Part shown: positions 1-46,054 of the stretch, piece by piece | Numbering within the stretch: the first letter of the stretch is position 1 | How the letters are laid out: every line of letters starts with the position of its first letter | Source of the DNA: Escherichia phage vB_EcoS_ACG-M12 | Reading direction: 5' to 3' (one strand) | Length of the DNA: 46,054 nt | Sequence record: NC_019404.1 | Position numbers and translations under genes: made by a program | The notes under the pieces: generated by a model | The model's database searches: none | Told to the model about the DNA's origin: nothing | What the model saw: the letters and a program-made list of their open reading frames with translations, nothing else

Positions 1-138
1 TGAACTCTTTCTTTATATGCAAACTTGAAACAGGCGATTCTCATTTTTGTGTGATGCATTCGATTGAAAAAGTCAATAGATGAGAGAAAGAAAACGGGCA
101 ATTTACGCAACTTTTTGCAAATTAATCCTCGCCACAAG

Positions 139-400
139 GTTACATGTAACTTTAGTTATCGCGTGTAGATAATCTGCAATAGTTACGCATATAACGCCAA
201 ATCACGCGCTGGTTACAAATAAATCCCTTATATATAAACAACTTAGATTTATTATTATTATTATTATATATATGTAACTAATGTAACCATGTCATCGGGC
301 GCGTTGATTGAAAATCCTATATTGCGCGCGACTTTTATTTATATATTAGCGGAAGGTATAGCACCCCATTTAGGTCGGTTACAGCTGTCTACTCGGTTAC
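139..400. repeat. GTTAC/GTAAC iteron cluster with 12-bp perfect palindrome GTTACATGTAAC (139-150) and (ATT)5 run (251-265)
   Basis: GTTAC or GTAAC copies at about 139, 146, 182, 212, 274, 283, 378 and 396; AT-rich non-coding leader of the first + operon. Confidence 0.6.
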
Positions 401-478
401 ACTCGCAGGAATAAAGGTGTCAGCAAAATAATTTGTGTAAATTTTGAGTATAACGCTTGTCTACGCGTAATTGAGGTA

Positions 479-488
479 GTATAGTTAT
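479..488 (+). promoter_or_regulatory. -10-like box GTATAGTTAT upstream of gene 528
   Basis: Same TATAGTTA(C) box as in the repeated cassette, but without the upstream dyad box. Confidence 0.35.
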
Positions 489-527
489 CTCACACCAAAG
501 AGAGGTGTCATTGAAAGGGTTATTAAA

Positions 528-1025
528 ATGCAAAAAGTTAGTTTGGGTGAAGTTGTACGTTACATGGTCAAGAAAGCTATCAATTCTGAGAGTGGTGAGT
601 TTGTGATTCCGGTAAGCTATATAGCCGCTCAGGTTTATGGTGCTGACCCAATCGTCATTAGCAAGGAAGACATGGAAAAAGGTGGCGTGTATGACATGAC
701 AAAATTAAAGTCTTCATACGTAGCGAACACATCCAGCAGAATGCCTGAGGTCATTGAGCGAGATTTTAGAGCTAAGATATCTTTTGTTGAAGAGCTTTAT
801 GATGATTCCTATCAGGATTGCGCCAAAATCACAATGGTTAAGGGTGCGGTAAGAAAAGGTTCACGCAAGGCATCCGACCGAATGAAAGAACAAAAGATTA
901 TTGAAGGATTCAGGGAGAAATTACTATCAGTGATGCCTGACCTAAGCCACCTGGAAGGTAATGACATAATCATAGCAGTTAACGCAATCAAGGCAATGAA
1001 AGAAGTTATTAAGGAGATTAAATAA
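528..1025 (+). CDS. hypothetical early protein (165 aa)
   Basis: ATG with upstream AAAGGG; first gene of a tightly packed operon. Confidence 0.5.
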   Translation: MQKVSLGEVVRYMVKKAINSESGEFVIPVSYIAAQVYGADPIVISKEDMEKGGVYDMTKLKSSYVANTSSRMPEVIERDFRAKISFVEELYDDSYQDCAKITMVKGAVRKGSRKASDRMKEQKIIEGFREKLLSVMPDLSHLEGNDIIIAVNAIKAMKEVIKEIK

Positions 1026-1309
1026 TGATCGACTTCAACTTTGAAGTAACAAAACTGAGCCACGAAGAGATTGCTGAAATCGCAGAGAAGAATGGCAAGC
1101 CAGTTGAGTTAATCGCCGCGAATTATAACGGAATGCGCTGGGCTTTTGAGAATGGATGCGATAAGGATAAGCTAGCTGAAATCGCCAAGGAAAATATTGC
1201 TAGCAAGAAGAAGATCAAGCCGTGGTACGAGAAGCACACTCGCACTGAATGGGAGGAAGCTATGGAGTTGTGGCAGTTAATGAAGAAGCTAAACAAATTG
1301 GTAAAATAG
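1025..1309 (+). CDS. hypothetical protein (94 aa)
   Basis: ATG overlaps the upstream stop (TAATG); SD AAGGAG. Confidence 0.5.
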   Translation: MIDFNFEVTKLSHEEIAEIAEKNGKPVELIAANYNGMRWAFENGCDKDKLAEIAKENIASKKKIKPWYEKHTRTEWEEAMELWQLMKKLNKLVK

Positions 1310-1379
1310 CACTTTTTGTTAAAACTCCATGGAGGGAGTTTGGCATAATAGCTTCATTGAAATGAGAGAGGGATTCAAA
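1305..1379 (+). promoter_or_regulatory. conserved intergenic cassette (box variant AATAGCACTTTTTGTTAAA; -10-like CATAAT)
   Basis: Box starts at 1305 and spans the stop of gene 1025..1309; leader CATTGAAATGAG precedes the ATG at 1380. Confidence 0.5.
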
Positions 1380-1460
1380 ATGTACTACGACGTTATCGCT
1401 GTTTGCCTGGTTGCCATTGTTGCTATTGTTGCAATTGTTAAGATTACGGAGAAGAAGTAA
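1380..1460 (+). CDS. tiny hydrophobic peptide (26 aa, MYYDVIAVCLVAIVAIVAIVKITEKK)
   Basis: ATG preceded by GAGAGGG; single predicted transmembrane helix; below the track length cutoff. Confidence 0.35.
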   Translation: MYYDVIAVCLVAIVAIVAIVKITEKK

Positions 1461-1588
1461 TGCATACCATACAGATTAACGATTTAATTAGCGATGCCTT
1501 ACCATGGATAATCTGGTCCCTTGGATTTATGATTGTGTATATTATTGCATCCTTCGCGGATGATGCTAAAGAGGAAATTAAAGAATGA
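1460..1588 (+). CDS. small membrane protein (42 aa)
   Basis: TAATG overlap with the previous ORF; hydrophobic core WIIWSLGFMIVYIIASF; stop overlaps the next start (ATGA). Confidence 0.35.
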   Translation: MHTIQINDLISDALPWIIWSLGFMIVYIIASFADDAKEEIKE

Positions 1589-1815
1589 TTACTATCAACC
1601 TTTCAGATAAACAAGCTGCCGAGCTTAAAGAGGCGATGTCTATAAAGAAAATTCGATACGGCCAGTTTGAACGGGCAGGAGTTATGAGGGAAGTGATTAA
1701 ACAGATCAACAACCAGCAGTTCGACGTAAGTGACTTCGAGAGCTCTCGACAATACGAGGCGCTAAGCGTTAATGCTGCGTACCTGAATAGCTGGGATAAG
1801 GCGACTAAGAAATGA
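1585..1815 (+). CDS. hypothetical protein (76 aa)
   Basis: ATG, overlap-coupled to neighbours. Confidence 0.5.
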   Translation: MITINLSDKQAAELKEAMSIKKIRYGQFERAGVMREVIKQINNQQFDVSDFESSRQYEALSVNAAYLNSWDKATKK

Positions 1816-1985
1816 ATCTTGACAAAGAGGTATTAAGAGATAATTTCATAGCTCACGGAATTGATGATGAAGATTTCCTAAATTGGTTCCTTGATAAAAA
1901 AGCCGATGAGCTTGGTTTGTACTGGTTCTCAACTGGTGCGACAATGTACGAGGCATGGGTGGCAGCAATGGAGACTAATAAATGA
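1812..1985 (+). CDS. hypothetical protein (57 aa)
   Basis: ATG overlapping the upstream stop; uninterrupted frame to TGA; below the track cutoff. Confidence 0.4.
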   Translation: MNLDKEVLRDNFIAHGIDDEDFLNWFLDKKADELGLYWFSTGATMYEAWVAAMETNK

Positions 1986-2116
1986 TTTACATCCATACGT
2001 ACTATACAGGCAAGTTTAATAGCGTTAAGCATGTTCACGTGCACGATAGCTACGATAGCGCAAAGGCGCAATGGCTTGTTCTAGGTGGTGACATTAATTC
2101 ATATAGAATCGCTTAA
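1982..2116 (+). CDS. hypothetical protein (44 aa)
   Basis: ATGA overlap with the previous ORF; stop TAA directly followed by the dyad box. Confidence 0.35.
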   Translation: MIYIHTYYTGKFNSVKHVHVHDSYDSAKAQWLVLGGDINSYRIA

Positions 2117-2190
2117 TAGCACGAATTGCTAAAACTGTATTGTGGTAATTTGATATAGTTACCCTATCAACAACGAGATGGAGCATAGAG
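2115..2190 (+). promoter_or_regulatory. conserved intergenic cassette (AATAGCACGAATTGCTAAA ... TATAGTTAC ... CAACAACGAG)
   Basis: Box at 2115-2133, TATAGTTAC at 2154-2162, gene ATG at 2191. Confidence 0.55.
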
Positions 2191-2400
2191 ATGAAAGTAA
2201 AAATTATTGATGATGATTGCACTGGATTACAGGAGTTAACGCTTACAGAATGCGGCTTTCAGATTGGTGACGTGGTAGAAGTTTACGGCAAGTACAAAGA
2301 CGGAGGCCTGTCAGTTAAGGTTATTCGTAATACTGAGTTTGTTTCAGTCGGAAATGAGATTAGCTTACAGGAAGGCGAATACGAGGTGATTGAAGAATGA
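2191..2400 (+). CDS. hypothetical protein (69 aa)
   Basis: ATG with GGAG upstream. Confidence 0.5.
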   Translation: MKVKIIDDDCTGLQELTLTECGFQIGDVVEVYGKYKDGGLSVKVIRNTEFVSVGNEISLQEGEYEVIEE

Positions 2401-2576
2401 AATTTCATCAGAGCAACCCAAAGCTACAGGCCAACCACCTCGACGGCTACGCAACTTTCATTATTGCTCAGGCTTGCGGAATGCGTGAAGACCCACAAGT
2501 TCACACCATCCACATGACTGAAGAGCAAGCTCGAGAATTGGCTTACGAAATTCTTGAGCAATTGAATCGAATTTAA
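2397..2576 (+). CDS. hypothetical protein (59 aa)
   Basis: ATGA overlap with the upstream gene; open frame to TAA. Confidence 0.4.
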   Translation: MKFHQSNPKLQANHLDGYATFIIAQACGMREDPQVHTIHMTEEQARELAYEILEQLNRI

Positions 2577-2625
2577 CGCGCATAGGACGCATTTTAACGG
2601 ACTATAATTTAAGGAATACGATTAG

Positions 2626-2763
2626 ATGGACAACTACGAATTACCAAGCCAGTGGGCCAAAAGGATGATGTATGAAGCTAAGGACGGCAACGAGTCTATG
2701 GCATACTTTGAGCTTATGAACCTATGGAAAGAGCGAGAAGATAAAAATAGCACGAATAGCTAA
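2626..2763 (+). CDS. hypothetical protein (45 aa) ending ...NSTNS
   Basis: ATG with SD AAGGAA; C-terminus is encoded by the dyad box itself (AAT AGC ACG AAT AGC TAA). Confidence 0.4.
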   Translation: MDNYELPSQWAKRMMYEAKDGNESMAYFELMNLWKEREDKNSTNS

Positions 2764-2823
2764 ACGCAGTCGCCACGGATGGCATATAATTACTTTACCA
2801 ACACAACGAAGAGAGATATAAGA
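2746..2823 (+). promoter_or_regulatory. conserved intergenic cassette (box inside the 3' end of gene 2626..2763; -10 TATAAT at 2785-2790)
   Basis: AATAGCACGAATAGCTAAA followed by GGCATATAATTAC and a leader before the ATG at 2824. Confidence 0.5.
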
Positions 2824-2970
2824 ATGAAAAATGTATTTGGCATCAGCTATGAAGAAGAGTTTGTTGATTGCCTTATTTACCTGAATGAGATCTACGGAGA
2901 TGAGTTTGAATGTGATGGTGATTCACTTCATGCAAAAATAGAACTTGAAACATTTGTGGAGGTTGTTTAA
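2824..2970 (+). CDS. hypothetical protein (48 aa)
   Basis: Track ORF 2779..2970 trimmed to the in-frame ATG at 2824, because 2779 lies inside the promoter -10 box. Confidence 0.4.
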   Translation: MKNVFGISYEEEFVDCLIYLNEIYGDEFECDGDSLHAKIELETFVEVV

Positions 2971-3212
2971 TGATGTTTGGATTATCAGAAGCACACTTCA
3001 ACGCAGTTAAACGCCAGGCAGCAAAGTTGAACGAAGAGTACAGCAAGTTATCGCCAAAACAGCGCAAGGACGATAAGCAGGTTGCGGCATTGATTTCTAA
3101 GATGTGGGAACCAGTGTTCACAATCATTAGTCGAGATAGATTTGTCTGGACTAGTGGATATCTTAAGGGTCGCGTTGGTCATGACGAGAATGGTCAATCG
3201 TTGTACGAATAG
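2970..3212 (+). CDS. hypothetical protein (80 aa)
   Basis: ATG overlapping the upstream stop. Confidence 0.5.
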   Translation: MMFGLSEAHFNAVKRQAAKLNEEYSKLSPKQRKDDKQVAALISKMWEPVFTIISRDRFVWTSGYLKGRVGHDENGQSLYE

Positions 3213-3486
3213 ATTGGATTGTTAAAAAAGAGCTTGCATCACTGAGTGGAAGTATATAATATTAATCACGTAGACAGGCGAGGCCACTAAGTGGCAACGG
3301 CGCACGGAGCGCAACTACTAAGTCCGTTGCTCATTAAGTAGCGTATGCGGCACACTTCCCAGTATGGGCTTTATCCCATTAGGGACTTGTAAGACCTAGA
3401 GCAAATAGGCAATCAAATCGGTCGTAACAGGCGACGCTGGATCCGTAACCAGCAATCTTCATCTAGCAAGTCTAGCTAAAGATTAT

Positions 3487-3561
3487 GCTCTGTTAGCTTA
3501 ATGGAAAAAGCCGCAGCCTTCTAAGCTGTTGATGGTGGTTCGACTCCACCACGGGGCGCCA
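3487..3561 (+). tRNA. tRNA-Arg(UCU)-like, 75 nt with encoded CCA
   Basis: Hand-folded cloverleaf: acceptor GCTCTGT/ACGGGGC (two G-U pairs), D-stem GCTT/AAGC with GG in the loop, anticodon stem GCAGC/GCTGT with loop CTTCTAA, T-arm GGTGG-TTCGACT-CCACC, discriminator G, CCA. Confidence 0.6.
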
Positions 3562-3580
3562 AATTCAAGGAGTCCTATCA

Positions 3581-3763
3581 ATGTGGGATGTTAAGTTATC
3601 TATCAGATTAATGGGTCGCAGTTGCAAGAATTGCACTCAAGAGTACATCGCGTCAGTTGCCGCAATCAGCGCTGAGGATGCGGTAGCGAAAGTAAAGGAT
3701 ATGTCGGGCGCTGACCCTGACACCCATAAATTCCTAGTAGCTTACATTCGTGAGCGAAAGTAA
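3581..3763 (+). CDS. hypothetical protein (60 aa)
   Basis: ATG with SD AAGGAG; followed by a terminator. Confidence 0.45.
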   Translation: MWDVKLSIRLMGRSCKNCTQEYIASVAAISAEDAVAKVKDMSGADPDTHKFLVAYIRERK

Positions 3764-3809
3764 AAAGTGTTATACCCTCGTTTAATTTTCATCTCTCTCT
3801 CGTTGTTTT

Positions 3810-3834
3810 AGCCCTCGCTTGAGGGCTTTTTTTC
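3810..3834 (+). terminator. rho-independent terminator
   Basis: Hairpin AGCCCTC-gctt-GAGGGCT followed by a T7 run. Confidence 0.7.
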
Positions 3835-3844
3835 GTCTGTAATA

Positions 3845-3853
3845 TGCTATAAT
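3845..3853 (+). promoter_or_regulatory. extended -10-like element TGCTATAAT upstream of terS
   Basis: TGn-TATAAT about 24 bp upstream of the ATG at 3877; no dyad box. Confidence 0.4.
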
Positions 3854-3876
3854 CTAGCCTCAACAAAGGAGGATTT

Positions 3877-4383
3877 ATGAGTAAAGCAGCATTAAAGCTA
3901 GGTGGAGGAAACTTTAAGACCCTATACAACAAGAAGTACGGCGACATTGCCATGGTGGCAGTTAACCGAAAGTACACGCCGGAAGAGGTGTTTGATTTCG
4001 CTGTGAGATACTTCACTTGGGCTGAAGGTGAGGCAATAAAAGCAATTGAAACCGCAGCATTCCAGGGAGTTGTTAGTGAAAACCTTATCCATAAACCGAG
4101 AGTCTTCACCTTAACTGGTCTAGCTTTGTTTATTGGCGTTAAGATCGGTAGCTTTGCTCGCTGGCGTTCAGAGCCTGGGTACTCTGACGTGATGGAGTTT
4201 ATTGATAACGTAATCTATGAGCAGAAATATCAGCTTGGCGTTGCAGGTATTATCAACTCTACCATCGTTGGTAAGGAGTTAGGCATTGATAAGCCGCAGG
4301 AAATTACCATTAGCAACAACTCAACAGCTAACGACGTTGATAGCATGAAGGAAGCGCTGGAATCCGTGATTAGTAAGCTATAA
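3877..4383 (+). CDS. terminase small subunit (168 aa)
   Basis: Immediately upstream of the large terminase; SD AAAGGAGG; small oligomeric-type protein with a TLTGLALFIGV-like segment. Confidence 0.6.
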   Translation: MSKAALKLGGGNFKTLYNKKYGDIAMVAVNRKYTPEEVFDFAVRYFTWAEGEAIKAIETAAFQGVVSENLIHKPRVFTLTGLALFIGVKIGSFARWRSEPGYSDVMEFIDNVIYEQKYQLGVAGIINSTIVGKELGIDKPQEITISNNSTANDVDSMKEALESVISKL

Positions 4384-4400
4384 CAATACGAGGGTATAAC

Positions 4401-5969
4401 ATGTCTTTAGTATGGGAAGAGATGACCATTCAGGAAAAGATGGCTGTCAAGGCGATATCAGAGCATAGTTTTGAGGGCTTTTTAAGGTGTTGGTTTTCAA
4501 TAACACAAGGCGAGCGATACATCCCTAACTGGCATCACAAGTATCTTTGCCGAATTATCGACGAGATTATTGCCGGGGAGCGCAAGGACACTATCATCAA
4601 CATAGCGCCCGGTAGCGGTAAGACAGAGATCGCTTCAATCCATTTCCCAGCCTACTCAATGGTTAAGCTGAAGAAGGTGCGAAACCTCAATATATCTTTT
4701 GCCGACTCACTGGTAAAGCGCAACTCCAAGCGCGTGCGTGACCTTATCAAGTCACCAGAATTTCAGTCGCTTTGGCCTTGCAAGTTTGGCACGTGCAAGG
4801 ACGATGAGCTTCAGGTTCTTGATGAGAGCGGGAAGGTTAGGTTTGAGTCAATATCAAAGGCGGCGGGAGGTCAGATTACTGGCGCTCGTGGTGGCTATAT
4901 AACCGAAACATATAGCGGGGCCGTCTTATTAGATGATTTTGACAAGCCCGCAGATATGCTATCAGCAGTCTACCGAGCAAATAACCATGTAATGCTAAAA
5001 AACACAATTCGCTCCCGTCGTGCGAGTTCTGTAAAGGGAAAGGCAACGCCAATCATTTCGATACAGCAGCGATTGCACGTTAATGACTCAACCTGGTTCA
5101 TGATGGAAGGTGGGATGGGTATCGAATTCGATTTGATTAAGATACCAGCGTTGGTAACTGAGGATTACCTAGACACACTACCTGAATGGATTAAAGAACA
5201 GTTTGAAGAGGATGTCCTTAGTAGTGAATACATAGAGCGCGATGGAGTAAGGTATTACAGCTACTTCCCTAAAAAGGAGTCAGTCAATGACTTGGTTGCG
5301 ATGTGGGATAGTGACCCTTACACCTTCCTTAGTCAGTATCAACAAGAACCAGTAGCTCTAGGTGGCAACCTTATTAACGTAGATTGGTTCCAGCGCCTTA
5401 GCGACACGTTCAGACCTCCCGCTAAGTACGATTATAGATTTATAACTTGCGATACAGCTATGACTACAAAAAGTTATAGTGACTTCTCTGTCCTTCAATT
5501 GTGGGGTTATAAAGATGCTAAGATTTACCTTATTGACCAGCGCAGGGGGAAATGGGAAGCGCCCGAGTTAGAGGCAGAGTTAATCGATTTCGAGAAGAAA
5601 TCAAGGGCAACCAGTCAATCGGATGGTATCCTCCGAAAGATTATCATCGAGAAGAAAGCATCTGGAATCGGACTCATTCAATCAGCAAGTCGAGTCATGA
5701 GAACGCCAGTGGAACCTTATGTTCCTGATAATGACAAGTTAACAAGGGTGATGAGTGCGCTGCCACAGATTAAGGCTGGTAACGTAGTTCTTCCTGAGTC
5801 TGCGCCGTGGTTAAGCGGATTGCTTACTGAGATTGCGGCATTTACCGCTGACGACAGCCACAATCACGACGACCAAATTGATACCATGACAATGGCTATC
5901 AACCTGGTTCTGAACATTGCGGATGACCCTAAGGCGAGACTAATGCGCATAGCGGGAATAATAAAATAG
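4401..5969 (+). CDS. terminase large subunit (522 aa)
   Basis: Walker A IAPGSGKTEIAS in the N-terminal ATPase; size and position; acidic C-terminal nuclease-like region. Confidence 0.85.
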   Translation: MSLVWEEMTIQEKMAVKAISEHSFEGFLRCWFSITQGERYIPNWHHKYLCRIIDEIIAGERKDTIINIAPGSGKTEIASIHFPAYSMVKLKKVRNLNISFADSLVKRNSKRVRDLIKSPEFQSLWPCKFGTCKDDELQVLDESGKVRFESISKAAGGQITGARGGYITETYSGAVLLDDFDKPADMLSAVYRANNHVMLKNTIRSRRASSVKGKATPIISIQQRLHVNDSTWFMMEGGMGIEFDLIKIPALVTEDYLDTLPEWIKEQFEEDVLSSEYIERDGVRYYSYFPKKESVNDLVAMWDSDPYTFLSQYQQEPVALGGNLINVDWFQRLSDTFRPPAKYDYRFITCDTAMTTKSYSDFSVLQLWGYKDAKIYLIDQRRGKWEAPELEAELIDFEKKSRATSQSDGILRKIIIEKKASGIGLIQSASRVMRTPVEPYVPDNDKLTRVMSALPQIKAGNVVLPESAPWLSGLLTEIAAFTADDSHNHDDQIDTMTMAINLVLNIADDPKARLMRIAGIIK

Positions 5970-6038
5970 CACTAATTGCTAAACATTAATGCCATGGATG
6001 GTGTATAGTTACCTCACACAAGCGAAGGGAGATAAAAG
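5965..6038 (+). promoter_or_regulatory. conserved intergenic cassette (box overlaps the terL stop TAG; TATAGTTAC at 6004-6012)
   Basis: AATAGCACTAATTGCTAAA ... GTGTATAGTTACC ... AGCGAAGGGAG. Confidence 0.55.
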
Positions 6039-6347
6039 ATGAAAGCAGTATTTAAAGGTTACAAGAAAAATGGTTATCTTAATTTTACTTTTGGTAAAAT
6101 TTATGAGCTATCAACGGCAACTGAGGCTTTCGGATTCTTAAAAGTGACTGATGACGATGGATTTAATGGAGTAATTATCCCAGGTGACACCTATGATTTC
6201 GAGGTGCTGATTCCGGATGAATTTATCAATAAAAAAAGCAATTTAAATATTACATTAATGGCGAAGTGGTTACTAAGACAAAGTTCGACGATACGCTATT
6301 GTGTGTTAAGGACTTTGAAAGAGATGGCATTGATACATCATCAATAA
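6039..6347 (+). CDS. hypothetical moron-like protein (102 aa) between terL and portal
   Basis: Own cassette upstream and terminator downstream; N-terminus FKGYKKNGY resembles gene 18912. Confidence 0.5.
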   Translation: MKAVFKGYKKNGYLNFTFGKIYELSTATEAFGFLKVTDDDGFNGVIIPGDTYDFEVLIPDEFINKKSNLNITLMAKWLLRQSSTIRYCVLRTLKEMALIHHQ

Positions 6348-6391
6348 AGTTCGAGGTAAAATTCGAGTAACCACAAAAGCTATGATAAACT

Positions 6392-6413
6392 AGCCCCTAC
6401 ATGGGGCTTTTTT
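6392..6413 (+). terminator. rho-independent terminator
   Basis: AGCCCC-tacat-GGGGCT followed by a T6 run. Confidence 0.65.
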
Positions 6414-6427
6414 ATTGGAGAAATGCA

Positions 6428-7684
6428 ATGGTAAAAACAGACAGCTACGCCAATATCTTTCTTGGCGGCAGTGACGGTAGTGAGATTTACGGAAGTTTAC
6501 AGAATCAGGCGCCTACAATTCTGGCTTCGCTTTATGCGGATAATGCACTTGTGCGTCGAATTATTGACACAATCCCAGAAACAGCATTGGCAGCAGGGTT
6601 CCATATTGATGGTATTGATGACGAACCTGCGTTCTGGTCGCGCTGGGATGATCTTGAGATGACGCAGAATATCAACGATGCCTGGTCATGGGCTCGGTTG
6701 TTCGGTGGTGCGGCAATTGTCGCTATCGTTAAGGACAATAGAGCGCTAACAAGTCCAGTCAGAGAGGGTGCTGAACTTGAAACGGTTCGTGTTTACGACC
6801 GCACGCAAGTGAAAGTGCAAAATCGCGAAGAGAATCCACGTAACGCACGCTTTGGTAAGCCTCTGACGTATCGCATCACCACTAACGAAAGCGATATGTT
6901 CTACGACGTGCACTACAGTCGCATTCACATTATCGATGGCGAGCGTGTACCTAACGCAATGCGTAGACAAAATGATGGCTGGGGTCGCAGTGTCCTTTCC
7001 AGTGACATTCTCGACTCAATCAAGGATTACACCAACTGCGAGCGACTCGCCACGCAATTACTTAGACGTAAACAGCAGGCTGTATGGAAAGCGAAAGGCC
7101 TGGCTGAGTTGTGTGATGATAGCGAAGGTTTTGGCGCTGCAAGATTGCGACTGGCGCAGGTTGATAACAACAGTGGCGTAGGTCAGGCGATTGGTATTGA
7201 TGCCGAATCTGAAGAGTATAGCGTTCTAAACTCTGACATTGGTGGGATTGATGCGTTCCTGGACAAGAAGTTTGACAGAATCGTAGCACTGAGCGGTATC
7301 CATGAAATCATCCTCAAGAACAAGAACGTTGGTGGCTTATCATCCAGTCAGAATACGGCGCTTGAGACATTCCACAAGCTGATTGACCGTAAGCGCAACG
7401 CTGAACTACTGCCCATTCTTGAGTTCTTAATACCGTTCATCGTAAACGCAGAAGAATGGTCAGTTGAGTTTAGCCCTCTAGACCATGAGTCAAGCAAGGA
7501 TAAAGCGGAGGTTCTGGAGAAGAGCGTAAACAGCATCGCAGCACTAATTGCAGCCGGAGCTATGGATATCAAAGAGGCACGCGATACACTACGCACTATC
7601 GCACCAGAGATTAAGATTGGTGATAATGATATTCAGACCGAGGAATCGGAGTTAATTACAGAGACGGAGGTTGTAATTGCGTAA
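6428..7684 (+). CDS. portal protein (418 aa)
   Basis: Position after the terminase; size; acidic C-terminus; start moved to the in-frame ATG 8 nt after GGAG because the track start lies in the terminator. Confidence 0.6.
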   Translation: MVKTDSYANIFLGGSDGSEIYGSLQNQAPTILASLYADNALVRRIIDTIPETALAAGFHIDGIDDEPAFWSRWDDLEMTQNINDAWSWARLFGGAAIVAIVKDNRALTSPVREGAELETVRVYDRTQVKVQNREENPRNARFGKPLTYRITTNESDMFYDVHYSRIHIIDGERVPNAMRRQNDGWGRSVLSSDILDSIKDYTNCERLATQLLRRKQQAVWKAKGLAELCDDSEGFGAARLRLAQVDNNSGVGQAIGIDAESEEYSVLNSDIGGIDAFLDKKFDRIVALSGIHEIILKNKNVGGLSSSQNTALETFHKLIDRKRNAELLPILEFLIPFIVNAEEWSVEFSPLDHESSKDKAEVLEKSVNSIAALIAAGAMDIKEARDTLRTIAPEIKIGDNDIQTEESELITETEVVIA

Positions 7685-7749
7685 ATTAACTGGTTTCGGT
7701 GAGGGGTAATGAAAAATGAATTTGATGGCTTTTAGTGAGGAGAATTGTG

Positions 7750-8859
7750 ATGTGTAAGATCCGCTATGACAGTGCAAAGGTAAAGGTCCGATTTGATGAA
7801 AACGGATTCCTGGTTGATACCCCGATTGTTGCGCGCGTCGGGGTGCAAACCTACTACCTTCCAGACGGTACAGAACGCAGAGAATTTAGACCAGCCTCAG
7901 AGGTCTTTAAACCTGATTCTCTTGCTAGTTATCAGGGTAAACCAATTACCTTGGGTCATGTTTTTGTTAACTCAGAGAATGCCAAAGAGGTCGTTGTGGG
8001 CGCGGTATCTGGGTCAGCTATGCGTGAGGACTCTAATGTTATTGTTCCTCTAACCGTTTACGACAAGGAATCCATCGAGAAGGCAAAGTCCGGCATTGCT
8101 GGTGAGTTATCAGTAGGTTACTCCACTGTTGATATTGATTCGAAAGGTTGGGGTAGCAATGAAACTGGTGAGTATAAGCTGGACGGAGAATACCATTCAC
8201 AAGATGAAATCCCTTCTGATTGGGTCAGATTCGATGCCCTGCAAACTGAAATCAAAGTAAATCACGTCGCTCTTGTCTATCAGGGCCGCGCTGGAGTAGC
8301 CAAACTTAATTTTGACGCTCAGCAGGAAAACCCGTATACTGGCAGCGTTGATTCTATTAAAGAGGACGTAAAAGAAATGGTTAAGATTAAACTCGACGGT
8401 GCTCAGGAGTTTGAAATTGCTCCCGAAGTCGCCGCACACATTGAAGCAGTTAAGGCCGACTTAGCAAAAGAGAAAGCAAAAGCTGACGCTCTTGAAGCTG
8501 AGCGTGATGCGCTTAAGGATAAAGTTGATGCAATGCCAGCAGAAATCGAGAAAGCAGTTGCTAAAGCGAAAGCAGACGCAGACGCGCTCGCAGCTTTGGT
8601 TGCTGTTGCTGCTGATGCTGGTGTTAAAGCTGATGGTCTGGATGCTAAAGGCATTAAAGTAGCTTACGTTAAAGAAATCTCCGGCCTTGATGTTTCGGAG
8701 AAGTCTGACGCATACATCGACGCAGCGTTCGACATTGCCAAAGAATCTGATAAAATGGCTGAAGTACGTAAAGCGACTACCGCTTCCGACAAATCTGACA
8801 GCGCCGATGAGCCTAAGAAATTAGACCCGCGTGCTCGTTTAGCTAAAATTAAGAAATAA
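7750..8859 (+). CDS. prohead scaffold/protease-like protein with Ala/Lys/Glu-rich coiled-coil C-terminus (369 aa)
   Basis: Position between portal and capsid; C-terminal AKEKAKADALEAERDALKDKVDA-type low-complexity helix; start at the ATG after AGGAG. Confidence 0.5.
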   Translation: MCKIRYDSAKVKVRFDENGFLVDTPIVARVGVQTYYLPDGTERREFRPASEVFKPDSLASYQGKPITLGHVFVNSENAKEVVVGAVSGSAMREDSNVIVPLTVYDKESIEKAKSGIAGELSVGYSTVDIDSKGWGSNETGEYKLDGEYHSQDEIPSDWVRFDALQTEIKVNHVALVYQGRAGVAKLNFDAQQENPYTGSVDSIKEDVKEMVKIKLDGAQEFEIAPEVAAHIEAVKADLAKEKAKADALEAERDALKDKVDAMPAEIEKAVAKAKADADALAALVAVAADAGVKADGLDAKGIKVAYVKEISGLDVSEKSDAYIDAAFDIAKESDKMAEVRKATTASDKSDSADEPKKLDPRARLAKIKK

Positions 8860-8871
8860 GGAGTTATAAAC

Positions 8872-9381
8872 ATGGCAATTCGTTCCGTAGCACTGGCTGG
8901 TATGGTTTCTGATACTTCTCTGTATAACATCGACGGCGCTTGTGTAGTTGGCGGCAGCGATGCAATTCCGGTTGGCACTTTTGTTGGTGTTACATCCGCT
9001 CAGCCTGTAGATGGTCACAAGGTTGTTGGACTCCCAGTCGTAACTGGCTCGGCAGTTAAACCTTATGGTGTTGTTGTTAAATCTCATTACGAGACTACAG
9101 ATGGCACAGCTCGCGTAAATGAAGCGGTTAACGTAATGACTCATGGTCGAATCTGGGTACGCACCACCCTAGCAGCTGCGCCAGTTTTTGGTAGCAAGGT
9201 TTTCGTAAACGCAAGTGGCGTTGTTGTTGCTGAGGCTGCTACCACTACTTGGGAGACTGGCTTTACATTTGCTGGCGGTTACATCGCAAACACTGGCGCA
9301 GACCCACAAAAACTGAGCGTTGATGGTGCCCTAGTTGAGGTTCAGCTTATCCAATCCGCGGACTCAACCGTTGCAGCATAA
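8872..9381 (+). CDS. possible head decoration or minor capsid protein (169 aa)
   Basis: Gly/Val-rich and beta-rich; lies between scaffold and major capsid; SD AAGGAG. Confidence 0.35.
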   Translation: MAIRSVALAGMVSDTSLYNIDGACVVGGSDAIPVGTFVGVTSAQPVDGHKVVGLPVVTGSAVKPYGVVVKSHYETTDGTARVNEAVNVMTHGRIWVRTTLAAAPVFGSKVFVNASGVVVAEAATTTWETGFTFAGGYIANTGADPQKLSVDGALVEVQLIQSADSTVAA

Positions 9382-9398
9382 TAGTTAAGACTAAACTA

Positions 9399-9420
9399 AC
9401 CCGCTTCGGCGGGTTTTTTA
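9399..9420 (+). terminator. rho-independent terminator
   Basis: ACCCGC-ttcg-GCGGGT plus T6; the same hairpin sequence recurs at 14138. Confidence 0.7.
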
Positions 9421-9460
9421 TTGCCTATCATCTCATCATTGCGTGGTCTAAAAACTCGTG

Positions 9461-9466
9461 TATAAT
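9461..9466 (+). promoter_or_regulatory. -10-like TATAAT upstream of the major capsid gene
   Basis: CGTGTATAATG about 40 bp upstream of the ATG at 9505. Confidence 0.35.
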
Positions 9467-9504
9467 GAACCCGTAGACACCTAAATGAAAAGGAACAATA
9501 AAGA

Positions 9505-10449
9505 ATGGCCATTAAATTTGATGCAGAACAAGCAAAAATCACCGCTCACCTCGAGCAAATGGGCGTAGAGAAAGCTGATGCCGCTGGTATCTGGACCGTT
9601 AAGCAGCTTACGGCTACTCTGAATCGCGCTTACGAAAAAGAATATGCGGACAACTCCGTTGTTAATATCTTCCCTGTAACCAATGAAATTCCTGGTCACG
9701 CGAAGTATTTCGAATATCCAGAATTTGATGGCGTTGGTATTGCTCAGATTATCGCTGATTACTCTGACGACCTGCCGCTGGTTGATGCTTTCATGACCGA
9801 GAAACAAGGCAAAGTTTTCCGTTTCGGTAACGCATTCCTGATTTCTACCGATGAAATTAAAGCTGGCGCCGCAACTGGTCAGTCTCTGTCAACTCGCAAA
9901 CAGGCTCTGGCTTTCGAAGCGCACGACAACCTGCTGGATAAACTGGTTTGGTCTGGTTCCACTCCTCACGGTATCGTAAGCGTATTCGATCAGCCTAACA
10001 TCAACAACGTTGTTGCAACGCCAAGCTGGAGCGAGCCGCTTAACGCAATCAATGACGTAACCGCGATGATTGATGCAGTTGAGACTTCAACTCAGGGTAT
10101 CCATCATGTGACTGATATTCTGCTTCCGGCATCCTCTCGTCGAGTAATGCAGCGCCTGGTTCCGAACACAACCCTGAGCTATGGTGAGTTGTTCACTCGT
10201 AACAACCCTGGCCTGACTATTCGTTTCCTGCAGTTCCTGGATAACTACGATGGCGCAGGTGGTAAAGCCGCTCTGGCGTTTGAGAAAAACCCGCTGAACA
10301 TGTCTATCGAGATTCCAGAAGCTACAAATGTACTTCCTGGTCAACCGAAAGATTTGCACTTTAAGTACCCGGTAACTTCTAAAGCGACAGGTTTGATTGT
10401 TTATCGTCCTCTTACGATGGCTGTAATCAAAGGAATCACCTTCGCGTAA
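9505..10449 (+). CDS. major capsid protein (314 aa)
   Basis: Size and position; strong SD; flanked by terminators as expected for an abundantly expressed gene. Confidence 0.7.
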   Translation: MAIKFDAEQAKITAHLEQMGVEKADAAGIWTVKQLTATLNRAYEKEYADNSVVNIFPVTNEIPGHAKYFEYPEFDGVGIAQIIADYSDDLPLVDAFMTEKQGKVFRFGNAFLISTDEIKAGAATGQSLSTRKQALAFEAHDNLLDKLVWSGSTPHGIVSVFDQPNINNVVATPSWSEPLNAINDVTAMIDAVETSTQGIHHVTDILLPASSRRVMQRLVPNTTLSYGELFTRNNPGLTIRFLQFLDNYDGAGGKAALAFEKNPLNMSIEIPEATNVLPGQPKDLHFKYPVTSKATGLIVYRPLTMAVIKGITFA

Positions 10450-10455
10450 TAAATC

Positions 10456-10477
10456 GCCCTCTTCGGAGGGCTTTTTT
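10456..10477 (+). terminator. rho-independent terminator
   Basis: GCCCTC-ttcg-GAGGGC plus T6. Confidence 0.7.
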
Positions 10478-10504
10478 ACGTCTGTACCAAATGGATTTGT
10501 TCGG

Positions 10505-10510
10505 TTATAA
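10505..10510 (+). promoter_or_regulatory. -10-like TATAAT upstream of gene 10542
   Basis: GGTTATAATCAC about 30 bp upstream of the ATG. Confidence 0.3.
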
Positions 10511-10541
10511 TCACTCAATCAGATAAACAAAGGAGAAAAAA

Positions 10542-10787
10542 ATGATTCGTTTAGAACATACAGGCGCTTGCCTTATCGTTTACAAAGGTGAGAAATATTT
10601 ACCTGGCGACGCTTTCGAGGTTGATGTAATTTGTGACGGTCTTAAGCGCTTAATCGCAGAGGGTAAACTCACCATTGAAGGTGATGCTAAAGCAACAAAA
10701 CAGATCGCGCAAGAAGTTGTTAGCAAGAAAAAGCGCAAAGAACCGAAAACCATCTCCGAAGCTGAGACTGGTAACGAGTACAAATAA
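10542..10787 (+). CDS. hypothetical protein (81 aa)
   Basis: SD AAAGGAG; Lys-rich C-terminus. Confidence 0.45.
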   Translation: MIRLEHTGACLIVYKGEKYLPGDAFEVDVICDGLKRLIAEGKLTIEGDAKATKQIAQEVVSKKKRKEPKTISEAETGNEYK

Positions 10788-10793
10788 TAAACA

Positions 10794-10815
10794 GGGCGCT
10801 TCGGCGTCCTTTATT
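10794..10815 (+). terminator. rho-independent terminator
   Basis: GGGCGC-ttcg-GCGTCC followed by TTTATT. Confidence 0.5.
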
Positions 10816-10828
10816 GTATGGAGCTAAT

Positions 10829-11230
10829 ATGAATGATGCAATTTTGGCGTTTATGCGCTCGCTTGTTCCTGCGCTCAAGGCAGTGGATGACGAATCAATT
10901 AATGTATGGATTGATCTGGCACGTCTATATGTATGCGAAAGCAAGTTTGGAGCAGACAAAGACAAGGCTATCGCGCTTTATGCACTGCACCTGATGCTTT
11001 CTGATGGTGCATTCAAGGGTGAGAGTGAAGGCTTGGAAACATACAGTCGTAGAATGGCAAGCTATGCGCTGAGCGGTGAATTCTCCATTACCTATGATAA
11101 CCAATCAGCAATCCAGGGTGATTTATCATCCTCCTCCTGGGGCCGTATGTACAAAGCACTGCTCCGCAAGAAAGGTGGCGGCTTTGGATTGATTACTTCC
11201 GCTGGTGGCGGTGGGTGCGGTTGCCGATGA
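10829..11230 (+). CDS. head-tail connector/adaptor candidate (133 aa)
   Basis: Position in the head-to-tail block; start at the ATG after GGAG (track start is TTG). Confidence 0.4.
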   Translation: MNDAILAFMRSLVPALKAVDDESINVWIDLARLYVCESKFGADKDKAIALYALHLMLSDGAFKGESEGLETYSRRMASYALSGEFSITYDNQSAIQGDLSSSSWGRMYKALLRKKGGGFGLITSAGGGGCGCR

Positions 11231-11598
11231 ACTACAACGAAATCGAATCAATTACTCGCGCTGGCATTAACTTCTTTAGTGATGCCAATGGCGTTTACGA
11301 GATGAGCACTGGTGCTGGATATGTTGAAATCGTTAATGGCATTGAAGTAGACGTTCCAGCGCAAACATTACAACTAAAAGGCTTAGTGCGAGAAATAAAG
11401 ACGCGCGATATCGATGGTGAGTTTATCCAGTTTGGCGATAAGCGCGGAATCTTCACGTCCCAGGTTGAAATTAAGCAGGGTTATCAGATTAAAGTCGATG
11501 GCGAGACTTTTGTTGTTGTTGACCCGCGCCCAGTTAAACCAACCGGCATAGTCGTTGGTTATAGGCCAATTCTTCGCAGGGTGGCTACTTATGGCTAG
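11227..11598 (+). CDS. head-tail joining protein candidate (123 aa)
   Basis: ATGA overlap with the upstream gene; positional call. Confidence 0.4.
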   Translation: MNYNEIESITRAGINFFSDANGVYEMSTGAGYVEIVNGIEVDVPAQTLQLKGLVREIKTRDIDGEFIQFGDKRGIFTSQVEIKQGYQIKVDGETFVVVDPRPVKPTGIVVGYRPILRRVATYG

Positions 11599-12028
11599 AA
11601 ATATTGGAAGCGTGGCTACTTTTGAGAAATCTATTGCTGACTGGATTAACAGAGCAGATAAGGGATTTGAAATTGTAGTCGCCAACACGGTTACCAAGAC
11701 AGCCAACGCAATTGTGGACTTATCCCCGGTCGATACTGGTAGGTTCAAGGCTAACTGGCAAATCACCGCAAACTCACCAGCTCAGCAATCACTGAATGAG
11801 TACGATCAGACTGGTGGGCAGACAAAAACATATCTCGCCAGACAGGCTAGAGCGGTCGCTAACTCAAAAGCTACGAGTGTTATTTATATAACCAACCGAC
11901 TTGATTACGCAGCAGATCTTGAGTACGGAGCTTCAAATCAGGCTCCAGCTGGCGTTTTGGGAGTGGTGCAAGCAAGGTTGGGCAGGTATTTCCAGGAAGC
12001 GGTAGAGGAGGCTCGTCGTGCAATATGA
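11591..12028 (+). CDS. tail completion/neck protein candidate (145 aa)
   Basis: In-frame ATG overlapping the upstream stop; positional call. Confidence 0.4.
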   Translation: MARNIGSVATFEKSIADWINRADKGFEIVVANTVTKTANAIVDLSPVDTGRFKANWQITANSPAQQSLNEYDQTGGQTKTYLARQARAVANSKATSVIYITNRLDYAADLEYGASNQAPAGVLGVVQARLGRYFQEAVEEARRAI

Positions 12029-12419
12029 ATTATCATTAGCAGCAAGGAAATTCGTCGACGATTTGTTGGTAAATGAATTTCCGGTCAGGTATCCAGTTGC
12101 GTGGGAGAATTGTAAGTTTACCCCCCCTGCCGATGGCTCAATCTGGCTTAAGTACGACTACACGGAAGTTGACACCGTAACTTACGGATTAAGCAGGAAG
12201 TGCAAATACTACGTAGGCATGGTGCAGGTTTCTGTTTTCTTCAGTCCTGGAACTGGAATTGACAGGCCCAGACAGATCGCTAATCAATTGGCAGAATCTA
12301 TCGTTGATGGTACAATGCTTGACAGCGGGACCATTTATGAGTCTGGAGTTGTTAACCCCGTTATCAAATCCAAGTCTGGGTGGTTTATCCCGGTTCGTTT
12401 TTATGTTCGTCTAGACTAA
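12018..12419 (+). CDS. tail terminator candidate (133 aa)
   Basis: GTG start 7 nt after GGAGG; positional call. Confidence 0.4.
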   Translation: MQYELSLAARKFVDDLLVNEFPVRYPVAWENCKFTPPADGSIWLKYDYTEVDTVTYGLSRKCKYYVGMVQVSVFFSPGTGIDRPRQIANQLAESIVDGTMLDSGTIYESGVVNPVIKSKSGWFIPVRFYVRLD

Positions 12420-12434
12420 CAAAAGGAAAAATAC

Positions 12435-13091
12435 ATGGCCCATCTCAGCAATGGCACGCAGGTCTTCGTAGAAGGCTCTCGCGGAGCTGCAATTGACGTA
12501 ACAGCAATTTCTAACGCAGTTACACCTGTTTTAACTGTATCTGACGCATCCGGCGTGGCTGAGGGTGATTACCTGCTTTTCACCTCCTCAGCCTCTGCGC
12601 TTCTGGCTGACAAGCAAGTTCGCGTAACCGCAGTCTCTGGCACCTCGGTAACTGTTGAGGGTATTGATACCTCAAGCACTACCAAATTCCCTGCTGGTTT
12701 AACTGGTGAGGTTGTCAAGATTACTTCATGGTTCGAAGTTCCGTGCGTTCAGGACGTATCTACTGACGGCGGCGAGCAGCAGTTCGTTAACTTCCAGTGT
12801 CTTTCTGATGACCGTGAACAGCAGATTCCGACTTATAAATCTGCCGTAACAAACACCTTTACCTTTGCTCACGAGTACACCAACCCGGTTTATCCGGTTC
12901 TGCGTAACTACGATGAGTCTGGCCAGGTTGTTGCGATTCGCCTGTTCGTACCTCGCGCTCAGGAAATGCGCTTGCAGTCCGGCACTATCGCTTTCAACGA
13001 CACCCCTACCATTGGTGTTAACGAAATCGAAACGGTATCTATCGCGGTATCCATTCGTGGTCGCTTGTCCTCCGTGGCAGCTGAAGTTTAA
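12435..13091 (+). CDS. major tail protein (218 aa)
   Basis: Position directly upstream of the chaperone/tape-measure genes; followed by a strong terminator. Confidence 0.6.
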   Translation: MAHLSNGTQVFVEGSRGAAIDVTAISNAVTPVLTVSDASGVAEGDYLLFTSSASALLADKQVRVTAVSGTSVTVEGIDTSSTTKFPAGLTGEVVKITSWFEVPCVQDVSTDGGEQQFVNFQCLSDDREQQIPTYKSAVTNTFTFAHEYTNPVYPVLRNYDESGQVVAIRLFVPRAQEMRLQSGTIAFNDTPTIGVNEIETVSIAVSIRGRLSSVAAEV

Positions 13092-13098
13092 AACACAA

Positions 13099-13121
13099 AC
13101 CCTCTTCGGAGGGTTTTTTTA
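13099..13121 (+). terminator. rho-independent terminator
   Basis: ACCCTC-ttcg-GAGGGT plus T7. Confidence 0.7.
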
Positions 13122-13124
13122 TTG

Positions 13125-13200
13125 ATAGCACTTTTTGTTAAAGACTAAAAATCAAAATGCTGTATAGTTCAATCATCGAAACGAAATGAGAAATTAAGAA
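13125..13200 (+). promoter_or_regulatory. conserved intergenic cassette (GATAGCACTTTTTGTTAAA ... TGTATAGTT ... CATCGAAACGAAATGAG)
   Basis: Precedes gene 13201. Confidence 0.5.
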
Positions 13201-13467
13201 ATGAATAGTAAGTTAGAAGTATTATCCGCACTTCGCGGCCCTATTTGTGTAGCTGCGCTGGTTGCCTTTTATGCAGCAGTTCAGATTATCAACCCAACAA
13301 GAGCGGAAACAGCAAACTCTGACGCGGCAAAATACAATTCGGTTTTCTCTGAGCACAAGGCAATCTGCGAGAAGGCTTCTGGTAGCAAGATTGATCAGGT
13401 TCTGAAGTATGGCAAGGAAATCTGCGTAGATATCGCGCACGACATTGCAAAAGAAAGCACTAAGTAA
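13201..13467 (+). CDS. hypothetical protein with N-terminal hydrophobic segment (88 aa), moron-like, inside the tail module
   Basis: Own cassette; hydrophobic stretch ICVAALVAFYAAVQII near the N-terminus. Confidence 0.45.
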   Translation: MNSKLEVLSALRGPICVAALVAFYAAVQIINPTRAETANSDAAKYNSVFSEHKAICEKASGSKIDQVLKYGKEICVDIAHDIAKESTK

Positions 13468-13503
13468 TACAATAATCAAACACTAAAAAAGAGGATTAAC
13501 GAG

Positions 13504-13818
13504 ATGGCAAAGTTCAAACTTTCACTAGCGGCACTACCTGACTTTAAACTGCCTGTAAAATTCAAGCTAGCTAACGACCAGGATGTAGAGGTTATGTTCA
13601 CAGTTAAGCACAAGAAAACTTCTGAACTGCAGGAGTTGCTTAACAAGGAAAACCTGAGCACTAAAGAGCTTATTATGGCAATTGCCTCTGATTGGGATTT
13701 AGAGGAAGAGTACAATGAGGAAAACGTTAATGAGTTCTCCGATCTGTTCCCGGCTTCAACCGTTGCTTTGACTACTGCTTACATGCAGGCACTGGCGGGT
13801 CAGCGAGTAAAAAACTAA
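13504..13818 (+). CDS. tail assembly chaperone (G-like, 104 aa)
   Basis: Immediately upstream of the tape measure; ends with the slippery heptamer A_AAA_AAC then TAA. Confidence 0.6.
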   Translation: MAKFKLSLAALPDFKLPVKFKLANDQDVEVMFTVKHKKTSELQELLNKENLSTKELIMAIASDWDLEEEYNEENVNEFSDLFPASTVALTTAYMQALAGQRVKN

Positions 13819-14138
13819 AGAGGGCGGTGTATCTACAGTACCAGTCAGAGCCAACTGATGCCGAACTGGAGGCTATTGGGATGCGCCGCTCTGATTACGA
13901 AGATGAAGAGCCTGAAGTTTTACACTTCGACGAAAACATGATGAAAGCATGGGACATTTACTGTTCAATGGCTACGCAGTGGAGAGTCGGAGCTAACGGA
14001 GCTACAGGTCTAGATTACAACGTGCTAAATTTCCTCTTTAGAGTGTATAATGTCTCAGAAGAAGAATTGGTGCTCAGCGATTTACGCATCCTTGAAGCTA
14101 AGGCTCTTGAGATGATGGATAACCTGAGAAAAAAATAA
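13504..14138 (+). CDS. predicted frameshifted chaperone fusion (GT-like) via -1 slip at 13809-13815
   Basis: ORF 13827..14138 is in the -1 frame relative to 13504..13818 and has no ATG of its own (track start is GTG); classic arrangement before the tape measure. Confidence 0.5.
13809..13815 (+). other. candidate -1 programmed frameshift site A_AAA_AAC
   Basis: X_XXY_YYZ heptamer in the zero frame (GTA AAA AAC TAA); the -1 frame stays open into ORF 13827..14138. Confidence 0.55.
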
Positions 14139-14158
14139 CCCGCTTCGGCGGGTTTTCT
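14138..14158 (+). terminator. terminator-like hairpin (attenuator?)
   Basis: ACCCGC-ttcg-GCGGGT followed by TTTTCT; the tape measure gene starts 16 nt later. Confidence 0.4.
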
Positions 14159-14173
14159 ATTATGGAGGCTTAG

Positions 14174-17152
14174 ATGGCAACAAATGAATTAGCCGGAATC
14201 ACACTAGCCGTAGACGTCTCGCAGGTAGACAGGGGAACGCAATCCCTACAAAAGTTCAGACAGGCCAACCAACAGGCTGCATCTGGGATTAGTGAGTTCG
14301 TCAATGCTGAGCAGGTTGCTAAAAACCAGGCTAGAGATACCGCTCGCGCACTTGCTGAGCAACAGGCATCTTTAGCTAAATTGCAAACAGCTATTGATCC
14401 AACCGCTGCAAAGTTCCGCAAGCTGCAAGAGGCTGCTGTAGGTCTGGATAAGGCATTCGCGGCTGGAGTAGTTCCTGATGAGGAGTTTTTCCGATTAGGT
14501 GAAGCCCTTGAAACGCAGAACGCAAAACTTGCTCGTTCACGTGCGGCACTAACTGAGGAGGGTAGAGCGGCAGCTCAGGCCGCAAAAGATAAAGCAAAGG
14601 CAAAGGCTGAAGCTGATAGGTTCATTGCGTCACTTGAGCGCCAGGCTCAAGCGGCAACATTGACGCGCGAAGAGTATCTAAAGTTACAGGCTGCTCAGCT
14701 TGGCGTAAGTTCTCAGGCGGCACCTATTATTGACAGAATCGCCGATGCATCACAGAAGGCAAACACCCAGCTAATTGCTCAGAGTAAGGCTTTTCAGAAA
14801 TCAGGATTAAGCGCGGGTCAATACAAGAATGCAATTTCTCAGCTGCCAGCGCAGATTACTGATATTGGCACGTCGCTTGCTGGCGGCATTCCGATTTGGC
14901 TTATTGCAATTCAGCAAGGTGGGCAGATCAAGGATGCATTTGGCGGTATTGGTAACACATTTAGATTCGCGCTTGCAGCCTTAAACCCATTCAATGTAGC
15001 TGTTGGTGTTTTGGGTGGGGCGCTTGTAGCTCTTGGTGTTGGTGCGGCTCAGGCTGAAAGTGAATTCAGAGCATTAAACTCCGCAATTGCTTTCTCCAAC
15101 AACTCTACAATCGCATCAATTTCGCAGGTTAGAGAGTTGGTTAGCTCTGTTTCTGATGCAACAGGTGCCACCAGAGGACTTGTGACTAGCATCGCAACAA
15201 GCCTTATTGAGCAAGGGAACCTTACGCTGACGCAGATTGACAAGATTACTAAATCGACCGCAAGATGGGCGCAGTTGACAGGTAAGGATGCGAAGGAGAT
15301 TACTGGTTACTATAACCAGATTGCAAGCGACCCAATCCAGGGTTTAGTTGATTTGGATAAGCGCTTTAACTTCCTCACACAGGGGCAGTTGACGACAATC
15401 GAAAACCTGAGAAAGACAAAGGGAGAAGTTGAGGCCGTTACTGCTGCGATTGATATTTTCAGCAAGTCTCAGGAAGCCAACCTTAACGACATAGCTGCGC
15501 AGTTAACTCCGCTTGAGCTAGCCTGGAATGATTTCAGAAAGTACATCTCTGATATATGGGATGCAATTAGCCGTAGAACGGTTGGGGCTCTAAACCTGTT
15601 TGTTGACGTAATCGCCGGAACAATTGAGCAGATCAGGGTCTTCATTAATCAGGGTGATGCGCTGATTGGTGAATTCGTAATTAGCGCAACTCAGGCATTG
15701 CAGAACATTCCTGGTCTTGATGGCGTTGGTGATGATGTTATCAAGGGGCAGCAGAAGATTATCGATGCCGCCAAGAAGCAAAACCTTGAGCTAGAGAAGT
15801 CTATCAAGGAGCGCGATGCCAGAATCAGAGAGGGAGAGCTTGGTTACGTTACTCGCAGAGAAAATCAGAATACCAATGAGCAGTCAGGTACTGATGAGGA
15901 ATTTGCAAAAAGGAAGAAGGCGCTTCAGGATGAGCTTGATGCGATCAAGAAGAACAGGAAAGAAGAAAATAGTAGGGTTAAGGAGCAAAGAGATTTAACA
16001 ATTGGTTATGAATATGGCGTTCTGGCGCTTCAGGCTCAACTCAAGGCGCTTCAGGAAAACAGGGATATTGGCGCAGTAATAAGCAATGAGCGCAAGCAGT
16101 ATCTTCAGGAGGAGGCCAAATTCAGGATTCTTGAGCAGAGACAACTTGATGGCTCAATTACCAAAGAGCAAGCAAGACTTCTCATTGAAAAGGATAAAGT
16201 TCTTGAGTTAGCCAGACAGAAGGCTGAGCTAGGTGATCAGATTGTTTTGCAGGAGCGAGCTAATAAGTTAGCTGAAGATAACCGCAAGAAGATTCTTCAG
16301 ATTAACAATGAGGCAAGTAACATTGATTTGGGTGCTGGTTTATCATCTCGCGAGCAGCAGAGAGCCAAAGAGATTCAGGCTCTTCAATCCAATCAGGTTA
16401 ATGCTGGTGGTTCTGTTGATGATGTTGATTTTCAGCAATTACTGGAAGCAAGAAAGGAATACTACAAGCAGGAGGATAATCTTAGGTCAGACTGGCAATC
16501 CGGTGTAACATCCACTCTCGCCGACTTGACAGAGAAGTACACTGACTACAACCAGATTGCTAAGGACTTAACTGTTGCGGCATTCGATGGAATTACAGAA
16601 CAGATTACAAACCTTGTAACCACTGGTGAGACTAATTTCAGAGATTTCACAGCAAGCATCCTCAAAATGATTGCGAAGATTGCAACTCAGTTACTTTTGG
16701 TTAAGGCCATCGAATCAACATTGACTAGTTTTGGTGGTGGGGGAGGTAACGTGTTTGGCTCACTTGCATCTGCCATAGGTTTTGCTGGTGGCGGCTATAC
16801 TGGTGATGGTGGGAAGTATCAGCCAGCAGGAACGGTGCACCGTGGTGAGTTTGTATTCACAAAAGAAGCGACAAGCAGAATTGGCGTGAAAAACCTTTAC
16901 GCGCTGATGAAGGGTTATGCGAATGGCGGCGCTGTTGGTGGTCCTTCCGGTTATGCGAATGGTGGTTTGGTTTCTGGTGGAACTGATGTTAATGTTAGCG
17001 GCATCACTGTTAACGTAAATTCCGGTTTGGGTGGCGACTCAGAGCAAGCAAAAGCATTGCAGAGTGGCGTCAAGGCTATCGTAGCGGAAGAAATTGCTCA
17101 GTCTTTCCAGCAGGGTGGCAGGGCGTATGCCTATTTGAGAGGTTTTAACTAA
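14174..17152 (+). CDS. tail tape measure protein (992 aa)
   Basis: Largest tail gene after the chaperones; long Ala/Gln/Glu-rich coiled coil; Gly-rich C-terminal region. Confidence 0.8.
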   Translation: MATNELAGITLAVDVSQVDRGTQSLQKFRQANQQAASGISEFVNAEQVAKNQARDTARALAEQQASLAKLQTAIDPTAAKFRKLQEAAVGLDKAFAAGVVPDEEFFRLGEALETQNAKLARSRAALTEEGRAAAQAAKDKAKAKAEADRFIASLERQAQAATLTREEYLKLQAAQLGVSSQAAPIIDRIADASQKANTQLIAQSKAFQKSGLSAGQYKNAISQLPAQITDIGTSLAGGIPIWLIAIQQGGQIKDAFGGIGNTFRFALAALNPFNVAVGVLGGALVALGVGAAQAESEFRALNSAIAFSNNSTIASISQVRELVSSVSDATGATRGLVTSIATSLIEQGNLTLTQIDKITKSTARWAQLTGKDAKEITGYYNQIASDPIQGLVDLDKRFNFLTQGQLTTIENLRKTKGEVEAVTAAIDIFSKSQEANLNDIAAQLTPLELAWNDFRKYISDIWDAISRRTVGALNLFVDVIAGTIEQIRVFINQGDALIGEFVISATQALQNIPGLDGVGDDVIKGQQKIIDAAKKQNLELEKSIKERDARIREGELGYVTRRENQNTNEQSGTDEEFAKRKKALQDELDAIKKNRKEENSRVKEQRDLTIGYEYGVLALQAQLKALQENRDIGAVISNERKQYLQEEAKFRILEQRQLDGSITKEQARLLIEKDKVLELARQKAELGDQIVLQERANKLAEDNRKKILQINNEASNIDLGAGLSSREQQRAKEIQALQSNQVNAGGSVDDVDFQQLLEARKEYYKQEDNLRSDWQSGVTSTLADLTEKYTDYNQIAKDLTVAAFDGITEQITNLVTTGETNFRDFTASILKMIAKIATQLLLVKAIESTLTSFGGGGGNVFGSLASAIGFAGGGYTGDGGKYQPAGTVHRGEFVFTKEATSRIGVKNLYALMKGYANGGAVGGPSGYANGGLVSGGTDVNVSGITVNVNSGLGGDSEQAKALQSGVKAIVAEEIAQSFQQGGRAYAYLRGFN

Positions 17153-17223
17153 TAGCACTAAATGGTAAAGCCAAAAGGATTTGGCTTGCTATAATCAACT
17201 CATTAAAAGCATGAGGTGATAAA
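17151..17223 (+). promoter_or_regulatory. conserved intergenic cassette (AATAGCACTAAATGGTAAA ... TTGGCTTGCTATAATC)
   Basis: Box directly after the tape-measure stop; TGCTATAAT extended -10-like box at 17187-17195. Confidence 0.5.
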
Positions 17224-17721
17224 ATGAACTGGAATGATATTTTTGAGTATAGAGATGGGGTTCTTTATTGGAAGATTTCAACAAGCAACAAATCAAGAAA
17301 AAAGATTGGTGATGTTGCGGGTAATCAAATGAATGATGGATACATAATGGTTCAGGCATTTGGCAAAAGAATGCTTGCTCATAGGGTTGTTTGGGAAATG
17401 CATAATGGCAGAATAACTAATGGCATGCATATAGACCATTTAAACCACATAAGGAATGACAACAGGATAGAAAACCTAAGACTGGTGTCAAGAACAGAAA
17501 ACAACAGGAATAAATCACTGTCAAAAGTAAACAAAACAGGTGTTTCAGGAGTTAGATTAAAAGATGGGCTATTTGAGGTTTCGATAGGTGGAGAAAAAAA
17601 CAAGACTTACATAGGAAGGTTCTACACACTGGATGAGGCTAGAGCAGCAAGGAAATGCGCAGAATTTGAACTTAATTACCACAATAATCATGGGGATTGC
17701 AATGGCGATAGACACATTTAA
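17224..17721 (+). CDS. HNH homing endonuclease with AP2-like DNA-binding domain (165 aa)
   Basis: HRVVWEMHNG...IDHLNHIRNDNRIENLRL HNH motif; paralogue of gene 39194; inserted between the tape measure and the M-like gene. Confidence 0.75.
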   Translation: MNWNDIFEYRDGVLYWKISTSNKSRKKIGDVAGNQMNDGYIMVQAFGKRMLAHRVVWEMHNGRITNGMHIDHLNHIRNDNRIENLRLVSRTENNRNKSLSKVNKTGVSGVRLKDGLFEVSIGGEKNKTYIGRFYTLDEARAARKCAEFELNYHNNHGDCNGDRHI

Positions 17722-18052
17722 TTACTGCACTCAAATCCAAAATGGAGGCGGCTCGTTCTCTAACACGAACAACGTCAGAATTGTTAGCTTCGGCAATGGT
17801 TATCGGCAAATTGGAATCGGGGGGTATAACACAAACGTTAGAACATACTCAATGACCTATACAAACAAGAACTGGCGTGATGTGATGGACTTTTGCTTCA
17901 ACCACATCATTAACCCGTTCTTCTGGACTACTCCGCAGGGTGATACTTCAATGTTTGTGATTCAACAGGATAGTATTAGCGTGACACCAGTCAGCAAGGA
18001 AGTTCAAACTGTAAACATGCAATTCGTAGAAGTATTTAGCTCAATGCGTTAA
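17702..18052 (+). CDS. minor tail protein, lambda M-like (116 aa)
   Basis: VRIVSFGNGYRQ...TYSMTY...FFWTTPQG resembles the lambda M family as recalled from memory; start at the ATG overlapping the HNH 3' end. Confidence 0.6.
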   Translation: MAIDTFNYCTQIQNGGGSFSNTNNVRIVSFGNGYRQIGIGGYNTNVRTYSMTYTNKNWRDVMDFCFNHIINPFFWTTPQGDTSMFVIQQDSISVTPVSKEVQTVNMQFVEVFSSMR

Positions 18053-18057
18053 ACTAA

Positions 18058-18077
18058 TCCCCTGACGGGTTTTTTTA
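18058..18077 (+). terminator. weak hairpin plus T7 run
   Basis: CCC-tgac-GGG followed by TTTTTTT. Confidence 0.35.
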
Positions 18078-18089
18078 TTGGAGAACTAT

Positions 18090-18845
18090 ATGTTAAGTCC
18101 AAAGTTTGAGAATCAGTTGCAAAGCCTTTTCCCAGGCGAGATTGTGACACTAATTCAGGTTGACGGGACCTCATTCGGAAGTCTCGTTTACAACTTCCAT
18201 AATGAGAACATATCTTACACACCTGAAGAAATCATGCTGGCCCAAATGAATGGCGATCCACTACCAGAGAAAACCATCACCTTCCGCGGCGAAGAGTATG
18301 GCCCAAGACCATTTGGTATCTCTGGTATCAATATGACTTCTGACGGCAAGGCTAACAAGGTCACGTTAACGGTATCAAACGTGGACCAGCGCATTAGCGC
18401 ATTGATTCGCACATATAACGGACTTGTTAAGGCAAAGGTTACTATCTGGATCACCACGCGCGATAACATCAATGAAGACGGAAGCATTGCTGACGGGGAC
18501 TATCGCAGATTTGTTTACTTCATTGAGCGACCAAAGCAAGTTGATTACAAAACCGCATCATTTGAGCTAAGCAGCCCGATGGATATGGACGGAATTTATA
18601 TTCCTGCACGTCTTGTTCAGTCCGTTTGCTATTGGTCGTCAAGGGGGTGGTATCGTAGCGGTAATGGTTGCGACTATGCTGGCAATCGTTATTTTGACAA
18701 GGATGACAATCCAGTGTCAGACCCTTCACTTGACTTCTGCGCCGGAACGGTAAATAGCTGTAAGATTAGGTTTGGTGAGAATAATCAGCTTTCATTTGGT
18801 GGGTGCGCAGCAGCGAGCCTTCAAGCTAAAGCTAATCAGAGTTAA
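18090..18845 (+). CDS. minor tail protein, lambda L-like (251 aa)
   Basis: C-terminal four-Cys cluster (CYWSS...C...C...C) as in the L family; position after the M-like gene. Confidence 0.6.
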   Translation: MLSPKFENQLQSLFPGEIVTLIQVDGTSFGSLVYNFHNENISYTPEEIMLAQMNGDPLPEKTITFRGEEYGPRPFGISGINMTSDGKANKVTLTVSNVDQRISALIRTYNGLVKAKVTIWITTRDNINEDGSIADGDYRRFVYFIERPKQVDYKTASFELSSPMDMDGIYIPARLVQSVCYWSSRGWYRSGNGCDYAGNRYFDKDDNPVSDPSLDFCAGTVNSCKIRFGENNQLSFGGCAAASLQAKANQS

Positions 18846-18911
18846 ATAGCACGAATTGCTAAAGACGATTTAAAAAGATGGGGTATAGTTACCCAATCGA
18901 AACGAGAGGAG
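18845..18911 (+). promoter_or_regulatory. conserved intergenic cassette (AATAGCACGAATTGCTAAA ... GGTATAGTTACC ... CAATCGAAACGAGAGGAG)
   Basis: Box at 18845-18863, TATAGTTAC at 18884-18892. Confidence 0.55.
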
Positions 18912-19274
18912 ATGAAAAAAATGTTCCAAATTAAATTTAACGGATACAAAAAAGACAAAGAAGAGTGCGCTGGTTTGTTTTTTGTTGGCCACAATTACCC
19001 CTGCAGTGTTGTTGACTCAAACAGATACTATCAGACGCAGGATGAGAATGGCAATATTGTAAAGTTTAAAAGTATTTTTCGTGATGCTTGTTACGACTTT
19101 TCAAGAATTGATACTCAGAGCAAGGTATTAGACGAGCATGATAACAAGATGAAATATCGAATGAATGGTGTTGATGTCACTAAGTCATTCTTTGATGATA
19201 AGCTACTGGAAGTTGAGATGCTTAAATCAAGAGATGTTTCAGTATTTATAGATTTTGAGGTTTATTTTGAATAA
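18912..19274 (+). CDS. hypothetical moron-like protein (120 aa) between the L-like and K-like genes
   Basis: Own cassette and terminator-like hairpin; N-terminus FNGYKKDKEE resembles gene 6039. Confidence 0.5.
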   Translation: MKKMFQIKFNGYKKDKEECAGLFFVGHNYPCSVVDSNRYYQTQDENGNIVKFKSIFRDACYDFSRIDTQSKVLDEHDNKMKYRMNGVDVTKSFFDDKLLEVEMLKSRDVSVFIDFEVYFE

Positions 19275-19332
19275 ACAAAATTAGTGTTAAACTAGGTCAA
19301 TCGAAAGGTTGGCCTTTTTTATTGGAGATAAA

Positions 19333-20091
19333 ATGTTAACACCAAAGGTTAAGCTGGAAATCTTCCAGCACGCAAAAGAAATTTACCCGCATGAGTGCTG
19401 CGGAGTTGTAACGCAGAAGGGTCGGGCGCAGAAATATCACAGAATCACTAACGCCAGCAAAGACCCCGAGAACGAGTTCATTCTTGATTCAAACGAGTAT
19501 GCAGATGTTCTCTTTGAATTGGCTCACAATGAATCTATTGTTTACGTAGTTCACTCTCACACAGGCGACGGAGCAACAACAAGGCCAAGTCCTGCGGATA
19601 TTTGTAGCTGCAATGAGTGCGAGATTCCGTATGTTATCGTAAGTATCCCAGAGGGAGATATGCGGATTCTTGAGCCGTCAACCATGCCTCTGATTGGTCG
19701 CCCGTGGGGGCTTGGTAGCTTTGATTGCTGGGAGATGGTTATGTCGTTTCACAAGAAATACGGAGTAAAACTGAATGACTACCGCGTTAATTACCCGTGG
19801 TGGGAGAAACGGTACAATGAAAATATCTATGACGACAACTGGGTTGAGGAAGGATTTGAGCTGGTGAAAACTTCAGATATTCCCATTGGCTCAATGATTA
19901 TGATGCAAGTGCAAAGCGAGGTGACAAACCACGCCGGAATCTATATTGGCAATAACAGATTCATCCACCATCTATATGGTAAAATGAGTTCAGTAGATAT
20001 CTATTCCGATTACTGGCGCGAGCGCACGGTGCGAATTGTTCGCCATAAGGATTTACCAGAGGATGTAATTTATGACCCAGAAACTGATTGA
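19333..20091 (+). CDS. tail tip assembly protein, lambda K-like (MPN/JAB plus NlpC/P60-like, 252 aa)
   Basis: HPHECCG...VVHSHTGDG JAB-type metal motif; C-terminal Cys/His peptidase-like region; start at the ATG after GGAG. Confidence 0.65.
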   Translation: MLTPKVKLEIFQHAKEIYPHECCGVVTQKGRAQKYHRITNASKDPENEFILDSNEYADVLFELAHNESIVYVVHSHTGDGATTRPSPADICSCNECEIPYVIVSIPEGDMRILEPSTMPLIGRPWGLGSFDCWEMVMSFHKKYGVKLNDYRVNYPWWEKRYNENIYDDNWVEEGFELVKTSDIPIGSMIMMQVQSEVTNHAGIYIGNNRFIHHLYGKMSSVDIYSDYWRERTVRIVRHKDLPEDVIYDPETD

Positions 20092-20644
20092 TATTAAGTT
20101 AGGCCTGTCACTAGGTCGTAAGTTTGGAAAGATTCACCAGATGGCAGTGAATAGCGTGCCTGAAGCAATGCGAGCGCTTTGCTCTCAGATCCCTGCTTTC
20201 AAAGAGTTCATGAATAGCCATATAGGGCAAAACGCAAGGTACGCAGTATTTGTAGATGGTAAAAATGTGAACGAGCATCGAATCTCTGATTTTAGTGCCG
20301 TTCAGGAGATACGCATCTTGCCAATCCCGCAAGGCCGAAAGTCAGGCGGTTTGTTTCAAACAATTTTGGGTGCCGCGCTTATCACGGTAGGTATCTTCAC
20401 TGGTCAGATTTATCTTGTCGGCGCTGGCGTTTCCCTAGCTGCTGGTGGTATTGCTCAGCTGTTATCACCGCAAGCAACTGGATTGAAGACTCAGAACAAC
20501 CAAACAAGCAACCGTGCATCATACGCATTCGGATCCGCTGTAAACACAGTGGCCGCTGGATATCCAGTCTGCCTACCATATGGCTATCGAACGGTTGGCG
20601 GCTCGGTGTTTAGTGCTGGCAGCTACGCCGAAGACAATGCTTAA
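20072..20644 (+). CDS. tail assembly protein, lambda I-like (190 aa)
   Basis: Overlaps the K-like 3' end; hydrophobic Gly-rich middle segment; position before the J-like gene. Confidence 0.55.
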   Translation: MTQKLIDIKLGLSLGRKFGKIHQMAVNSVPEAMRALCSQIPAFKEFMNSHIGQNARYAVFVDGKNVNEHRISDFSAVQEIRILPIPQGRKSGGLFQTILGAALITVGIFTGQIYLVGAGVSLAAGGIAQLLSPQATGLKTQNNQTSNRASYAFGSAVNTVAAGYPVCLPYGYRTVGGSVFSAGSYAEDNA

Positions 20645-20651
20645 ATATCAT

Positions 20652-20675
20652 ACCCGCCTAGTGCGGGTTTTTTAT
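20652..20675 (+). terminator. terminator-like hairpin
   Basis: CCCGC-ctagt-GCGGG plus T6. Confidence 0.5.
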
Positions 20676-20724
20676 TTAGTGTAGAATGGCACAAATGATC
20701 AAAACAAACATGAGGCTTTGTGAT

Positions 20725-23700
20725 ATGGCTGAAGAGATTAAGATTTATGGTGCTAAGGGTGGTAGCCAGAAGCAGCACCAACCAGTGGAACAAGAAGACA
20801 ACCTGATTTCATTAAACAAGGTTAAGGTATTACTTGCGGTTGCTGACGGCGAGGTGGATCCAAACTTCTCAATGAAGGATTTATACCTTGCTGACGTTCC
20901 GGTGCAAAACCAGGATGGCAGCTACAACTACGAGGGTGTTCGCGCTGAGTTCCGTGCTGGTACGCAGTATCAGGACTATATCGCTGGCCTTGATGGTGCT
21001 AACTCAGAGATTCAGGCTTCCAGGGAAATCACAAACGACACCCCGTACATCATTGCGGTTAACAATAACCAGCTATCGGCAATTAGAGTCAAACTTTTTT
21101 GGCCTCGGTTGGTTAAGCAAGAAAGTAACGGGGACCTGAACGGAACAACCTGCGAGTATGCGATTGACCTTTCCGTTAATGGTGGAGCATATCAGGAATA
21201 CACTCGCGGAGTTGCTAACGGGAAGACCACTACAGGTTACGACCGCAGCATTCGCGTGAACCTTCCTGCAGAGTTTGATAGCGCATTGGTTCGCATCCGT
21301 AAGATTACAGCAGATTCAACAAGTAGCACGCTGGTTAACGGAATGCAGATTACAACCTATCAGGAAGTAATCGACGCTAAATTCCGCTATCCGCTTACGG
21401 CACTTGTTTATGTTGAGTTCGGCTCTGACTTGTTCCCTAACGGCATCCCGACAATCTCAATCAAGAAGCGATGGAAGTTAATTCAGGTCCCAACGAACTA
21501 TGATCCTGAGACTAGAACCTACAGCGGCACGTGGAATGGACTGTTCAAGATGGCATGTTCAAACAACCCGGCGTGGGTTCTCTATGACTTAGTGACAAAC
21601 CGCCGATATGGTCTTGATCAGCGAGAGCTTGGTGTAGGGATTGATAAATGGGGACTGTATGAAGCTGCGCAATTCTGCGACCAGATGGTGCCGGATGGTA
21701 AGGGTGGAATGGAACCGCGATATCTATGCGACATGGTTGTACAGAACAAGGTTGAGGCCTACACACTAATTCGTGACATTTGCTCAATCTTTCGTGGACT
21801 GACTTTCTATGATGGCGAAAAGATTGGTATCGTGGTTGATAAGCCTCGCAATCCATCTTACATCTTCACTAATGATAACGTTGTAAACGGATTATTCAGC
21901 CGCACTTTTGCCAGCGATAAAAGCCTTTACACTACGGCAAACGTTCAGTTTGATGATGTGGAGAACAACTATCAGCAGGATGTTGAGCCAGTATTTGAGC
22001 TCGAGGCTACTCGCCGATTTGGTTTTAACCCGGTCGACCTAACGGCAATTGGATGTACGCGAAGAAGTGAAGCAAACAGACGCGGAAGATGGCTACTGAA
22101 AACCAACCTGAGAAGCGAAACTATCAGCTTCACTACCGGGTTGGAAGGCATGATTCCGATGATTGGTGAGGTTATTGCGGTTAATGACGCTGCATGGTCG
22201 AGCAACTACCAGTTAAACCTTTCCGGTCGTATTGAATCAGTTCAGGGATTGCAGGTTTTCACCCCGTTCAAAGTTGACGCGGCACCGGGTGACAGAATTC
22301 TTCTGAACAAGCCTGACGGAAGCCCGGAAGCAAGAACTATCGCCAGCGTTTCGGAAGATGGTAGAACTATCAACCTGAATACTGCTTTTAGTTTTGTAGC
22401 TCAGCCTGACACTGTATTCGCAATCGATAAGGATAATCTGGCGCTTCAGCAGTATGTTGTGACCGGGATTCAAAAAGCAGATTCTGATGGTTCGGATTCA
22501 TTCCAGTATACGATTACCGCGGTGGAGTATGACCCGAACAAGTATGACGAGATTGACTACGGCGTTAACATTGTTGACCGTCCAACTTCAATTGTGGAAC
22601 CTGACAGATTATCGCCACCAGAAAACCTGACCGTGTCAAGTTATAGTAAGGTTGTTCAGGGCTTGTCGGTTGAGACGATGGTTATCGGATGGGATAAGGC
22701 TCCATACGCTAAAACCTACAATGTTCAATGGAGGAAAGAAAATGGTAACTGGATTAACGTACCCAGAACAGCAAGTACAGATGTTGATATCGAAGGTATT
22801 TACGCAGGAATCTATGACGTTAGGGTTCGCAGCGTATCAGATACTGAAAACGTGTCTGCCTGGTCTGACATTGTAACTGTATCACTAACTGGCAAGATTG
22901 GACGTCCTTCGGCACCTACGGTTATCACGGCGTCAACTGATGAGGTATTTGGCATCCGTGTTAAATGGGGATTCCCTGATAGCTCTGGTGATACTGCTTA
23001 CACTGAGCTTCAGCAGGTTCCTGATAATGGCGATGGTACTTACAATCCTGATAACGCAAGCTTGCTGACGTTGCTGCCTTATCCAGCCTATGAATACTGG
23101 CATACGCCTATTCAGCCAGGTAAGGTTATCTGGTATCGCGCAAGATTGATTGACAGGATCGGAAACACCTCTGATTGGTCTGATTTCGCTAGAGGCATGA
23201 GTACTGACGACGCCAACATTATCAATGATTACATCAAGGTTGATATAGAGGGTTCGGAAGGATTCAAATACCTCGAGCAGAATGCGATTCAAAAGAATCA
23301 TGACATTCAGAATCAGGCAGAGTCAATTCTTGAGAATGCATTAGCTAATGATGCCGATGTTCGCCGGATGACCAAGGAGAACGGCAAACGTAAGGCTGAA
23401 TATGTTCAGACGGTGAATCTCATAGCCGATGAAACTCAGGCACGCGTAGAGGCTCTCACCGCACTTAAAGCGCAGATAGATGATGAAGTTGTAGCATCGA
23501 TTACGAAAGTTCAGACAGCGCTAGCTACCGAGACAGAAGCAAGGACCACCGCAGACACGGCTCTATCAGCAAGACTCGGTGATAACGAGGCGGCGATAAA
23601 CCAGAAATTAGACGCATTTTCCAATGCCACCTCAACTGGCGTGCAGTACGGAATTAGTCTTGGCCTGAAATACAATGGTCAGACTTATTCATCCGGCATG

Positions 23701-24111
23701 AGCATGGAGCTCGTTGGCACTGGTGATAACGTTCGTAGTCAATTCATTTTTGACGCAAACAGGTTTGCGATCAGTAACGGCATCGGTTCTGGCTCCGGTC
23801 AGTGGCAACTACCCTTCGTTGTCGAGAACGGAAACGTAATAATCCAGAGCGCAGTAATCGGAGATGGCTCAATCACTAACGCGAAGATTGGCAATAGGAT
23901 CCAATCTAATAACTACGTTGCTGGATCTCAAGGTTGGGCGATTGATAAGTCAGGAAGTGCAGAGCTAAGTAACGCCACTGTAAGGGGTAATCTTTACGCT
24001 AACAATGGCAACTTCGCATTTAACGGAACCAATAACACGGTTCAGATTAACAATAACGGAATCACTGTAAACTTACCTAACGGAGGAAGAGTGGTAGTTG
24101 GAGTGTGGTAA
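20725..24111 (+). CDS. central tail fibre/host specificity protein, lambda J-like (about 1128 aa)
   Basis: Size, position after the I-like gene, fibronectin-like middle and Gly/Asn-rich C-terminus; start at the ATG after GAGG (alternative ATG at 20686). Confidence 0.75.
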   Translation: MAEEIKIYGAKGGSQKQHQPVEQEDNLISLNKVKVLLAVADGEVDPNFSMKDLYLADVPVQNQDGSYNYEGVRAEFRAGTQYQDYIAGLDGANSEIQASREITNDTPYIIAVNNNQLSAIRVKLFWPRLVKQESNGDLNGTTCEYAIDLSVNGGAYQEYTRGVANGKTTTGYDRSIRVNLPAEFDSALVRIRKITADSTSSTLVNGMQITTYQEVIDAKFRYPLTALVYVEFGSDLFPNGIPTISIKKRWKLIQVPTNYDPETRTYSGTWNGLFKMACSNNPAWVLYDLVTNRRYGLDQRELGVGIDKWGLYEAAQFCDQMVPDGKGGMEPRYLCDMVVQNKVEAYTLIRDICSIFRGLTFYDGEKIGIVVDKPRNPSYIFTNDNVVNGLFSRTFASDKSLYTTANVQFDDVENNYQQDVEPVFELEATRRFGFNPVDLTAIGCTRRSEANRRGRWLLKTNLRSETISFTTGLEGMIPMIGEVIAVNDAAWSSNYQLNLSGRIESVQGLQVFTPFKVDAAPGDRILLNKPDGSPEARTIASVSEDGRTINLNTAFSFVAQPDTVFAIDKDNLALQQYVVTGIQKADSDGSDSFQYTITAVEYDPNKYDEIDYGVNIVDRPTSIVEPDRLSPPENLTVSSYSKVVQGLSVETMVIGWDKAPYAKTYNVQWRKENGNWINVPRTASTDVDIEGIYAGIYDVRVRSVSDTENVSAWSDIVTVSLTGKIGRPSAPTVITASTDEVFGIRVKWGFPDSSGDTAYTELQQVPDNGDGTYNPDNASLLTLLPYPAYEYWHTPIQPGKVIWYRARLIDRIGNTSDWSDFARGMSTDDANIINDYIKVDIEGSEGFKYLEQNAIQKNHDIQNQAESILENALANDADVRRMTKENGKRKAEYVQTVNLIADETQARVEALTALKAQIDDEVVASITKVQTALATETEARTTADTALSARLGDNEAAINQKLDAFSNATSTGVQYGISLGLKYNGQTYSSGMSMELVGTGDNVRSQFIFDANRFAISNGIGSGSGQWQLPFVVENGNVIIQSAVIGDGSITNAKIGNRIQSNNYVAGSQGWAIDKSGSAELSNATVRGNLYANNGNFAFNGTNNTVQINNNGITVNLPNGGRVVVGVW

Positions 24112-24114
24112 TAA

Positions 24115-24144
24115 ATAAAGCCCCTTAATTGGGGCTTTTCTTTT
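24115..24144. terminator. bidirectional terminator between convergent genes
   Basis: AGCCCC-ttaatt-GGGGCT flanked by an A-run and a T-run. Confidence 0.65.
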
Positions 24145-25105
24145 AGTAGAAGCTTGGAATAAATGGAAGTGCCATTGATATATTTGTGTCGAAAGGGAAC
24201 TGAGCGCCAGTCTGAGTTGAATAGTTACCTATTACAGAGCCAGGAACAGCCCTAACAGAGCCTCCAGACATGCAAACGCCCTTGTATCGCAAGTTGTTAT
24301 ATCCTCCAGTAACTCTAGTCGTAGCGCCACATCTAAGAATAGGGAAGAATCCACCATTTATTGACTGATATCCATTGCTTATTTGTATAAATCCACTAAG
24401 TACGAATGGTCGCCTAACGCTTGAAAAAACAATCTGACCAGAGCTATTTGACATTGTTAGTCCTGGTCCGGCTGGTGGGGGTTCATTTCTGAATATCACC
24501 AGCTGAACATAAGTACTTGCCGAAACATCATCTGTACCTCCGTAGGTTATATCCCTGCACCATATTGTTGATCCATCTGATTCAAGTGATACGTTTGGAT
24601 TATCCCACTTGCCGAATGGTATGCCGCTAACTGGTAGCGATGCCGCCCCGTTAACCTGTATGCCTCCAACCCATGCTGCTGACATTAGTCTCGAGTTGCT
24701 TGATATAGCAAGGAAATCAGTTGAGTTCTCAACGAGTATCCCTGGGCTTGATGAAGGTGATGCTGGTAGAATTTCAAAACAATTACCCGCAAAGTCAATT
24801 ATTCGACCATTGGCACCATTGAAGTTACTAAGTGTTATCCTGCCAACTCCGTCATTAACCTTTTGGAATCCGTTCATGTAATAAACTTCAGGTATAACAT
24901 CGTAAGCATCAACGTGGACTGCCTTCGTTGGTAGGCAGAAAGCCGTAGAGCCAGGAGACATTGTCAATCCAAAATCCCACGAACTTGCTGGGGTTGAAAG
25001 TCCATTGGTATTTATTGATCCAGTCACAGCAGGTGCCCTTAATCCTGCCGTTATTTCCATCGCTGGTCTTCCGTCATTGAGGTCAATCAATATACCCTGC
25101 GGCAT
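24143..25105 (-). CDS. beta-rich Gly/Ser/Asn-rich protein (320 aa), possibly receptor-binding or tail-associated
   Basis: Composition only; last gene of the minus operon; start at the ATG after AAGGAG. Confidence 0.35.
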   Translation of the reverse strand: MPQGILIDLNDGRPAMEITAGLRAPAVTGSINTNGLSTPASSWDFGLTMSPGSTAFCLPTKAVHVDAYDVIPEVYYMNGFQKVNDGVGRITLSNFNGANGRIIDFAGNCFEILPASPSSSPGILVENSTDFLAISSNSRLMSAAWVGGIQVNGAASLPVSGIPFGKWDNPNVSLESDGSTIWCRDITYGGTDDVSASTYVQLVIFRNEPPPAGPGLTMSNSSGQIVFSSVRRPFVLSGFIQISNGYQSINGGFFPILRCGATTRVTGGYNNLRYKGVCMSGGSVRAVPGSVIGNYSTQTGAQFPFDTNISMALPFIPSFY

Positions 25106-25356
25106 TATTTCCACTCCTTGCTGCCATGATCTGCAATAGAGCCACCGTAACCGCCGCCAGCCTTGCTTTCAATTCCGGCGTAGCGAACATCAACCTCACC
25201 AGCCGGAACAACTACGCCACCTTTCCATTTAGCTACGCACACACCATTTGCTTGTGTTGCACACCAACCATCCGGGCGAGGACCAGATGAGCAACCTACC
25301 ATCATGATTGCTGCTGCGGCGATGATTGAAAGTTTGATTAATTTAGTCATTTTCAT
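25105..25356 (-). CDS. lipoprotein (83 aa), Cor-like superinfection-exclusion candidate
   Basis: Signal peptide with lipobox MMVGC|SS; small size; located next to the tail fibre genes as cor is in T1/phi80-type phages (from memory). Confidence 0.45.
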
Positions 25357-25436
25357 GTTCCTTAGAATGTGTGTTTCGTTTTGATGGAGTAATCATATCT
25401 TAACTGTTAGGTTTGTCTTTAGCTATTCGTGCTATT
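25357..25436 (-). promoter_or_regulatory. conserved intergenic cassette, minus orientation
   Basis: Reverse complement reads AATAGCACGAATAGCTAAA ... leader CCATCAAAACGAAAC before the lipoprotein gene. Confidence 0.45.
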
Positions 25437-25679
25437 CAACCATCTGTTATATTTATCCCTCTCCTTGATTGCCTTTTCAAGTGACTTGAATCTTAAAAGT
25501 AGCGGCATACAGTCAACACCCATAATTAAGGATTCGTCGCAGCTATTTGCGCCAGTCAGCCAAAGAGAGAAGTATTGTTGATCGAGGCCGTAGTTCCTGT
25601 CTTTATTGACCCTAACGCTAACAACTTTAAATTTTAAACCAGCCAACTTAACCTTATCTATAAATTCTGACTTATTCAT
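25419..25679 (-). CDS. hypothetical protein (86 aa) ending ...NSTNS
   Basis: ATG 8 nt after AAGGAG; C-terminus encoded by the dyad box. Confidence 0.45.
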   Translation of the reverse strand: MNKSEFIDKVKLAGLKFKVVSVRVNKDRNYGLDQQYFSLWLTGANSCDESLIMGVDCMPLLLRFKSLEKAIKERDKYNRWLNSTNS

Positions 25680-25753
25680 CTTGTTGCTCCTTTTTAGTTT
25701 ACCTGGAAATGGTACATCACCCATGAGATTTGTCTTTAGCAATTAGTGCTATT
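25680..25753 (-). promoter_or_regulatory. conserved intergenic cassette, minus orientation
   Basis: Reverse complement of 25735-25753 reads AATAGCACTAATTGCTAAA; precedes gene 25419..25679. Confidence 0.45.
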
Positions 25754-26050
25754 GGTTACGCGTAACCGATGTAACTCGATGTATACCATATCCATCCGCG
25801 GGAAATCAGTTACGCCATATTGCGCACAGTTACGCTTTAGTTACACTAAAATATCTATATATATAAAGGGTTTAGATAATTATTATTATTATCTATATAT
25901 ATAGTGTAACTGCTGCAACTCATAATATTGGTATGTTGCGTTTGTTTTTCTATATGATGATTATCTTTGTTATCTGGCGTGGCTAAATGGATGTAGGGTG
26001 TGGTGCACCACATAAAAGATACCGTTACATTGGTTACATGTGAGTTACAT
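25754..26050. repeat. GTTAC/GTAAC iteron cluster with 14-bp perfect palindrome GGTTACGCGTAACC (25754-25767) and (TTA)n run (about 25878-25891)
   Basis: Direct repeats CAGTTACGC at 25808 and 25827; further GTTAC copies at 25839, 25906, 26023, 26033, 26045; divergent intergenic region. Confidence 0.6.
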
Positions 26051-26177
26051 TGAGGATTTATGCGGTCTGCGGTGGCTAAAAACGTAACAAAGGAGAGCCT
26101 ATACATGAAATTACGTCATTTGACGCGTAATCATAATTTATTAATCGGTGATATCTATTGGACTGCGCTGCCACCCT

Positions 26178-26225
26178 CTCATATGATCAACCCATCGAAA
26201 GCAAACAACCATAGAGAGACGCAAA
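26178..26225 (+). promoter_or_regulatory. -10-like box plus CCATCGAAAGC leader upstream of gene 26226
   Basis: CTCATATGATCAACCCATCGAAAGC resembles the cassette leader; no dyad box. Confidence 0.3.
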
Positions 26226-26420
26226 ATGGCTTACTTCATCATTAAAGAGAAAAACAACGCACTATTCGGCGACTGCTACTTCGGAGGTGAGGCAGGTTAC
26301 ACTACAGATAAGAATGAGGCAGACCGATTTGAAACGAAGGAAGATGCCAAATCTGTCCTGACCGGATACTTCACAGAAGAAGATTTTAAATTGGTTAAGA
26401 TTGTTAAGGTTAAGGAGTGA
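26226..26420 (+). CDS. hypothetical protein (64 aa)
   Basis: ATG after AGAGAGA; first gene of the recombination operon. Confidence 0.45.
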   Translation: MAYFIIKEKNNALFGDCYFGGEAGYTTDKNEADRFETKEDAKSVLTGYFTEEDFKLVKIVKVKE

Positions 26421-26423
26421 ATC

Positions 26424-26621
26424 ATGAAGGCTTTTATAGACATAAATAAGTCACCATACAACGACGAACCGGATCCTGAGGTAAGAATAAGGATAAAATT
26501 TAAAACTGGAAGAGAGATAAACATAACAACAACATGCTCTGGTATATCAAAAGCGATAATGGGATGCAGTGAAATCCCTGTAGATGTATCACTTAGAAAT
26601 GTAGAGGTTAAAATAAAATGA
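26424..26621 (+). CDS. hypothetical protein (65 aa)
   Basis: SD AAGGAG; overlap-coupled to the exonuclease gene. Confidence 0.45.
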   Translation: MKAFIDINKSPYNDEPDPEVRIRIKFKTGREINITTTCSGISKAIMGCSEIPVDVSLRNVEVKIK

Positions 26622-27583
26622 CATTCAAAGTCTACACGCGAGAAGAGTTAAGCAACGAAGAGTACCACTCTGAAACTGATCACATCTCTGGCAGTTCACT
26701 AGTTGAGATTATCCAGGGTTCACCAGCAAAGTGGAAGTTCAAGCAGCTCAACAGTTGTAGCAAGGCTCTTAAGTTTGGCACATTAAGCCACTGCATGATT
26801 CTAGAACAAGATGTGTTCGATAAAGAATACCTTCGAGCAACAGACCTTGAAGCTATTGAGGGGTTAATTACAAGTCAGACCGCATTATCGGCAGCACTGA
26901 AAAAAGTTGGTGTAGCTGGCACGTCAGGGAAGGGCTATAGCGAGCTTGTAGAGATGATGTATCGCTCTGGTGAGGATTGGCCTATTAAATGGTTAATTGA
27001 GCAGCAGGAGAGCGCTCAGGCTCTTGTAGAGGGTAAGGAACTGGTAAGCGCAGCGGACTACGACAAAGTGGTAGCGATGCGCGAGGTTCTCTGCAACATT
27101 CCGGCATATGATAAGATTGTTAACAGCGAAACGGCGCAGAAAGAGTTATCAATCTTTGGTGAGATTCTCGGTGTAGGAGTGAAGATTCGAATTGATCACG
27201 TAGATGTAATTGATGGTGTTGTGATGATCAACGATTACAAGACGACGGCAGATGCAGGCCCTGAAGGATTCGGCAAATCGGCCTTCTCTCACGGATACCT
27301 GGCAAAAATGTCACTTCAGCGCGATCTGTTTGTTAAGGCATTTAACGAAAAGAGAAAGGTCGTAGTTGGCCTTCTGGCGCAGGAGAAGGTGGAACCATAC
27401 CTTCCTATGAGGTACATATTGACTGACGAGCAACTTCGCATTGGAAGGCTACAGTATATTGAAGCGCTAGCTACTTACAAGAAGTGCAAAGAGCTTGATA
27501 TTTGGCCTGGTTATTCAAATGGAATTACAGAGCAAGAACTGATGATTCCTGATTGGGCAATTAAGCAGTATAAAGAGATCTAA
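26618..27583 (+). CDS. PD-(D/E)XK recombination exonuclease (321 aa)
   Basis: IDHVDV...MINDYKTT catalytic D...D/E-x-K arrangement; directly upstream of Erf and SSB. Confidence 0.6.
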   Translation: MTFKVYTREELSNEEYHSETDHISGSSLVEIIQGSPAKWKFKQLNSCSKALKFGTLSHCMILEQDVFDKEYLRATDLEAIEGLITSQTALSAALKKVGVAGTSGKGYSELVEMMYRSGEDWPIKWLIEQQESAQALVEGKELVSAADYDKVVAMREVLCNIPAYDKIVNSETAQKELSIFGEILGVGVKIRIDHVDVIDGVVMINDYKTTADAGPEGFGKSAFSHGYLAKMSLQRDLFVKAFNEKRKVVVGLLAQEKVEPYLPMRYILTDEQLRIGRLQYIEALATYKKCKELDIWPGYSNGITEQELMIPDWAIKQYKEI

Positions 27584-27655
27584 ATAGCACGAATTGCTAA
27601 AAAAAATGGGATATCTGAGGTATAGTTATCCCATCAACAGCGAACGAGGTTAAAG
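27583..27655 (+). promoter_or_regulatory. conserved intergenic cassette (AATAGCACGAATTGCTAAA ... GGTATAGTTATCC ... CATCAACAGCGAACGAGG)
   Basis: Box at 27583-27601; TATAGTTA at 27621-27628. Confidence 0.55.
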
Positions 27656-28306
27656 ATGCAAATTTCAGAATCATGCAAATCAATTTTAAACGCGCTACAC
27701 ACTGCAAAAGCAATGTTTGCAAAGGCTGAGCGCTCTAAGCAGAACTCGCACCTTAAAAACAAGTACGCAACATTAGATGATGTTTTAGCAGCCGTGGAGC
27801 CTGGTTTAGATGAGTGTGGGCTTGTAATGTTTCAGAGCGTAATTGATAGTGAAGCAACGGGGCTGCTAAAGGTAGAGACAAAGCTATTCCACGCAGAGTC
27901 AGGGGAGTGGGTTAGCTTCTTAATGATTGTTCCAATCAGCAAGAATGATGCTCAAGGTTACGGTTCTGCGCTCACATATGCTCGACGCTACGGCATTACA
28001 GCAGCTTTAGGTCTTAGTCAGGCAGATGACGATGGTAATCTAGCAGCGAAAGGTGTTAAAGACTTTAAGCGTGAGCTTGAAAAGTGCAACACTCTTGATG
28101 AGCTTCGTAACGTCTGGAAAGAAGCCAAGCAATCACTAGATGCTGCTGGATGGAAGGTTTTCGAACCTCACATTATCGAGCGAAAGGCAGAGATTGAGGC
28201 TAACGCGGCAACTGGCTTCAACCCAGCTACGCCAAAGAAAGTTGCAGAAAAAAGTAGTACTCAAGAAAAAGTTGAAGTAGAATCTCAACAAATCGACACA
28301 TTCTAA
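27656..28306 (+). CDS. erf: Erf-family single-strand annealing protein (216 aa)
   Basis: NSHLKNKYATLDDVLAAVEP and GSALTYARRYG segments match P22 Erf signature regions as recalled from memory. Confidence 0.65.
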   Translation: MQISESCKSILNALHTAKAMFAKAERSKQNSHLKNKYATLDDVLAAVEPGLDECGLVMFQSVIDSEATGLLKVETKLFHAESGEWVSFLMIVPISKNDAQGYGSALTYARRYGITAALGLSQADDDGNLAAKGVKDFKRELEKCNTLDELRNVWKEAKQSLDAAGWKVFEPHIIERKAEIEANAATGFNPATPKKVAEKSSTQEKVEVESQQIDTF

Positions 28307-28353
28307 ATTAAACGGGGCTTCGGCCCCAACATAAAACGAGAAGAGAGAATAAC

Positions 28354-28815
28354 ATGCACGTAATTACAGGTCAGATTCGCAAAGCTCCTTACACTAAAGA
28401 TGGTCAGAATGCCAAAGGTAACTGGAAAATGTACGCCATCGAGATGAGCGAATCATACAAGACTAAAGATGGCGAGCGTAAGTACAGTAATTACCGGATT
28501 ACGATGTTTGCCAGTGAGGCGCAGATTAGTTGGTATGATGAAGCATTTCAGGAAGGAAAAGTTATTTCTGTTAGTGGTGATTCATTGGCGGTTAATGAGC
28601 GTGAGCATAATGGAAAGGTTTATATTACGCTTGAGTTGCAGAATCCTCGATTGATGTTTAGCCAGCGCGGCAGTGAATTAGCTACACAGCAACAGCGCCA
28701 GCAGCATCAGCAACAGCAGCGGCAGCAACCACAGCATCAAAGCCAGTTTGAAGACGATATTCCGTTTGCTCCTATTGGTCTTCAGTACGGTATGTCAAAT
28801 ATTTATGTACTATAA
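28354..28815 (+). CDS. ssb: single-stranded DNA-binding protein (153 aa)
   Basis: Gln-rich linker QQQRQQHQQQQRQQ followed by the acidic tip FEDDIPF; unusual 15-aa extension after DDIPF. Confidence 0.7.
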   Translation: MHVITGQIRKAPYTKDGQNAKGNWKMYAIEMSESYKTKDGERKYSNYRITMFASEAQISWYDEAFQEGKVISVSGDSLAVNEREHNGKVYITLELQNPRLMFSQRGSELATQQQRQQHQQQQRQQPQHQSQFEDDIPFAPIGLQYGMSNIYVL

Positions 28816-29215
28816 AGTCTGTTTCAAATGTGGTGGGCTTAAGCCCATCACGGAGTTCTATAAACATAAAGCCATGGCTGACGGACGTGTAAATAAGTGT
28901 AATGAATGCAATAATGTTGATGTTAAATCAAATAGAAAATCAAAAATAGAATATTACAGAGAGTACGATAGAGAAAGGGGCAATAGACAGAAGGATGGTT
29001 ACGTTAAGGAGTATAGATCAAGAAACCCCATAAAATATAATTGCCACACGATTTTAAATAACGCTATAAGGGATGGTAAGATCAATAAAAAACCTTGCGA
29101 GGTTTGCGGGAATGATAAGGCGGTAGCTCATCATGATGATTACTCAAAACCAATGGATGTAAGATGGCTATGCCAAGCTCACCATATGCAATGGCACGCA
29201 GAAAACGGAGAATGA
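28805..29215 (+). CDS. HNH endonuclease with zinc ribbon (136 aa)
   Basis: CxxC ... CxxC (CFKCGG, CNEC) and AHHDDYS...WLCQAHHMQWH; start at the in-frame ATG overlapping the ssb 3' end (track start is TTG). Confidence 0.6.
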   Translation: MYYKVCFKCGGLKPITEFYKHKAMADGRVNKCNECNNVDVKSNRKSKIEYYREYDRERGNRQKDGYVKEYRSRNPIKYNCHTILNNAIRDGKINKKPCEVCGNDKAVAHHDDYSKPMDVRWLCQAHHMQWHAENGE

Positions 29216-29231
29216 TTAAACGGATAAAAGA

Positions 29232-29257
29232 TAAGGCCCCCTTCGGGGCCTTTTTTA
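29232..29257. terminator. bidirectional terminator between convergent genes
   Basis: AGGCCCCC-ttcg-GGGGCCT plus T6. Confidence 0.7.
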
Positions 29258-32074
29258 CGAAGCTGTATTTACCTGAAGATATGCACCATTAGTTGCACCA
29301 AACCATGCGTAAGCAGATCCGTAAGTTGTTGGGTTGTCATTTAAAATGAAATCACCCGCTCTAATTACGCACTTTGCTCCATATGTATCAGTGGGTCTTG
29401 CACTAAACCCATAGTCAACATATCTAAAACCAACCTTCGTTACGTTATCGTTAAGCGGGAAGATCCTTAAGAAGCTGGAATCTCTAAAGTCATTGTTCCT
29501 GAAAATTCCTCCTGTAAAGTTATCCATATCAAACATTGTTGTTAAACTTGAAGCAACAGTATTCATGAACTTGTTGCCTTCATATGTCGGAGCTACTACT
29601 TCATAGCCAACTCTTAGCTGAACAAATCCCCCATCAATAATATTGTCCTTGACTATTGGATATTGCCCGCCGATTGCTAAGCCACCAAACCCAGGTGTAA
29701 ATTTGCAACTATTATTACTAAATATAGTGCCAACCCACGCCTGATTTGTAAGGTATGGTGCCTTAGTGTCTGTCATGGTGTTCCCGGTGATAATCAATCC
29801 ATTCTTGGCCTGGATTCCCTCCTGGTAGCCCTGAATCGCTACGCCGCCACCAATCATAATGTTGCTGGATATAATAATGTTGCTCAACCCCTCATTAACA
29901 CCCCAATCACTTTCTGCATCATTTGTTATCAGTAAGTAGTGAGAAGAAGCCCTGCCAGTAGCGTCCGTAGTTATAATGCTTGTATTGCCTTTGCATATAA
30001 CATTGTTTGCCGCAAAAACCTCAACAAACATACCAGCACCTTCGTAGTAGTTATCCGTAACCGTTACGTTATTGCCAGCCGGGGTTATCCTTGACTGGAT
30101 AGATATTGGATAATAGAACTTGTTGGCGTGAGCGTAAGACCTTCGGCTTCCCTCGGATATTGCATAATCCTCCGCGAAAGTATGCCATGCCCTTCCTGAC
30201 TGTTTTGTTGTGTTTCCTATAAACTCTGAGTAGTCACAGTTTCTTGTGATTAAGCAGTAGTTAGCGTTGTATCTGAAGCTTGAATTTCTAAGAGATACGA
30301 ATGCATTAGGTAAGCCATTAAGAGCATCGGCATTAACAAAGGCCCTCGAGGCATTAACCTCCATACCCTCGATCACAACTGATGCGCATCCTTCAACCAT
30401 AAAACCAAACCAGTCTTCTCTTGGTTTATGCTCTGTATCCGTTGGTTGGATTGAGTAATCTGAAAAGTCAGTATTCCAGTTGAGTCCGCTAGCTTTAAAT
30501 GTGCAATATTTAAGCCCGAAAACAACCCTCTCGGGTGATGTGCTTCCAGAGATATCAATATCAACATCATTATTGGCAAAAATGTCAACAGTAAGTCCAT
30601 TGAGGAAGAATGCCGTTTGCCTTAACACTCTGTACTTATCATTGTACTGAACACCATCGGAGAATGAGACTTTCAGTCTTCCAGCGCTAATTCTTACCTT
30701 CCTGTTTGTATTGTGACCAAGGTTTATACATGCCATAACCGAGGCGTTTGATTCATTAACTCCAGACACATCATGACCAGCCCATTCGGTATGGATATCA
30801 TCAACACCTCCCGTAAACCTAACCCAGCAACCATTTTTACCTGGTGATGTCTCACCCGCTCCGCTAAGGAATCCTGGGAGCGTGGAATATGTACCATCAA
30901 ATGGAACTGTTGGGCTAAAGATGGTAACCCCATTGTGACTACTCTTGCTTACTGATGGATCCCAGTAAAACAAACCACCTCCAGAGTTTGCTCCAGAAAT
31001 ATAAGACCTGACATTTGCCAAGTTTCCATTCGTAGTTGGTTGCCGGATTAGTTCATAAATTGAATTAACTGAAGATAGCCCTAAATTACTCCTGGCAAGG
31101 CTTTTATCTTCAATATCAGAGAAATTCAATGATTTGTTGAAAGTCTCAGATTTTGAATAAACATCAAGTAAGCCCCTTACTCGCTGGGCGCTAGCTCCGC
31201 CAACCTGACTTCCTGATGCGACATAAAGCGCCTCTCTTGAATAGTAAGTTTTGCTTGGTGCCGTGCCAGTCTGAGTTAAATCAATCACCCTGTACGCATT
31301 ATCTGAGCCGGTAGATGCTGAAACTTGTATGTTCTTAACACCAGTAAGCCCCCTTGCTGACTTAACCTCAATCGTACAAAGTGTGCTATCGGAGTAGGTT
31401 GTATTTATCACCTCTGGAGCGTTGATCATTGCTGACTTTTGGCATAGGTATCTAGCCCCGGACTTGAAATCAAACGTATTCCAGTCAAGTTCTGTCAACT
31501 GAGGTGTATTCGAGCCACCAATACCAATATTGGCAAGAGTTACCAAAGTACCAGCGTCACCAGCATTATTAATTGCTGCAATTGTAGCGTCACGGGCAGC
31601 TGTTGTTGTGTTTCTTGCACTAACAGCAGTAGCAGCGCTATCTGCGGCGGCAATCTGGCTAGCTAAAGCATCCGCTGCTCCTTGCACTGACTGGCTTGCC
31701 AATTGCTCAAAGCGAGGCCAATCAAAAGAATCCTGACCAATGAAATCAATCAGGCTCTGAATGCTAGTTTCCCTACTCTGATAATAACGAAGTGTCTCCG
31801 CTACATTTTGAGCCAAACCCTGAACGCTAATCCCATCATGAGCAAGAATGGCATATCCAGTACCAGCAGGAACAGTTTCGCCATTTGGGTTATATACAGA
31901 CAATGAAGTGTCGCTGGTGATTTCAGAGATGGTGTAAATCTGCACAGGCTCTGTTTTGAATACAATTGTAGCACCAACACGGATTAGCGTTAGTGGCATG
32001 GTCCATTGAGTGCCAACACCAGTAACTTGACCGTTAGCTGCTAAACTGGCAGTTCCAGTATCATAAATTGCCAT
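29255..32074 (-). CDS. tail fibre/receptor-binding protein, possibly with a beta-helix domain (939 aa)
   Basis: N-terminus MAIYDTGTASLAANGQVTGVGTQW typical of fibre N-termini; Ala-rich shaft; Asn/Gly/Thr-rich C-terminal two-thirds; start at the ATG after GGAG. Confidence 0.6.
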   Translation of the reverse strand: MAIYDTGTASLAANGQVTGVGTQWTMPLTLIRVGATIVFKTEPVQIYTISEITSDTSLSVYNPNGETVPAGTGYAILAHDGISVQGLAQNVAETLRYYQSRETSIQSLIDFIGQDSFDWPRFEQLASQSVQGAADALASQIAAADSAATAVSARNTTTAARDATIAAINNAGDAGTLVTLANIGIGGSNTPQLTELDWNTFDFKSGARYLCQKSAMINAPEVINTTYSDSTLCTIEVKSARGLTGVKNIQVSASTGSDNAYRVIDLTQTGTAPSKTYYSREALYVASGSQVGGASAQRVRGLLDVYSKSETFNKSLNFSDIEDKSLARSNLGLSSVNSIYELIRQPTTNGNLANVRSYISGANSGGGLFYWDPSVSKSSHNGVTIFSPTVPFDGTYSTLPGFLSGAGETSPGKNGCWVRFTGGVDDIHTEWAGHDVSGVNESNASVMACINLGHNTNRKVRISAGRLKVSFSDGVQYNDKYRVLRQTAFFLNGLTVDIFANNDVDIDISGSTSPERVVFGLKYCTFKASGLNWNTDFSDYSIQPTDTEHKPREDWFGFMVEGCASVVIEGMEVNASRAFVNADALNGLPNAFVSLRNSSFRYNANYCLITRNCDYSEFIGNTTKQSGRAWHTFAEDYAISEGSRRSYAHANKFYYPISIQSRITPAGNNVTVTDNYYEGAGMFVEVFAANNVICKGNTSIITTDATGRASSHYLLITNDAESDWGVNEGLSNIIISSNIMIGGGVAIQGYQEGIQAKNGLIITGNTMTDTKAPYLTNQAWVGTIFSNNSCKFTPGFGGLAIGGQYPIVKDNIIDGGFVQLRVGYEVVAPTYEGNKFMNTVASSLTTMFDMDNFTGGIFRNNDFRDSSFLRIFPLNDNVTKVGFRYVDYGFSARPTDTYGAKCVIRAGDFILNDNPTTYGSAYAWFGATNGAYLQVNTAS

Positions 32075-32096
32075 TATGTAAAGTCTCCATTTGTAA

Positions 32097-32115
32097 AATA
32101 GCACGAATTGCTAAA
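32097..32115. promoter_or_regulatory. isolated dyad box AATAGCACGAATTGCTAAA at the 5' end of the tail fibre gene, without a downstream -10 or leader
   Basis: Only copy not followed by a TATAGTTAC box and leader; lies between a TACAAT-like element and the SD of the minus-strand fibre gene. Confidence 0.4.
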
Positions 32116-32140
32116 GTGGATTGTAGCATCTTTAGGGCAT

Positions 32141-32162
32141 AAAAAAACCTCCCGAAGGAGGT
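32141..32162 (-). terminator. rho-independent terminator for the minus-strand primase transcript
   Basis: Reverse complement reads ACCTCC-ttcg-GGAGGT plus T7. Confidence 0.65.
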
Positions 32163-33088
32163 TAGTTATTCAATAAATCACTTGCCTTATATATCTTCTT
32201 CCTTATTCCGCTCTTGAATGAGTTTTCATCATTTGGTATTACCACATCAAGATTGCGATCATCAGCAACGGCGAGTAAATCAAAATCATGACGAGTACAA
32301 GCGACGCGTAACTTGTAGTCTCTAAGCGCATAAGCAACCATTTCCATGTTGTAACTGGAGTAGCAAACAAGCACACACCGGTTGCCAGTAGCAAGATGAA
32401 CGCGAACACCATCAATCCAATTATCGACCAGATAAGAGTACTCATCATCCTTAAGGGAACCAATAACAGAAACAGATTGGCGAGAATAATCTTTTGCAGC
32501 ATAACTAACATCTCCTTCCTCATTGATAAACATTACATTGCACATTTCTTCTGATATACCGTCACTATAAGCCATGAAGCACGGTATTGCGTGTATTAAT
32601 TCACCGGATTTTGTCCTACCAACATCAAATCCAAACTCGCTATAAATACCCTCGTATGTACTTAGCGGGGTTGATTCTACTCTTTCCGTCCTTTCCAGTA
32701 TCTCTAAGCATCTTTCGTGGTCAATCTGCGCGCCCATCTTGTATGGTGATGTCCTCGATGCTCTTTTGTTTGCTTTAGCTACTATCTCAACTGGAACCAG
32801 ATTTAACCAGTCACCTAATACATTTATACACTCACTAAAAGACTCTCCTCTTAGTTTCTGCACCCACAAAATTCCATCGCCTGACCCACACTGGTTGCAA
32901 ATGATTCCACCATCCCCAGGTTCACTAACTTTATCAGTCCACCTGCTACGGTCATTACCGCCACAATACAAGCATGGTTGATGCTTCTTAGTTTTAAAGA
33001 AGTTTGGGTCTGCCCCGCAAATCTGAACCATTGCGTCAGCCCATAAACCTTTCATCTTTTGTAGTACTTCTTTCTTATCGTGATTCAT
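32162..33088 (-). CDS. DNA primase-like protein with N-terminal zinc-binding motif (308 aa)
   Basis: CLYCGG-x17-CNQCG zinc ribbon near the N-terminus; start at the ATG 5 nt after GGAGG. Confidence 0.45.
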   Translation of the reverse strand: MNHDKKEVLQKMKGLWADAMVQICGADPNFFKTKKHQPCLYCGGNDRSRWTDKVSEPGDGGIICNQCGSGDGILWVQKLRGESFSECINVLGDWLNLVPVEIVAKANKRASRTSPYKMGAQIDHERCLEILERTERVESTPLSTYEGIYSEFGFDVGRTKSGELIHAIPCFMAYSDGISEEMCNVMFINEEGDVSYAAKDYSRQSVSVIGSLKDDEYSYLVDNWIDGVRVHLATGNRCVLVCYSSYNMEMVAYALRDYKLRVACTRHDFDLLAVADDRNLDVVIPNDENSFKSGIRKKIYKASDLLNN

Positions 33089-33143
33089 ATGCACCTCCAT
33101 AAACAATAAAGGCACCATACATAATGTAGAGTGCCAATGTTTA

Positions 33144-33650
33144 TCAAATCGTGCTTTTTTTCTCTGCTTCTCTCTTTTTCTTATTCTCTTCTTTAATCTT
33201 ACGCCATGATCTGGCAGGCGGCTTTGTTGCTAACTCCTCTTTCTTAACAACTCTAAGCATTTCTCGACGGTCACAACGCAATGTTAAAGGCTTACCATTA
33301 CTATCAAATCGAAGGTCTGGACGAATGAAGCTAGCTCGATAACCCTCGCCTGTACGCTTGTACTTACCGTGTAATTTCTGCGCACCTTTAGCTGAAATCA
33401 TTCCGCGTTTACACCATTCAGAAACTACTGCATGTGTCACATTAGCGGCTTTTGCTAGCTTCGATTTACCACCATAAAAATCAAGTACAATCTCAAGTCG
33501 GGCGCGTAAACTAGCTCTCACCTCATCCTTCAAAGTGTAGTAGCCATAAGGTCGACTACGTTCTTTCTTGTCTTCACCGCGATGAGTTCCGTTATTACCA
33601 TTTAATGTGCGCTTGTCTACTTCACCAGTTGATGCCGCAATTCTCGTCAT
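33144..33650 (-). CDS. HTH DNA-binding protein with basic C-terminal tail (168 aa)
   Basis: LAKAANVTHAVVSEWCKRGMISAKGAQKL helix-turn-helix-like segment; Lys/Glu-rich tail; divergent from the helicase gene. Confidence 0.45.
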   Translation of the reverse strand: MTRIAASTGEVDKRTLNGNNGTHRGEDKKERSRPYGYYTLKDEVRASLRARLEIVLDFYGGKSKLAKAANVTHAVVSEWCKRGMISAKGAQKLHGKYKRTGEGYRASFIRPDLRFDSNGKPLTLRCDRREMLRVVKKEELATKPPARSWRKIKEENKKKREAEKKSTI

Positions 33651-33661
33651 TATCAATCTCC

Positions 33662-33750
33662 AATAGCACTTTTTGTTAAAAGTCGTTTTGATTTAGTGTT
33701 AGTATTGTACTCAACAAAACGCCACAACACAAATTAATAGGGCTTAACAA
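33662..33750 (+). promoter_or_regulatory. conserved intergenic cassette (AATAGCACTTTTTGTTAAA variant) in a divergent promoter region
   Basis: Box at 33662-33680; TAGTAT-like -10; precedes the helicase ATG at 33751. Confidence 0.45.
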
Positions 33751-35745
33751 ATGCTTCCCGTAGAAAAACTCGTTGCTAACTTTGATAAGAGTCGCCTTGC
33801 AGAGATTAAGCGTGATTACTCATTTGGTGAGATAACTCCTTACGACTTTCAATGCGTGACATTTGATGCAATTGGTAAAGCAATTGGCAAGTACGAAGCT
33901 CCATTTATCGCAGACCTTTCTGTATCTGCAGGTAAGACAATCATCTTGGCGATGATTGGTAAGAGAATGGAGCAACTCGGCCTTCCTTATATGGTTCTTT
34001 CTCGCCAGTCAGAGATAGTTAGCCAGGATAGCGAGGAGCTTCGTAACTTCGGTATCCGTAATAGCGTATATTGCGCTGGCCTTAACGTTAAATCAGTTTA
34101 CTACCCAACCATAGTGGCAAGCGAAGGAACGGCAGCTAATGGGTTGTTTAAGGGACTTGGTGACTATGTTCCGGCAGTTATCGCTATAGACGAGTGCCAC
34201 ATGGTGGATCACATGGATATAGTCGAAGCAGAAGAGAACGAAGAAACGTTTGAGCAAATGAGCACCGCAAAAGGTGAGATGGTTTTCAAGGATGGTGAGT
34301 ATACTGGCTTAACTGGTACAGGTCGTTCGCAATACACTTTAATCATTACAGAGATGAAACGGCGTTGCCGTGAGAAATACAAGCGCGAACTACGCATCTT
34401 CGGTCTTACTGGTAGCCCGTATCGCGATAACAATCATATCGTGGTAAGCAACCAAAATATTCGAGGATTTTGGCGTAAGACGGTTATGCAGGTTCCAACT
34501 AATTACCTGGTGGATTTAGGGTTTGTTGTCCCAACCGTTTACGGTGAGGTTGGTGATTTGGGTTATGACCTTGCTGAGTTTACGCCAGATGGTTCTGATG
34601 GGGTTAAAGACTTCACGAAGAAAGACCTGAATGCAATGGAGGAGAAGATTCACCAAAGCCAATCTATGACACAAAAGATTATGCAGTTCGCAGCTAAGTT
34701 TATGGAGACGAGGAACGCAGCACTTGTTACCTGTTCCGGTAAGCGTCATTGCGAAGAAGCAGCCGCCGCTCTTCCTGAAGGTGTAACATGGGCTATAGTA
34801 ACCAACTCAACAGGCGAGAAGAAACGCCGTGAGATTCTAGCTGACGCATCTGAGGGTAAGTATAAATTCATCTTTCAGATTGGTTGCTTAACGACCGGTG
34901 TCAATGTCCCACCGTGGGACACATCAATAATTCTCCGTAAGGTTGGCAGCATTACATTGCTTATTCAGCTTTTGGGTCGTGGCATGCGCATCCTGAAGAG
35001 GAAACATAAAGAGATGGGAATGGTTAAAGATGACCATGTGGTATTGGACTTCGCAGGCACGCTTGATGATATGGCTGAGTTGTACTTTGACCCAATCATA
35101 GAGGAGGTTCAAGACCAGAAATTCAAGTCTTCTCGTAAAGGTGGTGATGATCCAAGAGTGTGCCCAGCATGTAGCTATGAGAACTCGCCATTTGCTCGTC
35201 GTTGTAATAATTTTATCGACGGTAAAAGGTGTGAGCACTTCTTTCAGTTTCGTACTTGTGATGACATTGAAGACCCACAGACAAAGGTTATATTAAAGAA
35301 GGGGTGTGGCGAGAAGAACGACATTGCTGCCAAAAACTGTAGATGTTGTGGTGAGATGTTAATTGACCCTAATGCAAAACTTTCCGGCAAGATGTACCGT
35401 CAGGGGGATTGGTTGCGAGTTTACGGATTTGGCATTGGTTTAACAAAGAATCAAACTGGCATAGTTGCCCGTTACGAAATCATGGCGCATAGTGGTCAGA
35501 AGTTCATTGCATATGAAACATTCTTTCCAGAAAGTGACCATCGAGTTTGCTCTGTTAAGTGGAAAGCATTTTGCCAGACTCACATACAGAACAAAACAGA
35601 GGCTTTTAGGATTGGTCGCTTGCGTAATGCGAAAATGATAATGACAAATGCCAGCCAGTTCCGTGAGCCAATGCGAGTGACTCATAGAAGAAATCAGAAA
35701 GGCCGGGATATTATAGCTAATAAATCTTTTACTATGGAGGATTGA
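33751..35745 (+). CDS. SF2 DNA helicase with C-terminal Cys-rich zinc-ribbon region (664 aa)
   Basis: Walker A SVSAGKT, DExH box IAIDECHMV, motif VI-like QLLGRGMR; multiple CxxC pairs at the C-terminus. Confidence 0.7.
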   Translation: MLPVEKLVANFDKSRLAEIKRDYSFGEITPYDFQCVTFDAIGKAIGKYEAPFIADLSVSAGKTIILAMIGKRMEQLGLPYMVLSRQSEIVSQDSEELRNFGIRNSVYCAGLNVKSVYYPTIVASEGTAANGLFKGLGDYVPAVIAIDECHMVDHMDIVEAEENEETFEQMSTAKGEMVFKDGEYTGLTGTGRSQYTLIITEMKRRCREKYKRELRIFGLTGSPYRDNNHIVVSNQNIRGFWRKTVMQVPTNYLVDLGFVVPTVYGEVGDLGYDLAEFTPDGSDGVKDFTKKDLNAMEEKIHQSQSMTQKIMQFAAKFMETRNAALVTCSGKRHCEEAAAALPEGVTWAIVTNSTGEKKRREILADASEGKYKFIFQIGCLTTGVNVPPWDTSIILRKVGSITLLIQLLGRGMRILKRKHKEMGMVKDDHVVLDFAGTLDDMAELYFDPIIEEVQDQKFKSSRKGGDDPRVCPACSYENSPFARRCNNFIDGKRCEHFFQFRTCDDIEDPQTKVILKKGCGEKNDIAAKNCRCCGEMLIDPNAKLSGKMYRQGDWLRVYGFGIGLTKNQTGIVARYEIMAHSGQKFIAYETFFPESDHRVCSVKWKAFCQTHIQNKTEAFRIGRLRNAKMIMTNASQFREPMRVTHRRNQKGRDIIANKSFTMED

Positions 35746-35746
35746 A

Positions 35747-36166
35747 ATGAAGATTACAGATAAAGAAGATTACATTGAGTTTTACCCGGGTGCTGTAAAA
35801 TCATGTCCAAAGGAGGATGACGAACAAATCTTTTGCTCTGATTGGGTTAAGTACCATTATCCGCAGATTGTTTACTGGCACACGATTAATGAAAATAAGA
35901 AGACCATAGGGCAAGCAAGAAAAGACCAGGCGAAAGGACTCCTTAAGGGCGTATCAGACTGCTTATTCCTGATACCTGAATCAATGCGAGGCAAATACCC
36001 TTTTGGAGCCATAGAGCTAAAGAGGGCAGGAAAAACTCAAGCAAGCCCTGTCAGCGATGAACAAAAGGTTTTCTTAAAAAGCGTAAGGGAATCAGGCGGT
36101 TTCTCTGCTGTAGCCTACGGTCGCGAAGGTTTTCTTGCAGCATTCAAAGAAATGATTTCAAAATAG
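35747..36166 (+). CDS. VRR-NUC domain nuclease (139 aa)
   Basis: D...E-x-K arrangement (SDCLF...GAIELKRAGKTQ...Q) characteristic of VRR-NUC as recalled; coupled to the helicase. Confidence 0.5.
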   Translation: MKITDKEDYIEFYPGAVKSCPKEDDEQIFCSDWVKYHYPQIVYWHTINENKKTIGQARKDQAKGLLKGVSDCLFLIPESMRGKYPFGAIELKRAGKTQASPVSDEQKVFLKSVRESGGFSAVAYGREGFLAAFKEMISK

Positions 36167-36242
36167 CACGAATTGCTAAAGAAGATTTTAAAGGATGGGG
36201 TATAGTTACTCCATCGAAACGAAACGCAGAGAGAGAAACAAA
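36162..36242 (+). promoter_or_regulatory. conserved intergenic cassette (AATAGCACGAATTGCTAAA ... GGTATAGTTACTCCATCGAAACGAAACG)
   Basis: Box overlaps the stop TAG of the VRR-NUC gene; TATAGTTAC at 36201-36209. Confidence 0.55.
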
Positions 36243-36440
36243 ATGGCTACTATCTATACAGGAATCAACTACGAGTCACGCAAAACTGGTTACATCTACG
36301 AGCTAGTCGTTACTGAAGATGGTTACATTCTCGAGGATATCGACGACTCAAATTACGCATTCGAAGTTACCCCAACATACAAAGATGATTTAGAAACTGT
36401 TAAAAACGCATTTGGCGAAAAATTTGATGAGGTATCATAA
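36243..36440 (+). CDS. hypothetical small protein (65 aa)
   Basis: In-frame ATG after AGAGAGAGAAACAAA (track start is upstream, inside the cassette). Confidence 0.4.
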   Translation: MATIYTGINYESRKTGYIYELVVTEDGYILEDIDDSNYAFEVTPTYKDDLETVKNAFGEKFDEVS

Positions 36441-36598
36441 TGAGAGAGGCAATCGTAAACTGGAAAACCGGAGAAGATTCAAAGTTCTTCTTCAATACAT
36501 TCTCACAATATATTGACAAGTTTGTTTTCGTGATTGATGGTGGATGTGAGGTTGTTGTTCCAATTAATCTGGTTGATGTATTGGAGGTATCAGAATAA
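36440..36598 (+). CDS. hypothetical small protein (52 aa)
   Basis: TAATG overlaps at both ends; below the track cutoff. Confidence 0.35.
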   Translation: MREAIVNWKTGEDSKFFFNTFSQYIDKFVFVIDGGCEVVVPINLVDVLEVSE

Positions 36599-36819
36599 TG
36601 GCAATTTTTACATTTGAGAATCAATGGGAAGTATTTAAATTAATGGCAGTCCAGGAGCTAAAGAAATCTGGGTATAACAAAAACCCATGGGACTTAGTAT
36701 TTTGTCTTGACATGAGCTTTGAAGAAGACTACCTGAATACCGACATCGAAACATGGCGCGACCGCATGGTTGCTGATATCGAAGAAATGAAGAAAGATTG
36801 CCATGAGGATTTCTTATGA
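36598..36819 (+). CDS. hypothetical small protein (73 aa)
   Basis: ATG overlap-coupled. Confidence 0.4.
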   Translation: MAIFTFENQWEVFKLMAVQELKKSGYNKNPWDLVFCLDMSFEEDYLNTDIETWRDRMVADIEEMKKDCHEDFL

Positions 36820-37016
36820 TTAATAATAGACCGTTCGTTGTTACGTTTAAGCCAAGAAACAACACCCCACGGATGGATATTGATGAGTACCTTCTGAAAC
36901 GAGGAAATAGCTATTTTGTTCTTGAAATTTCAGCAGACTCAGATAGGTATATAGTAAAAAACGATGCTGGTATTGTTGTTAGTGTTTCAAAATTGGATGT
37001 GGAGATTGTGAGATGA
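36816..37016 (+). CDS. hypothetical small protein (66 aa)
   Basis: ATGA overlap. Confidence 0.4.
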   Translation: MINNRPFVVTFKPRNNTPRMDIDEYLLKRGNSYFVLEISADSDRYIVKNDAGIVVSVSKLDVEIVR

Positions 37017-37207
37017 TTAATGCAACTTGTGTAAAAGCAAATGGTTCCTTTACTCTACTTGAAGATTACGAAATTATCTTTAATTCAGATGGTGCAATAA
37101 CAGTATTAAGCGATGATGGATGCTATTGGTTCGTTAGTTATCAAGGTGATGGGTATTACGGGTGTAGAGATTCTAATGGAAAAGAAGTTAGCTTCTTAGT
37201 AGAATAG
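37013..37207 (+). CDS. hypothetical small protein (64 aa) with YQGDGYY motif
   Basis: Shares SYQGDGYY with gene 40864 (AEYQGDGYY). Confidence 0.4.
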   Translation: MINATCVKANGSFTLLEDYEIIFNSDGAITVLSDDGCYWFVSYQGDGYYGCRDSNGKEVSFLVE

Positions 37208-37277
37208 CATTTTTTGTTAAAACTAAAATCCACGGATGGATTATATTAAACACATCAACAGCGCAGAGGATTGAGAT
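37203..37277 (+). promoter_or_regulatory. conserved intergenic cassette (AATAGCATTTTTTGTTAAA variant)
   Basis: Box overlaps the stop TAG of gene 37013; GGATTATATTAAACACATCAACAGCGCAGAGG. Confidence 0.45.
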
Positions 37278-37403
37278 ATGAAAATTGTAGACAAAGAGAT
37301 GTTCGAAATTGCACAGACCTATGCAAGTGACGCAGTTAAAACAGGCTCAGAATATTGCTGGATGTGTGCTAAAGAATACCTGAAAATGGCTTACGGATTA
37401 TGA
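37278..37403 (+). CDS. hypothetical small protein (41 aa)
   Basis: ATG after GAGGATTGAG; ATGA overlap with the next gene; below the track cutoff. Confidence 0.3.
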   Translation: MKIVDKEMFEIAQTYASDAVKTGSEYCWMCAKEYLKMAYGL

Positions 37404-37648
37404 TCGTTGAAACCGGACGCGCCGCAGTGTGGGCTCATTGTGGAGAGGCTGGATTGCAAGATGACATTAAGCAGATATCTAGATTCTTTGATATAAAAGA
37501 TATCAGCGTCGTGTTCAATGGCAAATTCTCTTACATGGATGAGCGCCCAAGAAAATACGTAAGAGTTAAGCCAGGCGTCAGGATTGATGTTAACGAGTTC
37601 CTTAAATCTGAGGGATTCAAGTTTAAGATAACGAAGCCTAAGGATTGA
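37400..37648 (+). CDS. hypothetical protein (82 aa)
   Basis: ATG, overlap-coupled. Confidence 0.4.
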   Translation: MIVETGRAAVWAHCGEAGLQDDIKQISRFFDIKDISVVFNGKFSYMDERPRKYVRVKPGVRIDVNEFLKSEGFKFKITKPKD

Positions 37649-37902
37649 GTATGTTGGGTTTAGATTTTCAGCCAGAGCATTACGATTTAGTATATGGTCA
37701 AAGTGGTGCAAAGTTTAGAGCGATACCTATTGCTGATTGGTTCCCTCCTGATTATGTGGATGTGAACGCAAAAACTAAAGACGGGAAGTGGGTTCAGATT
37801 TACTACTCCCCAGCATGCGGAAACCTTTGTATGACTGACATTGATCAGAAATTAGCAATTAGTGCGGAAGTTATAGACTACTGGTTGAAAGAAGTTGAAT
37901 GA
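37645..37902 (+). CDS. hypothetical protein (85 aa)
   Basis: ATG, overlap-coupled. Confidence 0.4.
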   Translation: MSMLGLDFQPEHYDLVYGQSGAKFRAIPIADWFPPDYVDVNAKTKDGKWVQIYYSPACGNLCMTDIDQKLAISAEVIDYWLKEVE

Positions 37903-37985
37903 AGAGCCTGATACTAGTAGCATTAGTCCAACTATTTAGCTTTACTATCTTATATTTTATCGTAATGAATTAAGGAACTTATATA

Positions 37986-39122
37986 ATGGCAACTGCAAAA
38001 ATTACCAACGAACAGCTTCTTGAAGAGCTGATTAACGGCATGACCAACAAGGCCATTGCAGAGAAGTACGGAATGAACATTCGCAATGTTGAGTTGCGTC
38101 GCAGTAAATTGGCGAAGCAGGGTGAATGGCATGGAAACCCAGGCATCAAGAAGCTAGTTCCTGACGGTTATTTGGTCAAAGGCACATCAACGATGATTGA
38201 TGCCGAAGGTAACGAAAAGCTGCGCTGGGTTAAAACATCCGTAGATAATGAGCGCCTTGAGGTTTTAATGGAGCAAGCCCGAGAAGCATTCTGCTCTGAT
38301 TTGCCAAAGGCTATTCCATCTGAATCACCGAATGTTAACTTTGATGACAACACGCTTGCGATGTATCCAGTCTTTGACTTGCACATTGGAGCAATGGCTC
38401 ACAAACATGAGTGTGGCGAAAACTACGACACAGAAACAGCAGAGAAGGTTATGAATGGTTTCTTTGACTACGCTGTAGATAAGGCTCCGAACTCAAAGAA
38501 TGCCGTGCTTGTTCTTGGTGGTGATTTCTTGCATTACGATTCATTAGAGGCAAAAACACCAGCGTCAGGCCATATCTTAGATTCTGACAGCCGTTACGCA
38601 AAGATTGTTTATGTCGCAATCCGTTCAGTGCGACGTGCAATTTCTAGAATGATGGAAAAGCATCAAGTTATTGATATTAAAGTAATAAGTGGAAACCACG
38701 ACGAGGCAGGGATGGTTTGGCTGCGCGCTGCGCTTGCTGCGTTTTATGAAGATGAACCGCGCGTAAATGTTGATGTTAGCCCAGCCGCAATGATGATGAC
38801 CAGCTTTGGAACTACGCTTATTGGATACACCCACGGGCATCAAATGCGAAAAGCAGATACGCGACTAACTGTTATGGCAACCGATTTTCGTAAGTTATTT
38901 GGTCAAAGTGAGTATGTTTACACACATAGTGGCCACTGGCATTCGCAGAAGATTACAGAAACAAACTTGGGTATTGATGAGGTTCATGGGCAGCTTGGAA
39001 GCCCTGACGCGTACTCAGCAAATGGCGGATGGCGCTCTCAACGTCAAGCGGCGGTTATTGTCTACCATAAAGAATTCGGTGAAGTTGGCCGCTTCATTTG
39101 TCGCCCTAAAATGTTTGGATAA
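37986..39122 (+). CDS. metallophosphoesterase (calcineurin-like) with N-terminal HTH-like domain (378 aa)
   Basis: DLHIG (DxH), GGDFLHYD (GDxxD), GNHDE (GNHD/E), later HGH and GHWH motifs; N-terminal NKAIAEKYGMNIRNVELRR helix-turn-helix-like. Confidence 0.6.
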   Translation: MATAKITNEQLLEELINGMTNKAIAEKYGMNIRNVELRRSKLAKQGEWHGNPGIKKLVPDGYLVKGTSTMIDAEGNEKLRWVKTSVDNERLEVLMEQAREAFCSDLPKAIPSESPNVNFDDNTLAMYPVFDLHIGAMAHKHECGENYDTETAEKVMNGFFDYAVDKAPNSKNAVLVLGGDFLHYDSLEAKTPASGHILDSDSRYAKIVYVAIRSVRRAISRMMEKHQVIDIKVISGNHDEAGMVWLRAALAAFYEDEPRVNVDVSPAAMMMTSFGTTLIGYTHGHQMRKADTRLTVMATDFRKLFGQSEYVYTHSGHWHSQKITETNLGIDEVHGQLGSPDAYSANGGWRSQRQAAVIVYHKEFGEVGRFICRPKMFG

Positions 39123-39193
39123 TAGCACATTTTGTTAAAACAGTAGCCGCGAAAGCGGCTATTATTGTTTTATACAAACGGGAGGGGATTTAA
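39121..39193 (+). promoter_or_regulatory. conserved intergenic cassette (AATAGCACATTTTGTTAAA variant) containing hairpin TAGCCGC-gaaa-GCGGCTA
   Basis: Precedes the HNH gene at 39194. Confidence 0.45.
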
Positions 39194-39688
39194 ATGGATT
39201 GGAATGATTTTCTTGAGTATAGAGATGGCAGGCTTTACTGGACTGACCCGCATTCAACAAAACTCAAGCCAGGTGATGAGGCTGGCAGCAGGCACCATAT
39301 GGGTTATTGGTACATTCGCAGATATGACAAAACAATGTCAAGGCACAGAATCGTATGGGAGATGCACAACGGACCAATACCAGAAGGCATGGAGATAGAT
39401 CATATAAATCACGCCCCTGGTGATGACAGGATTGAAAACCTAAGAATGGTCACAAGAAGGCAAAACAATCAAAACAAGAAATTAGATGGAAGAAATACAA
39501 GCGGACACGTCGGGGTCAGCTTGAACAAGAAGACAAACAAATGGAGAGCAATGATAGGCATAAAGGGAGAGGACGGAAAGAGGAAAACTCTATACGTTTA
39601 CTATGGTGATTCTTTCGATGACGCAGTGTCAGCAAGAAAGAGAGCTGAGGTTGAGTACTCATTTCACGAAAATCACGGAAGAAGCTAG
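39194..39688 (+). CDS. HNH homing endonuclease with AP2-like domain (164 aa), paralogue of gene 17224
   Basis: MDWNDFLEYRDGRLYW ... HRIVWEMHNG ... IDHINH ... RIENLR; clear paralogy with the 17224 protein. Confidence 0.75.
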   Translation: MDWNDFLEYRDGRLYWTDPHSTKLKPGDEAGSRHHMGYWYIRRYDKTMSRHRIVWEMHNGPIPEGMEIDHINHAPGDDRIENLRMVTRRQNNQNKKLDGRNTSGHVGVSLNKKTNKWRAMIGIKGEDGKRKTLYVYYGDSFDDAVSARKRAEVEYSFHENHGRS

Positions 39689-39689
39689 A

Positions 39690-39764
39690 AATAGCACTTT
39701 TTGCCTAAAGCATGCCGTATAAATGCGGCATAATTACCACATCGAAACGAGATGAGGAATTGTA
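39690..39764 (+). promoter_or_regulatory. conserved intergenic cassette (AATAGCACTTTTTGCCTAAA ... GGCATAATTACCACATCGAAACGAG)
   Basis: Precedes gene 39765; contains hairpin ATGCCG...CGGCAT. Confidence 0.5.
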
Positions 39765-40238
39765 ATGATTTACGTATTTGATATCGATGGAACTATAGCT
39801 AATAATGAACATAGAAGTCACCTCTTGCCATACAGTGACCTTCACTTGACTTCAAGTTGGAAGGATTACAATAAAGCCTGTTCTGGAGACTCACCAATAA
39901 TCCCAATGATAAACATGATGAACAAACTTGCGGAATTATGTCAGGTTTACATTATGACCTCCAGAAGTGATGAAGTTGAATGGAGAACACTTGAGTGGCT
40001 TCAGGATAATGAGGTTGAGTATGATTCGATATACATGAGAAGTCGACATGACAACCGAAAAGATTACAAAATAAAAGAGGAATGGCTTAATGAAATCAGT
40101 GGTGGCGATAAAAGCAATGTGGTTATTTTTGAAGATAACCCACAAGTAATTAAGCACCTAAGGAGTTGCGGATACACCGTTATGGCCGTATGTGAATATG
40201 AAGAACTACCTAAAGATTGCGAATCTCACGGAGAATGA
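39765..40238 (+). CDS. HAD-superfamily phosphatase (157 aa), possibly a 3'-phosphatase or nucleotidase
   Basis: N-terminal DxDGT motif (VFDIDGTIA) and a later acidic motif, consistent with a HAD fold. Confidence 0.5.
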   Translation: MIYVFDIDGTIANNEHRSHLLPYSDLHLTSSWKDYNKACSGDSPIIPMINMMNKLAELCQVYIMTSRSDEVEWRTLEWLQDNEVEYDSIYMRSRHDNRKDYKIKEEWLNEISGGDKSNVVIFEDNPQVIKHLRSCGYTVMAVCEYEELPKDCESHGE

Positions 40239-40240
40239 AA

Positions 40241-40795
40241 ATGACTAAATTATTTATCCTTAATGGCCCCGCTGGAGTTGGTAAGGATACTATAGCGGAT
40301 ATCATGGTTGAGACTGGTGTCGCCAAAGAAAAGGTATCATTCAAGTCACCAATGTTTAACGTTGCTAGAGGTATTCTTTCAATAGATGAATTCGATTGGT
40401 TTATTGAAAACTACAACAATCGCGACGAGAAGGAGAAACATCAGAAAATTCTAGGTGGAAAAAGCATTCGAGAGTTCATGATCTGGATTAGCGAGTCTGT
40501 AATGAAGCCAGTCTTTGGTGATGATGTTTTTGGTAAAAGGCTCGCCCAGTCACTTAGTGATGGTTGCTACATTTGCGCTGACGGTGGATTTGCTAGCGAG
40601 ATTAAGCCACTGATCGACGCTGGTGTTGAGGTCACGTTAATCAGATTGCATAGGGCGGGGCACACATTTGATGGCGATAGTCGCTCATACATTCACGGGG
40701 TGTGCGCAAGAGAAATTGATGTTCGTGTTGTTGGTGGTGATATTGATGGAACATCAGCATTGGTAAGGCACGTAATAAATAGCACTAATTGCTAA
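40241..40795 (+). CDS. P-loop kinase, dNMP-kinase-like (184 aa) ending ...NSTNC
   Basis: KLFILNGPAGVGKDTIADIM resembles the T4 gp1 dNMP kinase N-terminus (from memory); ATG directly after the HAD gene stop; C-terminus encoded by the dyad box. Confidence 0.5.
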   Translation: MTKLFILNGPAGVGKDTIADIMVETGVAKEKVSFKSPMFNVARGILSIDEFDWFIENYNNRDEKEKHQKILGGKSIREFMIWISESVMKPVFGDDVFGKRLAQSLSDGCYICADGGFASEIKPLIDAGVEVTLIRLHRAGHTFDGDSRSYIHGVCAREIDVRVVGGDIDGTSALVRHVINSTNC

Positions 40796-40863
40796 AGATA
40801 ATAATAAAAACTGAGTTATCATTAACACATCGAAACGAGATGAAACAAACGAGGAAACACAAG
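40778..40863 (+). promoter_or_regulatory. conserved intergenic cassette (AATAGCACTAATTGCTAAA ... CACATCGAAACGAG)
   Basis: Box forms the last codons of the kinase gene; leader precedes the ATG at 40864. Confidence 0.5.
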
Positions 40864-41040
40864 ATGACTAAAATGATTTATTGCACCAAGAACAACTCCA
40901 AGACGCTTCCATTTACAGTTAACCAGCCGTACAATGCAGAGTATCAGGGTGACGGATATTACAAGATTTACGGAGACGATATGACGTGGATTTTAGCACC
41001 GATTGATGGTTCGCTTGTTGAATTTATTATCGCAGAATAG
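40864..41040 (+). CDS. hypothetical small protein (58 aa) with YQGDGYY motif
   Basis: In-frame ATG after ACGAGGAAACACAAG; paralogous motif with gene 37013. Confidence 0.4.
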   Translation: MTKMIYCTKNNSKTLPFTVNQPYNAEYQGDGYYKIYGDDMTWILAPIDGSLVEFIIAE

Positions 41041-41065
41041 CGCATCTAAAACATAGCTTTACAAG

Positions 41066-41093
41066 TGGGGGCCTTTTGGCTCCCTTTTTTTTG
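41066..41093 (+). terminator. rho-independent terminator
   Basis: Imperfect GC hairpin GGGGGCC...GGCTCCC followed by a T8 run. Confidence 0.55.
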
Positions 41094-41169
41094 CTTCTTT
41101 TCCGAACAGGGCTACTGTATCATGTTTACACTAACTTAAACATTGACAAATAGACAAATGGAGGATCAC

Positions 41170-41385
41170 ATGAGGGAAGTAATCAACGCCGCTACGGCGT
41201 CAACTGGAGGGGCAGCGGTAACTGGAGCGGCAACTGGTCAGATGACTATAGCAATAATCAGCCTTATCGCTTTAATCATTTTTGGTGCGTGGGGTGCTTA
41301 CTGGAAGTTTAAGGATAGCCAGGCGATTCGGCGCGCTCTTGAATCAGGAGACTTAAAAACAGCAATCAAGATAAGGAGTAAGTAA
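41170..41385 (+). CDS. holin candidate (71 aa)
   Basis: Single transmembrane helix IAIISLIALIIFGAWGAYW; charged C-terminus; immediately upstream of the endolysin; start at the ATG after GGAGG. Confidence 0.55.
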   Translation: MREVINAATASTGGAAVTGAATGQMTIAIISLIALIIFGAWGAYWKFKDSQAIRRALESGDLKTAIKIRSK

Positions 41386-41871
41386 ATGAAGCAGAAGCTG
41401 CTAATTAGCGCGGCTACGGCTACGGCAATATACATCGCAGCACCGCTTATTGAGCTCGTAGAGGGTGTGGAAAACAAGCCTTACATGGACATTGCTGGAA
41501 TCCCTACTGTTTGCTCTGGCGTTACTGGCCCTGACGTTGTTTGGGGTAAGACCTACAGCAACAGGGAATGCCGGAACTTACTGGAGAAGCACATTCAGAT
41601 TCATGCCAGGCATGTTCAGAATGCAGTTACCTACCCAATCGCACCTCAGACAAGAGCGGCTTTAATCAGCTTTAGCTACAACGTTGGTGGAAATGCGATG
41701 AGGAATTCAACGGCAGTTCGACTTATTAATCAGGGTAAAGTTGAGCAGGGTTGCAATGCTCTCGGGATGTGGAATAAGGCTCGGGTTAACGGAAAGCTAA
41801 AGGTAGTTAAAGGCCTGGTTAACAGGAGAAACGAGGAGATTAAGTTATGCTTAAGTGGATTGCAGCGTTAG
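41386..41871 (+). CDS. endolysin, GH24 lysozyme family (161 aa)
   Basis: Catalytic arrangement E-x8-D-x5-T (LVEGVENKPYMDIAGIPT), as in the P22 gp19/T4 e lysozyme family; N-terminal hydrophobic segment. Confidence 0.75.
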   Translation: MKQKLLISAATATAIYIAAPLIELVEGVENKPYMDIAGIPTVCSGVTGPDVVWGKTYSNRECRNLLEKHIQIHARHVQNAVTYPIAPQTRAALISFSYNVGGNAMRNSTAVRLINQGKVEQGCNALGMWNKARVNGKLKVVKGLVNRRNEEIKLCLSGLQR

Positions 41872-42236
41872 TAATGTGCATGGCTTTATCTGGATGCTCA
41901 GCAACTGAAGTCCTGACCGGATTGATTGGAAGTAAACCAGATGTCACTGCGCAGGTTGGAGCGGCTAACAATAAAGTCGGCGTTGGTGCTTCCGTTAGTA
42001 GCGACTCCAGCAATTCCAGTGAAGCCACTGTAAGGGATTCTAAGGTTGGGAGCCTGGATAGCTCAAGCAGAAAAAAGACCTCCGACAATTCAATTAAGGC
42101 ATCAACAATCACTGCCGAAAAGATTGAGATTACAAACAATGAATCATCATCACTACCGTGGATTGGTACTGGCGTTATGTTCTGCCTGGTTCTTATTCTT
42201 CTGGCAATTATCTTAAGACGTAAAAAAGCCCCTTAA
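41847..42236 (+). CDS. unimolecular spanin-like lipoprotein (129 aa)
   Basis: Lipobox ALSGC|S at the N-terminus plus C-terminal transmembrane helix LPWIGTGVMFCLVLILLAIIL; overlaps the endolysin 3' end, as for the T1 gp11-type u-spanin (from memory). Confidence 0.6.
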   Translation: MLKWIAALVMCMALSGCSATEVLTGLIGSKPDVTAQVGAANNKVGVGASVSSDSSNSSEATVRDSKVGSLDSSSRKKTSDNSIKASTITAEKIEITNNESSSLPWIGTGVMFCLVLILLAIILRRKKAP

Positions 42237-42251
42237 TAGGGGCTATATTTT
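42221..42251. terminator. bidirectional terminator between convergent genes
   Basis: AGCCCC-ttaata-GGGGCT flanked by A- and T-rich runs; overlaps the spanin stop. Confidence 0.55.
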
Positions 42252-42586
42252 TAGCTAAATAACTCGTCGTCAGTCATGTTTCCTATGTTCATCATTTCCT
42301 TTATGTACTTACTATCATAACCGTTCAGTGCTTCGAAGTTAAACTCAAAAGGCCTCTTCAAACTCCCTCTACTAACAAACTCACCACACTTACCATCAAT
42401 ATATCCTGAGCTTAACATCTTTGCGCAGAACTCCTTTGAAGCTGCACTGCAAAACTTCCGATGTGGCAAACCTGCCGCCTTGCTAAACCTCTCTGAATCT
42501 TTGTGCTTGTATATGAATCGCGCCAAATGCTGGCGCGTAAAATAACTGTAGGACTCGCAAAATCTGTATAAATCAAGAAGAAACAT
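42251..42586 (-). CDS. hypothetical protein (111 aa)
   Basis: ATG start; directly downstream of the DUF3987-like gene on the minus strand. Confidence 0.45.
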   Translation of the reverse strand: MFLLDLYRFCESYSYFTRQHLARFIYKHKDSERFSKAAGLPHRKFCSAASKEFCAKMLSSGYIDGKCGEFVSRGSLKRPFEFNFEALNGYDSKYIKEMMNIGNMTDDELFS

Positions 42587-42589
42587 AAA

Positions 42590-44173
42590 TCACCCCATTA
42601 CACGTGGATTAACATAAACACGGTCATCAATCATGCAAACGTAGTTACGTTCTTCAAGCATTGGGATTAAGTGGTCCTTAATCTTCGTCATTACACCGGC
42701 CTGAGATTCGAATGGCTTAACCTTTCTTGCTGACTCATACAGCGCGCGAAGGCTAACAAAACCTTTACCAGCCTTACCCATTTTCAAAGCCAGGTCGATA
42801 AGTTTATTCATCTCTGCGTTATCACCAGCATGACCTGCGGCATTAGCAGAAGATAAATATGTTTTGCTTAACTCGTTAAACATTAATACCGCCTCCTGCA
42901 TGGTTTCTAATTCAATCTCACGAGACTTTTTAGGATTGCCACCTTCTTCAGATACCCAATTGCGAACAGTATGAATAACCGAAGCTATACGGATTGCCTG
43001 CTTGTCAAATTTACCAAGTGCGCCTCGTAACATAGTGTGACTGTATTTACCTCCATCACGTAAGTGCGGTTCCATATCCTGGCGAGCACGGTTTAGATAA
43101 CGCATGGCTGAATCACTAATAGTTAGCTTAACATCCACCTCACTCATGATGTTGTGAATAAGTTTAAAGTAAGTCGCCTTAAGCGCTCCATCAATAGGTT
43201 CATAAGTTGAGCGACCTTCATCATCAACAAAAACACGTTCACCTAAGAATGATTTCTCACGAACAAGCAAAAAACGCTCTGATACACCGATACCGCGAGC
43301 ACCAGCATTCATGATTGCGTTGATTGTCTCATCTTGTGCAATTACAGAGATGCAACCCAGCGCAGTAAAAGACATGTTGTTTTCAGCGTTAGCACGAGCA
43401 ATAGAAACATCGCCAGAGTCCCATGCCTTAAGAACCAATTCACTGTTTGTCTTTTTGCTCCCGTCGCCATAAGTCATGCCTAATAATGAGTTTACAGAAG
43501 TTGCTTCATCAGATATTACAGCAAAGTTACCTTGACGGAAGTTAATTCGCGCAAGACCTTCTGGAGTTGTATCAGATACCGGAAAAACAACATCGCATAA
43601 CTTCTCTAACTTCTCCTCAAGATTCTCTTTATCCTCAAATAATCTCGCCATTTCAGAAGGTGATTGCTCCTGCTTCATTTCTTTAGCGAGAGAAGATAGT
43701 TTTGCCATAATCTTTTTTCGTTCACGCTTACGTTCCTCGTTGATTCTGTCTCGTTCAGCAATCATTGGCGCAGTTGCCAGGCTGTTAATTGCTGATTTAC
43801 CAGTTGAAGGAGGTTGGCTTGTAACAACATAAAGCGCGGTTGGCTGAGTTGTTCCGTGATACTCAACGGTAAAACGACCCAGCATTGCAGAAGATACGCA
43901 GCCTAAAAAGTGCATATAGGCAGAAGATGATGGGAACTGTACTGATCGGGCGATGTTGGCTGACAGCTTGCCTACCACATCAAAATCATTCCCGAGGCTT
44001 ATTACAGGATATTTATCATTGCAATTCTCAACCTCTACTGGGTCCTTCCAGAATGACTGAGCATATCGCATACCGTTCGCTTTAATTGCCACACGAAGCG
44101 GGGAGATGCCTTGCTGCTGCGCAATAGCCATAACCTGGTCAACACTCAACTTACTGGATTCGAACTCAAACAT
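42590..44173 (-). CDS. P-loop NTPase, DUF3987-like, putative replication/helicase-associated protein (527 aa)
   Basis: Walker-A-like YVVTSQPPSTGKSAIN; size; start at the ATG 10 nt after GGAG (track start is GTG). Confidence 0.45.
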   Translation of the reverse strand: MFEFESSKLSVDQVMAIAQQQGISPLRVAIKANGMRYAQSFWKDPVEVENCNDKYPVISLGNDFDVVGKLSANIARSVQFPSSSAYMHFLGCVSSAMLGRFTVEYHGTTQPTALYVVTSQPPSTGKSAINSLATAPMIAERDRINEERKRERKKIMAKLSSLAKEMKQEQSPSEMARLFEDKENLEEKLEKLCDVVFPVSDTTPEGLARINFRQGNFAVISDEATSVNSLLGMTYGDGSKKTNSELVLKAWDSGDVSIARANAENNMSFTALGCISVIAQDETINAIMNAGARGIGVSERFLLVREKSFLGERVFVDDEGRSTYEPIDGALKATYFKLIHNIMSEVDVKLTISDSAMRYLNRARQDMEPHLRDGGKYSHTMLRGALGKFDKQAIRIASVIHTVRNWVSEEGGNPKKSREIELETMQEAVLMFNELSKTYLSSANAAGHAGDNAEMNKLIDLALKMGKAGKGFVSLRALYESARKVKPFESQAGVMTKIKDHLIPMLEERNYVCMIDDRVYVNPRVMG

Positions 44174-44244
44174 CTTAATGCTCCATCTCGTTAATGTGCG
44201 GGTATTATATAACACCCGCTCAGTATGTCTTTATCTTTTAGTGC

Positions 44245-44598
44245 TTATTTGTATTGCGCCTCGAATTTGTAAGTCTCGCAGAGCGTCTTGAAGCCAACTT
44301 CCTCATCTCGGTAAAGCTGCCAGGCATTGCCTTCTTTGTCATAGATGTAACCAGCATTTTGGCCCAGGCCAGCGTGCATGTTTACCTGATATCTCTTTCC
44401 TTCCGCGAACACTTTAGAGACGCCACTCTTATGGTTAACCTTTGTGCAATACAGAGTCTTGGTCTTGATGTATTTGCCGCGCTCTGTAAGGTTCTTCCAT
44501 TTTCCATTAACCTTGATTTGCTCTACACCATCTTTAACGCGAGCCTTGAACAAATCGTTATCGCTTGAAACCCAGTGTTTTGTAATCGTAGTAGTCAT
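44245..44598 (-). CDS. hypothetical protein (117 aa)
   Basis: In-frame ATG after GAGAGGG; track start is further upstream. Confidence 0.4.
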   Translation of the reverse strand: MTTTITKHWVSSDNDLFKARVKDGVEQIKVNGKWKNLTERGKYIKTKTLYCTKVNHKSGVSKVFAEGKRYQVNMHAGLGQNAGYIYDKEGNAWQLYRDEEVGFKTLCETYKFEAQYK

Positions 44599-44599
44599 T

Positions 44600-44761
44600 T
44601 TAAGCCCTCTCTTTCGTTTTCCACATAAATTTGTTTGGTACTGATTTGCGAACGATTCGCACAACAATCTTATCTGTCTTTTGCACTAAGCCGTAAATCT
44701 TGCCGTCAAGTGATGAGCGGTATACTGCCTCTTCCATCTCGTCGTAAAAGTTGTCGAACAT
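44600..44761 (-). CDS. hypothetical small protein (53 aa)
   Basis: ATG after GGAGATGAGAA; the frame ends at TAA immediately before the next ATG; below the track cutoff. Confidence 0.3.
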   Translation of the reverse strand: MFDNFYDEMEEAVYRSSLDGKIYGLVQKTDKIVVRIVRKSVPNKFMWKTKERA

Positions 44762-44832
44762 TTCTCATCTCCCGTCTCGATGGAAAGATAATGCCGTATC
44801 TCACATAAATGCTTTTAGCAATTCGTGCTATT
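44762..44832 (-). promoter_or_regulatory. conserved intergenic cassette, minus orientation
   Basis: Reverse complement of 44814-44832 reads AATAGCACGAATTGCTAAAAGC; leader CCATCGAGACGGGAG. Confidence 0.45.
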
Positions 44833-44975
44833 GCGCGCCTTTTGTATCGCCTTAAGCATAATCTCATGACTCTCAAGCAAGTCCTCGCGGAACCAGTCGC
44901 CGCAAGGCCAGCCCTTTCCGCTGTATGCGCTGATGACCTCGAGATCGAAATAATTTATCTCAGATGGTAGTAGCA

Positions 44976-45218
44976 TCATTTCACCTCATCAAAAGTTGCA
45001 ATCCCAGGAATAAACATTCCAACCTTCCAGCCTGCAATGGCAATCCATCCAGAATCGTGCTTGTGCGGTCGATCAGCGCCTTTAATTAACCACTCGTTCG
45101 GGATTGTCTTGCCGTTAATGATTAGAGGCTCAGCGTCGTATACAGAGCCTTTTACGAATGGTGTTAAGGCTTTCTTGTCAGTGCTATTGATAACGTTAGT
45201 GCAGATTATTTTAGTCAT
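44976..45218 (-). CDS. hypothetical protein (80 aa)
   Basis: ATG start; overlap-coupled. Confidence 0.4.
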   Translation of the reverse strand: MTKIICTNVINSTDKKALTPFVKGSVYDAEPLIINGKTIPNEWLIKGADRPHKHDSGWIAIAGWKVGMFIPGIATFDEVK

Positions 45219-45402
45219 TTACAACCTCGTACTCACCTTTATAAACAGCGACCTCTTCATTCACATTGTTGACAATCACTGCTAAACAAAGAGCACCCAA
45301 ATATTTTACCACTTCGTACTCGCAGCCAAGCGTCAGACCATAGTCCTCACATGAACGTCCACTGCAATCTAAATCTTCGAATTTAACTAACTTAATTTTC
45401 AT
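45211..45402 (-). CDS. hypothetical small Cys-containing protein (63 aa)
   Basis: ATG start; CSGRSC and GCEYE motifs. Confidence 0.4.
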   Translation of the reverse strand: MKIKLVKFEDLDCSGRSCEDYGLTLGCEYEVVKYLGALCLAVIVNNVNEEVAVYKGEYEVVND

Positions 45403-45412
45403 ATCTCAATCC

Positions 45413-45592
45413 TCAAATAAATGGCAAGCATTCGACGCAGCCAAGCCCATCACAGCACATGAATTCATCTTCTGACTGGAACTGCTTTGCTAAATCAATG
45501 TCTAGCCTTCCGCGCAACACAAGGTCGGTGTAATCTTCATTAAGCCCAATCAGTGCGCACTCGTTACGTAACTCATCTTTATTCTTTTTCAT
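45413..45592 (-). CDS. hypothetical small protein (59 aa) with CCDGLGCVEC motif
   Basis: ATGA overlap with the upstream gene; below the track cutoff. Confidence 0.3.
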   Translation of the reverse strand: MKKNKDELRNECALIGLNEDYTDLVLRGRLDIDLAKQFQSEDEFMCCDGLGCVECLPFI

Positions 45593-45756
45593 TTATCCTG
45601 GCCTTTTAAATTATGACGCTCTCTCAGAACTTCAACCCATTCTTGCGCGTCATTCTCTCTCATGAAGAAACTTAACTTTGGGTACTTGTGAAACCCTTTA
45701 AGTTCAACTATCCAATGGCCACCTTCGTAACTATAACTAACTTTCTTCTCTGTCAT
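45589..45756 (-). CDS. hypothetical small protein (55 aa)
   Basis: Open frame from ATG to the TGA that overlaps the next ATG; below the track cutoff. Confidence 0.3.
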   Translation of the reverse strand: MTEKKVSYSYEGGHWIVELKGFHKYPKLSFFMRENDAQEWVEVLRERHNLKGQDK

Positions 45757-45995
45757 TTTGTTACCTTTTGAGTTTTTTTTGTTATCGACATCTCTTCAAC
45801 GTACTCGCTACAACTCGGGATTTTACTCCCGGCCCGGCATCCTAACAAAAGGACCCGCTCGGCGCTTTGGTGGGTGAGGTAACGCTTCCTCACATTGCGC
45901 GGTATCATTTACCCTTTTTAGTCCCTTTCGGGAGTGACTCAGAGTCTGCTACCGTGTCGATGAAATGAAGTATACGCACATCGATTCAATATGTC

Positions 45996-46014
45996 TTTAG
46001 CAAAAAGTGCTATT
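45996..46014 (-). promoter_or_regulatory. dyad box, minus orientation (reverse complement AATAGCACTTTTTGCTAAA), at the head of the terminal minus operon
   Basis: Followed in the minus direction by about 240 nt of GC-rich structured leader before the first small gene. Confidence 0.4.
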
Positions 46015-46054
46015 TATCAGATTACCCAGAACCACTGGTATCATAAAGGCATTA

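Follow-up and report, generated by a model that had tools for sequence, protein, structure and literature searches.

Twenty copies of a short intergenic box are distributed through the Guelphvirus genome studied (46 kb; 99.4% identity to phage ECH1), and one of these, lying between the DNA primase and tail fibre genes, raises the question of what role a copy might serve when it is separated from the elements that accompany the other members of its family. Throughout, the window denotes the whole stretch of DNA analysed, the 46,054 nucleotides of record NC_019404.1. A preliminary description of the locus had placed the box at 32097-32115 without a downstream box and leader, which was confirmed by locating the 19-mer AATAGCACGAATTGCTAAA on the plus strand. 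Equally sound were its placement in the interval that separates the terminator of the primase gene (hairpin 32163-32146 with a T-tract) from the fibre ATG (32074), and its recognition of a TACAAT element upstream of the box on the minus strand, found at 32125..32120. The features of the locus are:

29255..32074, minus strand: tail fibre gene, 939 aa, ATG at 32074 (open reading frame list, ECH1 annotation)
32085..32088, minus strand: fibre Shine-Dalgarno GGAG (from the sequence)
32097..32115, plus strand: isolated box, 19-mer AATAGCACGAATTGCTAAA, exact family consensus
32098-32117, plus strand: marbox 20-mer of the isolated box
32101-32115: 15-mer core GCACGAATTGCTAAA of the isolated box, exact match to the published MarA consensus GCANNWWNTGNNAAA
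32112..32113, minus strand: predicted fibre mRNA start (A at 32112), 7-8 nt past the -10, placed from the position of that element
32120..32128, minus strand: extended -10 TGcTACAAT of the predicted fibre promoter (hexamer 32125..32120, TG 32128..32127)
32139..32163, minus strand: primase intrinsic terminator, AACCTCCTTCGGGAGGTT + T7 (terminator scan; kept in all relatives compared)
32162..33088, minus strand: DNA primase gene (Pfam Zn_Ribbon_Prim), with its own co-oriented box promoter (box 33158..33140)

The description made no mention of a conflict of strands: the box is on the plus strand, and the primase and fibre genes are both on the minus strand, so that the isolated box runs counter to the fibre gene, whose ATG lies 23 nt away. 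The segment 32096-32116 reads AAATAGCACGAATTGCTAAAG.

The box family in the 46-kb genome

Searching the window with AATAGCACGAATTGCTAAA and allowing up to three mismatches returned 14 occurrences against an expectation of 0.00, and use of the broader consensus ATAGCACNNNTTGNTAAA established the true window-wide membership of the family as 20. All 19 members other than the isolated copy were co-oriented with their downstream gene, each being followed at box index 39 +/-1 by a -10-like hexamer (A at position 2, T at position 6) and then by the leader CCATCGAAACGA; at all 19 a -35 element was absent. These co-oriented class II box promoters have their boxes at:

1305..1323, plus strand
2115..2133, plus strand
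2746..2764, plus strand
5965..5983, plus strand
13124..13142, plus strand
17151..17169, plus strand
18845..18863, plus strand
25418..25436, minus strand
25735..25753, minus strand
27583..27601, plus strand
33140..33158, minus strand (primase gene)
33662..33680, plus strand (class II site of the helicase promoter)
36162..36180, plus strand
37203..37221, plus strand
39121..39139, plus strand
39690..39708, plus strand (right half degenerate)
40778..40796, plus strand
44814..44832, minus strand
45996..46014, minus strand (right genome end)

The box at 33662..33680 additionally lies backwards in the 5' leader of a divergent regulator gene, where it adjoins that gene's GGAG.

Among the 20 members in the 46 kb, the copy at 32097 is the only one that both runs against the genes beside it and has neither the -10 box nor the leader. 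At index 39-44 it is followed by GGCATA, in which G and A occupy the two critical -10 positions, and with no leader present the copy is isolated in the true sense; having no downstream plus-strand gene either, it stands outside the class II arrangement.

Two further promoter assignments for the family box were rejected. Judged by the GG-N10-GC spacing of sigma54 promoters (TGGCAC-N5-TTGC), a -24/-12 element is 2 bp short, TAGCAC and TTGC being 3 nt apart rather than 5, the doublet is AG rather than GG, and the phased sigma70 -10 comes 22 nt later. Likewise, TTGCTA as a true -35 would be separated from the -10 by a 22-nt spacer, and no conservation was found at 17 nt.

Correspondence of the box with the marbox

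MarA, SoxS and Rob are monomeric dual-HTH activators of enterobacteria that recognise an asymmetric site of roughly 20 bp. The MarA consensus published from ChIP-seq data is GCANNWWNTGNNAAA (PMC12052159), and the marbox consensus has been given as AYnGCACnnWnnRYYAAAYn, comprising recognition elements A (GCAC) and B (YAAA) (PMC9638938). Exact matches to GCANNWWNTGNNAAA numbered 19 in the window against an expectation of 1.08, and 17 of these 19 were members of the box family, the isolated copy (32101-32115) among them; T1 and TLS yielded 20 and 19 such matches, respectively, where ~0.6 were expected. With the older consensus AYNGCACNNWNNRYYAAAY, 17 matches at no more than one mismatch were recorded in the window (1.08 expected). 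The isolated box departs from the 19-mer marbox consensus at one position only, the final Y, and its minus-strand sequence TTTAGCAATTCGTGCTAT agrees at 14 of 19 positions with the mar operon's own reversed marbox.

Across the 19 sites the information profile proved to be asymmetric, with peaks at AATAGCAC and TTGnTAAA, and the maxima at GCAC and TAAA coincide with recognition elements A and B. This result bears directly on the dyad symmetry that had been the original reason for proposing an operator, and does not sustain it. Symmetry is confined to TA-CA/TG-TA, just 4-5 of the 8 conserved positions per half being symmetric, whereas the most conserved positions (C7, T11, A0-1 and A17-18) are asymmetric, and the asymmetric marbox consensus of MarA/SoxS/Rob accounts for every conserved position of the box. 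In the isolated copy TAGCA-N5-TGCTA does form a perfect 5+5 repeat; family-wide, there is variation at arm position 14 and asymmetry among the best-conserved flanking bases. By sequence the box is a consensus marbox, with a putative rather than an established occupant. Orientation matters at an asymmetric site of this kind, and the isolated copy is backwards.

Class II activation by these regulators is associated with a forward marbox over the -35, centred at ~-41.5 (PMC10268841, PMC8811837, PMC9638938). At the co-oriented boxes 35 nt separate the G of GCAC from the -10, exactly as at micF of E. coli K-12, and this spacing places the centre of the site at ~-40.5 to -41.5 in the forward orientation. 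When class II sites were defined by a forward marbox 18 bp from the -10 hexamer and a -35 that is weak or missing, all 19 co-oriented boxes belonged to the class. These 19 thus share with micF-type promoters the consensus, orientation, overlap with the -35 position, absence of a -35, centre and 35-nt spacing, but differ in lying within a virulent phage genome at ~17x chance density; the isolated copy differs in being backwards and in missing a -10 at the right distance.

A 2024 study of TLS described 21-nt intergenic direct repeats (DR1-DR18; consensus aaATAGCACnnnTTGnTAAAA), also reported for T1, Rtp and Rogue1, that lie along the direction of transcription ~76 nt 5' of start codons, and left their function open between stoperator, enhancer site and UP element (PMC11447400). 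The direct repeats of T1 and TLS were confirmed here. The window box matches aaATAGCACnnnTTGnTAAAA, with a core identical to those of DR2, DR5, DR13 and DR15, and the other 19 window copies obey the rule of direction and ~76 nt, from which the isolated copy departs in being reversed and 23 nt from its ATG; a connection with the marbox is not drawn in that study (PMC11447400). The TLS authors' analogy with the stoperators of mycobacteriophage L5 (PMC11447400) holds in that both comprise many short, asymmetric intergenic sites of consistent orientation. However, the L5 sites silence the prophage by blocking elongation and have no fixed phasing to a -10, whereas the T1-like phages are virulent and their boxes are phased to the -10 to the base pair. 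T1-like phages encode neither RNA polymerase nor sigma factor and have only ~3 ordinary sigma70 promoters (PMC11447400), and a literature search returned no transcription-start or binding data for these phages, and no link between them and the marbox, MarA, SoxS or Rob.

The predicted fibre promoter and its conservation

On the minus strand TACAAT is preceded by TG, which the preliminary description had not recorded, and it can therefore be regarded as part of an extended -10 (gaTGcTACAAT). The putative fibre promoter TGcTACAAT conforms to the extended -10 sigma70 pattern TGnTAnnnT, for which no -35 is needed, and it has none, that position being occupied by the T-tract of the terminator. The gap of 7 nt between the -10 and the predicted start is likewise present at micF, the start of which is known. 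Because the box begins 4 nt past the extended -10, it would cover ~-5 to +15 of the predicted fibre transcript, with the marbox 20-mer centred at ~+5. Another candidate for the extended -10 of the fibre gene, TGcTATTTT with the box's own TGCTAT, was rejected as unconserved beyond the Braunvirinae (TAAACA, TATCAA, TATTAA).

Conservation of the primase-to-fibre spacer was assessed in 18 Drexlerviridae from at least six lineages, a set to which a primase-based search for related loci, returning nine close relatives, contributed no additional member. The order of elements in these relatives was terminator, TGnTAnAnT, 4 nt (5 in T1), reversed box, variable stretch, Shine-Dalgarno sequence and ATG. 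The -10 bases T, G, T, A, A and T were invariant or nearly so in all 18, with variation at the 'n' positions, and the box was kept in 15 of the 18, backwards every time. It was absent from the spacers of Rogue1, Sf12 and TLS (three of the 18 relatives compared), each of which retained the promoter, and the fibre-side box is therefore dispensable. Between the -10 and the box the spacer was fixed in length and varied in sequence (CCAC, GCAC, GCGC, TTAT, GGCC, GCGT). Among eight lineage representatives, mean pairwise identity reached 0.86 in the box and 0.80 in the -10, compared with 0.31-0.55 in the flanks, and in MM01 the box had changed from the GAA to the TTT subtype while still fitting the consensus at every position. 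The constant orientation of the box could stem from common descent rather than from selection. A second reversed box was found in both T1 and TLS, within the -35/-10 spacer of the capsid-gene promoter.

Candidate roles of the reversed box

The initial suggestion of an operator acting on the fibre gene is favoured by geometry, the box lying 4 nt past the conserved extended -10 and over the predicted start, and by the islands of conservation, and in that form it survives the loss of its dyad rationale. The interpretation to which we incline, at a little under an even chance, is that the isolated copy may act as a repressing or dampening operator on the fibre promoter; the fibre transcription start, the binding protein and the negative effect are all features that we infer from the DNA. 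On this interpretation, a factor bound at the 19 forward marboxes, each situated over a missing -35 and centred at ~-41 of a good -10, would bring about class II activation, and the fibre gene would be driven by its extended -10 promoter directly after the primase terminator. A protein on the reversed site would occupy ~-5 to +15 of the fibre promoter and, since that region lies inside the open-complex footprint of RNA polymerase, its binding should hinder fibre initiation. The factor activating the other 19 promoters would in this way dampen or time fibre expression, as do MarA, SoxS and Rob at rob, pbpG, purA and hdeA.

Host MarA, SoxS and Rob are favoured as the binding proteins because the phage encodes no AraC-family protein. 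Tblastn searches of the window for homologues with MarA, SoxS and Rob N-terminal domain sequences, together with a small HMM, gave only noise. A faint match in the C-terminus of the DUF3987 protein was unsupported by Pfam or PDB searches, and the two small proteins at 42251-42586 and 44245-44598, annotated 'HTH' in T1, had no Pfam or PDB match and were not mutual paralogues.

The marboxes of rob and purA are reportedly backward (Schneiders et al.), an orientation that the isolated copy shares. At pbpG, repression is exerted by a marbox in the core-promoter spacer (PMC12052159); purA and hdeA figure as precedents for marbox repression among the citations of that paper (PMC12052159), and rob does so through the title of McMurry & Levy 2010 as cited in PMC3709825. 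At ~-5..+15 of the predicted start, the reversed 20-mer falls within the -35..+25 range that serves as the criterion in PMC12052159. The isolated copy resembles the sites at rob, pbpG, purA and hdeA in lying within the polymerase footprint of an activator-independent sigma70 promoter, but theirs are over the -35 or the spacer, whereas the isolated copy is past the -10 and over the predicted start; the rob/pbpG layout is nearer to that of the T1 and TLS capsid-promoter box, in the -35/-10 spacer, than to that of the fibre box.

The sign of regulation is uncertain, reversed marboxes at flgBP2 and yadG being activating, the latter in a class II position. Most Rob is sequestered when cells are not under stress, and activation of the MarA type reaches just 2-4-fold, which together seem weak for a virulent phage; there is also no obvious reason for the activator of the other promoters to repress a structural gene. 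Activation of the fibre gene by the box in class I or class II mode was rejected, as the predicted starts would lie inside the open reading frame.

A broader proposal, which we regard as possible while leaning somewhat against it, is that transcription in the Drexlerviridae depends mostly on the host MarA/SoxS/Rob regulon, with ~19 optimised micF-type class II promoters per genome and a backward fibre marbox (joined in T1 and TLS by one at the capsid promoter) as a negative or modulating input. Were this so, the function of the 21-nt repeats would be explained, phage expression and virion composition would be linked to the antibiotic, oxidative and bile stress that the host cell experiences, and the backward fibre copy would become the first predicted negative target of the MarA/SoxS/Rob circuit in a phage. 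That copy would also provide a lead on the control of fibre dosage, and the presence of a marbox in exact class II register provides a concrete and cheaply testable hypothesis for transcription control in T1-like phages. The latter often occur as contaminants in laboratories and industry and are also therapy candidates; should the stress regulators of antibiotic resistance also drive phage promoters, this would be relevant to combinations of phage and antibiotic.

The same operator geometry could be served by a protein of the phage itself, a reading close to that of the preliminary description and one that we consider unlikely, though deserving of weight. The candidate is:

33159..33650, minus strand: Cro-like single-HTH regulator, T1 gp23 homologue (weak Pfam Cro/YdaS/CI HTH matches; phrog_2856)

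This highly conserved regulator, the gene of which is bracketed by boxes at 33140-33158 (minus) and 33662-33680 (plus), could be the true binding protein in place of a host factor. No PDB match was obtained by sequence; its AF2 model (pLDDT 86.8) matched the folds of all-alpha Cro and C-proteins (TM 0.70 on the target). Bound as a dimer to the pseudo-dyad TAGCA-N5-TGCTA, it would activate from -42 and act as a repressor at the fibre start. Consistent with this, the 5+5 inverted repeat is centred at index 9, equivalent to -42, the regulator is conserved family-wide with a fold like those of all-alpha Cro proteins and of controller C-proteins, which serve as activators and repressors alike, the box lying backwards in the regulator's own leader suggests autoregulation, and one of the only three sigma70 promoters of TLS serves the regulator gene, as would suit an early activator. 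There is a parallel, moreover, in lambda CI (OR2, PRM/PR), phi29 p4 and the R-M controller C-proteins, where one protein activates from ~-42 and represses over the core promoter, and a Cro/C-protein-like HTH is encoded by this phage. Their sites, however, are two-fold symmetric and dimer-bound, whereas the box, with C7, T11, A0-1 and A17-18 asymmetric and right-arm position 14 variable (as also in the TLS logo), fits a monomeric dual-HTH protein. That a dimer operator should match both marbox consensuses and the micF spacing by chance is very unlikely, a symmetric dimer has no need of the strict orientation seen at 19 of 19 promoters, and a different inverted repeat flanking the regulator's own promoter could be its real operator. 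In addition, the box is invariant over subfamilies in which the regulators are only ~50-65% identical, so that a conserved host protein fits better.

It is more doubtful that the box is a relic with no regulatory role, either the marbox half of a former plus-strand promoter or a remnant of module recombination, transmitted together with the terminator and the conserved N-terminal part of the fibre gene. The fibre genes are mosaic, relatives sharing only the N-terminal part and the upstream region, the three relatives without a box retain the promoter, and boxes at gene borders could be homology patches resembling the T4-type regulatory cassettes described in PMC2839356. A relic would hardly be expected, however, to be conserved so far above its immediate flanks (0.86 vs 0.31-0.55), to keep a fixed distance from the -10 across a spacer of varied sequence, or to switch subtype with all consensus positions intact, as in MM01, and the window copy is a perfect, undecayed consensus.

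As a perfect forward site on the plus strand, the marbox might serve a weak class II promoter with CATAAA or TATAAA at index 41-46, in the complement of the terminator T-tract, yielding antisense RNA over the primase 3' end or interfering with the convergent fibre promoter. Although GGTATAAAAAAA (TATAAA, 5/6) is present there in several relatives, this appears highly improbable: the hexamer is 2 bp out of a register that is otherwise invariant and has no T at position 6, a base found in all 19 real promoters, a 15-nt insertion in T1 displaces the A-tract to leave TACCTG at index 39-44, there is neither leader nor downstream open reading frame, and the start would land in the terminator stem.

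By analogy with MarA at flgBP2, where a reversed marbox at -30..-16 in the core promoter activates by distorting base pairs (PMC12781870), the backward marbox might conceivably activate a fibre promoter in need of help for lack of a -35, by bending or distorting DNA at the -10 and discriminator. The flgBP2 site is upstream of the -10, with its GCAC end adjoining, whereas the fibre box is downstream with its AAA end proximal and over +1 to +15, where a bound protein would clash with RNA polymerase; with the promoter also kept without the box in Rogue1, Sf12 and TLS, such activation seems very unlikely.

Least credible is a role at the RNA level, in which a 5' hairpin, UAGCA-N5-UGCUA, would stabilise the fibre mRNA or modulate its translation, for although the 19-mer by itself has a folding energy of -3.8 kcal/mol (z = -3.95) and lies at the extreme 5' end of the predicted transcript, structure in the whole leader equals that of shuffled sequences (z = -0.03), the conserved positions outside the stem are left unexplained, and the hairpin is lost in the MM01 and 12210I variants (0 kcal/mol) with no compensatory changes.

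A family of boxes with the features of marboxes

The window is a complete T1-like siphovirus genome (Drexlerviridae, Braunvirinae, Guelphvirus) of 46,054 bp, equal in length to that of Escherichia virus ECH1 (MN164484.2) and 99.4% identical to it over the 4-kb stretch compared (30000-34000). A search with the 19-mer AATAGCACGAATTGCTAAA, the isolated box at 32097-32115 on the plus strand, detected 14 copies at up to three mismatches against 0.00 expected from shuffles, and the broader family consensus ATAGCACNNNTTGNTAAA brought the count of genuine members to 20. Nineteen of these are co-oriented with the downstream gene, and each carries a -10-like hexamer (TATAGT, TATAAT, CATAAT or similar) at box index 39 ± 1, with A at hexamer position 2 and T at position 6 constant throughout, followed by a conserved leader CCATCGAAACGA, a Shine-Dalgarno sequence and ATG. 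The remaining member is the isolated box, the sole orphan and the sole copy opposing its neighbour genes: as the preliminary description had stated, it lacks the downstream -10 box and leader, index 39-44 reading GGCATA and the plus strand passing directly into the primase terminator's complement.

In 2024, a re-annotation of phage TLS recorded a 21-nt direct repeat (aaATAGCACnnnTTGnTAAAA) with 21 copies (18 intergenic), which are described as running "in the direction of transcription" some 76 nt upstream of start codons and as present also in T1, Rtp and Rogue1; no function was assigned, and only three ordinary sigma70 promoters were reported in TLS, one of them serving the regulator gene. 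A literature search found no transcription-start or binding studies on any T1-like phage.

An operator role for the isolated box had initially been argued from its dyad-symmetric core. Although TAGCA-N5-TGCTA is present as a 5+5 inverted repeat, the 19 promoter copies are not conserved symmetrically: the strongest left-hand block is AATAGCAC, the strongest right-hand one TTGnTAAA, and the highly conserved C7, T11, A0-1 and A17-18 have no symmetric partners; control of fibre expression is still plausible, but symmetry provides no support for it. The marbox instead explains all the conserved positions; it is a non-palindromic site for MarA, SoxS and Rob (in Klebsiella and Salmonella, RamA), activators that are monomeric and carry two HTH motifs. 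The MarA ChIP-seq consensus 5'-GCANNWWNTGNNAAA-3' has been described as "not a palindrome" and as having "a specific orientation" (PMC12052159). Exact matches to it numbered 19 in the window against 1.08 expected, 17 of them box-family members including 32101-32115, and 20 in T1 and 19 in TLS against approximately 0.6 expected. An older consensus, AYnGCACnnWnnRYYAAAY, reportedly that of Martin et al. in 1999, gave 17 matches in the window at up to one mismatch, again against 1.08 expected. The two information peaks of the family coincide with marbox recognition elements A (GCAC) and B (CAAA/YAAA) (PMC9638938). The minus-strand reading of the fibre box agrees at 14 of 19 positions with the mar operon's own marbox, GATTTAGCAAAACGTGGCAT, which is reversed.

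Class II marbox promoters carry a forward site overlapping the -35 position and clustered near -41, the micF marbox being centred at -41.5, and have no recognisable -35 (PMC10268841, PMC8811837, PMC9638938). In the phage promoters the marbox 20-mer occupies index 1-20 and the -10 begins at index 39, leaving a gap of 18 bp, so that the forward site is centred at about -40.5 to -41.5 with no -35. The E. coli K-12 micF promoter, with its annotated start, served as the positive control: the start of its -10 (TAGAAT) lies 35 nt from the G of GCAC, a distance identical to that at the 19 co-oriented phage boxes. By sequence and register these boxes look like micF-type class II marbox promoters. More broadly, the repeats of T1-like phages, so far without explanation, appear to form a set of such promoters, a link for which the literature search found no prior paper. 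Two further GCANNWWNTGNNAAA matches outside the family (37022-37036 and 38837-38851, plus strand) have no phased -10 and approximate the number expected by chance.

Several minor features of the box promoters were recorded. A leader motif, (C)CATCGAAACGA, lies around 6-18 nt past each box-linked -10 (e.g. 36207-36222 and 18890-18905), is conserved at the predicted transcription start in most of these promoters, and occurs also in T1 and TLS. Hairpin potential around or just before the -10 was significant (z < -2) in six of the 19:

36184-36215, hairpin-potential region
18867-18897, hairpin-potential region
27605-27632, hairpin-potential region
33137-33112, minus strand, hairpin-potential region
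39140-39170, hairpin-potential region
39709-39735, hairpin-potential region

The example at 36163, GATGGGGTA-TAGT-TACTCCATC, places the -10 in the loop (-13.2 kcal/mol, z = -4.5). At boxes 39122 and 39691 terminator and promoter overlap, because a terminator-like GC-rich hairpin plus T-rich run lies within the 18-bp marbox-to--10 gap. The annotated starts of ECH1_40 (25724) and ECH1_53 (36195) are upstream of the box-predicted transcription starts, and a better fit is given by the in-frame ATGs at 25679 and 36243, each with a Shine-Dalgarno sequence:

25679-25724, ECH1_40 start-codon region
36195-36243, ECH1_53 start-codon region

The reversed box at the predicted fibre promoter

The isolated box is located in an 87-bp spacer separating two minus-strand genes:

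32162-33088, minus strand, DNA primase gene
32163-32146, minus strand, primase terminator hairpin, with a T-tract after it (terminator scan)
29255-32074, minus strand, tail fibre gene (939 aa)

Along the minus strand, the primase stop is followed by the terminator, gaTGcTACAAT, CCAC, the reversed box, TTACAAAT, GGAG, ten nucleotides and ATG, an arrangement that bears out the originally described position between terminator and fibre start, downstream of TACAAT. Relative to the fibre gene the box is a backward marbox beginning 4 nt past the extended -10 TGcTACAAT, with the terminator T-tract occupying the -35 position. The usual 7-nt gap, which is also that of micF, sets the predicted fibre transcription start at the A at 32112, and the marbox 20-mer then spans approximately -5 to +15, with its centre near +5. 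Class II or class I activation of the fibre gene from this box was rejected, since the start would land inside the ORF. The most fitting classification is a backward marbox across the predicted start of a conserved extended -10 fibre promoter, a phage-borne site of a known kind.

A protein bound at -5 to +15 would fall inside the RNA polymerase open-complex footprint, so that steric repression of the fibre promoter would be the straightforward prediction. The sign of regulation is not certain: at the sigma28 promoter flgBP2, a reversed marbox at -30 to -16 brings about activation through distorted base pairing (PMC12781870). The flgBP2 site lies upstream of the -10, whereas the phage box lies over the predicted start.

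Conservation of promoter and box among relatives

The primase-to-fibre spacer was compared in 18 Drexlerviridae (Braunvirinae, Rogunavirinae, Tunavirinae (T1), Tempevirinae (TLS), Nouzillyvirus and Vilniusvirus, the last including one Klebsiella phage). The T, G, T, A, A and T of the extended -10 TGnTAnAnT were invariant or nearly so in all 18 while the 'n' positions varied, a pattern that marks a promoter under selection. The box was present in 15 of the 18, backwards in every case and 4 nt from the -10 (5 in T1), although those four nucleotides varied (CCAC, GCAC, GCGC, TTAT, GGCC, GCGT). Pairwise identity among eight lineage representatives averaged 0.86 in the box and 0.80 in the -10, against 0.31 in the spacer between them, 0.44 from box to Shine-Dalgarno and 0.55 from terminator to -10. 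In phage MM01 the box has switched from the GAA to the TTT subtype (CATTTTGT) with every consensus base kept, and this points to selection on box function rather than identity. The box is missing from Rogue1 and Sf12, where the leader is 13 nt shorter, and from TLS, which carries TTGCAT-17-CATAAT; since all three retain a promoter, the promoter would be the ancestral constant and the box a facultative add-on, as expected of an operator. Two records labelled 'Pseudomonas phage PsgS01F' (PP134917.1) and 'Campylobacter phage A110b' (MG065688.1) share 83-91% identity with the coliphage region, and both the marbox and the promoter occur in them too; their host labels look doubtful.

A reversed box was also located just upstream of the major capsid gene in T1 (15068-15086) and TLS (direct repeat DR7):

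15062-15121, T1 reversed-box capsid promoter region
15012-15069, TLS reversed-box capsid promoter region

In each case the box fills the -35/-10 spacer of a sigma70 promoter (T1, TTGACG-16-TATTAT; TLS, TTGAAC-16-TATATT), the predicted start falling in the left arm of the next terminator hairpin. DR7 is tabulated as 'neg' in TLS, contradicting the statement in the paper's text that all repeats follow transcription. By way of contrast, the window's major capsid gene (9505-10449) is preceded, within 9400-9505, by a terminator and then an ordinary sigma70 promoter, TTGCGT-16-TATAAT, with no box. Reversed boxes recur, then, on predicted activator-independent structural-gene promoters, overlapping core elements, and the capsid case is a second example pointing the same way as the fibre box.

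Candidate binding proteins and other readings

No AraC-family protein encoded in the window was found by tblastn and a small HMM search (best E 0.2-0.4). The product of 42590-44173 (minus strand) belongs to DUF3987 by Pfam (E = 1e-40), its annotation being 'DNA helicase' in ECH1 and 'putative ATPase' in T1; a MarA-like reading of its C-terminus was discarded, the faint tblastn alignment (E = 0.44) being unsupported by Pfam or PDB searches.

Host MarA, SoxS and Rob are favoured as candidate binders because the match to an asymmetric consensus and to micF spacing is too exact for coincidence. The serious if rather unlikely rival is the phage's own well-conserved Cro-like single-HTH regulator (a T1 gp23 homologue), whose gene is bracketed by two boxes, one of them backwards in its own leader. 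Its AF2 model (pLDDT 86.8) best resembled all-alpha Cro and restriction-modification controller proteins, with weak E-values and a TM of 0.70 on a small target. Against it, such regulators have diverged to around 50-65% identity across subfamilies while the box is invariant, and a symmetric dimer would require neither the asymmetry nor the strict orientation of the box, both of which argue for the host proteins.

An RNA hairpin at the 5' end of the fibre mRNA is a weak alternative: it amounts to only -3.8 kcal/mol, MM01 and 12210I have lost it with no compensating change, and the whole fibre leader is unremarkable in structure (z = -0.03). A relic, or a patch left by recombination, would leave the conservation island and fixed spacing unexplained. 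A forward, antisense class II promoter fails, the only plus-strand -10-like hexamer, CATAAA, being 2 bp off register, lacking the final T and displaced in T1.

In the divergent region between regulator and helicase genes (33650-33751; T1 counterpart 36431-36525), two -10 elements overlap, TAGTAT on the plus strand and TACAAT on the minus, flanked by the inverted repeat CGTTTTG...CAAAACG (T1: AACGTTTAC...GTAAACGTT), a candidate for the Cro-like regulator's own operator. The 5' leader of the regulator gene contains the helicase marbox in backward orientation, directly next to the GGAG of that gene.

Follow-up and report, generated by a model that had tools for sequence, protein, structure and literature searches.

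T1 is a classic phage whose transcription has, to our knowledge, never been explained, and our searches of the literature on T1-like transcription and on the HTH regulator considered here found nothing experimental. The nearest described systems to this protein are the all-alpha Cro proteins (P22 Cro, Xfaso-1 Cro and N15 Cro) and the DicC/YdaS prophage regulators. Parallels are also offered by Mor and C of phage Mu and other phage middle or late activators, in which a small phage HTH protein acts at about -43 on a sigma-70 promoter with a -10 and no -35, and by lambda O, SPP1 G38P and the C-terminal domain of P4 alpha, which are iteron-binding origin proteins coded beside helicase or primase genes. 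On the host side, class II marbox promoters are described as having a forward site that overlaps the -35 position, no recognisable -35 and a canonical -10. The site is centred at about -36 to -55, with a peak near -41 (about -41 in micF), and the consensus for MarA, SoxS, Rob and RamA is 5'-gcannwwntgnnaaa-3' (PMC12052159). The repeat that concerns us was presented in the 2024 re-annotation of phage TLS as aaATAGCACnnnTTGnTAAAA, with 18 intergenic copies (an 18-21-copy repeat) and no function assigned; stoperators, enhancer sites or UP elements were suggested, no binding factor was named, the HTH gene was not discussed, just three sigma-70-like promoters were found and TLS was said to have no iterons (PMC11447400).

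We analyzed a stretch of 46,054 bp, hereafter the window. Megablast showed that it is 99.6% identical over positions 32000-36500 to Escherichia virus ECH1 (MN164484.2; Drexlerviridae, Braunvirinae, Guelphvirus), and both sequences are 46,054 bp long, differing by 4,196 substitutions with no net indels. From this equal length we conclude that the window holds the complete genome of a T1-like phage. The substitutions were unevenly spread, i.e., the region from 32 to 36.5 kb was near-identical and the divergence lay elsewhere, a mosaic pattern. The ECH1 annotation was used as gene map, with local frame differences from the window in places. The window was compared with 80 IMG/VR loci, with three distant contigs drawn from public assemblies and with T1; the non-redundant subset of these contained 27 T1-like lineages with 196 copies of the dyad box described below.

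The HTH gene (33144-33650, negative strand) codes for a protein of 168 aa and is preceded, as read from the sequence, by the Shine-Dalgarno motif GGAG (33658-33661), 7 nt upstream of the ATG at 33650. Its counterpart in the near-identical ECH1 record, ECH1_50, is annotated as 'putative transcriptional regulator'. The protein matched PHROG 2856 near its full length (E 5.4e-80, residues 2-163 against positions 2-164 of a 165-position profile), and tblastn found homologues in 827 phage records, essentially all of them T1-like. In an exhaustive profile search, full-length matches were limited to about 16 clusters, every one of them T1-like, and the other hits were generic Cro-like proteins of 80 aa; a Pseudoalteromonas H40/1 hit considered as a distant homologue turned out to be a generic Cro. 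The gene diverges from a gene for an SF2 helicase (33751-35745, positive strand) and is followed downstream by that of a zinc-ribbon primase (32162-33088, negative strand), and the order helicase, divergent HTH gene, primase was kept even in distant relatives. In T1-like phages the HTH gene belongs to the core of the replication module. The initial annotation had picked out its product as a DNA-binding candidate at a divergent promoter, and the gene, the HTH and the divergence from the helicase gene at 33751 (+) all proved real; it had also called this the only clear small DNA-binding protein besides the HNH endonucleases, which held at the Pfam level, as scans of 40 further window proteins, small or unknown, detected no other DNA-binding domain. 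Taken by itself, this is an ordinary, previously annotated regulator, and its surroundings supply most of the interest.

The protein has an all-alpha five-helix HTH fold of the Cro/CI type. Residues 55-90 scored 24.2, 23.5 and 17.7 bits with the Pfam models P22_Cro, YdaS_toxin and Phage_CI_repr, below the respective gathering cut-offs of 30, 30.2 and 22, and the match to NCBIfam DicC was likewise weak (21.9 bits for a cut-off of 130). We regard it as a putative phage-specific DNA-binding protein of Cro/DicC type, whose five-helix core (residues about 42-100) is flanked on the N-terminal side by a basic arm (residues 10-41, DKRTLNGNNGT.RG.DKK.R.RP.GYY; codons 33528-33623, negative strand) and on the C-terminal side by an extension, both conserved. 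The arm, of some 40 residues, and the extension, of some 35, are additions relative to the solved Cro structures; moreover, unlike the Cro, DicC and YdaS regulators, the protein is found in virulent phages without a repressor partner, and no operator was identified beside its gene. The most variable segment of the family is the putative DNA-reading head, helix 2-turn-helix 3 (residues 62-82; codons 33405-33467, negative strand). Among the 27 lineages the entropy was 1.8 bits in helices 2 and 3, compared with 0.81 in the N-terminal arm and 1.0 in the C-terminal extension, and most positions of the two helices presented 5-9 different residues. Contigs L002, L003 and L004 had unrelated helices 3 (NPLEYREMIRIG, KRHRVARWVEKG and NGLRMVLWKQKG) and the same box. 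Since the DNA-reading helices differ between clades, the target of the protein should be clade-specific.

The basic tail pointed out in the initial annotation (residues 136-168; with the stop codon, 33144-33245, negative strand) is real in this genome, with 13 K/R, but it is lineage-specific: many homologues stop near residue 136 (...MLRVVK) and lack it. Not being conserved, the tail cannot serve as the recognition device of the family. The final codons (KKSTI) and the stop of the ORF are coded by the box of the primase promoter itself (33140-33157), and the CDS in ECH1 stops earlier, ending at 33159, which suggests that the end of the tail was shaped by the promoter and not by protein function.

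The dyad box, ATAGCAC-N3-TTGnTAAA, had 17 exact copies in the window as compared with 0.008 expected for a pattern of 12 specified bases. Nearly all the copies were intergenic and oriented toward the downstream gene, with a -10-like hexamer (TATAGT, TATAAT and similar) 21-23 nt after the box and then a conserved leader, CATCGAAACGA. The 196 boxes of the 27 non-redundant lineages gave the consensus aAATAGCACtaaTTGcTAAAa, and the box was invariant across these lineages. Reading the box as an ordinary sigma-70 promoter with TTGCTA as -35 was rejected, because the -10 lay 21-23 nt past TTGnTA in 165 of the 196 boxes and no -10-like hexamer was present at 16-18 nt. Canonical sigma-70 promoters were not commoner in the genome than in shuffled sequences, and of the matches at 10 of 12 positions none was intergenic except one, which is linked to a box. 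Compared with the sites of Lrp, IHF, Fis, sigma-32 and MotA, the box shows partial matches or a wrong spacing, and these factors were set aside. The leader motif CCATCGAAACGA(GA) occurred 7-20 nt downstream of the -10 in most box promoters, e.g., at 18895-18905 and 36212-36222; it could play a role as initial transcribed sequence, in translation or in stability.

The box fits the marbox consensus GCAnnWWnTGnnAAA at every specified base. The window contained 19 exact matches to this consensus where dinucleotide shuffles gave 1.33; for T1 the corresponding figures were 20 and 1.2. When the -10 hexamer was taken as -12 to -7, so that transcription starts are predicted ones, 15 of the marboxes in the window were centred at -39 to -41. 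On these predicted starts the box promoters display class II geometry: a forward site centred near -40/-41, a good -10 and no -35. The bases GCAC and AAA are fixed and the dyad partner base is free, a pattern that fits a monomer with two different HTH motifs and not a symmetric dimer. In addition, the window box agreed at 15 of 20 positions with the reverse complement of GATTTAGCAAAACGTGGCAT, the marRAB marbox located upstream of E. coli marR. No MarA-like protein encoded in the window was found with tblastn (best E 1.0). From sequence and geometry, MarA, SoxS or Rob probably bind the box. The box has the sequence of a consensus class II marbox and is most likely read by MarA, SoxS or Rob of the host (RamA in Klebsiella and Salmonella); these activators would bring sigma-70 RNA polymerase to some 17-20 promoters of the phage that have a -10 but no -35. 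The class II mar/sox/rob promoters of micF, lpxC P2, lpxL P1 and rfaY P1 share with the box promoters the 15-base consensus, the orientation, the centre, the -10 and the lack of a -35. They differ in that host sites are degenerate whereas the phage copies are nearly all perfect consensus, and in that the phage boxes are predicted to drive most of the transcription units of the phage. What appears to be new here is this likeness of the T1-family promoter repeat to a host marbox, a link absent from the TLS paper (PMC11447400) and from the literature that we searched. The box or marbox positions were 1306, 2116, 2747, 5966, 13125, 17152, 18846, 27584, 33663, 36163, 37204, 39122, 39691 and 40779 in the positive strand, and 25435, 25752, 33157, 44247, 44831 and 46013 in the negative strand.

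A pattern scan of viral contigs revealed complete box promoters outside the Drexlerviridae. The T4-like phage Lw1 (176 kb; NC_021344.2) had five of them, each with box, spacer, TATAGTTAC and CCATCGAAACGA, and the genes downstream were not homologues of T1 genes; the same promoter type was present in RB16, RB43 and Miller. No homologue of the HTH protein was detected in the whole Lw1 genome (best tblastn E 1.8; hmmsearch empty at E<=10). The Hungariovirus podovirus C130_2 (NC_048067.1), which combines P22-like virion genes with T1-like primase, helicase and recombination genes, had seven complete box promoters; its primase and helicase genes diverge from each other without any intervening gene, and no HTH homologue was found in its complete genome. 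The boxes of Lw1 and C130_2 thus indicate that this promoter type works, or at least persists, without the HTH protein. The boxes of Lw1 lie at 10295-, 10911-, 56166+, 91967- and 92339-, and those of C130_2 at 3760+, 4736+, 37099+, 34813-, 13857-, 10710- and 1345-. In several copies of Lw1, a Pseudotevenvirus, an inserted terminator hairpin separates the box from the -10, recalling the mobile promoter-stem-loop cassettes of T4-type phages, and CCATCGAAACGA(GA) also occurs in promoters that have no box. Translation of an annotation 'gap' in C130_2 (20479-20730) yields an XRE-type HTH peptide (...ISEATGIAERQLSRYENQHETPSLATLVKVAGALGV...) that is missing from the annotation and has no relation to the T1 family.

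The HTH and helicase genes share a 100-bp spacer that holds one copy of the box (33663-33680, positive strand; marbox 15-mer at 33666-33680), so the dyad box that had been placed at this divergent promoter is indeed there. It belongs to the helicase promoter; in the negative-strand reading it forms part of the HTH gene's 5' leader, directly upstream of the ribosome-binding site of that gene. Overlapping -10 elements occupy 33700-33709 in both strands: TAGTAT/TATTGT (+) would serve the helicase gene, and TACAAT (33709-33704, negative strand) is the candidate -10 of the HTH gene. Relatives mostly have TATAAT where the window has TACAAT, and the two elements overlap base for base in the window and in 20-odd relatives. 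The primase promoter has its own box (33140-33157, negative strand), with one mismatch to the 18-mer and an exact match to the marbox consensus; it overlaps the last HTH codons and the stop codon (33146-33144), and its -10, TATGGT, is 22 nt downstream. The HTH gene itself has no forward box and is among the few such units. We infer that the HTH and helicase promoters are interlocked, one being box-independent and the other box-dependent, and that the HTH gene would be transcribed from the box-less promoter with TACAAT as -10. Since the HTH promoter would have the base pairs of this -10 in common with the marbox-dependent promoter of the helicase gene, there would be competition between the two. 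Within the 100-bp control region no GTTAC was found, and no motif of the spacer besides the box recurred elsewhere. Note that the few box-less units also include the operon at 26060, the tail-fibre gene and gene 1; the last of these (528, DUF7174) has a sigma-70-like promoter, TTGTCT-17-TATAGT at 457-485, followed by the usual downstream module.

The GTTAC sites form a class separate from the box, consisting of RGTTACR clusters in direct and inverted orientation that flank AT-rich tracts. Cluster A (139-400) and cluster B (25754-26050) are both non-coding and resemble each other: the tract is of the (TTA)n/(TA)n type, and each has a perfect palindrome, GTTACATGTAAC of 12 bp at 139-150 and GGTTACGCGTAACC of 14 bp at 25754-25767, which we regard simply as candidate dimer operators. 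The repeat core was GTTAC(A) in the clade of the window, in L009, L010, L011 and L018 and in T1; most other clades had GAAACA, GGAACA or AACAA, and ATAACA was present in L020 and partly in L062. The iteron cores GTTACA, GAAACA, GGAACA and ATAACA, although variable between clades, have a common 3' ACA. A clade-variable family of sites suits a protein with a clade-variable head, and C130_2, a single lineage, has neither a comparable AT-rich iteron region nor the HTH gene. On this sequence evidence, reading of GTTAC-type sites by the HTH protein is a possibility that we would not yet call probable. No residue-to-site code between the head and the iteron type was found. The GTTACA core is common to T1 (helix 3 SNQTVQGW) and the window (THAVVSEW) despite their different heads, and the very different heads THQTIQQW and NLKTVWGW accompany similar AACA-type repeats. 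The GTTAC regions are at least 7.6 kb from the HTH gene.

We know of no origin mapped in any T1-like phage. The iterons around an AT-rich tract, together with the location of the HTH gene between those of primase and helicase, mean that the GTTAC regions could be origins; an equally good reading is that they are groups of early promoters and operators, given that GTTACA scores as a -35, too. GC skew, tried as an indicator of the origin, merely tracked gene orientation. The similarities to lambda O, SPP1 G38P and P4 alpha are the location of the HTH gene in a replication module, the presence elsewhere in the genome of iteron-like repeats around an AT-rich tract, and the change of these repeats among related phages; in contrast to those systems, the iterons are neither in nor next to the HTH gene. 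The HTH protein showed no similarity of sequence or fold to known initiators (lambda O, DnaA, the Rep winged helix, SPP1 G38P and P4 alpha). In clades of the AACA type, some repeats in the AT-rich regions of L019, L056 and L061 read TGTGAACA(A); this resembles the DnaA box (TGTGGATAA) as well as, in the reverse strand, the ori repeat of P4 (TGTTCACC), and is offered as a lead only.

Several roles can be considered for the ORF at 33144-33650. That it is not a functional gene deserves next to no credence: the sub-threshold Pfam scores are all that speaks for it, against 827 homologous loci, the kept synteny, a good ribosome-binding site, a confident fold and the presence of both constrained and free segments. 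A more substantial alternative, close to one of the two site classes proposed in the initial annotation, is that the HTH protein is a phage activator which binds as a dimer on the box at about -41 and switches on all the box promoters. The core TAGCA-N5-TGCTA is a partial dyad whose 10-bp half-site spacing fits an HTH dimer; the HTH gene, having no forward box, could be expressed first; its product was the sole Pfam-detectable DNA-binding protein among those scanned; and protein and box co-occurred in all the Drexlerviridae examined. The scheme of a small phage HTH protein acting on a sigma-70 promoter with a -10 and no -35 would be that of Mu Mor/C, but the fold here is Cro-like and not Mor/C-like, and the tests of co-occurrence and covariation fail. 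The box is invariant and the recognition helix hypervariable, so their pairing is not credible. The conservation of the box is also asymmetric, ATAGCAC being invariant while the position of TTGnTAAA that would pair with its G is free; Lw1 and C130_2 have box promoters although no homologue of the protein was found in either; and the sequence of the box is that of the marbox consensus of the host. We consider it very unlikely that the HTH protein reads the box, and that part of the initial annotation is not supported.

The protein might instead act locally, as a Cro-like autoregulator that controls the interlocked HTH and helicase promoters through sequences other than the box and tunes the ratio of helicase, primase and HTH protein itself. 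The divergent layout of regulator and target is typical of autoregulators, and a candidate site exists in a 7-bp inverted repeat around the shared -10, CGTTTTG...CAAAACG; a shared -10 with flanking inverted repeats is present both in the window and in T1 (CGTTTAC...GTAAACG), and the sequence from the box to the -10 is variable between clades, like the head. However, a simple dimer could not span the 27-31 bp that separate the centres of the two arms; the inverted repeat was not seen in several clades; one arm is just the leader motif that all box promoters have in common; and, the box apart, the spacer holds no motif that recurs elsewhere. An autoregulator of this kind seems unlikely to us. 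We are also inclined to discount a replication accessory acting mainly through protein contacts, e.g., by loading or coupling the SF2 helicase and the primase, in which the HTH would bind DNA with little sequence specificity and the N-terminal arm and C-terminal extension would be the functional surfaces. It would account for the strict synteny with helicase and primase, for the greatest conservation lying in arm and extension while the head varies freely, and for the lack of a convincing specific target, but C130_2 retains homologous primase and helicase without the HTH protein, and the Cro fold usually binds specific operators. The best combined explanation, which we put forward tentatively, is that of a Cro/DicC-type protein of the replication module which is not the reader of the box, has the GTTAC sites as best candidate target, and coexists with a box that is a marbox. 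The protein would bind the RGTTACR sites that flank the AT-rich tracts of the non-coding stretches 139-400 and 25754-26050, the best available candidates, and would there control box-less early transcription and/or the initiation of replication together with the neighbouring primase and helicase. A fuller version, a two-tier circuit with the host Rob, MarA and SoxS (RamA in Klebsiella) running almost the whole programme through class II marboxes and the HTH protein serving the marbox-less units and the GTTAC/AT-rich regions, is doubtful at present. Small early proteins without Pfam hits could also be the true readers of either class of sites.

With the only phage HTH protein removed as reader of the repeat, and the repeat recognised as a marbox, transcription of T1 becomes directly testable. 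The role of the HTH protein is narrowed to a clade-specific control in the replication or early module, and defined DNA fragments are indicated. If the phage depends on MarA, SoxS or Rob, the efficiency of infection would be tied to the stress and antibiotic-resistance states of the host; such a dependence, if true, would matter for many T1-like therapy phages of Klebsiella and E. coli.

A consensus box in the wrong strand was located at 32098-32115 (+), between the primase and tail-fibre genes, both of which are in the negative strand. A bidirectional terminator of the primase gene (32146-32163) follows directly after it and there is no usable -10; L002, a distant contig, has kept this arrangement, with its box at about 5091. 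An extended -10 in the negative strand, TGCTACAAT (32131-32123), would send transcription into this reversed box, which may be a repressing site. Finally, the starts annotated in ECH1 at window positions 1329, 25724 and 36195 are each 5-14 nt after a box, inside the promoter, and therefore the true starts of these three genes are probably further downstream, e.g., at MATIY within the ORF annotated from 36195.

Follow-up and report, generated by a model that had tools for sequence, protein, structure and literature searches.

Escherichia phage vB_EcoS_ACG-M12 (ACG-M12; Drexlerviridae, Guelphvirus), a T1-like coliphage, carries a run of eight small open reading frames (ORFs) on the + strand between positions 36243 and 37902 of the window, that is, of the whole 46,054-nt stretch of DNA that was analyzed (NC_019404.1). 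The encoded proteins are 41-83 aa in length, and all of them are hypothetical proteins in the existing ACG-M12 annotation. They are referred to here as o1 to o8:

36243..36440, + strand, o1, 65 aa, very acidic (pI 4.05, net charge about -10)
36440..36598, + strand, o2, 52 aa
36598..36819, + strand, o3, 73 aa, acidic
36816..37016, + strand, o4, 66 aa, mildly basic
37013..37207, + strand, o5, 64 aa, acidic, with a YQGDGYY motif
37278..37403, + strand, o6, 41 aa, a helical hairpin as read from the sequence
37400..37648, + strand, o7, 82 aa, basic
37651..37902, + strand, o8, 83 aa, acidic

The original prediction had described eight translationally coupled genes of 41-85 aa placed between the replication genes and the enzyme genes. 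The number, coordinates and placement of the genes were all borne out, except that the last gene most likely encodes 83 aa and not 85. Its probable start codon is the ATG at 37651, which stands behind an AAGGA Shine-Dalgarno sequence and leaves a gap of 2 nt after o7; the TTG at 37645, which would give the 85-aa version, was rejected because the start codon is missing there in many relatives. Judged in the same way, 36243 is the right start of o1, and the start at 36195 used in the ECH1 annotation was discarded as unconserved and lying within a putative promoter cassette. The expected coupling was found in the form of TAATG overlaps at the o1/o2 and o2/o3 junctions and ATGA overlaps at o3/o4, o4/o5 and o6/o7, and a Shine-Dalgarno sequence precedes most of the eight starts.

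Pairwise Nei-Gojobori comparisons with 15 related loci gave dN/dS values of 0.02-0.41 for all eight ORFs, apart from one outlier of 0.47 in o8, and these values resemble those of the flanking VRR-NUC and exonuclease genes. All eight ORFs are thus coding and under purifying selection. Lack of such conservation in related phages had been named as the result that would speak against the prediction; conservation at the coding level was found, and the prediction withstands this check. It is hardly credible that some or all of them are chance frames in a spacer, or that the real gene is an antisense ORF of 106 codons at 37391-37711: the ORFs are indeed very short, o5 is omitted from the ECH1 annotation and a long antisense ORF is present, but dN/dS is well under 1 in every case, each ORF is a full-length match to a PHROG family, most starts have their Shine-Dalgarno sequence, an Rfam search found no RNA family, and the antisense ORF, interrupted by stop codons in 4 of 14 relatives and showing much lower conservation than the overlapping o7, is a shadow ORF.

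Two cassettes driving the cluster had also been predicted, and both were recovered, one before o1 and one before o6. Together with the downstream exonuclease gene and a hairpin behind it, the following features are relevant to transcription of the cluster:

36161..36181, + strand, cassette 1, copy aaATAGCACGAATTGCTAAAg of a 21-nt repeat, overlapping the VRR-NUC stop codon (TAG)
36201..36222, + strand, -10-like TATAGT (36201-36206) and conserved box CATCGAAACGA (36212-36222), downstream of cassette 1
37202..37247, + strand, cassette 2, the 21-nt repeat gaATAGCATTTTTTGTTAAAA and -10-like TATATT (37242-37247), in the 70-nt gap between o5 and o6
37986..39122, + strand, Mre11/SbcD-like gene annotated as "DNA repair exonuclease" (T1 gp16 homologue)
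39142..39163, + strand, terminator-like hairpin with a 9-bp stem and a T-rich tail, after the exonuclease gene

The pattern ATAGCAY-N3-TTGYTAAA occurs in 21 copies in the window (0.73 expected), and its copies at 36163 and 37204 precede o1 by 80 nt and o6 by 74 nt, respectively. Enrichment was also detected for GGATGGnnTATAnT (5 copies, 0.59 expected) and for the downstream box CATCGAAACGA (6 copies, 0.6 expected). When the cassettes are aligned genome-wide, a common layout of repeat, -10-like box and downstream box is apparent, and a cassette is found at the position equivalent to the o5-o6 gap in Rtp, Sd1, RobRod40 and JeanPiccard as well. A 21-nt repeat with the consensus aaATAGCACnnnTTGnTAAAA has been reported for TLS, T1 and Rtp, in which it precedes start codons by about 76 nt (PMC11447400). 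The cassettes of ACG-M12 are this published Drexlerviridae repeat: the consensus is identical to that of TLS, the orientation follows transcription in both phages, the distances to the start codons lie to either side of the TLS value, and no difference was found between the two cassettes and the known element. The copy number is also similar, TLS carrying 21 copies, 18 of which are intergenic (PMC11447400). The element may serve as a promoter, as a UP-like element or as a site for a regulator.

A copy of the same cassette is located 76 nt upstream of gene 54 of phage Bas11. This gene is expressed from its native upstream region in E. coli without infection, and expression is reduced by escape mutations in that region (PMC11578894). 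By analogy with gene 54, and from their own layout, we infer promoter activity and early timing for both cassettes of ACG-M12. A generic sigma-70 scan found promoter-like sites to be no commoner than chance, with none at either cassette position, and the spacing between TTGYTA and the -10-like box is a non-canonical 22 nt. Because neither a cassette nor a terminator-like site is predicted between o8 and the exonuclease gene, o6, o7 and o8 are probably co-transcribed with the latter, and the hairpin at 39142..39163 would close that unit; in T1, a terminator is annotated at the corresponding site after gp16. A literature search for Drexlerviridae transcriptome or gene-essentiality data on these genes found none.

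Comparison of synteny, which had been proposed originally as a check, divided the cluster into o3, o6, o7 and o8, which are fixed across subfamilies, and o1, o2, o4 and o5, which are variable. The former four directly precede the Mre11/SbcD-like exonuclease gene, in constant order, in T1 and in L007, a 50.8-kb relative. In T1 the order is gp19, gp18, an unannotated ORF homologous to o7, gp17 and then the exonuclease gp16; the block is collinear with that of ACG-M12 in front of a homologous exonuclease, but the identities are only 27-43%. In Bas11, genes 0037, 0038 and 0039 precede the exonuclease gene, and the block lacks o8. Rtp carries o1, o3, o5, o6, o7 and o8 as rtp55-rtp60, and both these genes and the T1 block are annotated as hypothetical, as in ACG-M12.

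The presence of the genes was counted in phage records. The o3 gene, a homologue of T1 gp19 and bas11_0037, is present in 136 records, with dN/dS of 0.03-0.36 and identities of 27-36% to its homologues in T1, Bas11 and L007. The o6 gene, a homologue of T1 gp18 and bas11_0038, is present in 113 records (dN/dS 0.03-0.31), and o8, a homologue of T1 gp17 (32% identity) with a further homologue in L007 (28%), is present in 166. The dN/dS of o8 is usually 0.02-0.12, and its single value of 0.47 comes from just three substitutions. The most widespread member is o7, a Drexlerviridae-wide core gene found in 848 phage genomes. Between related loci, the amino-acid identity of o7 and o8 stays at 82-100% while dS is about 0.2-1.5, which is not the signature of an arms race; a host-directed role for either protein is still compatible with such conservation.

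Structure prediction, another of the checks suggested at the outset, gave a model of o7 as well as the model of o5 discussed below. The o7 model has a beta-alpha-alpha-beta-beta order followed by a basic tail. A search for structural neighbours of this model found none, and the description of o7 as a binder is therefore a default reading and not a finding. An exhaustive profile search with o7 yielded 30 representative clusters only and no link to a known family. These clusters consist of phage-type small proteins, except for two long matches of 1,521 and 601 aa with multiple matching stretches, which were taken for repeats or mis-assemblies.

The remaining genes, o1, o2, o4 and o5, behave as Braunvirinae-specific accessory genes that fill two variable slots. 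The o1 gene (phrog_6031) is confined to the Braunvirinae and is present in 110 phage records, with dN/dS of 0.12-0.41, and o2 (phrog_22569) was found in 15 of 50,697 records (dN/dS 0.12-0.17). The o4 gene is similarly rare (16 of 50,697). Its dN/dS is 0.06-0.10 against divergent loci and 0.28 against the near-identical ECH1, the latter value reflecting two substitutions, and its homologues occur in phiEB49, at 100% identity, and in Salmonella and E. coli phages of 39-41 kb, at 68%. Homologues of o5 are present in T-even and Vequintavirus phages; the gene is missing from many relatives, and its start codon is lost in ECH1. In the other subfamilies (T1, Bas11 and L007), a Dam methyltransferase or a lipoprotein gene is present in the accessory slots. 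The Dam methylase occupies the position of o1 and o2 in T1 and Bas11, and T1 lacks o4 and o5; no Dam or Dcm gene was found in the ACG-M12 window.

Phage accessory regions have been described as variable small-gene clusters between conserved genes (Silas et al., bioRxiv 10.1101/2023.04.06.535777), and none of the genes considered here is mentioned in the main text of that study. Such variable content between conserved flanks was found for o1, o2, o4 and o5, whose presence differs from one close relative to another although the helicase/VRR-NUC and exonuclease genes on either side are conserved, and not for o3 and o6-o8. The cluster differs from the described regions in that its variable genes are interleaved with the conserved ones.

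The absence of recognizable motifs noted originally holds for Pfam and NCBIfam, in which scans of all eight proteins gave no family, and does not hold for PHROGs, in which all eight fall into families, each of unknown function with the exception of a weak Kil label for o6. Searches against PDB sequences, with single sequences or profiles of all eight, returned nothing significant. No enzyme signature was found in any of the proteins in Pfam, NCBIfam, PHROGs or PDB sequences, and the same resources gave no match to characterized anti-defence families (Ocr, ArdA, Gad, Tad, Acr and others). In KanT1, which is also T1-like, DefenseFinder reportedly detects none of the known anti-defence genes, a result that is silent on unrecognized ones.

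The cluster is not one functional set. Taken together, the data somewhat favor a reading in which eight real genes are organized in two units and comprise a conserved block and a group of accessory genes, the products of which are most likely stoichiometric binders. Each of the two short units would start about 75-80 nt downstream of a 21-nt repeat and -10-like box, and the stop/start overlaps would couple translation inside each unit. The mostly acidic, cytoplasmic proteins would then bind host or phage proteins stoichiometrically early in infection. The products of o3, o6, o7 and o8 probably serve the early DNA-metabolism program of the phage itself, and o6-o8 may be partners or regulators of the co-transcribed nuclease. 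The accessory genes come and go among close relatives and are exchanged with unrelated phages, and their products probably modulate host defence or physiology.

The role suggested originally, host takeover or anti-defence, is thus indirectly compatible with only part of the cluster: it fits the accessory o1, o2, o4 and o5, with their patchy distribution, the Dam slot and the Gp54-type model of o5 (see below), and it does not fit the conserved o3, o6, o7 and o8. An extension of this role to the whole cluster, as an island in which all eight proteins neutralize defences or shut down the host, is unlikely. Such an island would account for small, mostly acidic proteins without enzyme domains in an early-looking region behind promoter cassettes, for the variation of half of the genes among relatives, for the equivalence of the o1/o2 slot with the Dam slot and for the Gp54-like predicted fold of o5. 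It is at odds with the family-wide occurrence of o7, with the distribution of o3 and o8 across subfamilies, with the constant order of these genes in front of the exonuclease gene, and with the lack of a match to any characterized anti-defence family or structure; moreover, the identity retained by o7 and o8 is unlike that of fast-evolving counter-defence genes.

About half of the genes of T1-like phages are without known function, and the TLS paper lists host shut-off as an open question for the family, together with what the 21-nt repeat does (PMC11447400). What is otherwise an unremarkable group of small early genes, annotated as hypothetical already, gains from the division into a family-wide, exonuclease-tied block and swappable genes, which indicates which genes should be deleted to address which question.

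Among the accessory proteins, o5 has a predicted fold like that of Bas11 Gp54 (PDB 9AXB). Gp54 is a direct trigger of CapRelSJ46, a fused toxin-antitoxin defence system; it is non-essential, and Gp54 homologues with three substitutions fail to trigger CapRelSJ46 (Zhang et al., Nature 2024, PMC11578894). The predicted model of o5 is an SH3-like small beta-barrel of medium confidence (pLDDT 72), with six strands and a prominent beta1-beta2 loop, a rare topology that is also the Gp54 type. Both proteins are encoded by Drexlerviridae and are 64-66 aa in length, and each gene lies within a run of small genes behind a 21-nt cassette. The o5 gene appears to be dispensable like that of Gp54, given its absence from many relatives and the lost start in ECH1. 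The Gp54 gene belongs to a different, oppositely oriented small-gene cluster of the Bas11 genome, and the likeness lies in the medium-confidence model, sequence similarity not being detectable: with Gp54 as the query, neither BLASTP nor tblastn found a significant match in o5 or elsewhere in the window, and the o5-family profile did not recover 9AXB from PDB sequences. Matches of the o5 profile to designed "Cake" propellers in the PDB were set aside as repeat-summed noise.

Many similar small barrels are encoded in Drexlerviridae genomes. A more far-reaching and rather speculative proposal is that o5, these barrels and Gp54 form one superfamily and that, separately, o6, o7 and o8 are subunits or regulators of the Mre11-like nuclease. 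The superfamily could consist of fast-diverging, metamorphic SH3-like mini-barrels that bind and block host immune sensors, and sensors such as CapRel could in turn have learned to detect such barrels. If this were true, o5 would be an anti-defence protein or the trigger for some further E. coli defence system, and the family-wide o6-o7-o8 trio would represent previously unrecognized small subunits or regulators of a phage Mre11-like nuclease.

The YQGDGYY motif of o5 had been noted in a second gene of the window, and the two copies agree exactly (7/7):

40864..41040, + strand, DUF7244 stand-alone SH3-clan protein (Pfam PF23896, E 2e-29; T1 gp14 homologue), adjoining the lysis genes

The DNA encoding the two motifs carries three synonymous differences, so the copies do not stem from a recent DNA duplication. 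It has been described that genes of DUF7244 stand-alone SH3 proteins are located exclusively near the Drexlerviridae lysis module (KanT1 paper, PMC13164509). As a rival reading, o5 might be a diverged second copy of the DUF7244 protein with a joint or similar function, such as modulation of the endolysin or cell wall, and we regard this as improbable. Besides the exact motif, both families share N-terminal C-x-K-x-N...F-T...Y and C-terminal F-[LI] patterns, both are SH3-like small barrels (o5 by its predicted model, with an extra hairpin that distinguishes it), and the o5 profile has weak matches to SH3 domains in the PDB. Comparison by hhalign of small alignments drawn from the loci gave 61% probability (E 8e-5), the sole signal among 36 family pairs, but with deeper alignments the value was 13.5% (E 2e-3) and the register shifted. 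Moreover, o5 has no Pfam match, the DUF7244 HMM is hit by only 1 of 29 members of the o5 family (E 0.39), and the motif is absent from the T-even o5 homologue. The position of o5 is not that of a lysis-cassette gene between exonuclease and holin either, as it lies upstream of the exonuclease gene, in a different unit and 3.7 kb from the DUF7244 gene, and neither a signal peptide nor a membrane segment that could direct it to the periplasm was read from its sequence. The placement of o5 among the accessory, putatively binding proteins is preferred.

The last alternative concerns o6. Lambda Kil (PF06301) is a FtsZ/ZipA-dependent inhibitor of cell division. In size and in its hairpin-like character, the 41-aa o6 resembles this protein, and it could be imagined as a Kil-like division inhibitor, that is, a short helical hairpin that blocks assembly of the FtsZ ring early in infection. 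Lambda Kil has 47 aa and a predicted helix-turn-helix (PMC11762379). A match of o6 to phrog_2055, labelled "Kil protein for bacterial septation inhibition", was obtained at E 3e-4, and 13 of 16 aligned sequences match this PHROG, with a best E of 2e-6. Such an inhibitor is nevertheless a doubtful identity for o6, since the weak match to a Kil-labelled PHROG is not accompanied by any Pfam or BLAST relationship: none of 15 o6-family sequences matches Pfam Lambda_Kil, which lambda Kil itself matches at 2e-20, and BLASTP of o6 against lambda Kil gave no alignment. Lambda Kil belongs to PHROGs 3924 and 2461 and not to 2055, and MAFFT sets the turn and second helix of Kil against the first helix of o6. 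The o6 homologues of T1, Bas11 and L007 are, moreover, longer proteins of 63-77 aa with extra C-terminal parts. A role of o6 alongside its neighbors in the conserved block is the preferred reading.

The small-gene cluster at 36243-37902 of the virulent, Rtp/T1-like coliphage ACG-M12 consists of eight ORFs (o1-o8), whose products are exact matches of ACG-M12_0052 to 0059, every one annotated as 'hypothetical protein'. Helicase and VRR-NUC nuclease genes lie on its 5' side; on its 3' side are genes for an Mre11/SbcD-type 'DNA repair exonuclease' and an HNH endonuclease (ECH1 annotation), then a DUF7244 SH3 gene, and further along this stretch close relatives carry a polynucleotide kinase (SU57) and a holin (Rtp). 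About 112 phage records show nucleotide similarity to the cluster region. Over 2.5 kb around it, identity is 98.5% to Escherichia virus ECH1 and 95% to vB_EcoS_SCS31, both classified as Drexlerviridae, Braunvirinae, Guelphvirus.

Table. Small ORFs of the cluster (ORF list and raw sequence), with tblastn matches among 50,697 phage records.
36243-36440, + strand, o1, 110 records
36440-36598, + strand, o2, 15 records
36598-36819, + strand, o3, 136 records
36816-37016, + strand, o4, 16 records
37013-37207, + strand, o5, 179 records
37278-37403, + strand, o6, 113 records
37400-37648, + strand, o7, 848 records
37651-37902, + strand, o8, 166 records

The original prediction of eight overlap-coupled genes of 41-85 aa holds for the number of ORFs and for five junctions, with TAATG overlaps at o1/o2 and o2/o3 and ATGA overlaps at o3/o4, o4/o5 and o6/o7. 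For o8, ATG 37651 appears to be a better start than TTG 37645, because the TTG is missing in many relatives and AAGGA lies 7 nt upstream of the ATG; with this start the cluster's size range is 41-83 aa, and o7 and o8 are separated by 2 nt instead of overlapping. Most starts are preceded by Shine-Dalgarno-like GAGG, GGAG or AAGGA. The o1 start at 36243 is the position kept among relatives; the ECH1 start at 36195 falls within the putative promoter cassette. Nei-Gojobori analysis, with the window as reference and orthologues located by tblastn in 15 related loci (GenBank phages and IMG/VR), revealed strong purifying selection on every ORF, with dN/dS typically 0.05-0.2 at dS 0.3-2, the same range as for the flanking VRR-NUC and exonuclease genes. 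The loss of coding constraint in relatives that had been named as counter-evidence was not seen. The only long alternative frame, an antisense ORF of 106 codons (37391-37711), was rejected, as stop codons interrupt it in 4 of 14 relatives and o7, on the shared DNA, is far better conserved at the protein level. An Rfam search returned no RNA families.

The proteins had been described as free of recognizable motifs, and Pfam and NCBIfam scans were indeed empty for all eight. PDB sequence searches found no relatives, and all were assigned to function-unknown PHROG families. Acidic products predominate (six, pI 4.0-5.1), with o7 basic (pI 9.4) and o4 mildly so; all have low hydropathy, and no signal peptide or membrane segment was seen in the sequences. 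It is improbable that o6 is a Kil-like division inhibitor: it weakly matches phrog_2055, 'Kil protein for bacterial septation inhibition' (E 3e-4), as do 13 of the 16 sequences in its family alignment (best 2e-6), and both o6 and lambda Kil are short and helical-hairpin-like in appearance, but lambda Kil itself is assigned to other PHROGs, Pfam Lambda_Kil matched none of the o6 relatives, and BLASTP of o6 against lambda Kil found nothing.

Two cassettes were originally proposed to drive the cluster. The motif ATAGCAY-N3-TTGYTAAA does occur in the intergenic stretches that precede o1 and o6, with 21 copies in the window versus 0.73 expected by chance.

Table. Examples of the 21 sites of the 21-nt repeat.
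1306, 2116, 5966, 13125, 18846, 27584, 33663, 36163, 37204, 39122, 40779; + strand; repeat copies
25435, 25752, 44831, 46013; minus strand; further repeat copies

In the aligned cassettes, each copy has a -10-like TATAGT, TATAAT or TATATT about 22 nt past TTGYTA, a CATCGAAACGA box is frequent downstream, and the layout ends with a Shine-Dalgarno and, 72-88 nt after the repeat begins, the start codon. The copies before o1 and o6 correspond to the 21-nt direct repeat aaATAGCACnnnTTGnTAAAA of phage TLS, reported for T1 and Rtp too, which precedes start codons by about 76 nt in the orientation of transcription and whose function was listed as an open question (PMC11447400). We also found the repeat 76 nt upstream of gene 54 in phage Bas11. 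The native upstream region of that gene drives expression in uninfected E. coli, and escape mutations in it reduce expression (CapRel study, PMC11578894). By this analogy, we infer that both cassette regions here would act as host-RNA-polymerase promoters. A generic sigma-70 scan flagged neither of them, and the 22 nt between TTGYTA and the -10-like box exceeds the spacing of a canonical -35/-10 pair. Since no cassette or terminator-like site was found between o8 and the exonuclease gene, a hairpin with a T-run follows the latter (39142-39163), and T1 has annotated terminators at matching places (after gp21, gp19 and gp16), the likely transcription units are o1-o5 and o6-o7-o8-exonuclease. The hairpin lies within another cassette (39122-39170), between the repeat and the -10-like region, so termination of the exonuclease unit would overlap initiation of the next. 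Separately, CACGGATGGAT occurs in two exact copies 363 nt apart, at 36868-36878 (in o4) and 37231-37241 (cassette 2, just before the -10-like box), and with one mismatch allowed has four matches in the window versus 0.55 expected.

Judged by the record counts against the ~112 region-similar records, o1, o3, o6, o7 and o8 are near-universal in Braunvirinae, and o2 and o4 are rare. Synteny comparison showed that the order o3-o6-o7-o8-exonuclease is found again outside Braunvirinae, in a 50.8-kb IMG/VR relative and in T1 (gp19, gp18, an ORF without annotation in NC_005833, gp17 and gp16); Bas11 differs in having 0037, 0038 and 0039, then the exonuclease, without o8. o7 occurs in phages of Klebsiella, Escherichia, Salmonella and Citrobacter and in other Drexlerviridae, and its mere 30 representative clusters among 1.84 billion proteins mark it as a core gene confined to the family. 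Among Braunvirinae, identity is 82-100% for both o7 and o8 at dS ~0.2-1.5. The T1 ORF between gp18 and gp17 (~3735-4000 of locus L022, ~40235-40500 of the record) encodes a clear homologue of o7 (43% identity, E 7e-17). Because this ORF runs into the annotated TTG start of gp17, that start was probably placed too far upstream.

The remaining genes sit in variable slots. Directly after the VRR-NUC cassette, the window has o1 (plus o2), T1 and Bas11, which represent other Drexlerviridae subfamilies, have a Dam methyltransferase, and the 50.8-kb relative has a lipoprotein and a Dam-like methylase; no homologue of T1/Bas11 Dam or Bas11 Dcm methyltransferase was found in a window-wide search. The slot between o3 and cassette 2 is filled by o4 and o5 in the window and by a single one of the two in some relatives (o5 in Rtp, for example); in others it is empty. 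Copies of o4 are present at 68% identity in 39-41 kb Salmonella and E. coli phages and at 100% in phiEB49; o5 has a copy at 66% identity in a Vequintavirus and ~32% identical copies in T-even phages, in a small-gene run adjoining the primase gene. In ECH1, a base change gives o5 ATA instead of the ATG start codon (37013-37015), which explains why that record lacks an o5 annotation, and it also alters the TGA stop of o4 to TAA. Either o5 expression has been lost naturally or the sequence contains an error; the change is consistent with a dispensable o5. Two tandem o1 paralogues are found in JeanPiccard (2046-2249 and 2366-2560 of locus L014), each with its own cassette, and two adjacent DUF7244 SH3 paralogues, 34% identical, in phiA2-1 (4742-4939 and 4957-5103 of locus L016). 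It seems that small genes are commonly duplicated in these slots.

Structure prediction gave o5 a six-stranded, SH3-like beta-barrel resembling Gp54, the Bas11 gene 54 product that triggers the CapRelSJ46 defence. No sequence similarity between the two was detected and Gp54 belongs to a different small-gene cluster of Bas11, so we claim a shared predicted fold and not family membership. Foldseek against BFVD matched the o5 fold to many small uncharacterised Drexlerviridae proteins (TM 0.6-0.8), and the mini-barrel thus seems a recurrent theme in this family. The YQGDGYY motif noticed in o5 and 40864-41040 is an exact 7-residue match, encoded with three synonymous differences. The latter gene encodes DUF7244, a stand-alone SH3-clan protein beside the lysis cassette of T1-like phages (PMC13164509). 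Both families have N-terminal C-x-K-x-N...F-T...Y and C-terminal F-[LI] patterns, and with small alignments hhalign gave the pair 61% probability, the sole signal among 36 pairwise family comparisons; with deeper alignments this fell to 13.5% in an altered register. The Pfam DUF7244 model did not recognise o5, and the T-even o5 homologue is without the motif. Distant common ancestry of the two SH3-like barrels is plausible.

The best-supported picture is of two cassette-driven, translationally coupled units that would encode small non-enzymatic proteins. The block of o3, o6, o7 and o8 is probably part of the phage's own early DNA-metabolism programme; o6-o8 appear co-transcribed with the Mre11-like nuclease, and partner or regulator roles are hence the most economical guess for them. 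The host-takeover or anti-defence role first proposed for the whole cluster is partly supported and kept, by analogy, as a putative role of o1, o2, o4 and o5, which behave like variable, horizontally exchanged small genes encoding counter-defence or host-modulating binders in other phages. This reading is suggested by the equivalence of the o1/o2 slot to the Dam slot, the strong acidity of o1 and the predicted resemblance of the o5 fold to Gp54. The gene annotations and the cassette are already known, and the kind of feature is familiar; new are the division of the cluster between a conserved block and accessory slots, the correspondence with T1 genes, including one unannotated ORF, and the predicted o5-Gp54 structural link.

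Several minor observations concern the records themselves. ECH1 differs from the window at 53 positions in 5.5 kb, 22 of which fall within ~150 nt inside o3 (36651-36804), where dS is 0.77 versus ~0.02-0.05 in neighbouring small genes. SCS31 is identical to the window over 35268-37270 and ~6-17% divergent on both flanks. ACG-M12, ECH1 and SCS31 are all exactly 46,054 bp with zero indels, and the identity pattern looks like either recombination patches or reference-guided assemblies on ACG-M12. The 45 or so N-terminal residues of the Mre11-like exonuclease (37986-38130) resemble a helix-turn-helix segment (…MTNKAIAEKYGMNIRNVELRRSKLAKQG…), unusual for this nuclease type. Some GenBank names are doubtful: 'glycosyltransferase' for the 41-aa o6 homologue of vB_Ec-G8, 'putative minor capsid protein' for the o5 homologue in 2725-N35 and phage isim, and 'tail tip protein' for the DUF7244 protein of phage ES. 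A contig carrying one DUF7244 protein is labelled Streptomyces lividans, and contamination is the probable cause.

Follow-up and report, generated by a model that had tools for sequence, protein, structure and literature searches.

A Pnkp-type HAD phosphatase and a dNMP kinase ortholog as a probable nucleotide-pool module of a T1-like phage

Results

Two adjacent genes of a T1-like phage, one for a HAD phosphatase and one for a P-loop kinase, probably form a nucleotide-pool module rather than a nucleic-acid repair enzyme. They lie in a window of 46,054 bp, the whole stretch of DNA that we analysed, which is the complete genome of a Guelphvirus (Braunvirinae, Drexlerviridae). Such a pair is nothing unusual and for the most part already known, and the genome of the window is essentially already deposited. 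A 2.5-kb query around the two genes is 99% identical to Escherichia phages vB_EcoS_SCS31 (ON081052) and ECH1 (MN164484), both Guelphvirus records of 46,054 bp, in which the HAD gene is annotated as "putative polynucleotide kinase/phosphatase" and the kinase gene as "hypothetical protein". A 2026 paper on Drexlerviridae describes "polynucleotide kinase and dNMP kinase" as commonly following the exonuclease and proposes that the two extend the replication module and raise nucleotide supply (PMC13164509); both the pair and the nucleotide-supply idea are therefore in the literature at annotation level. New here are the failure of the repair reading, two sequence signatures of the phosphatase clade and a likely origin of its mislabelling.

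Organisation of the locus

The features to which we refer are listed below by position in the window.

3487-3561: tRNA-Arg(UCU), 36 kb away from the pair
37986..39122, + strand: metallophosphoesterase-type 'DNA repair exonuclease', upstream of the pair (phrog_704, E = 1e-154)
39142..39163, + strand: terminator-like hairpin 5' of the unit formed by the HNH, HAD and kinase genes (consensus scan only)
39194..39688, + strand: HNH endonuclease between the exonuclease and the HAD (phrog_99, E = 4e-59)
39765..40238, + strand: HAD (DxDxT) phosphatase, 157 aa, with a Pnkp-phosphatase fold, of the dNMP-kinase-linked clade
39780..39794, + strand: HAD motif I, D6-I-D8-G-T10 (nucleophile and general acid/base), placed by sequence and aligned with T4 Pnkp D165/D167
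40230..40240, + strand: putative coupling junction, placed by sequence, with a GGAG Shine-Dalgarno (40230-40233) in the HAD 3' end, the TGA (40236-40238), a 2-nt spacer and the ATG of the kinase
40241..40795, + strand: predicted dNMP kinase (DNK), 184 aa, ortholog of Rao1 gp58 (R1DNK)
40265..40291, + strand: kinase P-loop GPAGVGKDT, residues 9-17, whose K15 corresponds to the R1DNK lysine that inactivates the enzyme when changed to alanine
40864..41040, + strand: small conserved ORF, 58 aa, phrog_4788, which ends the unit
41067..41084, + strand: terminator-like hairpin (GC-rich stem, then T8) 3' of the unit (consensus scan only)

An initial annotation had described a DxDGT HAD next to a GxxGxGKDT P-loop kinase, and both ORFs were found where it had put them (39765-40238 and 40241-40795). 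The HAD gene runs from an ATG at 39765 to a TGA at 40236-40238, with FDIDGT at residues 5-10 of the protein. The longest kinase ORF opens at a TTG (40217), a start that is ruled out by the N-termini of the homologues; because 35 of 35 aligned homologues begin with M-x-K, and because GenBank relatives also annotate the gene as 40241-40795, we place the start at the ATG at 40241, giving a protein of 184 residues. Given the 2-nt spacer and the GGAG within the end of the HAD gene, the two genes are plausibly translationally coupled, consistent with the coupling that the same annotation had claimed. Neither is a chance ORF: homologues of the HAD occur in 1,679 phage records and those of the kinase in 1,448, the latter with 4,134 cluster representatives at E ≤ 1e-3. 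The pair is accessory in Drexlerviridae, being missing from DTL, IME253 and others, and the HNH gene is missing from close relatives, of which SU57 and the like align only from base 744 of the query on.

The kinase is an ortholog of a characterised dNMP kinase

The kinase is 68% identical to Rao1 gp58 (R1DNK) over all 184 residues, without gaps and in a syntenic position, and is already known through this characterised ortholog. R1DNK phosphorylates dAMP, dGMP and dCMP efficiently and dTMP as well, has minimal activity on dIMP, and is inactivated by the K15A substitution (10.1101/2024.12.20.629578). By analogy with this enzyme, for which the activity was demonstrated, the window kinase would be a broad-specificity dNMP kinase; its K15, D16 and T17 are invariant among 35 homologues. 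Deletion of dnk from Rao1 causes a moderate drop in dATP, and a competition assay showed no apparent cost in fitness; R1DNK triggers the Kongming defence, which uses the kinase to make dITP (10.1101/2024.12.20.629578).

Profile searches placed the kinase in phrog_139 (E = 1.2e-42, profile positions 82-259), the same family that T4 gp1 matches (E = 1.8e-65, positions 83-261), and a fold search found its predicted fold closest to the T4 gp1 dNMP kinase and not to the kinase domain of T4 Pnkp. As the ortholog of a proven dNMP kinase, sharing its PHROG with T4 gp1 and having that protein as its best fold match, the kinase bears out the nucleotide-salvage pair that the initial annotation had offered only as its alternative. 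Among Pfam and NCBIfam families none was significant for the kinase, and against Pfam DNMK (PF21448) it gave no match at E ≤ 1, as compared to 357.9 bits for T4 gp1; it is a subfamily distinct from Pfam DNMK. Sequence searches of the PDB, with the single kinase and with a 35-sequence profile, returned only P-loop matches to AAA+ ATPases and to guanylate and adenylate kinases, and an hhalign comparison of the kinase family with T4 gp1 as a single sequence covered the first 38 residues only. The kinase matches neither AAA_33 nor phrog_505, whereas T4 PseT matches both, and it is unrelated to the Pnkp kinase domain except for the common P-loop fold.

The HAD is a Pnkp-type phosphatase with two clade signatures

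The HAD scored 62.9 bits on Pfam HAD_PNKP (cut-off 27.6), matched phrog_415 at E = 5e-53 and reached 77.5 bits on a Pnkp profile, and the phosphatase domains of Pnkp proteins are its best matches in both structure and profile searches. The initial annotation had held that its reading of the pair would fall if profile searches put the kinase outside the nucleotide kinases and the phosphatase among the sugar phosphatases; only half of that outcome was found, as the phosphatase is of Pnkp type and not a sugar phosphatase. We transferred T4 Pnkp numbering to the HADs via the profile alignment, in which all catalytic and architectural positions of T4 Pnkp are conserved in the window HAD (D165 corresponds to D6, D167 to D8, R176 to R17, D187 to D42, S211 to T65, R213 to R67, R246 to R92, D254 to D100, K258 to K104, D277 to E123 and D278 to D124; roles of D165, D167, S211, K258 and D278 in T4 Pnkp from PMC3592404). 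Because the catalytic residues are all kept, the HAD should be catalytically intact and is predicted to be an active phosphatase.

Two sequence signatures, the lack of an Arg279 equivalent and a 24-residue insert, separate DNK-linked HADs from repair-type Pnkp. At the position of T4 R279, Arg is present in 70 of 70 bifunctional Pnkp-like proteins, as compared to Ser in 74, Asn in two and Leu in one of 77 DNK-linked HADs; the window HAD has N125. The segment between the equivalents of R176 and D187 spans 10 residues in 69/70 Pnkp proteins and 24 residues in 76/77 DNK-linked HADs, in the window HAD and in both of the natural fusions described below, leaving the window HAD with a 14-residue extra insert after motif I that includes a helix (residues 29-41) in the structure model. 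Capless HAD enzymes generally take macromolecular substrates and capped ones small molecules, and R279 and R246 of T4 Pnkp, in work attributed to Zhu et al. (2007), reportedly bind a sulfate in the place that the penultimate phosphodiester of a polynucleotide substrate would take. Read against this background, the loss of R279 and the cap-like insert both speak for free nucleotides and against polynucleotide ends, and we infer that the HAD most likely acts on a free (deoxy)nucleotide and not on the end of a DNA or RNA.

RNA repair and the tRNA gene

These results bear on the first proposal of the initial annotation, that the two proteins are the separated activities of a polynucleotide kinase/phosphatase used in RNA or tRNA repair, with the kinase acting on 5'-OH ends and the HAD on 2',3'-cyclic or 3'-phosphates after attack by a host anticodon nuclease. 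Homology of the HAD to domains of T4 Pnkp and Pnkp1 that heal ends, Pnkp1 being part of an RNA-repair complex, would suit this proposal, as would the presence of a tRNA gene in the genome and the public annotations that name the HAD 'polynucleotide kinase/phosphatase'. However, the kinase has a dNMP kinase as its ortholog and, unlike the T4 Pnkp kinase domain, no match to AAA_33 or phrog_505; the HAD is without R279; the genes run phosphatase then kinase, the reverse of Pnkp; and the 'polynucleotide kinase' label appears to stem from phrog_415, a family that also holds T5 Dmp. An RNA ligase is likewise not encoded: in the collinear ECH1 genome none of the 77 annotated features is one, and the larger unannotated ORFs are capsid, cement and tail proteins or DUFs, with no ligase among them.

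The genome does carry a tRNA gene, as had been noted at the outset, and this tRNA-Arg(UCU) is explained by codon usage, because AGA is the most used Arg codon of the phage (12.7 per 1000 codons, 27% of Arg codons) and is rare in E. coli. Codon usage, together with the distance of 36 kb, led us to reject any link of the pair with this tRNA gene. As a lead to a polynucleotide kinase of Drexlerviridae, a paper on retron Eco2 was also set aside, since T4 PNK is merely a reagent there. With a kinase of the wrong family, a HAD that has a cap-like insert and lacks an Arg279 equivalent, no RNA ligase and a tRNA accounted for by codons, we gave up the RNA-repair proposal as very improbable.

The phosphatase is linked to and sometimes fused with the kinase

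To describe the linkage of the two genes we compiled 84 kinase loci, consisting of 80 IMG/VR loci together with the window, Rao1, TR2 and SU57; these are mostly T1-like phages and hence not independent samples. A HAD lies upstream on the same strand in 78/84 loci, and downstream or on the opposite strand in 0/84. It is directly adjacent to the kinase in 40 loci and 0.5-2.2 kb away in the others, an interval that holds small ORFs in the two loci inspected. In two fusion proteins HAD_PNKP is N-terminal and a window-type kinase C-terminal (P0175, 403 aa, on three contigs of which one is a 60.7-kb phage-like contig, and P0177, 461 aa). Kagunavirus K1H has an overlapping three-gene cassette of exonuclease, HAD and DNK among tail genes of the other strand, and the window exonuclease is 46% identical to K1H ORF17. 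At least two phage lineages, the T1-like phages (Drexlerviridae) and Kagunavirus, keep the partner phosphatase beside the kinase, and other phages have the two fused. RB49, a T4-like phage, has a 45%-identical HAD with an EDNP motif, and its gene overlaps the end of nrdB. Because the HAD and the kinase are predicted to be co-translated, and because they are fused in some phages, we expect them to act on one pool.

The exonuclease upstream allows a different account of the phosphatase, in which the HAD would be a true polynucleotide 3'-phosphatase and would heal DNA ends together with the exonuclease. While host DNA is broken down or the phage replicates, it would take away 3'-phosphates that stand in the way of exonuclease, polymerase or recombination, and the kinase would simply be a neighbouring dNMP kinase. 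A role in DNA metabolism has been described for the T4 3'-phosphatase, and the Pnkp phosphatase domains that are the best structural and profile matches of the HAD, together with its full set of catalytic residues and its R246 equivalent, agree with such a function. R279 is nevertheless lost in 77/77 DNK-linked HADs and a cap-like insert sits at the substrate entrance, the fusions join the HAD to the DNK and not to the exonuclease, and the gene to which the RB49 homologue is coupled, nrdB, serves nucleotide synthesis. We consider DNA-end healing unlikely; given the two signatures, the fusions and the coupling to nrdB, we infer that the HAD would act on a nucleotide of the pool used by the kinase.

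Relation of the HAD to T5 Dmp

T5 Dmp is an experimentally established deoxynucleoside 5'-monophosphatase and anti-Kongming factor, and its homologues are reported to co-occur with DNKs. Its sole PHROG match is phrog_415 (E = 3.6e-57), which is also the best family of the window HAD, and its score is higher against a profile of DNK-linked HADs (14.6 bits) than against the Pnkp profile (4.5 bits). Direct comparison of the window HAD with T5 Dmp gave a weak BLASTP match (E = 9e-5, 30% over 80 aa only) and an hhalign probability of 70%; tblastn with T5 Dmp found matches in T5-like phages only, and a BFVD fold search returned no entry named Dmp in the best 50, so we claim no structural closeness. 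Filing the HAD as a Dmp was accordingly turned down, the link being weak: 77.5 bits on the Pnkp profile, a BLASTP alignment of only 80 residues and no Dmp in BFVD.

The HAD might still serve as a Dmp-like anti-defence enzyme, hydrolysing dNMPs such as dAMP (or dIMP) and so keeping the DNK of the phage from feeding nucleotide-sensing immunity such as Kongming. An anti-Kongming HAD with homologues reported alongside DNKs, the family phrog_415 and an insert common to T5 Dmp and the window HAD, and the accessory nature of the pair in Drexlerviridae are all in keeping with this function. Rao1 provides the counter-evidence. Its gp57, a HAD directly upstream of the DNK, is 42% identical to the window HAD, yet Rao1 accumulates dAMP, is fully Kongming-sensitive and is rescued by T5 Dmp in trans, and strong Dmp-like dAMP phosphatase activity of the window HAD is unlikely for this reason. 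Moreover, Dmp and DNK are separated in time in T5 and apparently co-translated in the window phage. We therefore rate an anti-defence function of this kind as improbable, above RNA repair and well below DNA-end healing.

Discussion

We propose that the two genes probably make up a nucleotide-pool module of this T1-like phage. The DNK would use ATP to convert dAMP, dGMP, dCMP and dTMP to dNDPs, which host Ndk would then convert to dNTPs for phage DNA synthesis, the dNMPs coming probably from degraded DNA. Its partner would be a DxDxT phosphatase derived from the Pnkp 3'-phosphatase lineage, in a clade that, in travelling with the DNK, appears to have lost an Arg that in T4 Pnkp helps to hold the polynucleotide backbone and to have gained a 14-residue helical insert where HADs place substrate-enclosing caps. 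The kinase could receive 5'-dNMP that the HAD makes, for instance, from 3',5'-bisphosphates; alternatively, the HAD could trim or edit the dNMP pool on which the kinase draws.

Several points weigh against this proposal. The equivalent of R246 (R92) is retained in the HAD, and expression of a 5'-dNMP phosphatase together with a dNMP kinase would set up a futile cycle. The fusions would be better matched by a 3'-phosphatase whose products are 5'-dNMPs, or by an enzyme that selects non-canonical dNMPs. T4 Pnkp itself presumably dephosphorylates 3'-dNMPs also, in which case a 3'-end activity is compatible with the HAD.

A more specific form of the nucleotide-pool module, which we offer as speculative and doubtful, is that DNK-linked HADs are a new nucleotide phosphatase that arose from Pnkp 3'-phosphatase by gain of a cap and loss of the backbone Arg, and that works in physical contact with the dNMP kinase as a two-enzyme pool editor. 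Such an editor could feed the kinase with 5'-dNMPs made from 3',5'-bisphosphates, or could remove non-canonical dNMPs (such as dIMP or dUMP) selectively, which would stop a broad-specificity kinase from feeding them into DNA or into dITP-sensing immunity. As Kongming hijacks this viral kinase for dITP, phages with the pair are predicted to be Kongming-sensitive.

The label "polynucleotide kinase" on the HAD is an annotation error. Because T5 Dmp falls in phrog_415, the "polynucleotide kinase" name of that family is wrong for at least one characterised member, and the family name is the likely source of the annotation of the window HAD. T5-like Dmp genes are also often annotated "polynucleotide kinase". 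Through the name of phrog_415, hundreds of phage HADs, even T5 Dmp homologues, are mislabelled in this way, while the true kinase next to them is often left as "hypothetical" or "ATPase".

Comparison with known systems

The closest system is that of Rao1, a phage of another genus that groups with the Christensenvirus phages TR1-3. Its gp58, like the window kinase, stands after a HAD gene and before a small ORF, a holin and an endolysin, with a gap between HAD and DNK of 50 bp as compared to 2 nt in the window.

T4 gp1 dNMP kinase (PDB 1DEK) has the GKDT P-loop and PHROG 139 in common with the window kinase at 16% identity, and the window kinase is 57 residues shorter. The T4 record annotation gives dTMP, dGMP and hm-dCMP as the substrates of gp1, in contrast to all four canonical dNMPs for R1DNK.

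T5, like the window phage, carries a DNK besides its HAD. T5 Dmp resembles the window HAD in its DxDGT motif followed by HR and in an insert after motif I of 23 residues (24 in the window HAD) with the shared patterns HR..P...Y.N.AC..D and P..(L/W)..Y.N.AC..D. However, Dmp is 244 aa long with a C-terminal extension, as compared to 157 aa for the window HAD, and is expressed pre-early and apart from the DNK, whereas the HAD and DNK of the window are predicted from their junction to be co-translated.

The phosphatase domain of T4 Pnkp and Pnkp1 of the Pnkp1-Rnl-Hen1 RNA repair complex share Pfam HAD_PNKP with the window HAD, which, unlike them, stands alone without a Pnk-type kinase domain. The partner in Pnkp is a polynucleotide kinase placed N-terminal to the phosphatase; in the window phage it is a predicted dNMP kinase, and the order is reversed.

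Arrangement of the HAD and DNK region

Terminator-like hairpins, located by a consensus scan only, flank a group of four genes comprising an HNH endonuclease gene, the HAD phosphatase gene, the dNMP kinase gene (DNK) and a small open reading frame, orf58. The features of this region, together with a 17-mer that recurs in the window, are as follows.

Features of the HAD and DNK region and copies of the 17-mer
13173-13189 and 18894-18910: degenerate 17-mer copies (2-3 mismatches), just upstream of ORFs at 13201 and 18912
37986-39122: 'DNA repair exonuclease' gene, phrog_704
39142-39163: terminator-like hairpin
39194-39688: HNH (AP2-like) endonuclease gene, between the exonuclease gene and HAD
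39739-39755: exact 17-mer copy, 10 nt ahead of the HAD start
39765-40238 (+): HAD, DxDGT phosphatase gene
40241-40795 (+): DNK, dNMP kinase gene
40827-40843: exact 17-mer copy, 21 nt ahead of the small ORF starting at 40864
40864-41040: orf58, 58-aa ORF, phrog_4788, 3' of DNK
41067-41084: terminator-like hairpin

Because such hairpins lie on both sides, the sequence suggests that HNH, HAD, DNK and orf58 may form their own small transcription unit, situated between the exonuclease and lysis genes. The 58-aa ORF may be part of this unit, and it comes after DNK in the window phage and in the phages Rao1, TR2 and SU57. The 17-mer, ACATCGAAACGAGATGA, has two exact copies in the window and, with the degenerate copies included, four matches versus 0.13 expected; it looks like a leader or translation-initiation element common to several ORFs.

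Among the aligned relatives, the HNH gene is confined to the window phage and its two 99% relatives (Escherichia phages vB_EcoS_SCS31 and ECH1), and for SU57, UALMA_PCEc3, Msk and others the alignment to the window begins only just beyond the end of this gene, which is probably a homing-endonuclease insertion. Insertions seem to be frequent at the HAD-DNK junction, an apparent hot spot: many other Drexlerviridae have a gap of 0.5-2.2 kb between the two genes (locus L024, 3055-3995; locus L057, 1797-4001; and about 35 further loci), occupied, in the two loci inspected, by small ORFs of 60-120 aa without assigned function.

The phrog_704 exonuclease is a core gene of Drexlerviridae, and in the Kagunavirus K1H (locus L090, 1389-3555) exonuclease, HAD and DNK form a coupled trio. 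By eye, its protein carries the metallophosphoesterase motifs DLH, GDF, GNHD and GHxH and an N-terminal HTH-like segment; it gave no Pfam match at E <= 1e-3 and no match in a PDB sequence search.

A tRNA-Arg(UCU) gene (3487-3561) accompanies unusual codon use: of the 655 Arg codons in all coding sequences of the window, 175 are AGA, the largest share, at a frequency of 12.7 per 1000 codons. In HAD, AGA accounts for four of the seven Arg codons.

Comparison with T5 and T4-like phages

The family phrog_415, named 'polynucleotide kinase', includes T5 Dmp (locus L007, 124-858), a 5'-dNMP phosphatase without a kinase domain. The same annotation stands on Dmp homologues of Klebsiella and Vibrio T5-like phages (tblastn matches H146-H160), and is a mislabel spreading from annotation to annotation.

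The T4-like phage RB49 (locus L089, 2344-3977) encodes a stand-alone HAD with 45% identity to that of the window and with DLDFT as motif I. This gene overlaps the nrdB stop by 4 nt and lies within the nrdA-nrdB-denA-rnlA-pseT.3 region, which in T4 has pseT, the gene for polynucleotide kinase/phosphatase, at its end.

Follow-up and report, generated by a model that had tools for sequence, protein, structure and literature searches.

A probable T1-type Drexlerviridae lysis cassette with a predicted unimolecular spanin

Three tightly packed genes, all of them preceded by a Shine-Dalgarno site, occupy positions 41170-42236 on the plus strand of the window, that is, the whole stretch of 46,054 nucleotides analyzed here. 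They are arranged in the order holin, endolysin and spanin, which matches the order of gp13, gp12 and gp11 in phage T1, and all three products are homologous to these T1 proteins, with identities of 58% (over the full length), 45% and 37% (over 123 aa, E 5e-24), respectively. The earlier note had placed a lysis cassette at this locus, and its three open reading frames are all found here at those positions, with matches to PHROG or Pfam profiles in addition to the T1 homology. The annotation used for comparison was that of ON081052.1, Escherichia phage vB_EcoS_SCS31 (Drexlerviridae, Braunvirinae). The DNA of the cassette is 99.4% identical to that of ECH1 and 91.7% identical to that of SU57.

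According to a pattern scan, the lysis genes are bracketed by two terminator hairpins. The upstream one, a terminator-like hairpin of the form GGGGGCC-TTTT-GGCTCCC followed by a T-run (41067..41092, plus strand), lies at the end of the small gene before it (40864-41040), delimits the lysis unit on the upstream side and is conserved in SU57 and Rtp. The downstream hairpin, AGCCCCTTAATAGGGGCT (42227..42244), is flanked by T-runs on both strands and is a predicted bidirectional intrinsic terminator, which separates the lysis cassette from the convergent minus-strand genes (42251-42586 onward); the annotations of SU57 and T1 likewise have a terminator at this site. In the interval from the upstream terminator to the holin gene (41093-41169), no consensus sigma-70 promoter was detected above the scan threshold, and a conserved TATCAT is the sole promoter-like element.

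The first gene (41170-41385, plus strand), with the Shine-Dalgarno site GGAGG at 41160-41164, 5 nt before the ATG, encodes a 71-aa homologue of T1 gp13, which is annotated as 'putative holin' in ON081052.1. Among the profiles searched it matched PHROG 2877 'holin' alone (the T1 gp13 group, E 3e-37); the holin models of Pfam and NCBIfam gave no match. Its main transmembrane helix, MTIAIISLIALIIFGAWGAYW (aa 25-45, 41242..41304, plus strand), was located with the Kyte-Doolittle scale, the top 19-residue window being aa 25-43 (mean 2.28); the cytoplasmic tail behind it is highly charged. The preceding segment, VINAATASTGGAAVTGAATG (aa 4-23, 41179..41238, plus strand), is very weakly hydrophobic (Kyte-Doolittle mean 0.84), with Gly, Ala, Ser or Thr at 16 of its 20 residues, and is a candidate for the first transmembrane domain (TMD1) of a class II pinholin, which resembles a signal-anchor-release (SAR) domain. 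The holins of TLS and T1 have two putative transmembrane segments according to a published description, which proposes a class II pinholin type for both (PMC11447400), and the OzMSK orthologue is annotated with '2 transmembrane domains'. Since the T1 RefSeq record gives a single transmembrane domain, TMD1 should be regarded as uncertain.

The TMD1 of the phage 21 pinholin S21-68, a class II holin, is SAR-like. Like S21-68, the holin in the window is small, has a putative SAR endolysin as partner and a charged C-terminal tail, and its weakly hydrophobic Gly/Ala/Thr-rich N-terminal segment precedes the main transmembrane domain. Unlike S21-68, it has no detectable sequence-family match to a pinholin, the loop between its two segments would be just 1-2 residues long, and it has no dual-start motif. 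An upstream in-frame ATG at 41158 (MEDH-MREV...) was considered as an antiholin start and rejected; it has no Shine-Dalgarno site and is not conserved, being absent from Rtp. The upstream start annotated in OzMSK, which would give 89 aa, is blocked here by TAA at 41137-41139. A TatA-like identity was likewise rejected, the match to Pfam TatA_B_E being below the cut-off (14.7 vs 21 bits). The holin gene adjoins an R21-type endolysin gene whose product has an N-terminal hydrophobic segment, that is, the pinholin-type pairing is present. By analogy the holin probably acts as a pinholin, and this assignment is the weakest link in the explanation of the cassette.

The second gene (41386-41871, plus strand), with the Shine-Dalgarno site AAGGAG at 41373-41378, encodes a 161-aa homologue of T1 gp12, a GH24 (T4-lysozyme-like) muramidase as indicated by the matches to PF00959 Phage_lysozyme (E 1.4e-35) and to the PHROG 7 endolysin profile (E 1.3e-48). 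The closest PDB structures are those of RrrD (4ZPU) and phage 21 R21 (3HDE/3HDF), and the relationship is a moderate one (E ~1e-28). Like R21 and DLP12 RrrD, the enzyme belongs to the GH24 fold family and has the E-x8-D-x5-T triad, here E26-x8-D35-x5-T41 in EGVENKPYMDIAGIPT (41461..41508, plus strand); this motif, which as a regular expression matches both the window endolysin and T1 gp12, is aligned to the EGVSYIPYKDIVGVWT block of R21. A hydrophobic segment, LLISAATATAIYIAAPLI (aa 5-22, 41398..41451, plus strand), follows the basic N-terminus with K2 and K4 and is a putative SAR domain. It has a Kyte-Doolittle mean of 1.95, with Gly, Ala, Ser or Thr at nine of 18 residues, and its T1 gp12 counterpart is VIGASIGAALTLTPTLL. 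The catalytic E26 is located four residues past this segment, and in R21 and RrrD, too, a weakly hydrophobic N-terminal segment lies directly before the catalytic Glu. The composition is different, Ala/Thr/Ile-rich in the window endolysin and Gly/Ala-rich in R21 and RrrD.

The third gene (41847-42236, plus strand) starts inside the 3' end of the endolysin gene, with an overlap of 25 nt, and has the Shine-Dalgarno site GAGGAG at 41833-41838, 8 nt before the ATG. Its 129-aa product, the T1 gp11 homologue, matches PHROG 1804 'Rz-like spanin' (E 7e-48). The predicted lipoprotein signal peptide, MLKWIAALVMCMALSGC (41847..41897, plus strand), carries the lipobox L14-S-G-C17 (41886-41897, with the Cys17 codon at 41895-41897), which is the sole strict match in any frame of the spanin region. 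The residues after Cys17 (+2/+3) are Ser-Ala; with Ser, and not Asp, at +2, sorting to the outer membrane would therefore be expected, and we infer that the protein is lipoylated there. At the other end, a predicted transmembrane helix, WIGTGVMFCLVLILLAIIL (aa 105-123, 42159..42215, plus strand; Kyte-Doolittle mean 2.74), is followed by RRKKAP, which would be cytoplasmic according to the positive-inside rule. No Cys occurs in aa 18-103.

Both hallmarks are conserved. The cysteine and the C-terminal transmembrane domain are kept in all 120 database homologues, and no substitution of Cys17 occurs in alignments A1 and A3. The lipobox is canonical in 111 of the 120; among these 111, Ser-Ala follows the cysteine in 105 and a periplasmic cysteine occurs in none, as in the 58 u-spanins surveyed previously (0/58; Kongari et al. 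2018, PMC6139136). This conservation, together with the matches to PHROG 1804 and T1 gp11, indicates that the lipobox and the transmembrane domain are more than chance features. The published T1gp11 family of u-spanins was delimited by clustering, at 40% identity over 40% of the length, and lists Rtp as a member (Kongari et al. 2018, PMC6139136, Table 5). The window spanin is connected to this family through Rtp, with whose orthologue it shares 81% identity, and through many intermediate members with identities of 40-48%. The position of the spanin gene as the last one in the lysis cassette is conserved in more than 1,000 phage records.

T1 gp11 is the prototype unimolecular spanin, reportedly described by Summer and co-workers in 2007. 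T1 gene 11 alone complements the lysis defect of lambda RzRz1, and its LSGC lipobox is required for this complementation, with an AWAS variant as the control (PMC6139136). Like T1 gp11, the window spanin is encoded last in a holin-endolysin-spanin cassette and has an LSGC lipobox, a C-terminal transmembrane domain and no periplasmic cysteine, and the motifs TAQxGAxNxK...G and ITAExI are common to both proteins. The differences are small: 129 aa compared with 133 aa, a more serine-rich mid-periplasmic domain (20 Ser in 86 residues), and an endolysin-spanin overlap of 25 nt compared with 1 nt in T1. It should be noted that the functional demonstration belongs to T1 gene 11, while its orthologue in the window is assigned by homology.

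The structure prediction places its highest local confidence in the C-terminal helix. The AlphaFold2 model of the spanin has a pLDDT of 55, with the helix at aa 103-126 and a short helix at aa 19-26 as the only periplasmic one; aa 36-87 are left unmodelled (pLDDT <50). The published description of the u-spanin periplasmic domain has a short helix first and then several beta strands. Since AlphaFold2 gives no confident periplasmic fold, this 'beta-sheet' description was not reproduced for the window spanin. However, T1 gp11, used as the control, behaved in the same way (pLDDT 55.9). Because the prototype gives the same result, AlphaFold2 does not discriminate with respect to the periplasmic domain.

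As for the closest relatives, the gene order and the terminators of the cassette are identical to those around rtp65 of Rtp and the other Braunvirinae u-spanins, and annotation is the sole difference. The orthologues are annotated as 'unimolecular spanin' in SU57, 'Rz-like spanin' in ECH1 and 'u-spanin' in OzMSK and JeanPiccard, and the label 'hypothetical protein' is found only in the SCS31 GenBank record, against 'u-spanin' in close relatives. In the Rtp and DTL records, the start is set at an internal Met, which gives 120 aa and removes the n-region of the signal peptide. Like lambda Rz/Rz1, the window spanin would connect the two membranes across the murein and, once the peptidoglycan is degraded, disrupt the outer one. 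Unlike Rz/Rz1, it is one polypeptide with no embedded gene, it has neither predicted coiled-coil helices nor periplasmic cysteines for disulfide-linked dimers, and it shows no sequence similarity to them.

Then, could the 129-aa lipoprotein be the o-spanin of a two-component system, with the i-spanin embedded, overlapping or separate? It does carry an outer-membrane lipoprotein signal, as every o-spanin does, and weakly matches the NCBIfam model NF037952 'bacteriophage spanin2 family protein' (22 bits vs the cut-off of 80). Against this stand its own strong C-terminal transmembrane domain, present in every one of the 120 homologues, and the ability of its homologue T1 gp11 to replace Rz and Rz1 alone (PMC6139136). 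In addition, a six-frame translation of 41800-42260, extended to the orthologues in SU57, Rtp, T1 and OzMSK, revealed no other lipobox-bearing ORF in any frame of this interval and not even a relaxed lipobox in its alternative plus-strand frames, and no alternative-frame ORF of the spanin gene combines a transmembrane domain with a coiled coil. Two candidates were examined and rejected. The 56-aa TTG ORF at 42046-42216 contains 'LALC', which is not a signal because Leu is at -1 and the Cys is 45 residues in; in the 99-aa antisense ORF (41840-42139), 'APTC' lies a long way from the start, and this ORF shows no conservation. The only other ORF with a lipoprotein signal in the genome (25105-25356, minus strand) adjoins the receptor-binding-protein locus, not a lysis gene. 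The two-component reading is thus very improbable and has already been largely refuted. The same distant ORF bears on a reading of the third gene product as a membrane lipoprotein with no role in lysis, such as a superinfection-exclusion or receptor-masking factor. Small exclusion lipoproteins are encoded by T1-like phages, and the 'hypothetical protein' label in SCS31 would leave room for such a role. However, the ORF at 25105-25356, beside the receptor-binding-protein gene, is a better-placed candidate for an exclusion lipoprotein, whereas the spanin has a functionally tested homologue in T1 gp11, a start translationally coupled to the endolysin gene and a last-gene position kept across the phage records; a non-lytic role has hardly any probability. 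The earlier note had described a single protein with an N-terminal lipobox and a C-terminal transmembrane helix, a u-spanin and not an i-spanin/o-spanin pair, and both statements are upheld: the two elements are present as given above, an overlapping o-spanin ORF was found in no other frame of 41847..42236, the locus has no Rz/Rz1-type layout of i-spanin plus o-spanin, and the homology to T1 gp11 and Rtp agrees with the position of the gene. The sequence evidence therefore supports the assignment of the third gene as a putative unimolecular spanin of the T1gp11 family, not half of a two-component pair.

The endolysin has also to be weighed against a different reading, in which it is secreted conventionally through a cleavable Sec signal, or depends on a large-hole holin, and the holin is canonical instead of a pinholin. 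The moderate hydrophobicity of the N-terminal segment and its A-x-A-like small-residue patterns (ATA-T, ATA-I) are compatible with this, as are the single transmembrane domain given for the holin in the T1 record and our literature search, which found no experimental SAR test for the clade. However, the A-x-A patterns occur 5-9 residues into the hydrophobic stretch, which, judging from the sequence, is too early for the h-region of a signal peptide, and the spacing of the catalytic Glu is as in the best PDB match, R21. Moreover, in cassettes of the T1gp11 family, the partners of the u-spanin are reported to be a pinholin and a SAR endolysin (Kongari et al. 2018, PMC6139136), the lysis genes of TLS and T1 are likewise classed as pinholin and SAR endolysin (TLS paper, PMC11447400), and the curated annotations of the sibling orthologues read 'SAR endolysin'. 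Conventional secretion or a large-hole holin is consequently unlikely. The N-terminal hydrophobic segment and the possible SAR mode pointed out in the earlier note are in line with these data, the former being present and the latter gaining support from the nearest structures, R21 and RrrD, the family cassettes and the sibling annotations. The comparison supports a fit of the segment to a SAR enzyme of the R21 type, which, judging from the family classification in PMC6139136 and PMC11447400, would keep an uncleaved tether and be released and activated upon depolarization of the membrane.

The NF037952 match raises a further question, namely whether the T1gp11 u-spanins and a family of o-spanin-type lipoproteins have a common ancestor. 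Weak matches to this model are found in 25 of 36 diverse T1gp11-family members, the window spanin included. The model has 98 positions, about one transmembrane domain shorter than a u-spanin, and in KP34/Peat1-like members the match begins at the signal peptide and reaches the border of the C-terminal transmembrane domain. All distant representatives of the T1gp11 family scored under the cut-off, T4 PseT.2/PseT.3 and T1 gp11 did not match NF037952, and hhalign of alignment A1 with PseT.2 aligned the signal peptide only. A tblastn search of phages with P0150 (E<=1) returned u-spanin-type genes only, the corresponding search of plasmids returned one record, a mislabelled T1-like one, and the matches listed by a profile search of a large protein database were all close relatives. 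Short 'homologues' of 63-115 aa in the representative search were considered as o-spanins without a transmembrane domain and rejected, since they are pieces of u-spanins left by frameshifts or truncation. NF037952 ('spanin2_3') may have been built simply from other u-spanins in trimmed form, and common ancestry is a rather doubtful proposition. If the model was built from genuine o-spanins that lack a transmembrane domain and partner i-spanins, u-spanins and o-spanins would be linked by sequence for the first time. Such a link, if true, would support the origin of u-spanins by 'stop-codon loss plus gained TMD', which has been called speculative, no similarity being detectable (Kongari et al. 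2018, PMC6139136).

Based on the homology and architecture computed here, and on the literature on T1, phage 21 and lambda, from which the steps are drawn, the following course of lysis can be proposed. Late in infection, all three lysis proteins would build up in the envelope, with the 71-aa holin in the inner membrane. The GH24 endolysin would be exported by the Sec system and then stay tethered and inactive, anchored by the weakly hydrophobic SAR segment at its N-terminus. The 129-aa spanin would be lipoylated at Cys17 and, with Ser at +2, sorted by the Lol system to the outer membrane, while its C-terminal helix would remain in the inner membrane, so that a single polypeptide would span the periplasm, threaded through the murein. 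At the programmed time, triggering of the holin, probably acting as a pinholin, would depolarize the membrane; the SAR segment would then exit the bilayer, and the endolysin would refold with E26, D35 and T41 active and degrade the peptidoglycan. Once the murein mesh is lost, the u-spanin would be free to oligomerize or collapse, pulling the inner and outer membranes together, and their fusion would destroy the outer membrane and release the virions.

Taken together, the locus at 41170-42236 is very probably a T1-type Drexlerviridae lysis cassette of holin, SAR endolysin and unimolecular spanin. Such a cassette has already been described, is the published norm for T1-like phages and comes as no surprise, and its significance beyond annotation is small. 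In the SCS31, Rtp and DTL records, the entry could be changed to 'u-spanin, T1 gp11 family, 129 aa'. For phage engineering and therapy, the 1.07-kb block 41170-42236 would represent a complete lysis module, with the expected lysis route by pinholin, SAR endolysin and u-spanin.

The lysis cassette occupies 41170-42236 (+), where the three tightly packed ORFs proposed in the earlier note were borne out at exactly the coordinates claimed. The holin gene (41170-41385, +; 71 aa) has GGAGG 5 nt upstream and belongs to PHROG 2877 (E 3e-37). The endolysin gene (41386-41871, +; 161 aa), whose ATG immediately follows the holin stop codon, has AAGGAG upstream and matches PF00959 (E 1.4e-35) and PHROG 7. 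The spanin gene (41847-42236, +; 129 aa), which shares 25 nt with the endolysin gene, has GAGGAG 8 nt upstream and falls into PHROG 1804 'Rz-like spanin' (E 7e-48). By megablast, 41100-42300 is 100% identical, at equal coordinates, to Escherichia phage vB_EcoS_SCS31 (SCS31, ON081052.1; Drexlerviridae, Braunvirinae, Guelphvirus), followed by ECH1 (99.4%), SU57 (91.7%) and about 80 further Rtp-like phages (82-87%).

Pattern scanning placed a terminator-like hairpin with a T-run 5' of the cassette (41067-41092), while a second hairpin (42227-42244), carrying T-runs on both strands, divides its 3' end from convergent minus-strand genes; both hairpins are kept or annotated in relatives. The stretch from the upstream terminator to the holin gene (41093-41169) contains no consensus sigma-70 promoter, only a conserved -10-like TATCAT at 41118-41123 (TAAAAT in T1) with a poor -35.

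The same gene order is found in phage T1 (NC_005833), that is, ST13 holin, ST12 endolysin and ST11 spanin, followed by a terminator. The window proteins align with these counterparts over essentially their full lengths, with identities of 58% (holin, E 8e-32), 45% (endolysin, E 7e-45) and 37% (spanin, E 5e-24). The product of T1 gene 11, gp11, is the prototype of the unimolecular spanins (u-spanins), which are defined by an N-terminal lipoylation signal together with a transmembrane domain (TMD) at the C-terminus, and gene 11 alone complements the lysis defect of lambda RzRz1 (Kongari et al., 2018, PMC6139136). The published T1gp11 family has 28 members, RTP and ACG-M12 included, and the gp11 lipobox is LSGC (PMC6139136).

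Both hallmarks that had been read on the single window protein are present. A strict lipobox (L-S-G-C, Cys17) follows a basic, hydrophobic signal, and a C-terminal helix (aa 105-123, Kyte-Doolittle mean 2.74) is followed by RRKK. The cysteine and the C-terminal TMD are kept in 120/120 database homologues, and the lipobox is canonical, mostly LSGC, in 111 of them. None of these 111 has a periplasmic cysteine, in agreement with the published observation on u-spanins (PMC6139136). In A1, an alignment of 36 diverse homologues with identity down to 27%, Cys17 is invariant, and the conserved blocks are TAQxGAxNxK...G (Q36, G38, K43, G47) and ITAExI (A90). By tblastn the family occurs in about 1,100 phage records, among them KP34-like Klebsiella podophages as well as T1-like siphophages whose hosts are Escherichia, Klebsiella, Shigella, Salmonella and Citrobacter, a spread consistent with the published family list.

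Some records carry unexpected labels. PsgS01F (labelled a Pseudomonas phage) and A110b (Campylobacter) contain a T1-like lysis cassette at 83-86% DNA identity, about 20 other 'Campylobacter' records likewise contain such a cassette or a u-spanin homologue, and a 49.6-kb 'Paraclostridium bifermentans plasmid' has a u-spanin homologue with 47% protein identity (tblastn). Coliphage contamination or carry-over has probably led to wrong host or replicon labels here.

Could the spanin function instead be shared with a separate, overlapping o-spanin, as in an i-spanin/o-spanin pair? Six-frame translation of 41847-42236 gave no lipobox in the other plus-strand frames, even with a relaxed pattern. A 56-aa TTG ORF (42046-42216) contains 'LALC', but with a forbidden Leu at -1 and 45 residues from the start, and the long antisense ORF over the gene lacks an N-terminal signal. 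Among the SU57, Rtp, T1 and OzMSK orthologues, relaxed lipobox matches are only sporadic and non-conserved. Across the whole genome, only one other ORF with a lipoprotein signal was detected (25105-25356, -), beside a putative receptor-binding-protein gene. On these results the two-component alternative is rejected, and the single spanin of the earlier note stands.

This other lipoprotein ORF (25105-25356) encodes 83 aa with the lipobox MVGC (PHROG 4281 'unknown function') and adjoins the 323-aa putative receptor-binding-protein gene (24143-25114, -), which lies directly downstream of a gpJ-like tail-tip gene (20686-24111, +). The receptor-binding-protein locus of Drexlerviridae is believed to be where cognate superinfection-exclusion proteins are encoded (PMC8594841). 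The ORF occupies a matching position, and its product, rather than being a spanin, is probably a receptor-masking lipoprotein. Elsewhere, an HNH endonuclease gene (39194-39688, +) separates the gene at 37986-39122 from that for the polynucleotide kinase/phosphatase; in SU57 the two flanking genes stand about 75 bp apart with no gene between them, which suggests a free-standing homing-endonuclease insertion.

The endolysin does have the hydrophobic N-terminal segment noticed earlier (aa 5-22); it is preceded by K2 and K4, and half of it is Gly/Ala/Ser/Thr. The catalytic motif E26-x8-D35-x5-T41 starts four residues past the segment, the same layout as in T1 gp12. Small-residue patterns within the segment appear to be placed too near its beginning to resemble a signal-peptidase site. 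The nearest solved structures are RrrD (4ZPU) and the signal-anchor-release (SAR) endolysin R21 of phage 21 (3HDE, 3HDF), with E ~1e-28. T1-family enzymes have been classed as SAR endolysins paired with pinholins (PMC6139136, PMC11447400), and records of sibling phages carry the label 'SAR endolysin'. The suspected reading as a SAR endolysin is well supported by homology, with release from the membrane predicted.

The holin combines one strong TMD (aa 25-45) with a charged C-terminal tail and hits no holin model in Pfam or NCBIfam. Before the TMD, aa 4-23 (16/20 Gly/Ala/Ser/Thr, Kyte-Doolittle mean 0.84) are similar to the SAR-like TMD1 found in class II pinholins. The holins of TLS and T1, with two putative transmembrane segments, have been proposed to be class II pinholins (PMC11447400), while annotations conflict ('2 transmembrane domains' in the OzMSK record, one TMD in the T1 record). 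The window holin is a probable, though not established, pinholin. No dual start is conserved: Rtp lacks the in-frame ATG at 41158. In the OzMSK record (PQ659294) the holin begins at an upstream ATG overlapping the conserved TATCAT and is given as 89 aa; in SCS31 an in-frame TAA (41137-41139) blocks such an extension, and the conserved holin is therefore the 71-aa form.

Our assignment of the cassette is based on homology, gene order, signal features, the catalytic motif and boundaries, and the order of events is taken from the literature on T1, phage 21 and lambda. Triggering of the holin would depolarise the inner membrane, and the tethered endolysin would then be set free, refold and degrade the murein. 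The u-spanin would be fixed to the outer membrane by lipid and to the inner one by its C-terminal helix and, once out of the murein mesh, would draw the membranes together for fusion.

For the window spanin, AlphaFold2 with A1 gave a pLDDT of 55 and helices only at aa 2-15 (signal peptide), 19-26 and 103-126 (C-terminal TMD), leaving the periplasmic core unmodelled. The control, T1 gp11 with a comparable alignment, gave 55.9 and helices at 3-19, 25-28 and 105-131. In both monomers, with alignments of 36-38 sequences, pLDDT was below 50 over about aa 35-90, and the models speak neither for nor against the published u-spanin pattern of a short helix followed by beta strands. In these predictions the window spanin acts like its prototype, and the unmodelled domain would fit folding only on oligomerisation, or large disorder.

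The origin of u-spanins was left open by Kongari et al. (PMC6139136). With a score of 22.4 bits (E 9.7e-5), under the cut-off of 80 bits, the window spanin gives a weak match to a model of 98 positions, NCBIfam NF037952 'bacteriophage spanin2 family protein', as do 25 of the 36 A1 members (best E 2.1e-8, all under 80 bits). In KP34/Peat1-like members the match runs through the signal and all of the periplasmic domain as far as the TMD, nearly the full model. T1 gp11 and the T4 o-spanin PseT.2 have no match, hhalign of A1 with PseT.2 aligned the signal peptide only, and further searches returned u-spanin-type genes only. These matches may point to a connection between u-spanins and o-spanins; alternatively, NF037952 may be a trimmed u-spanin model. 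If it was built from genuine o-spanins, the similarity would bear on the origin of u-spanins; if from trimmed u-spanins, it is meaningless.

The orthologues are labelled 'unimolecular spanin' in SU57, 'u-spanin' in JeanPiccard and OzMSK, and 'Rz-like spanin' in ECH1 and in the Rtp RefSeq record, whereas only the SCS31 record has 'hypothetical protein'. It should be noted that in the records of Rtp (rtp65, AM156909) and DTL the spanin begins at an internal Met (120 aa, start MCVALSGC), so that the lipoprotein signal loses its basic n-region and most of its h-region. Translation from the upstream ATG yields 129 aa, collinear with the SCS31 spanin, and the Rtp orthologue read in this way is 81% identical to the window spanin; Kongari et al. 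(2018) drew attention to u-spanin start-site errors of this kind. The cassette is a textbook T1-like lysis module, already known, present in hundreds of deposited genomes and annotated in close relatives, and the sole practical value of the finding is the fixing of a 'hypothetical protein' label.
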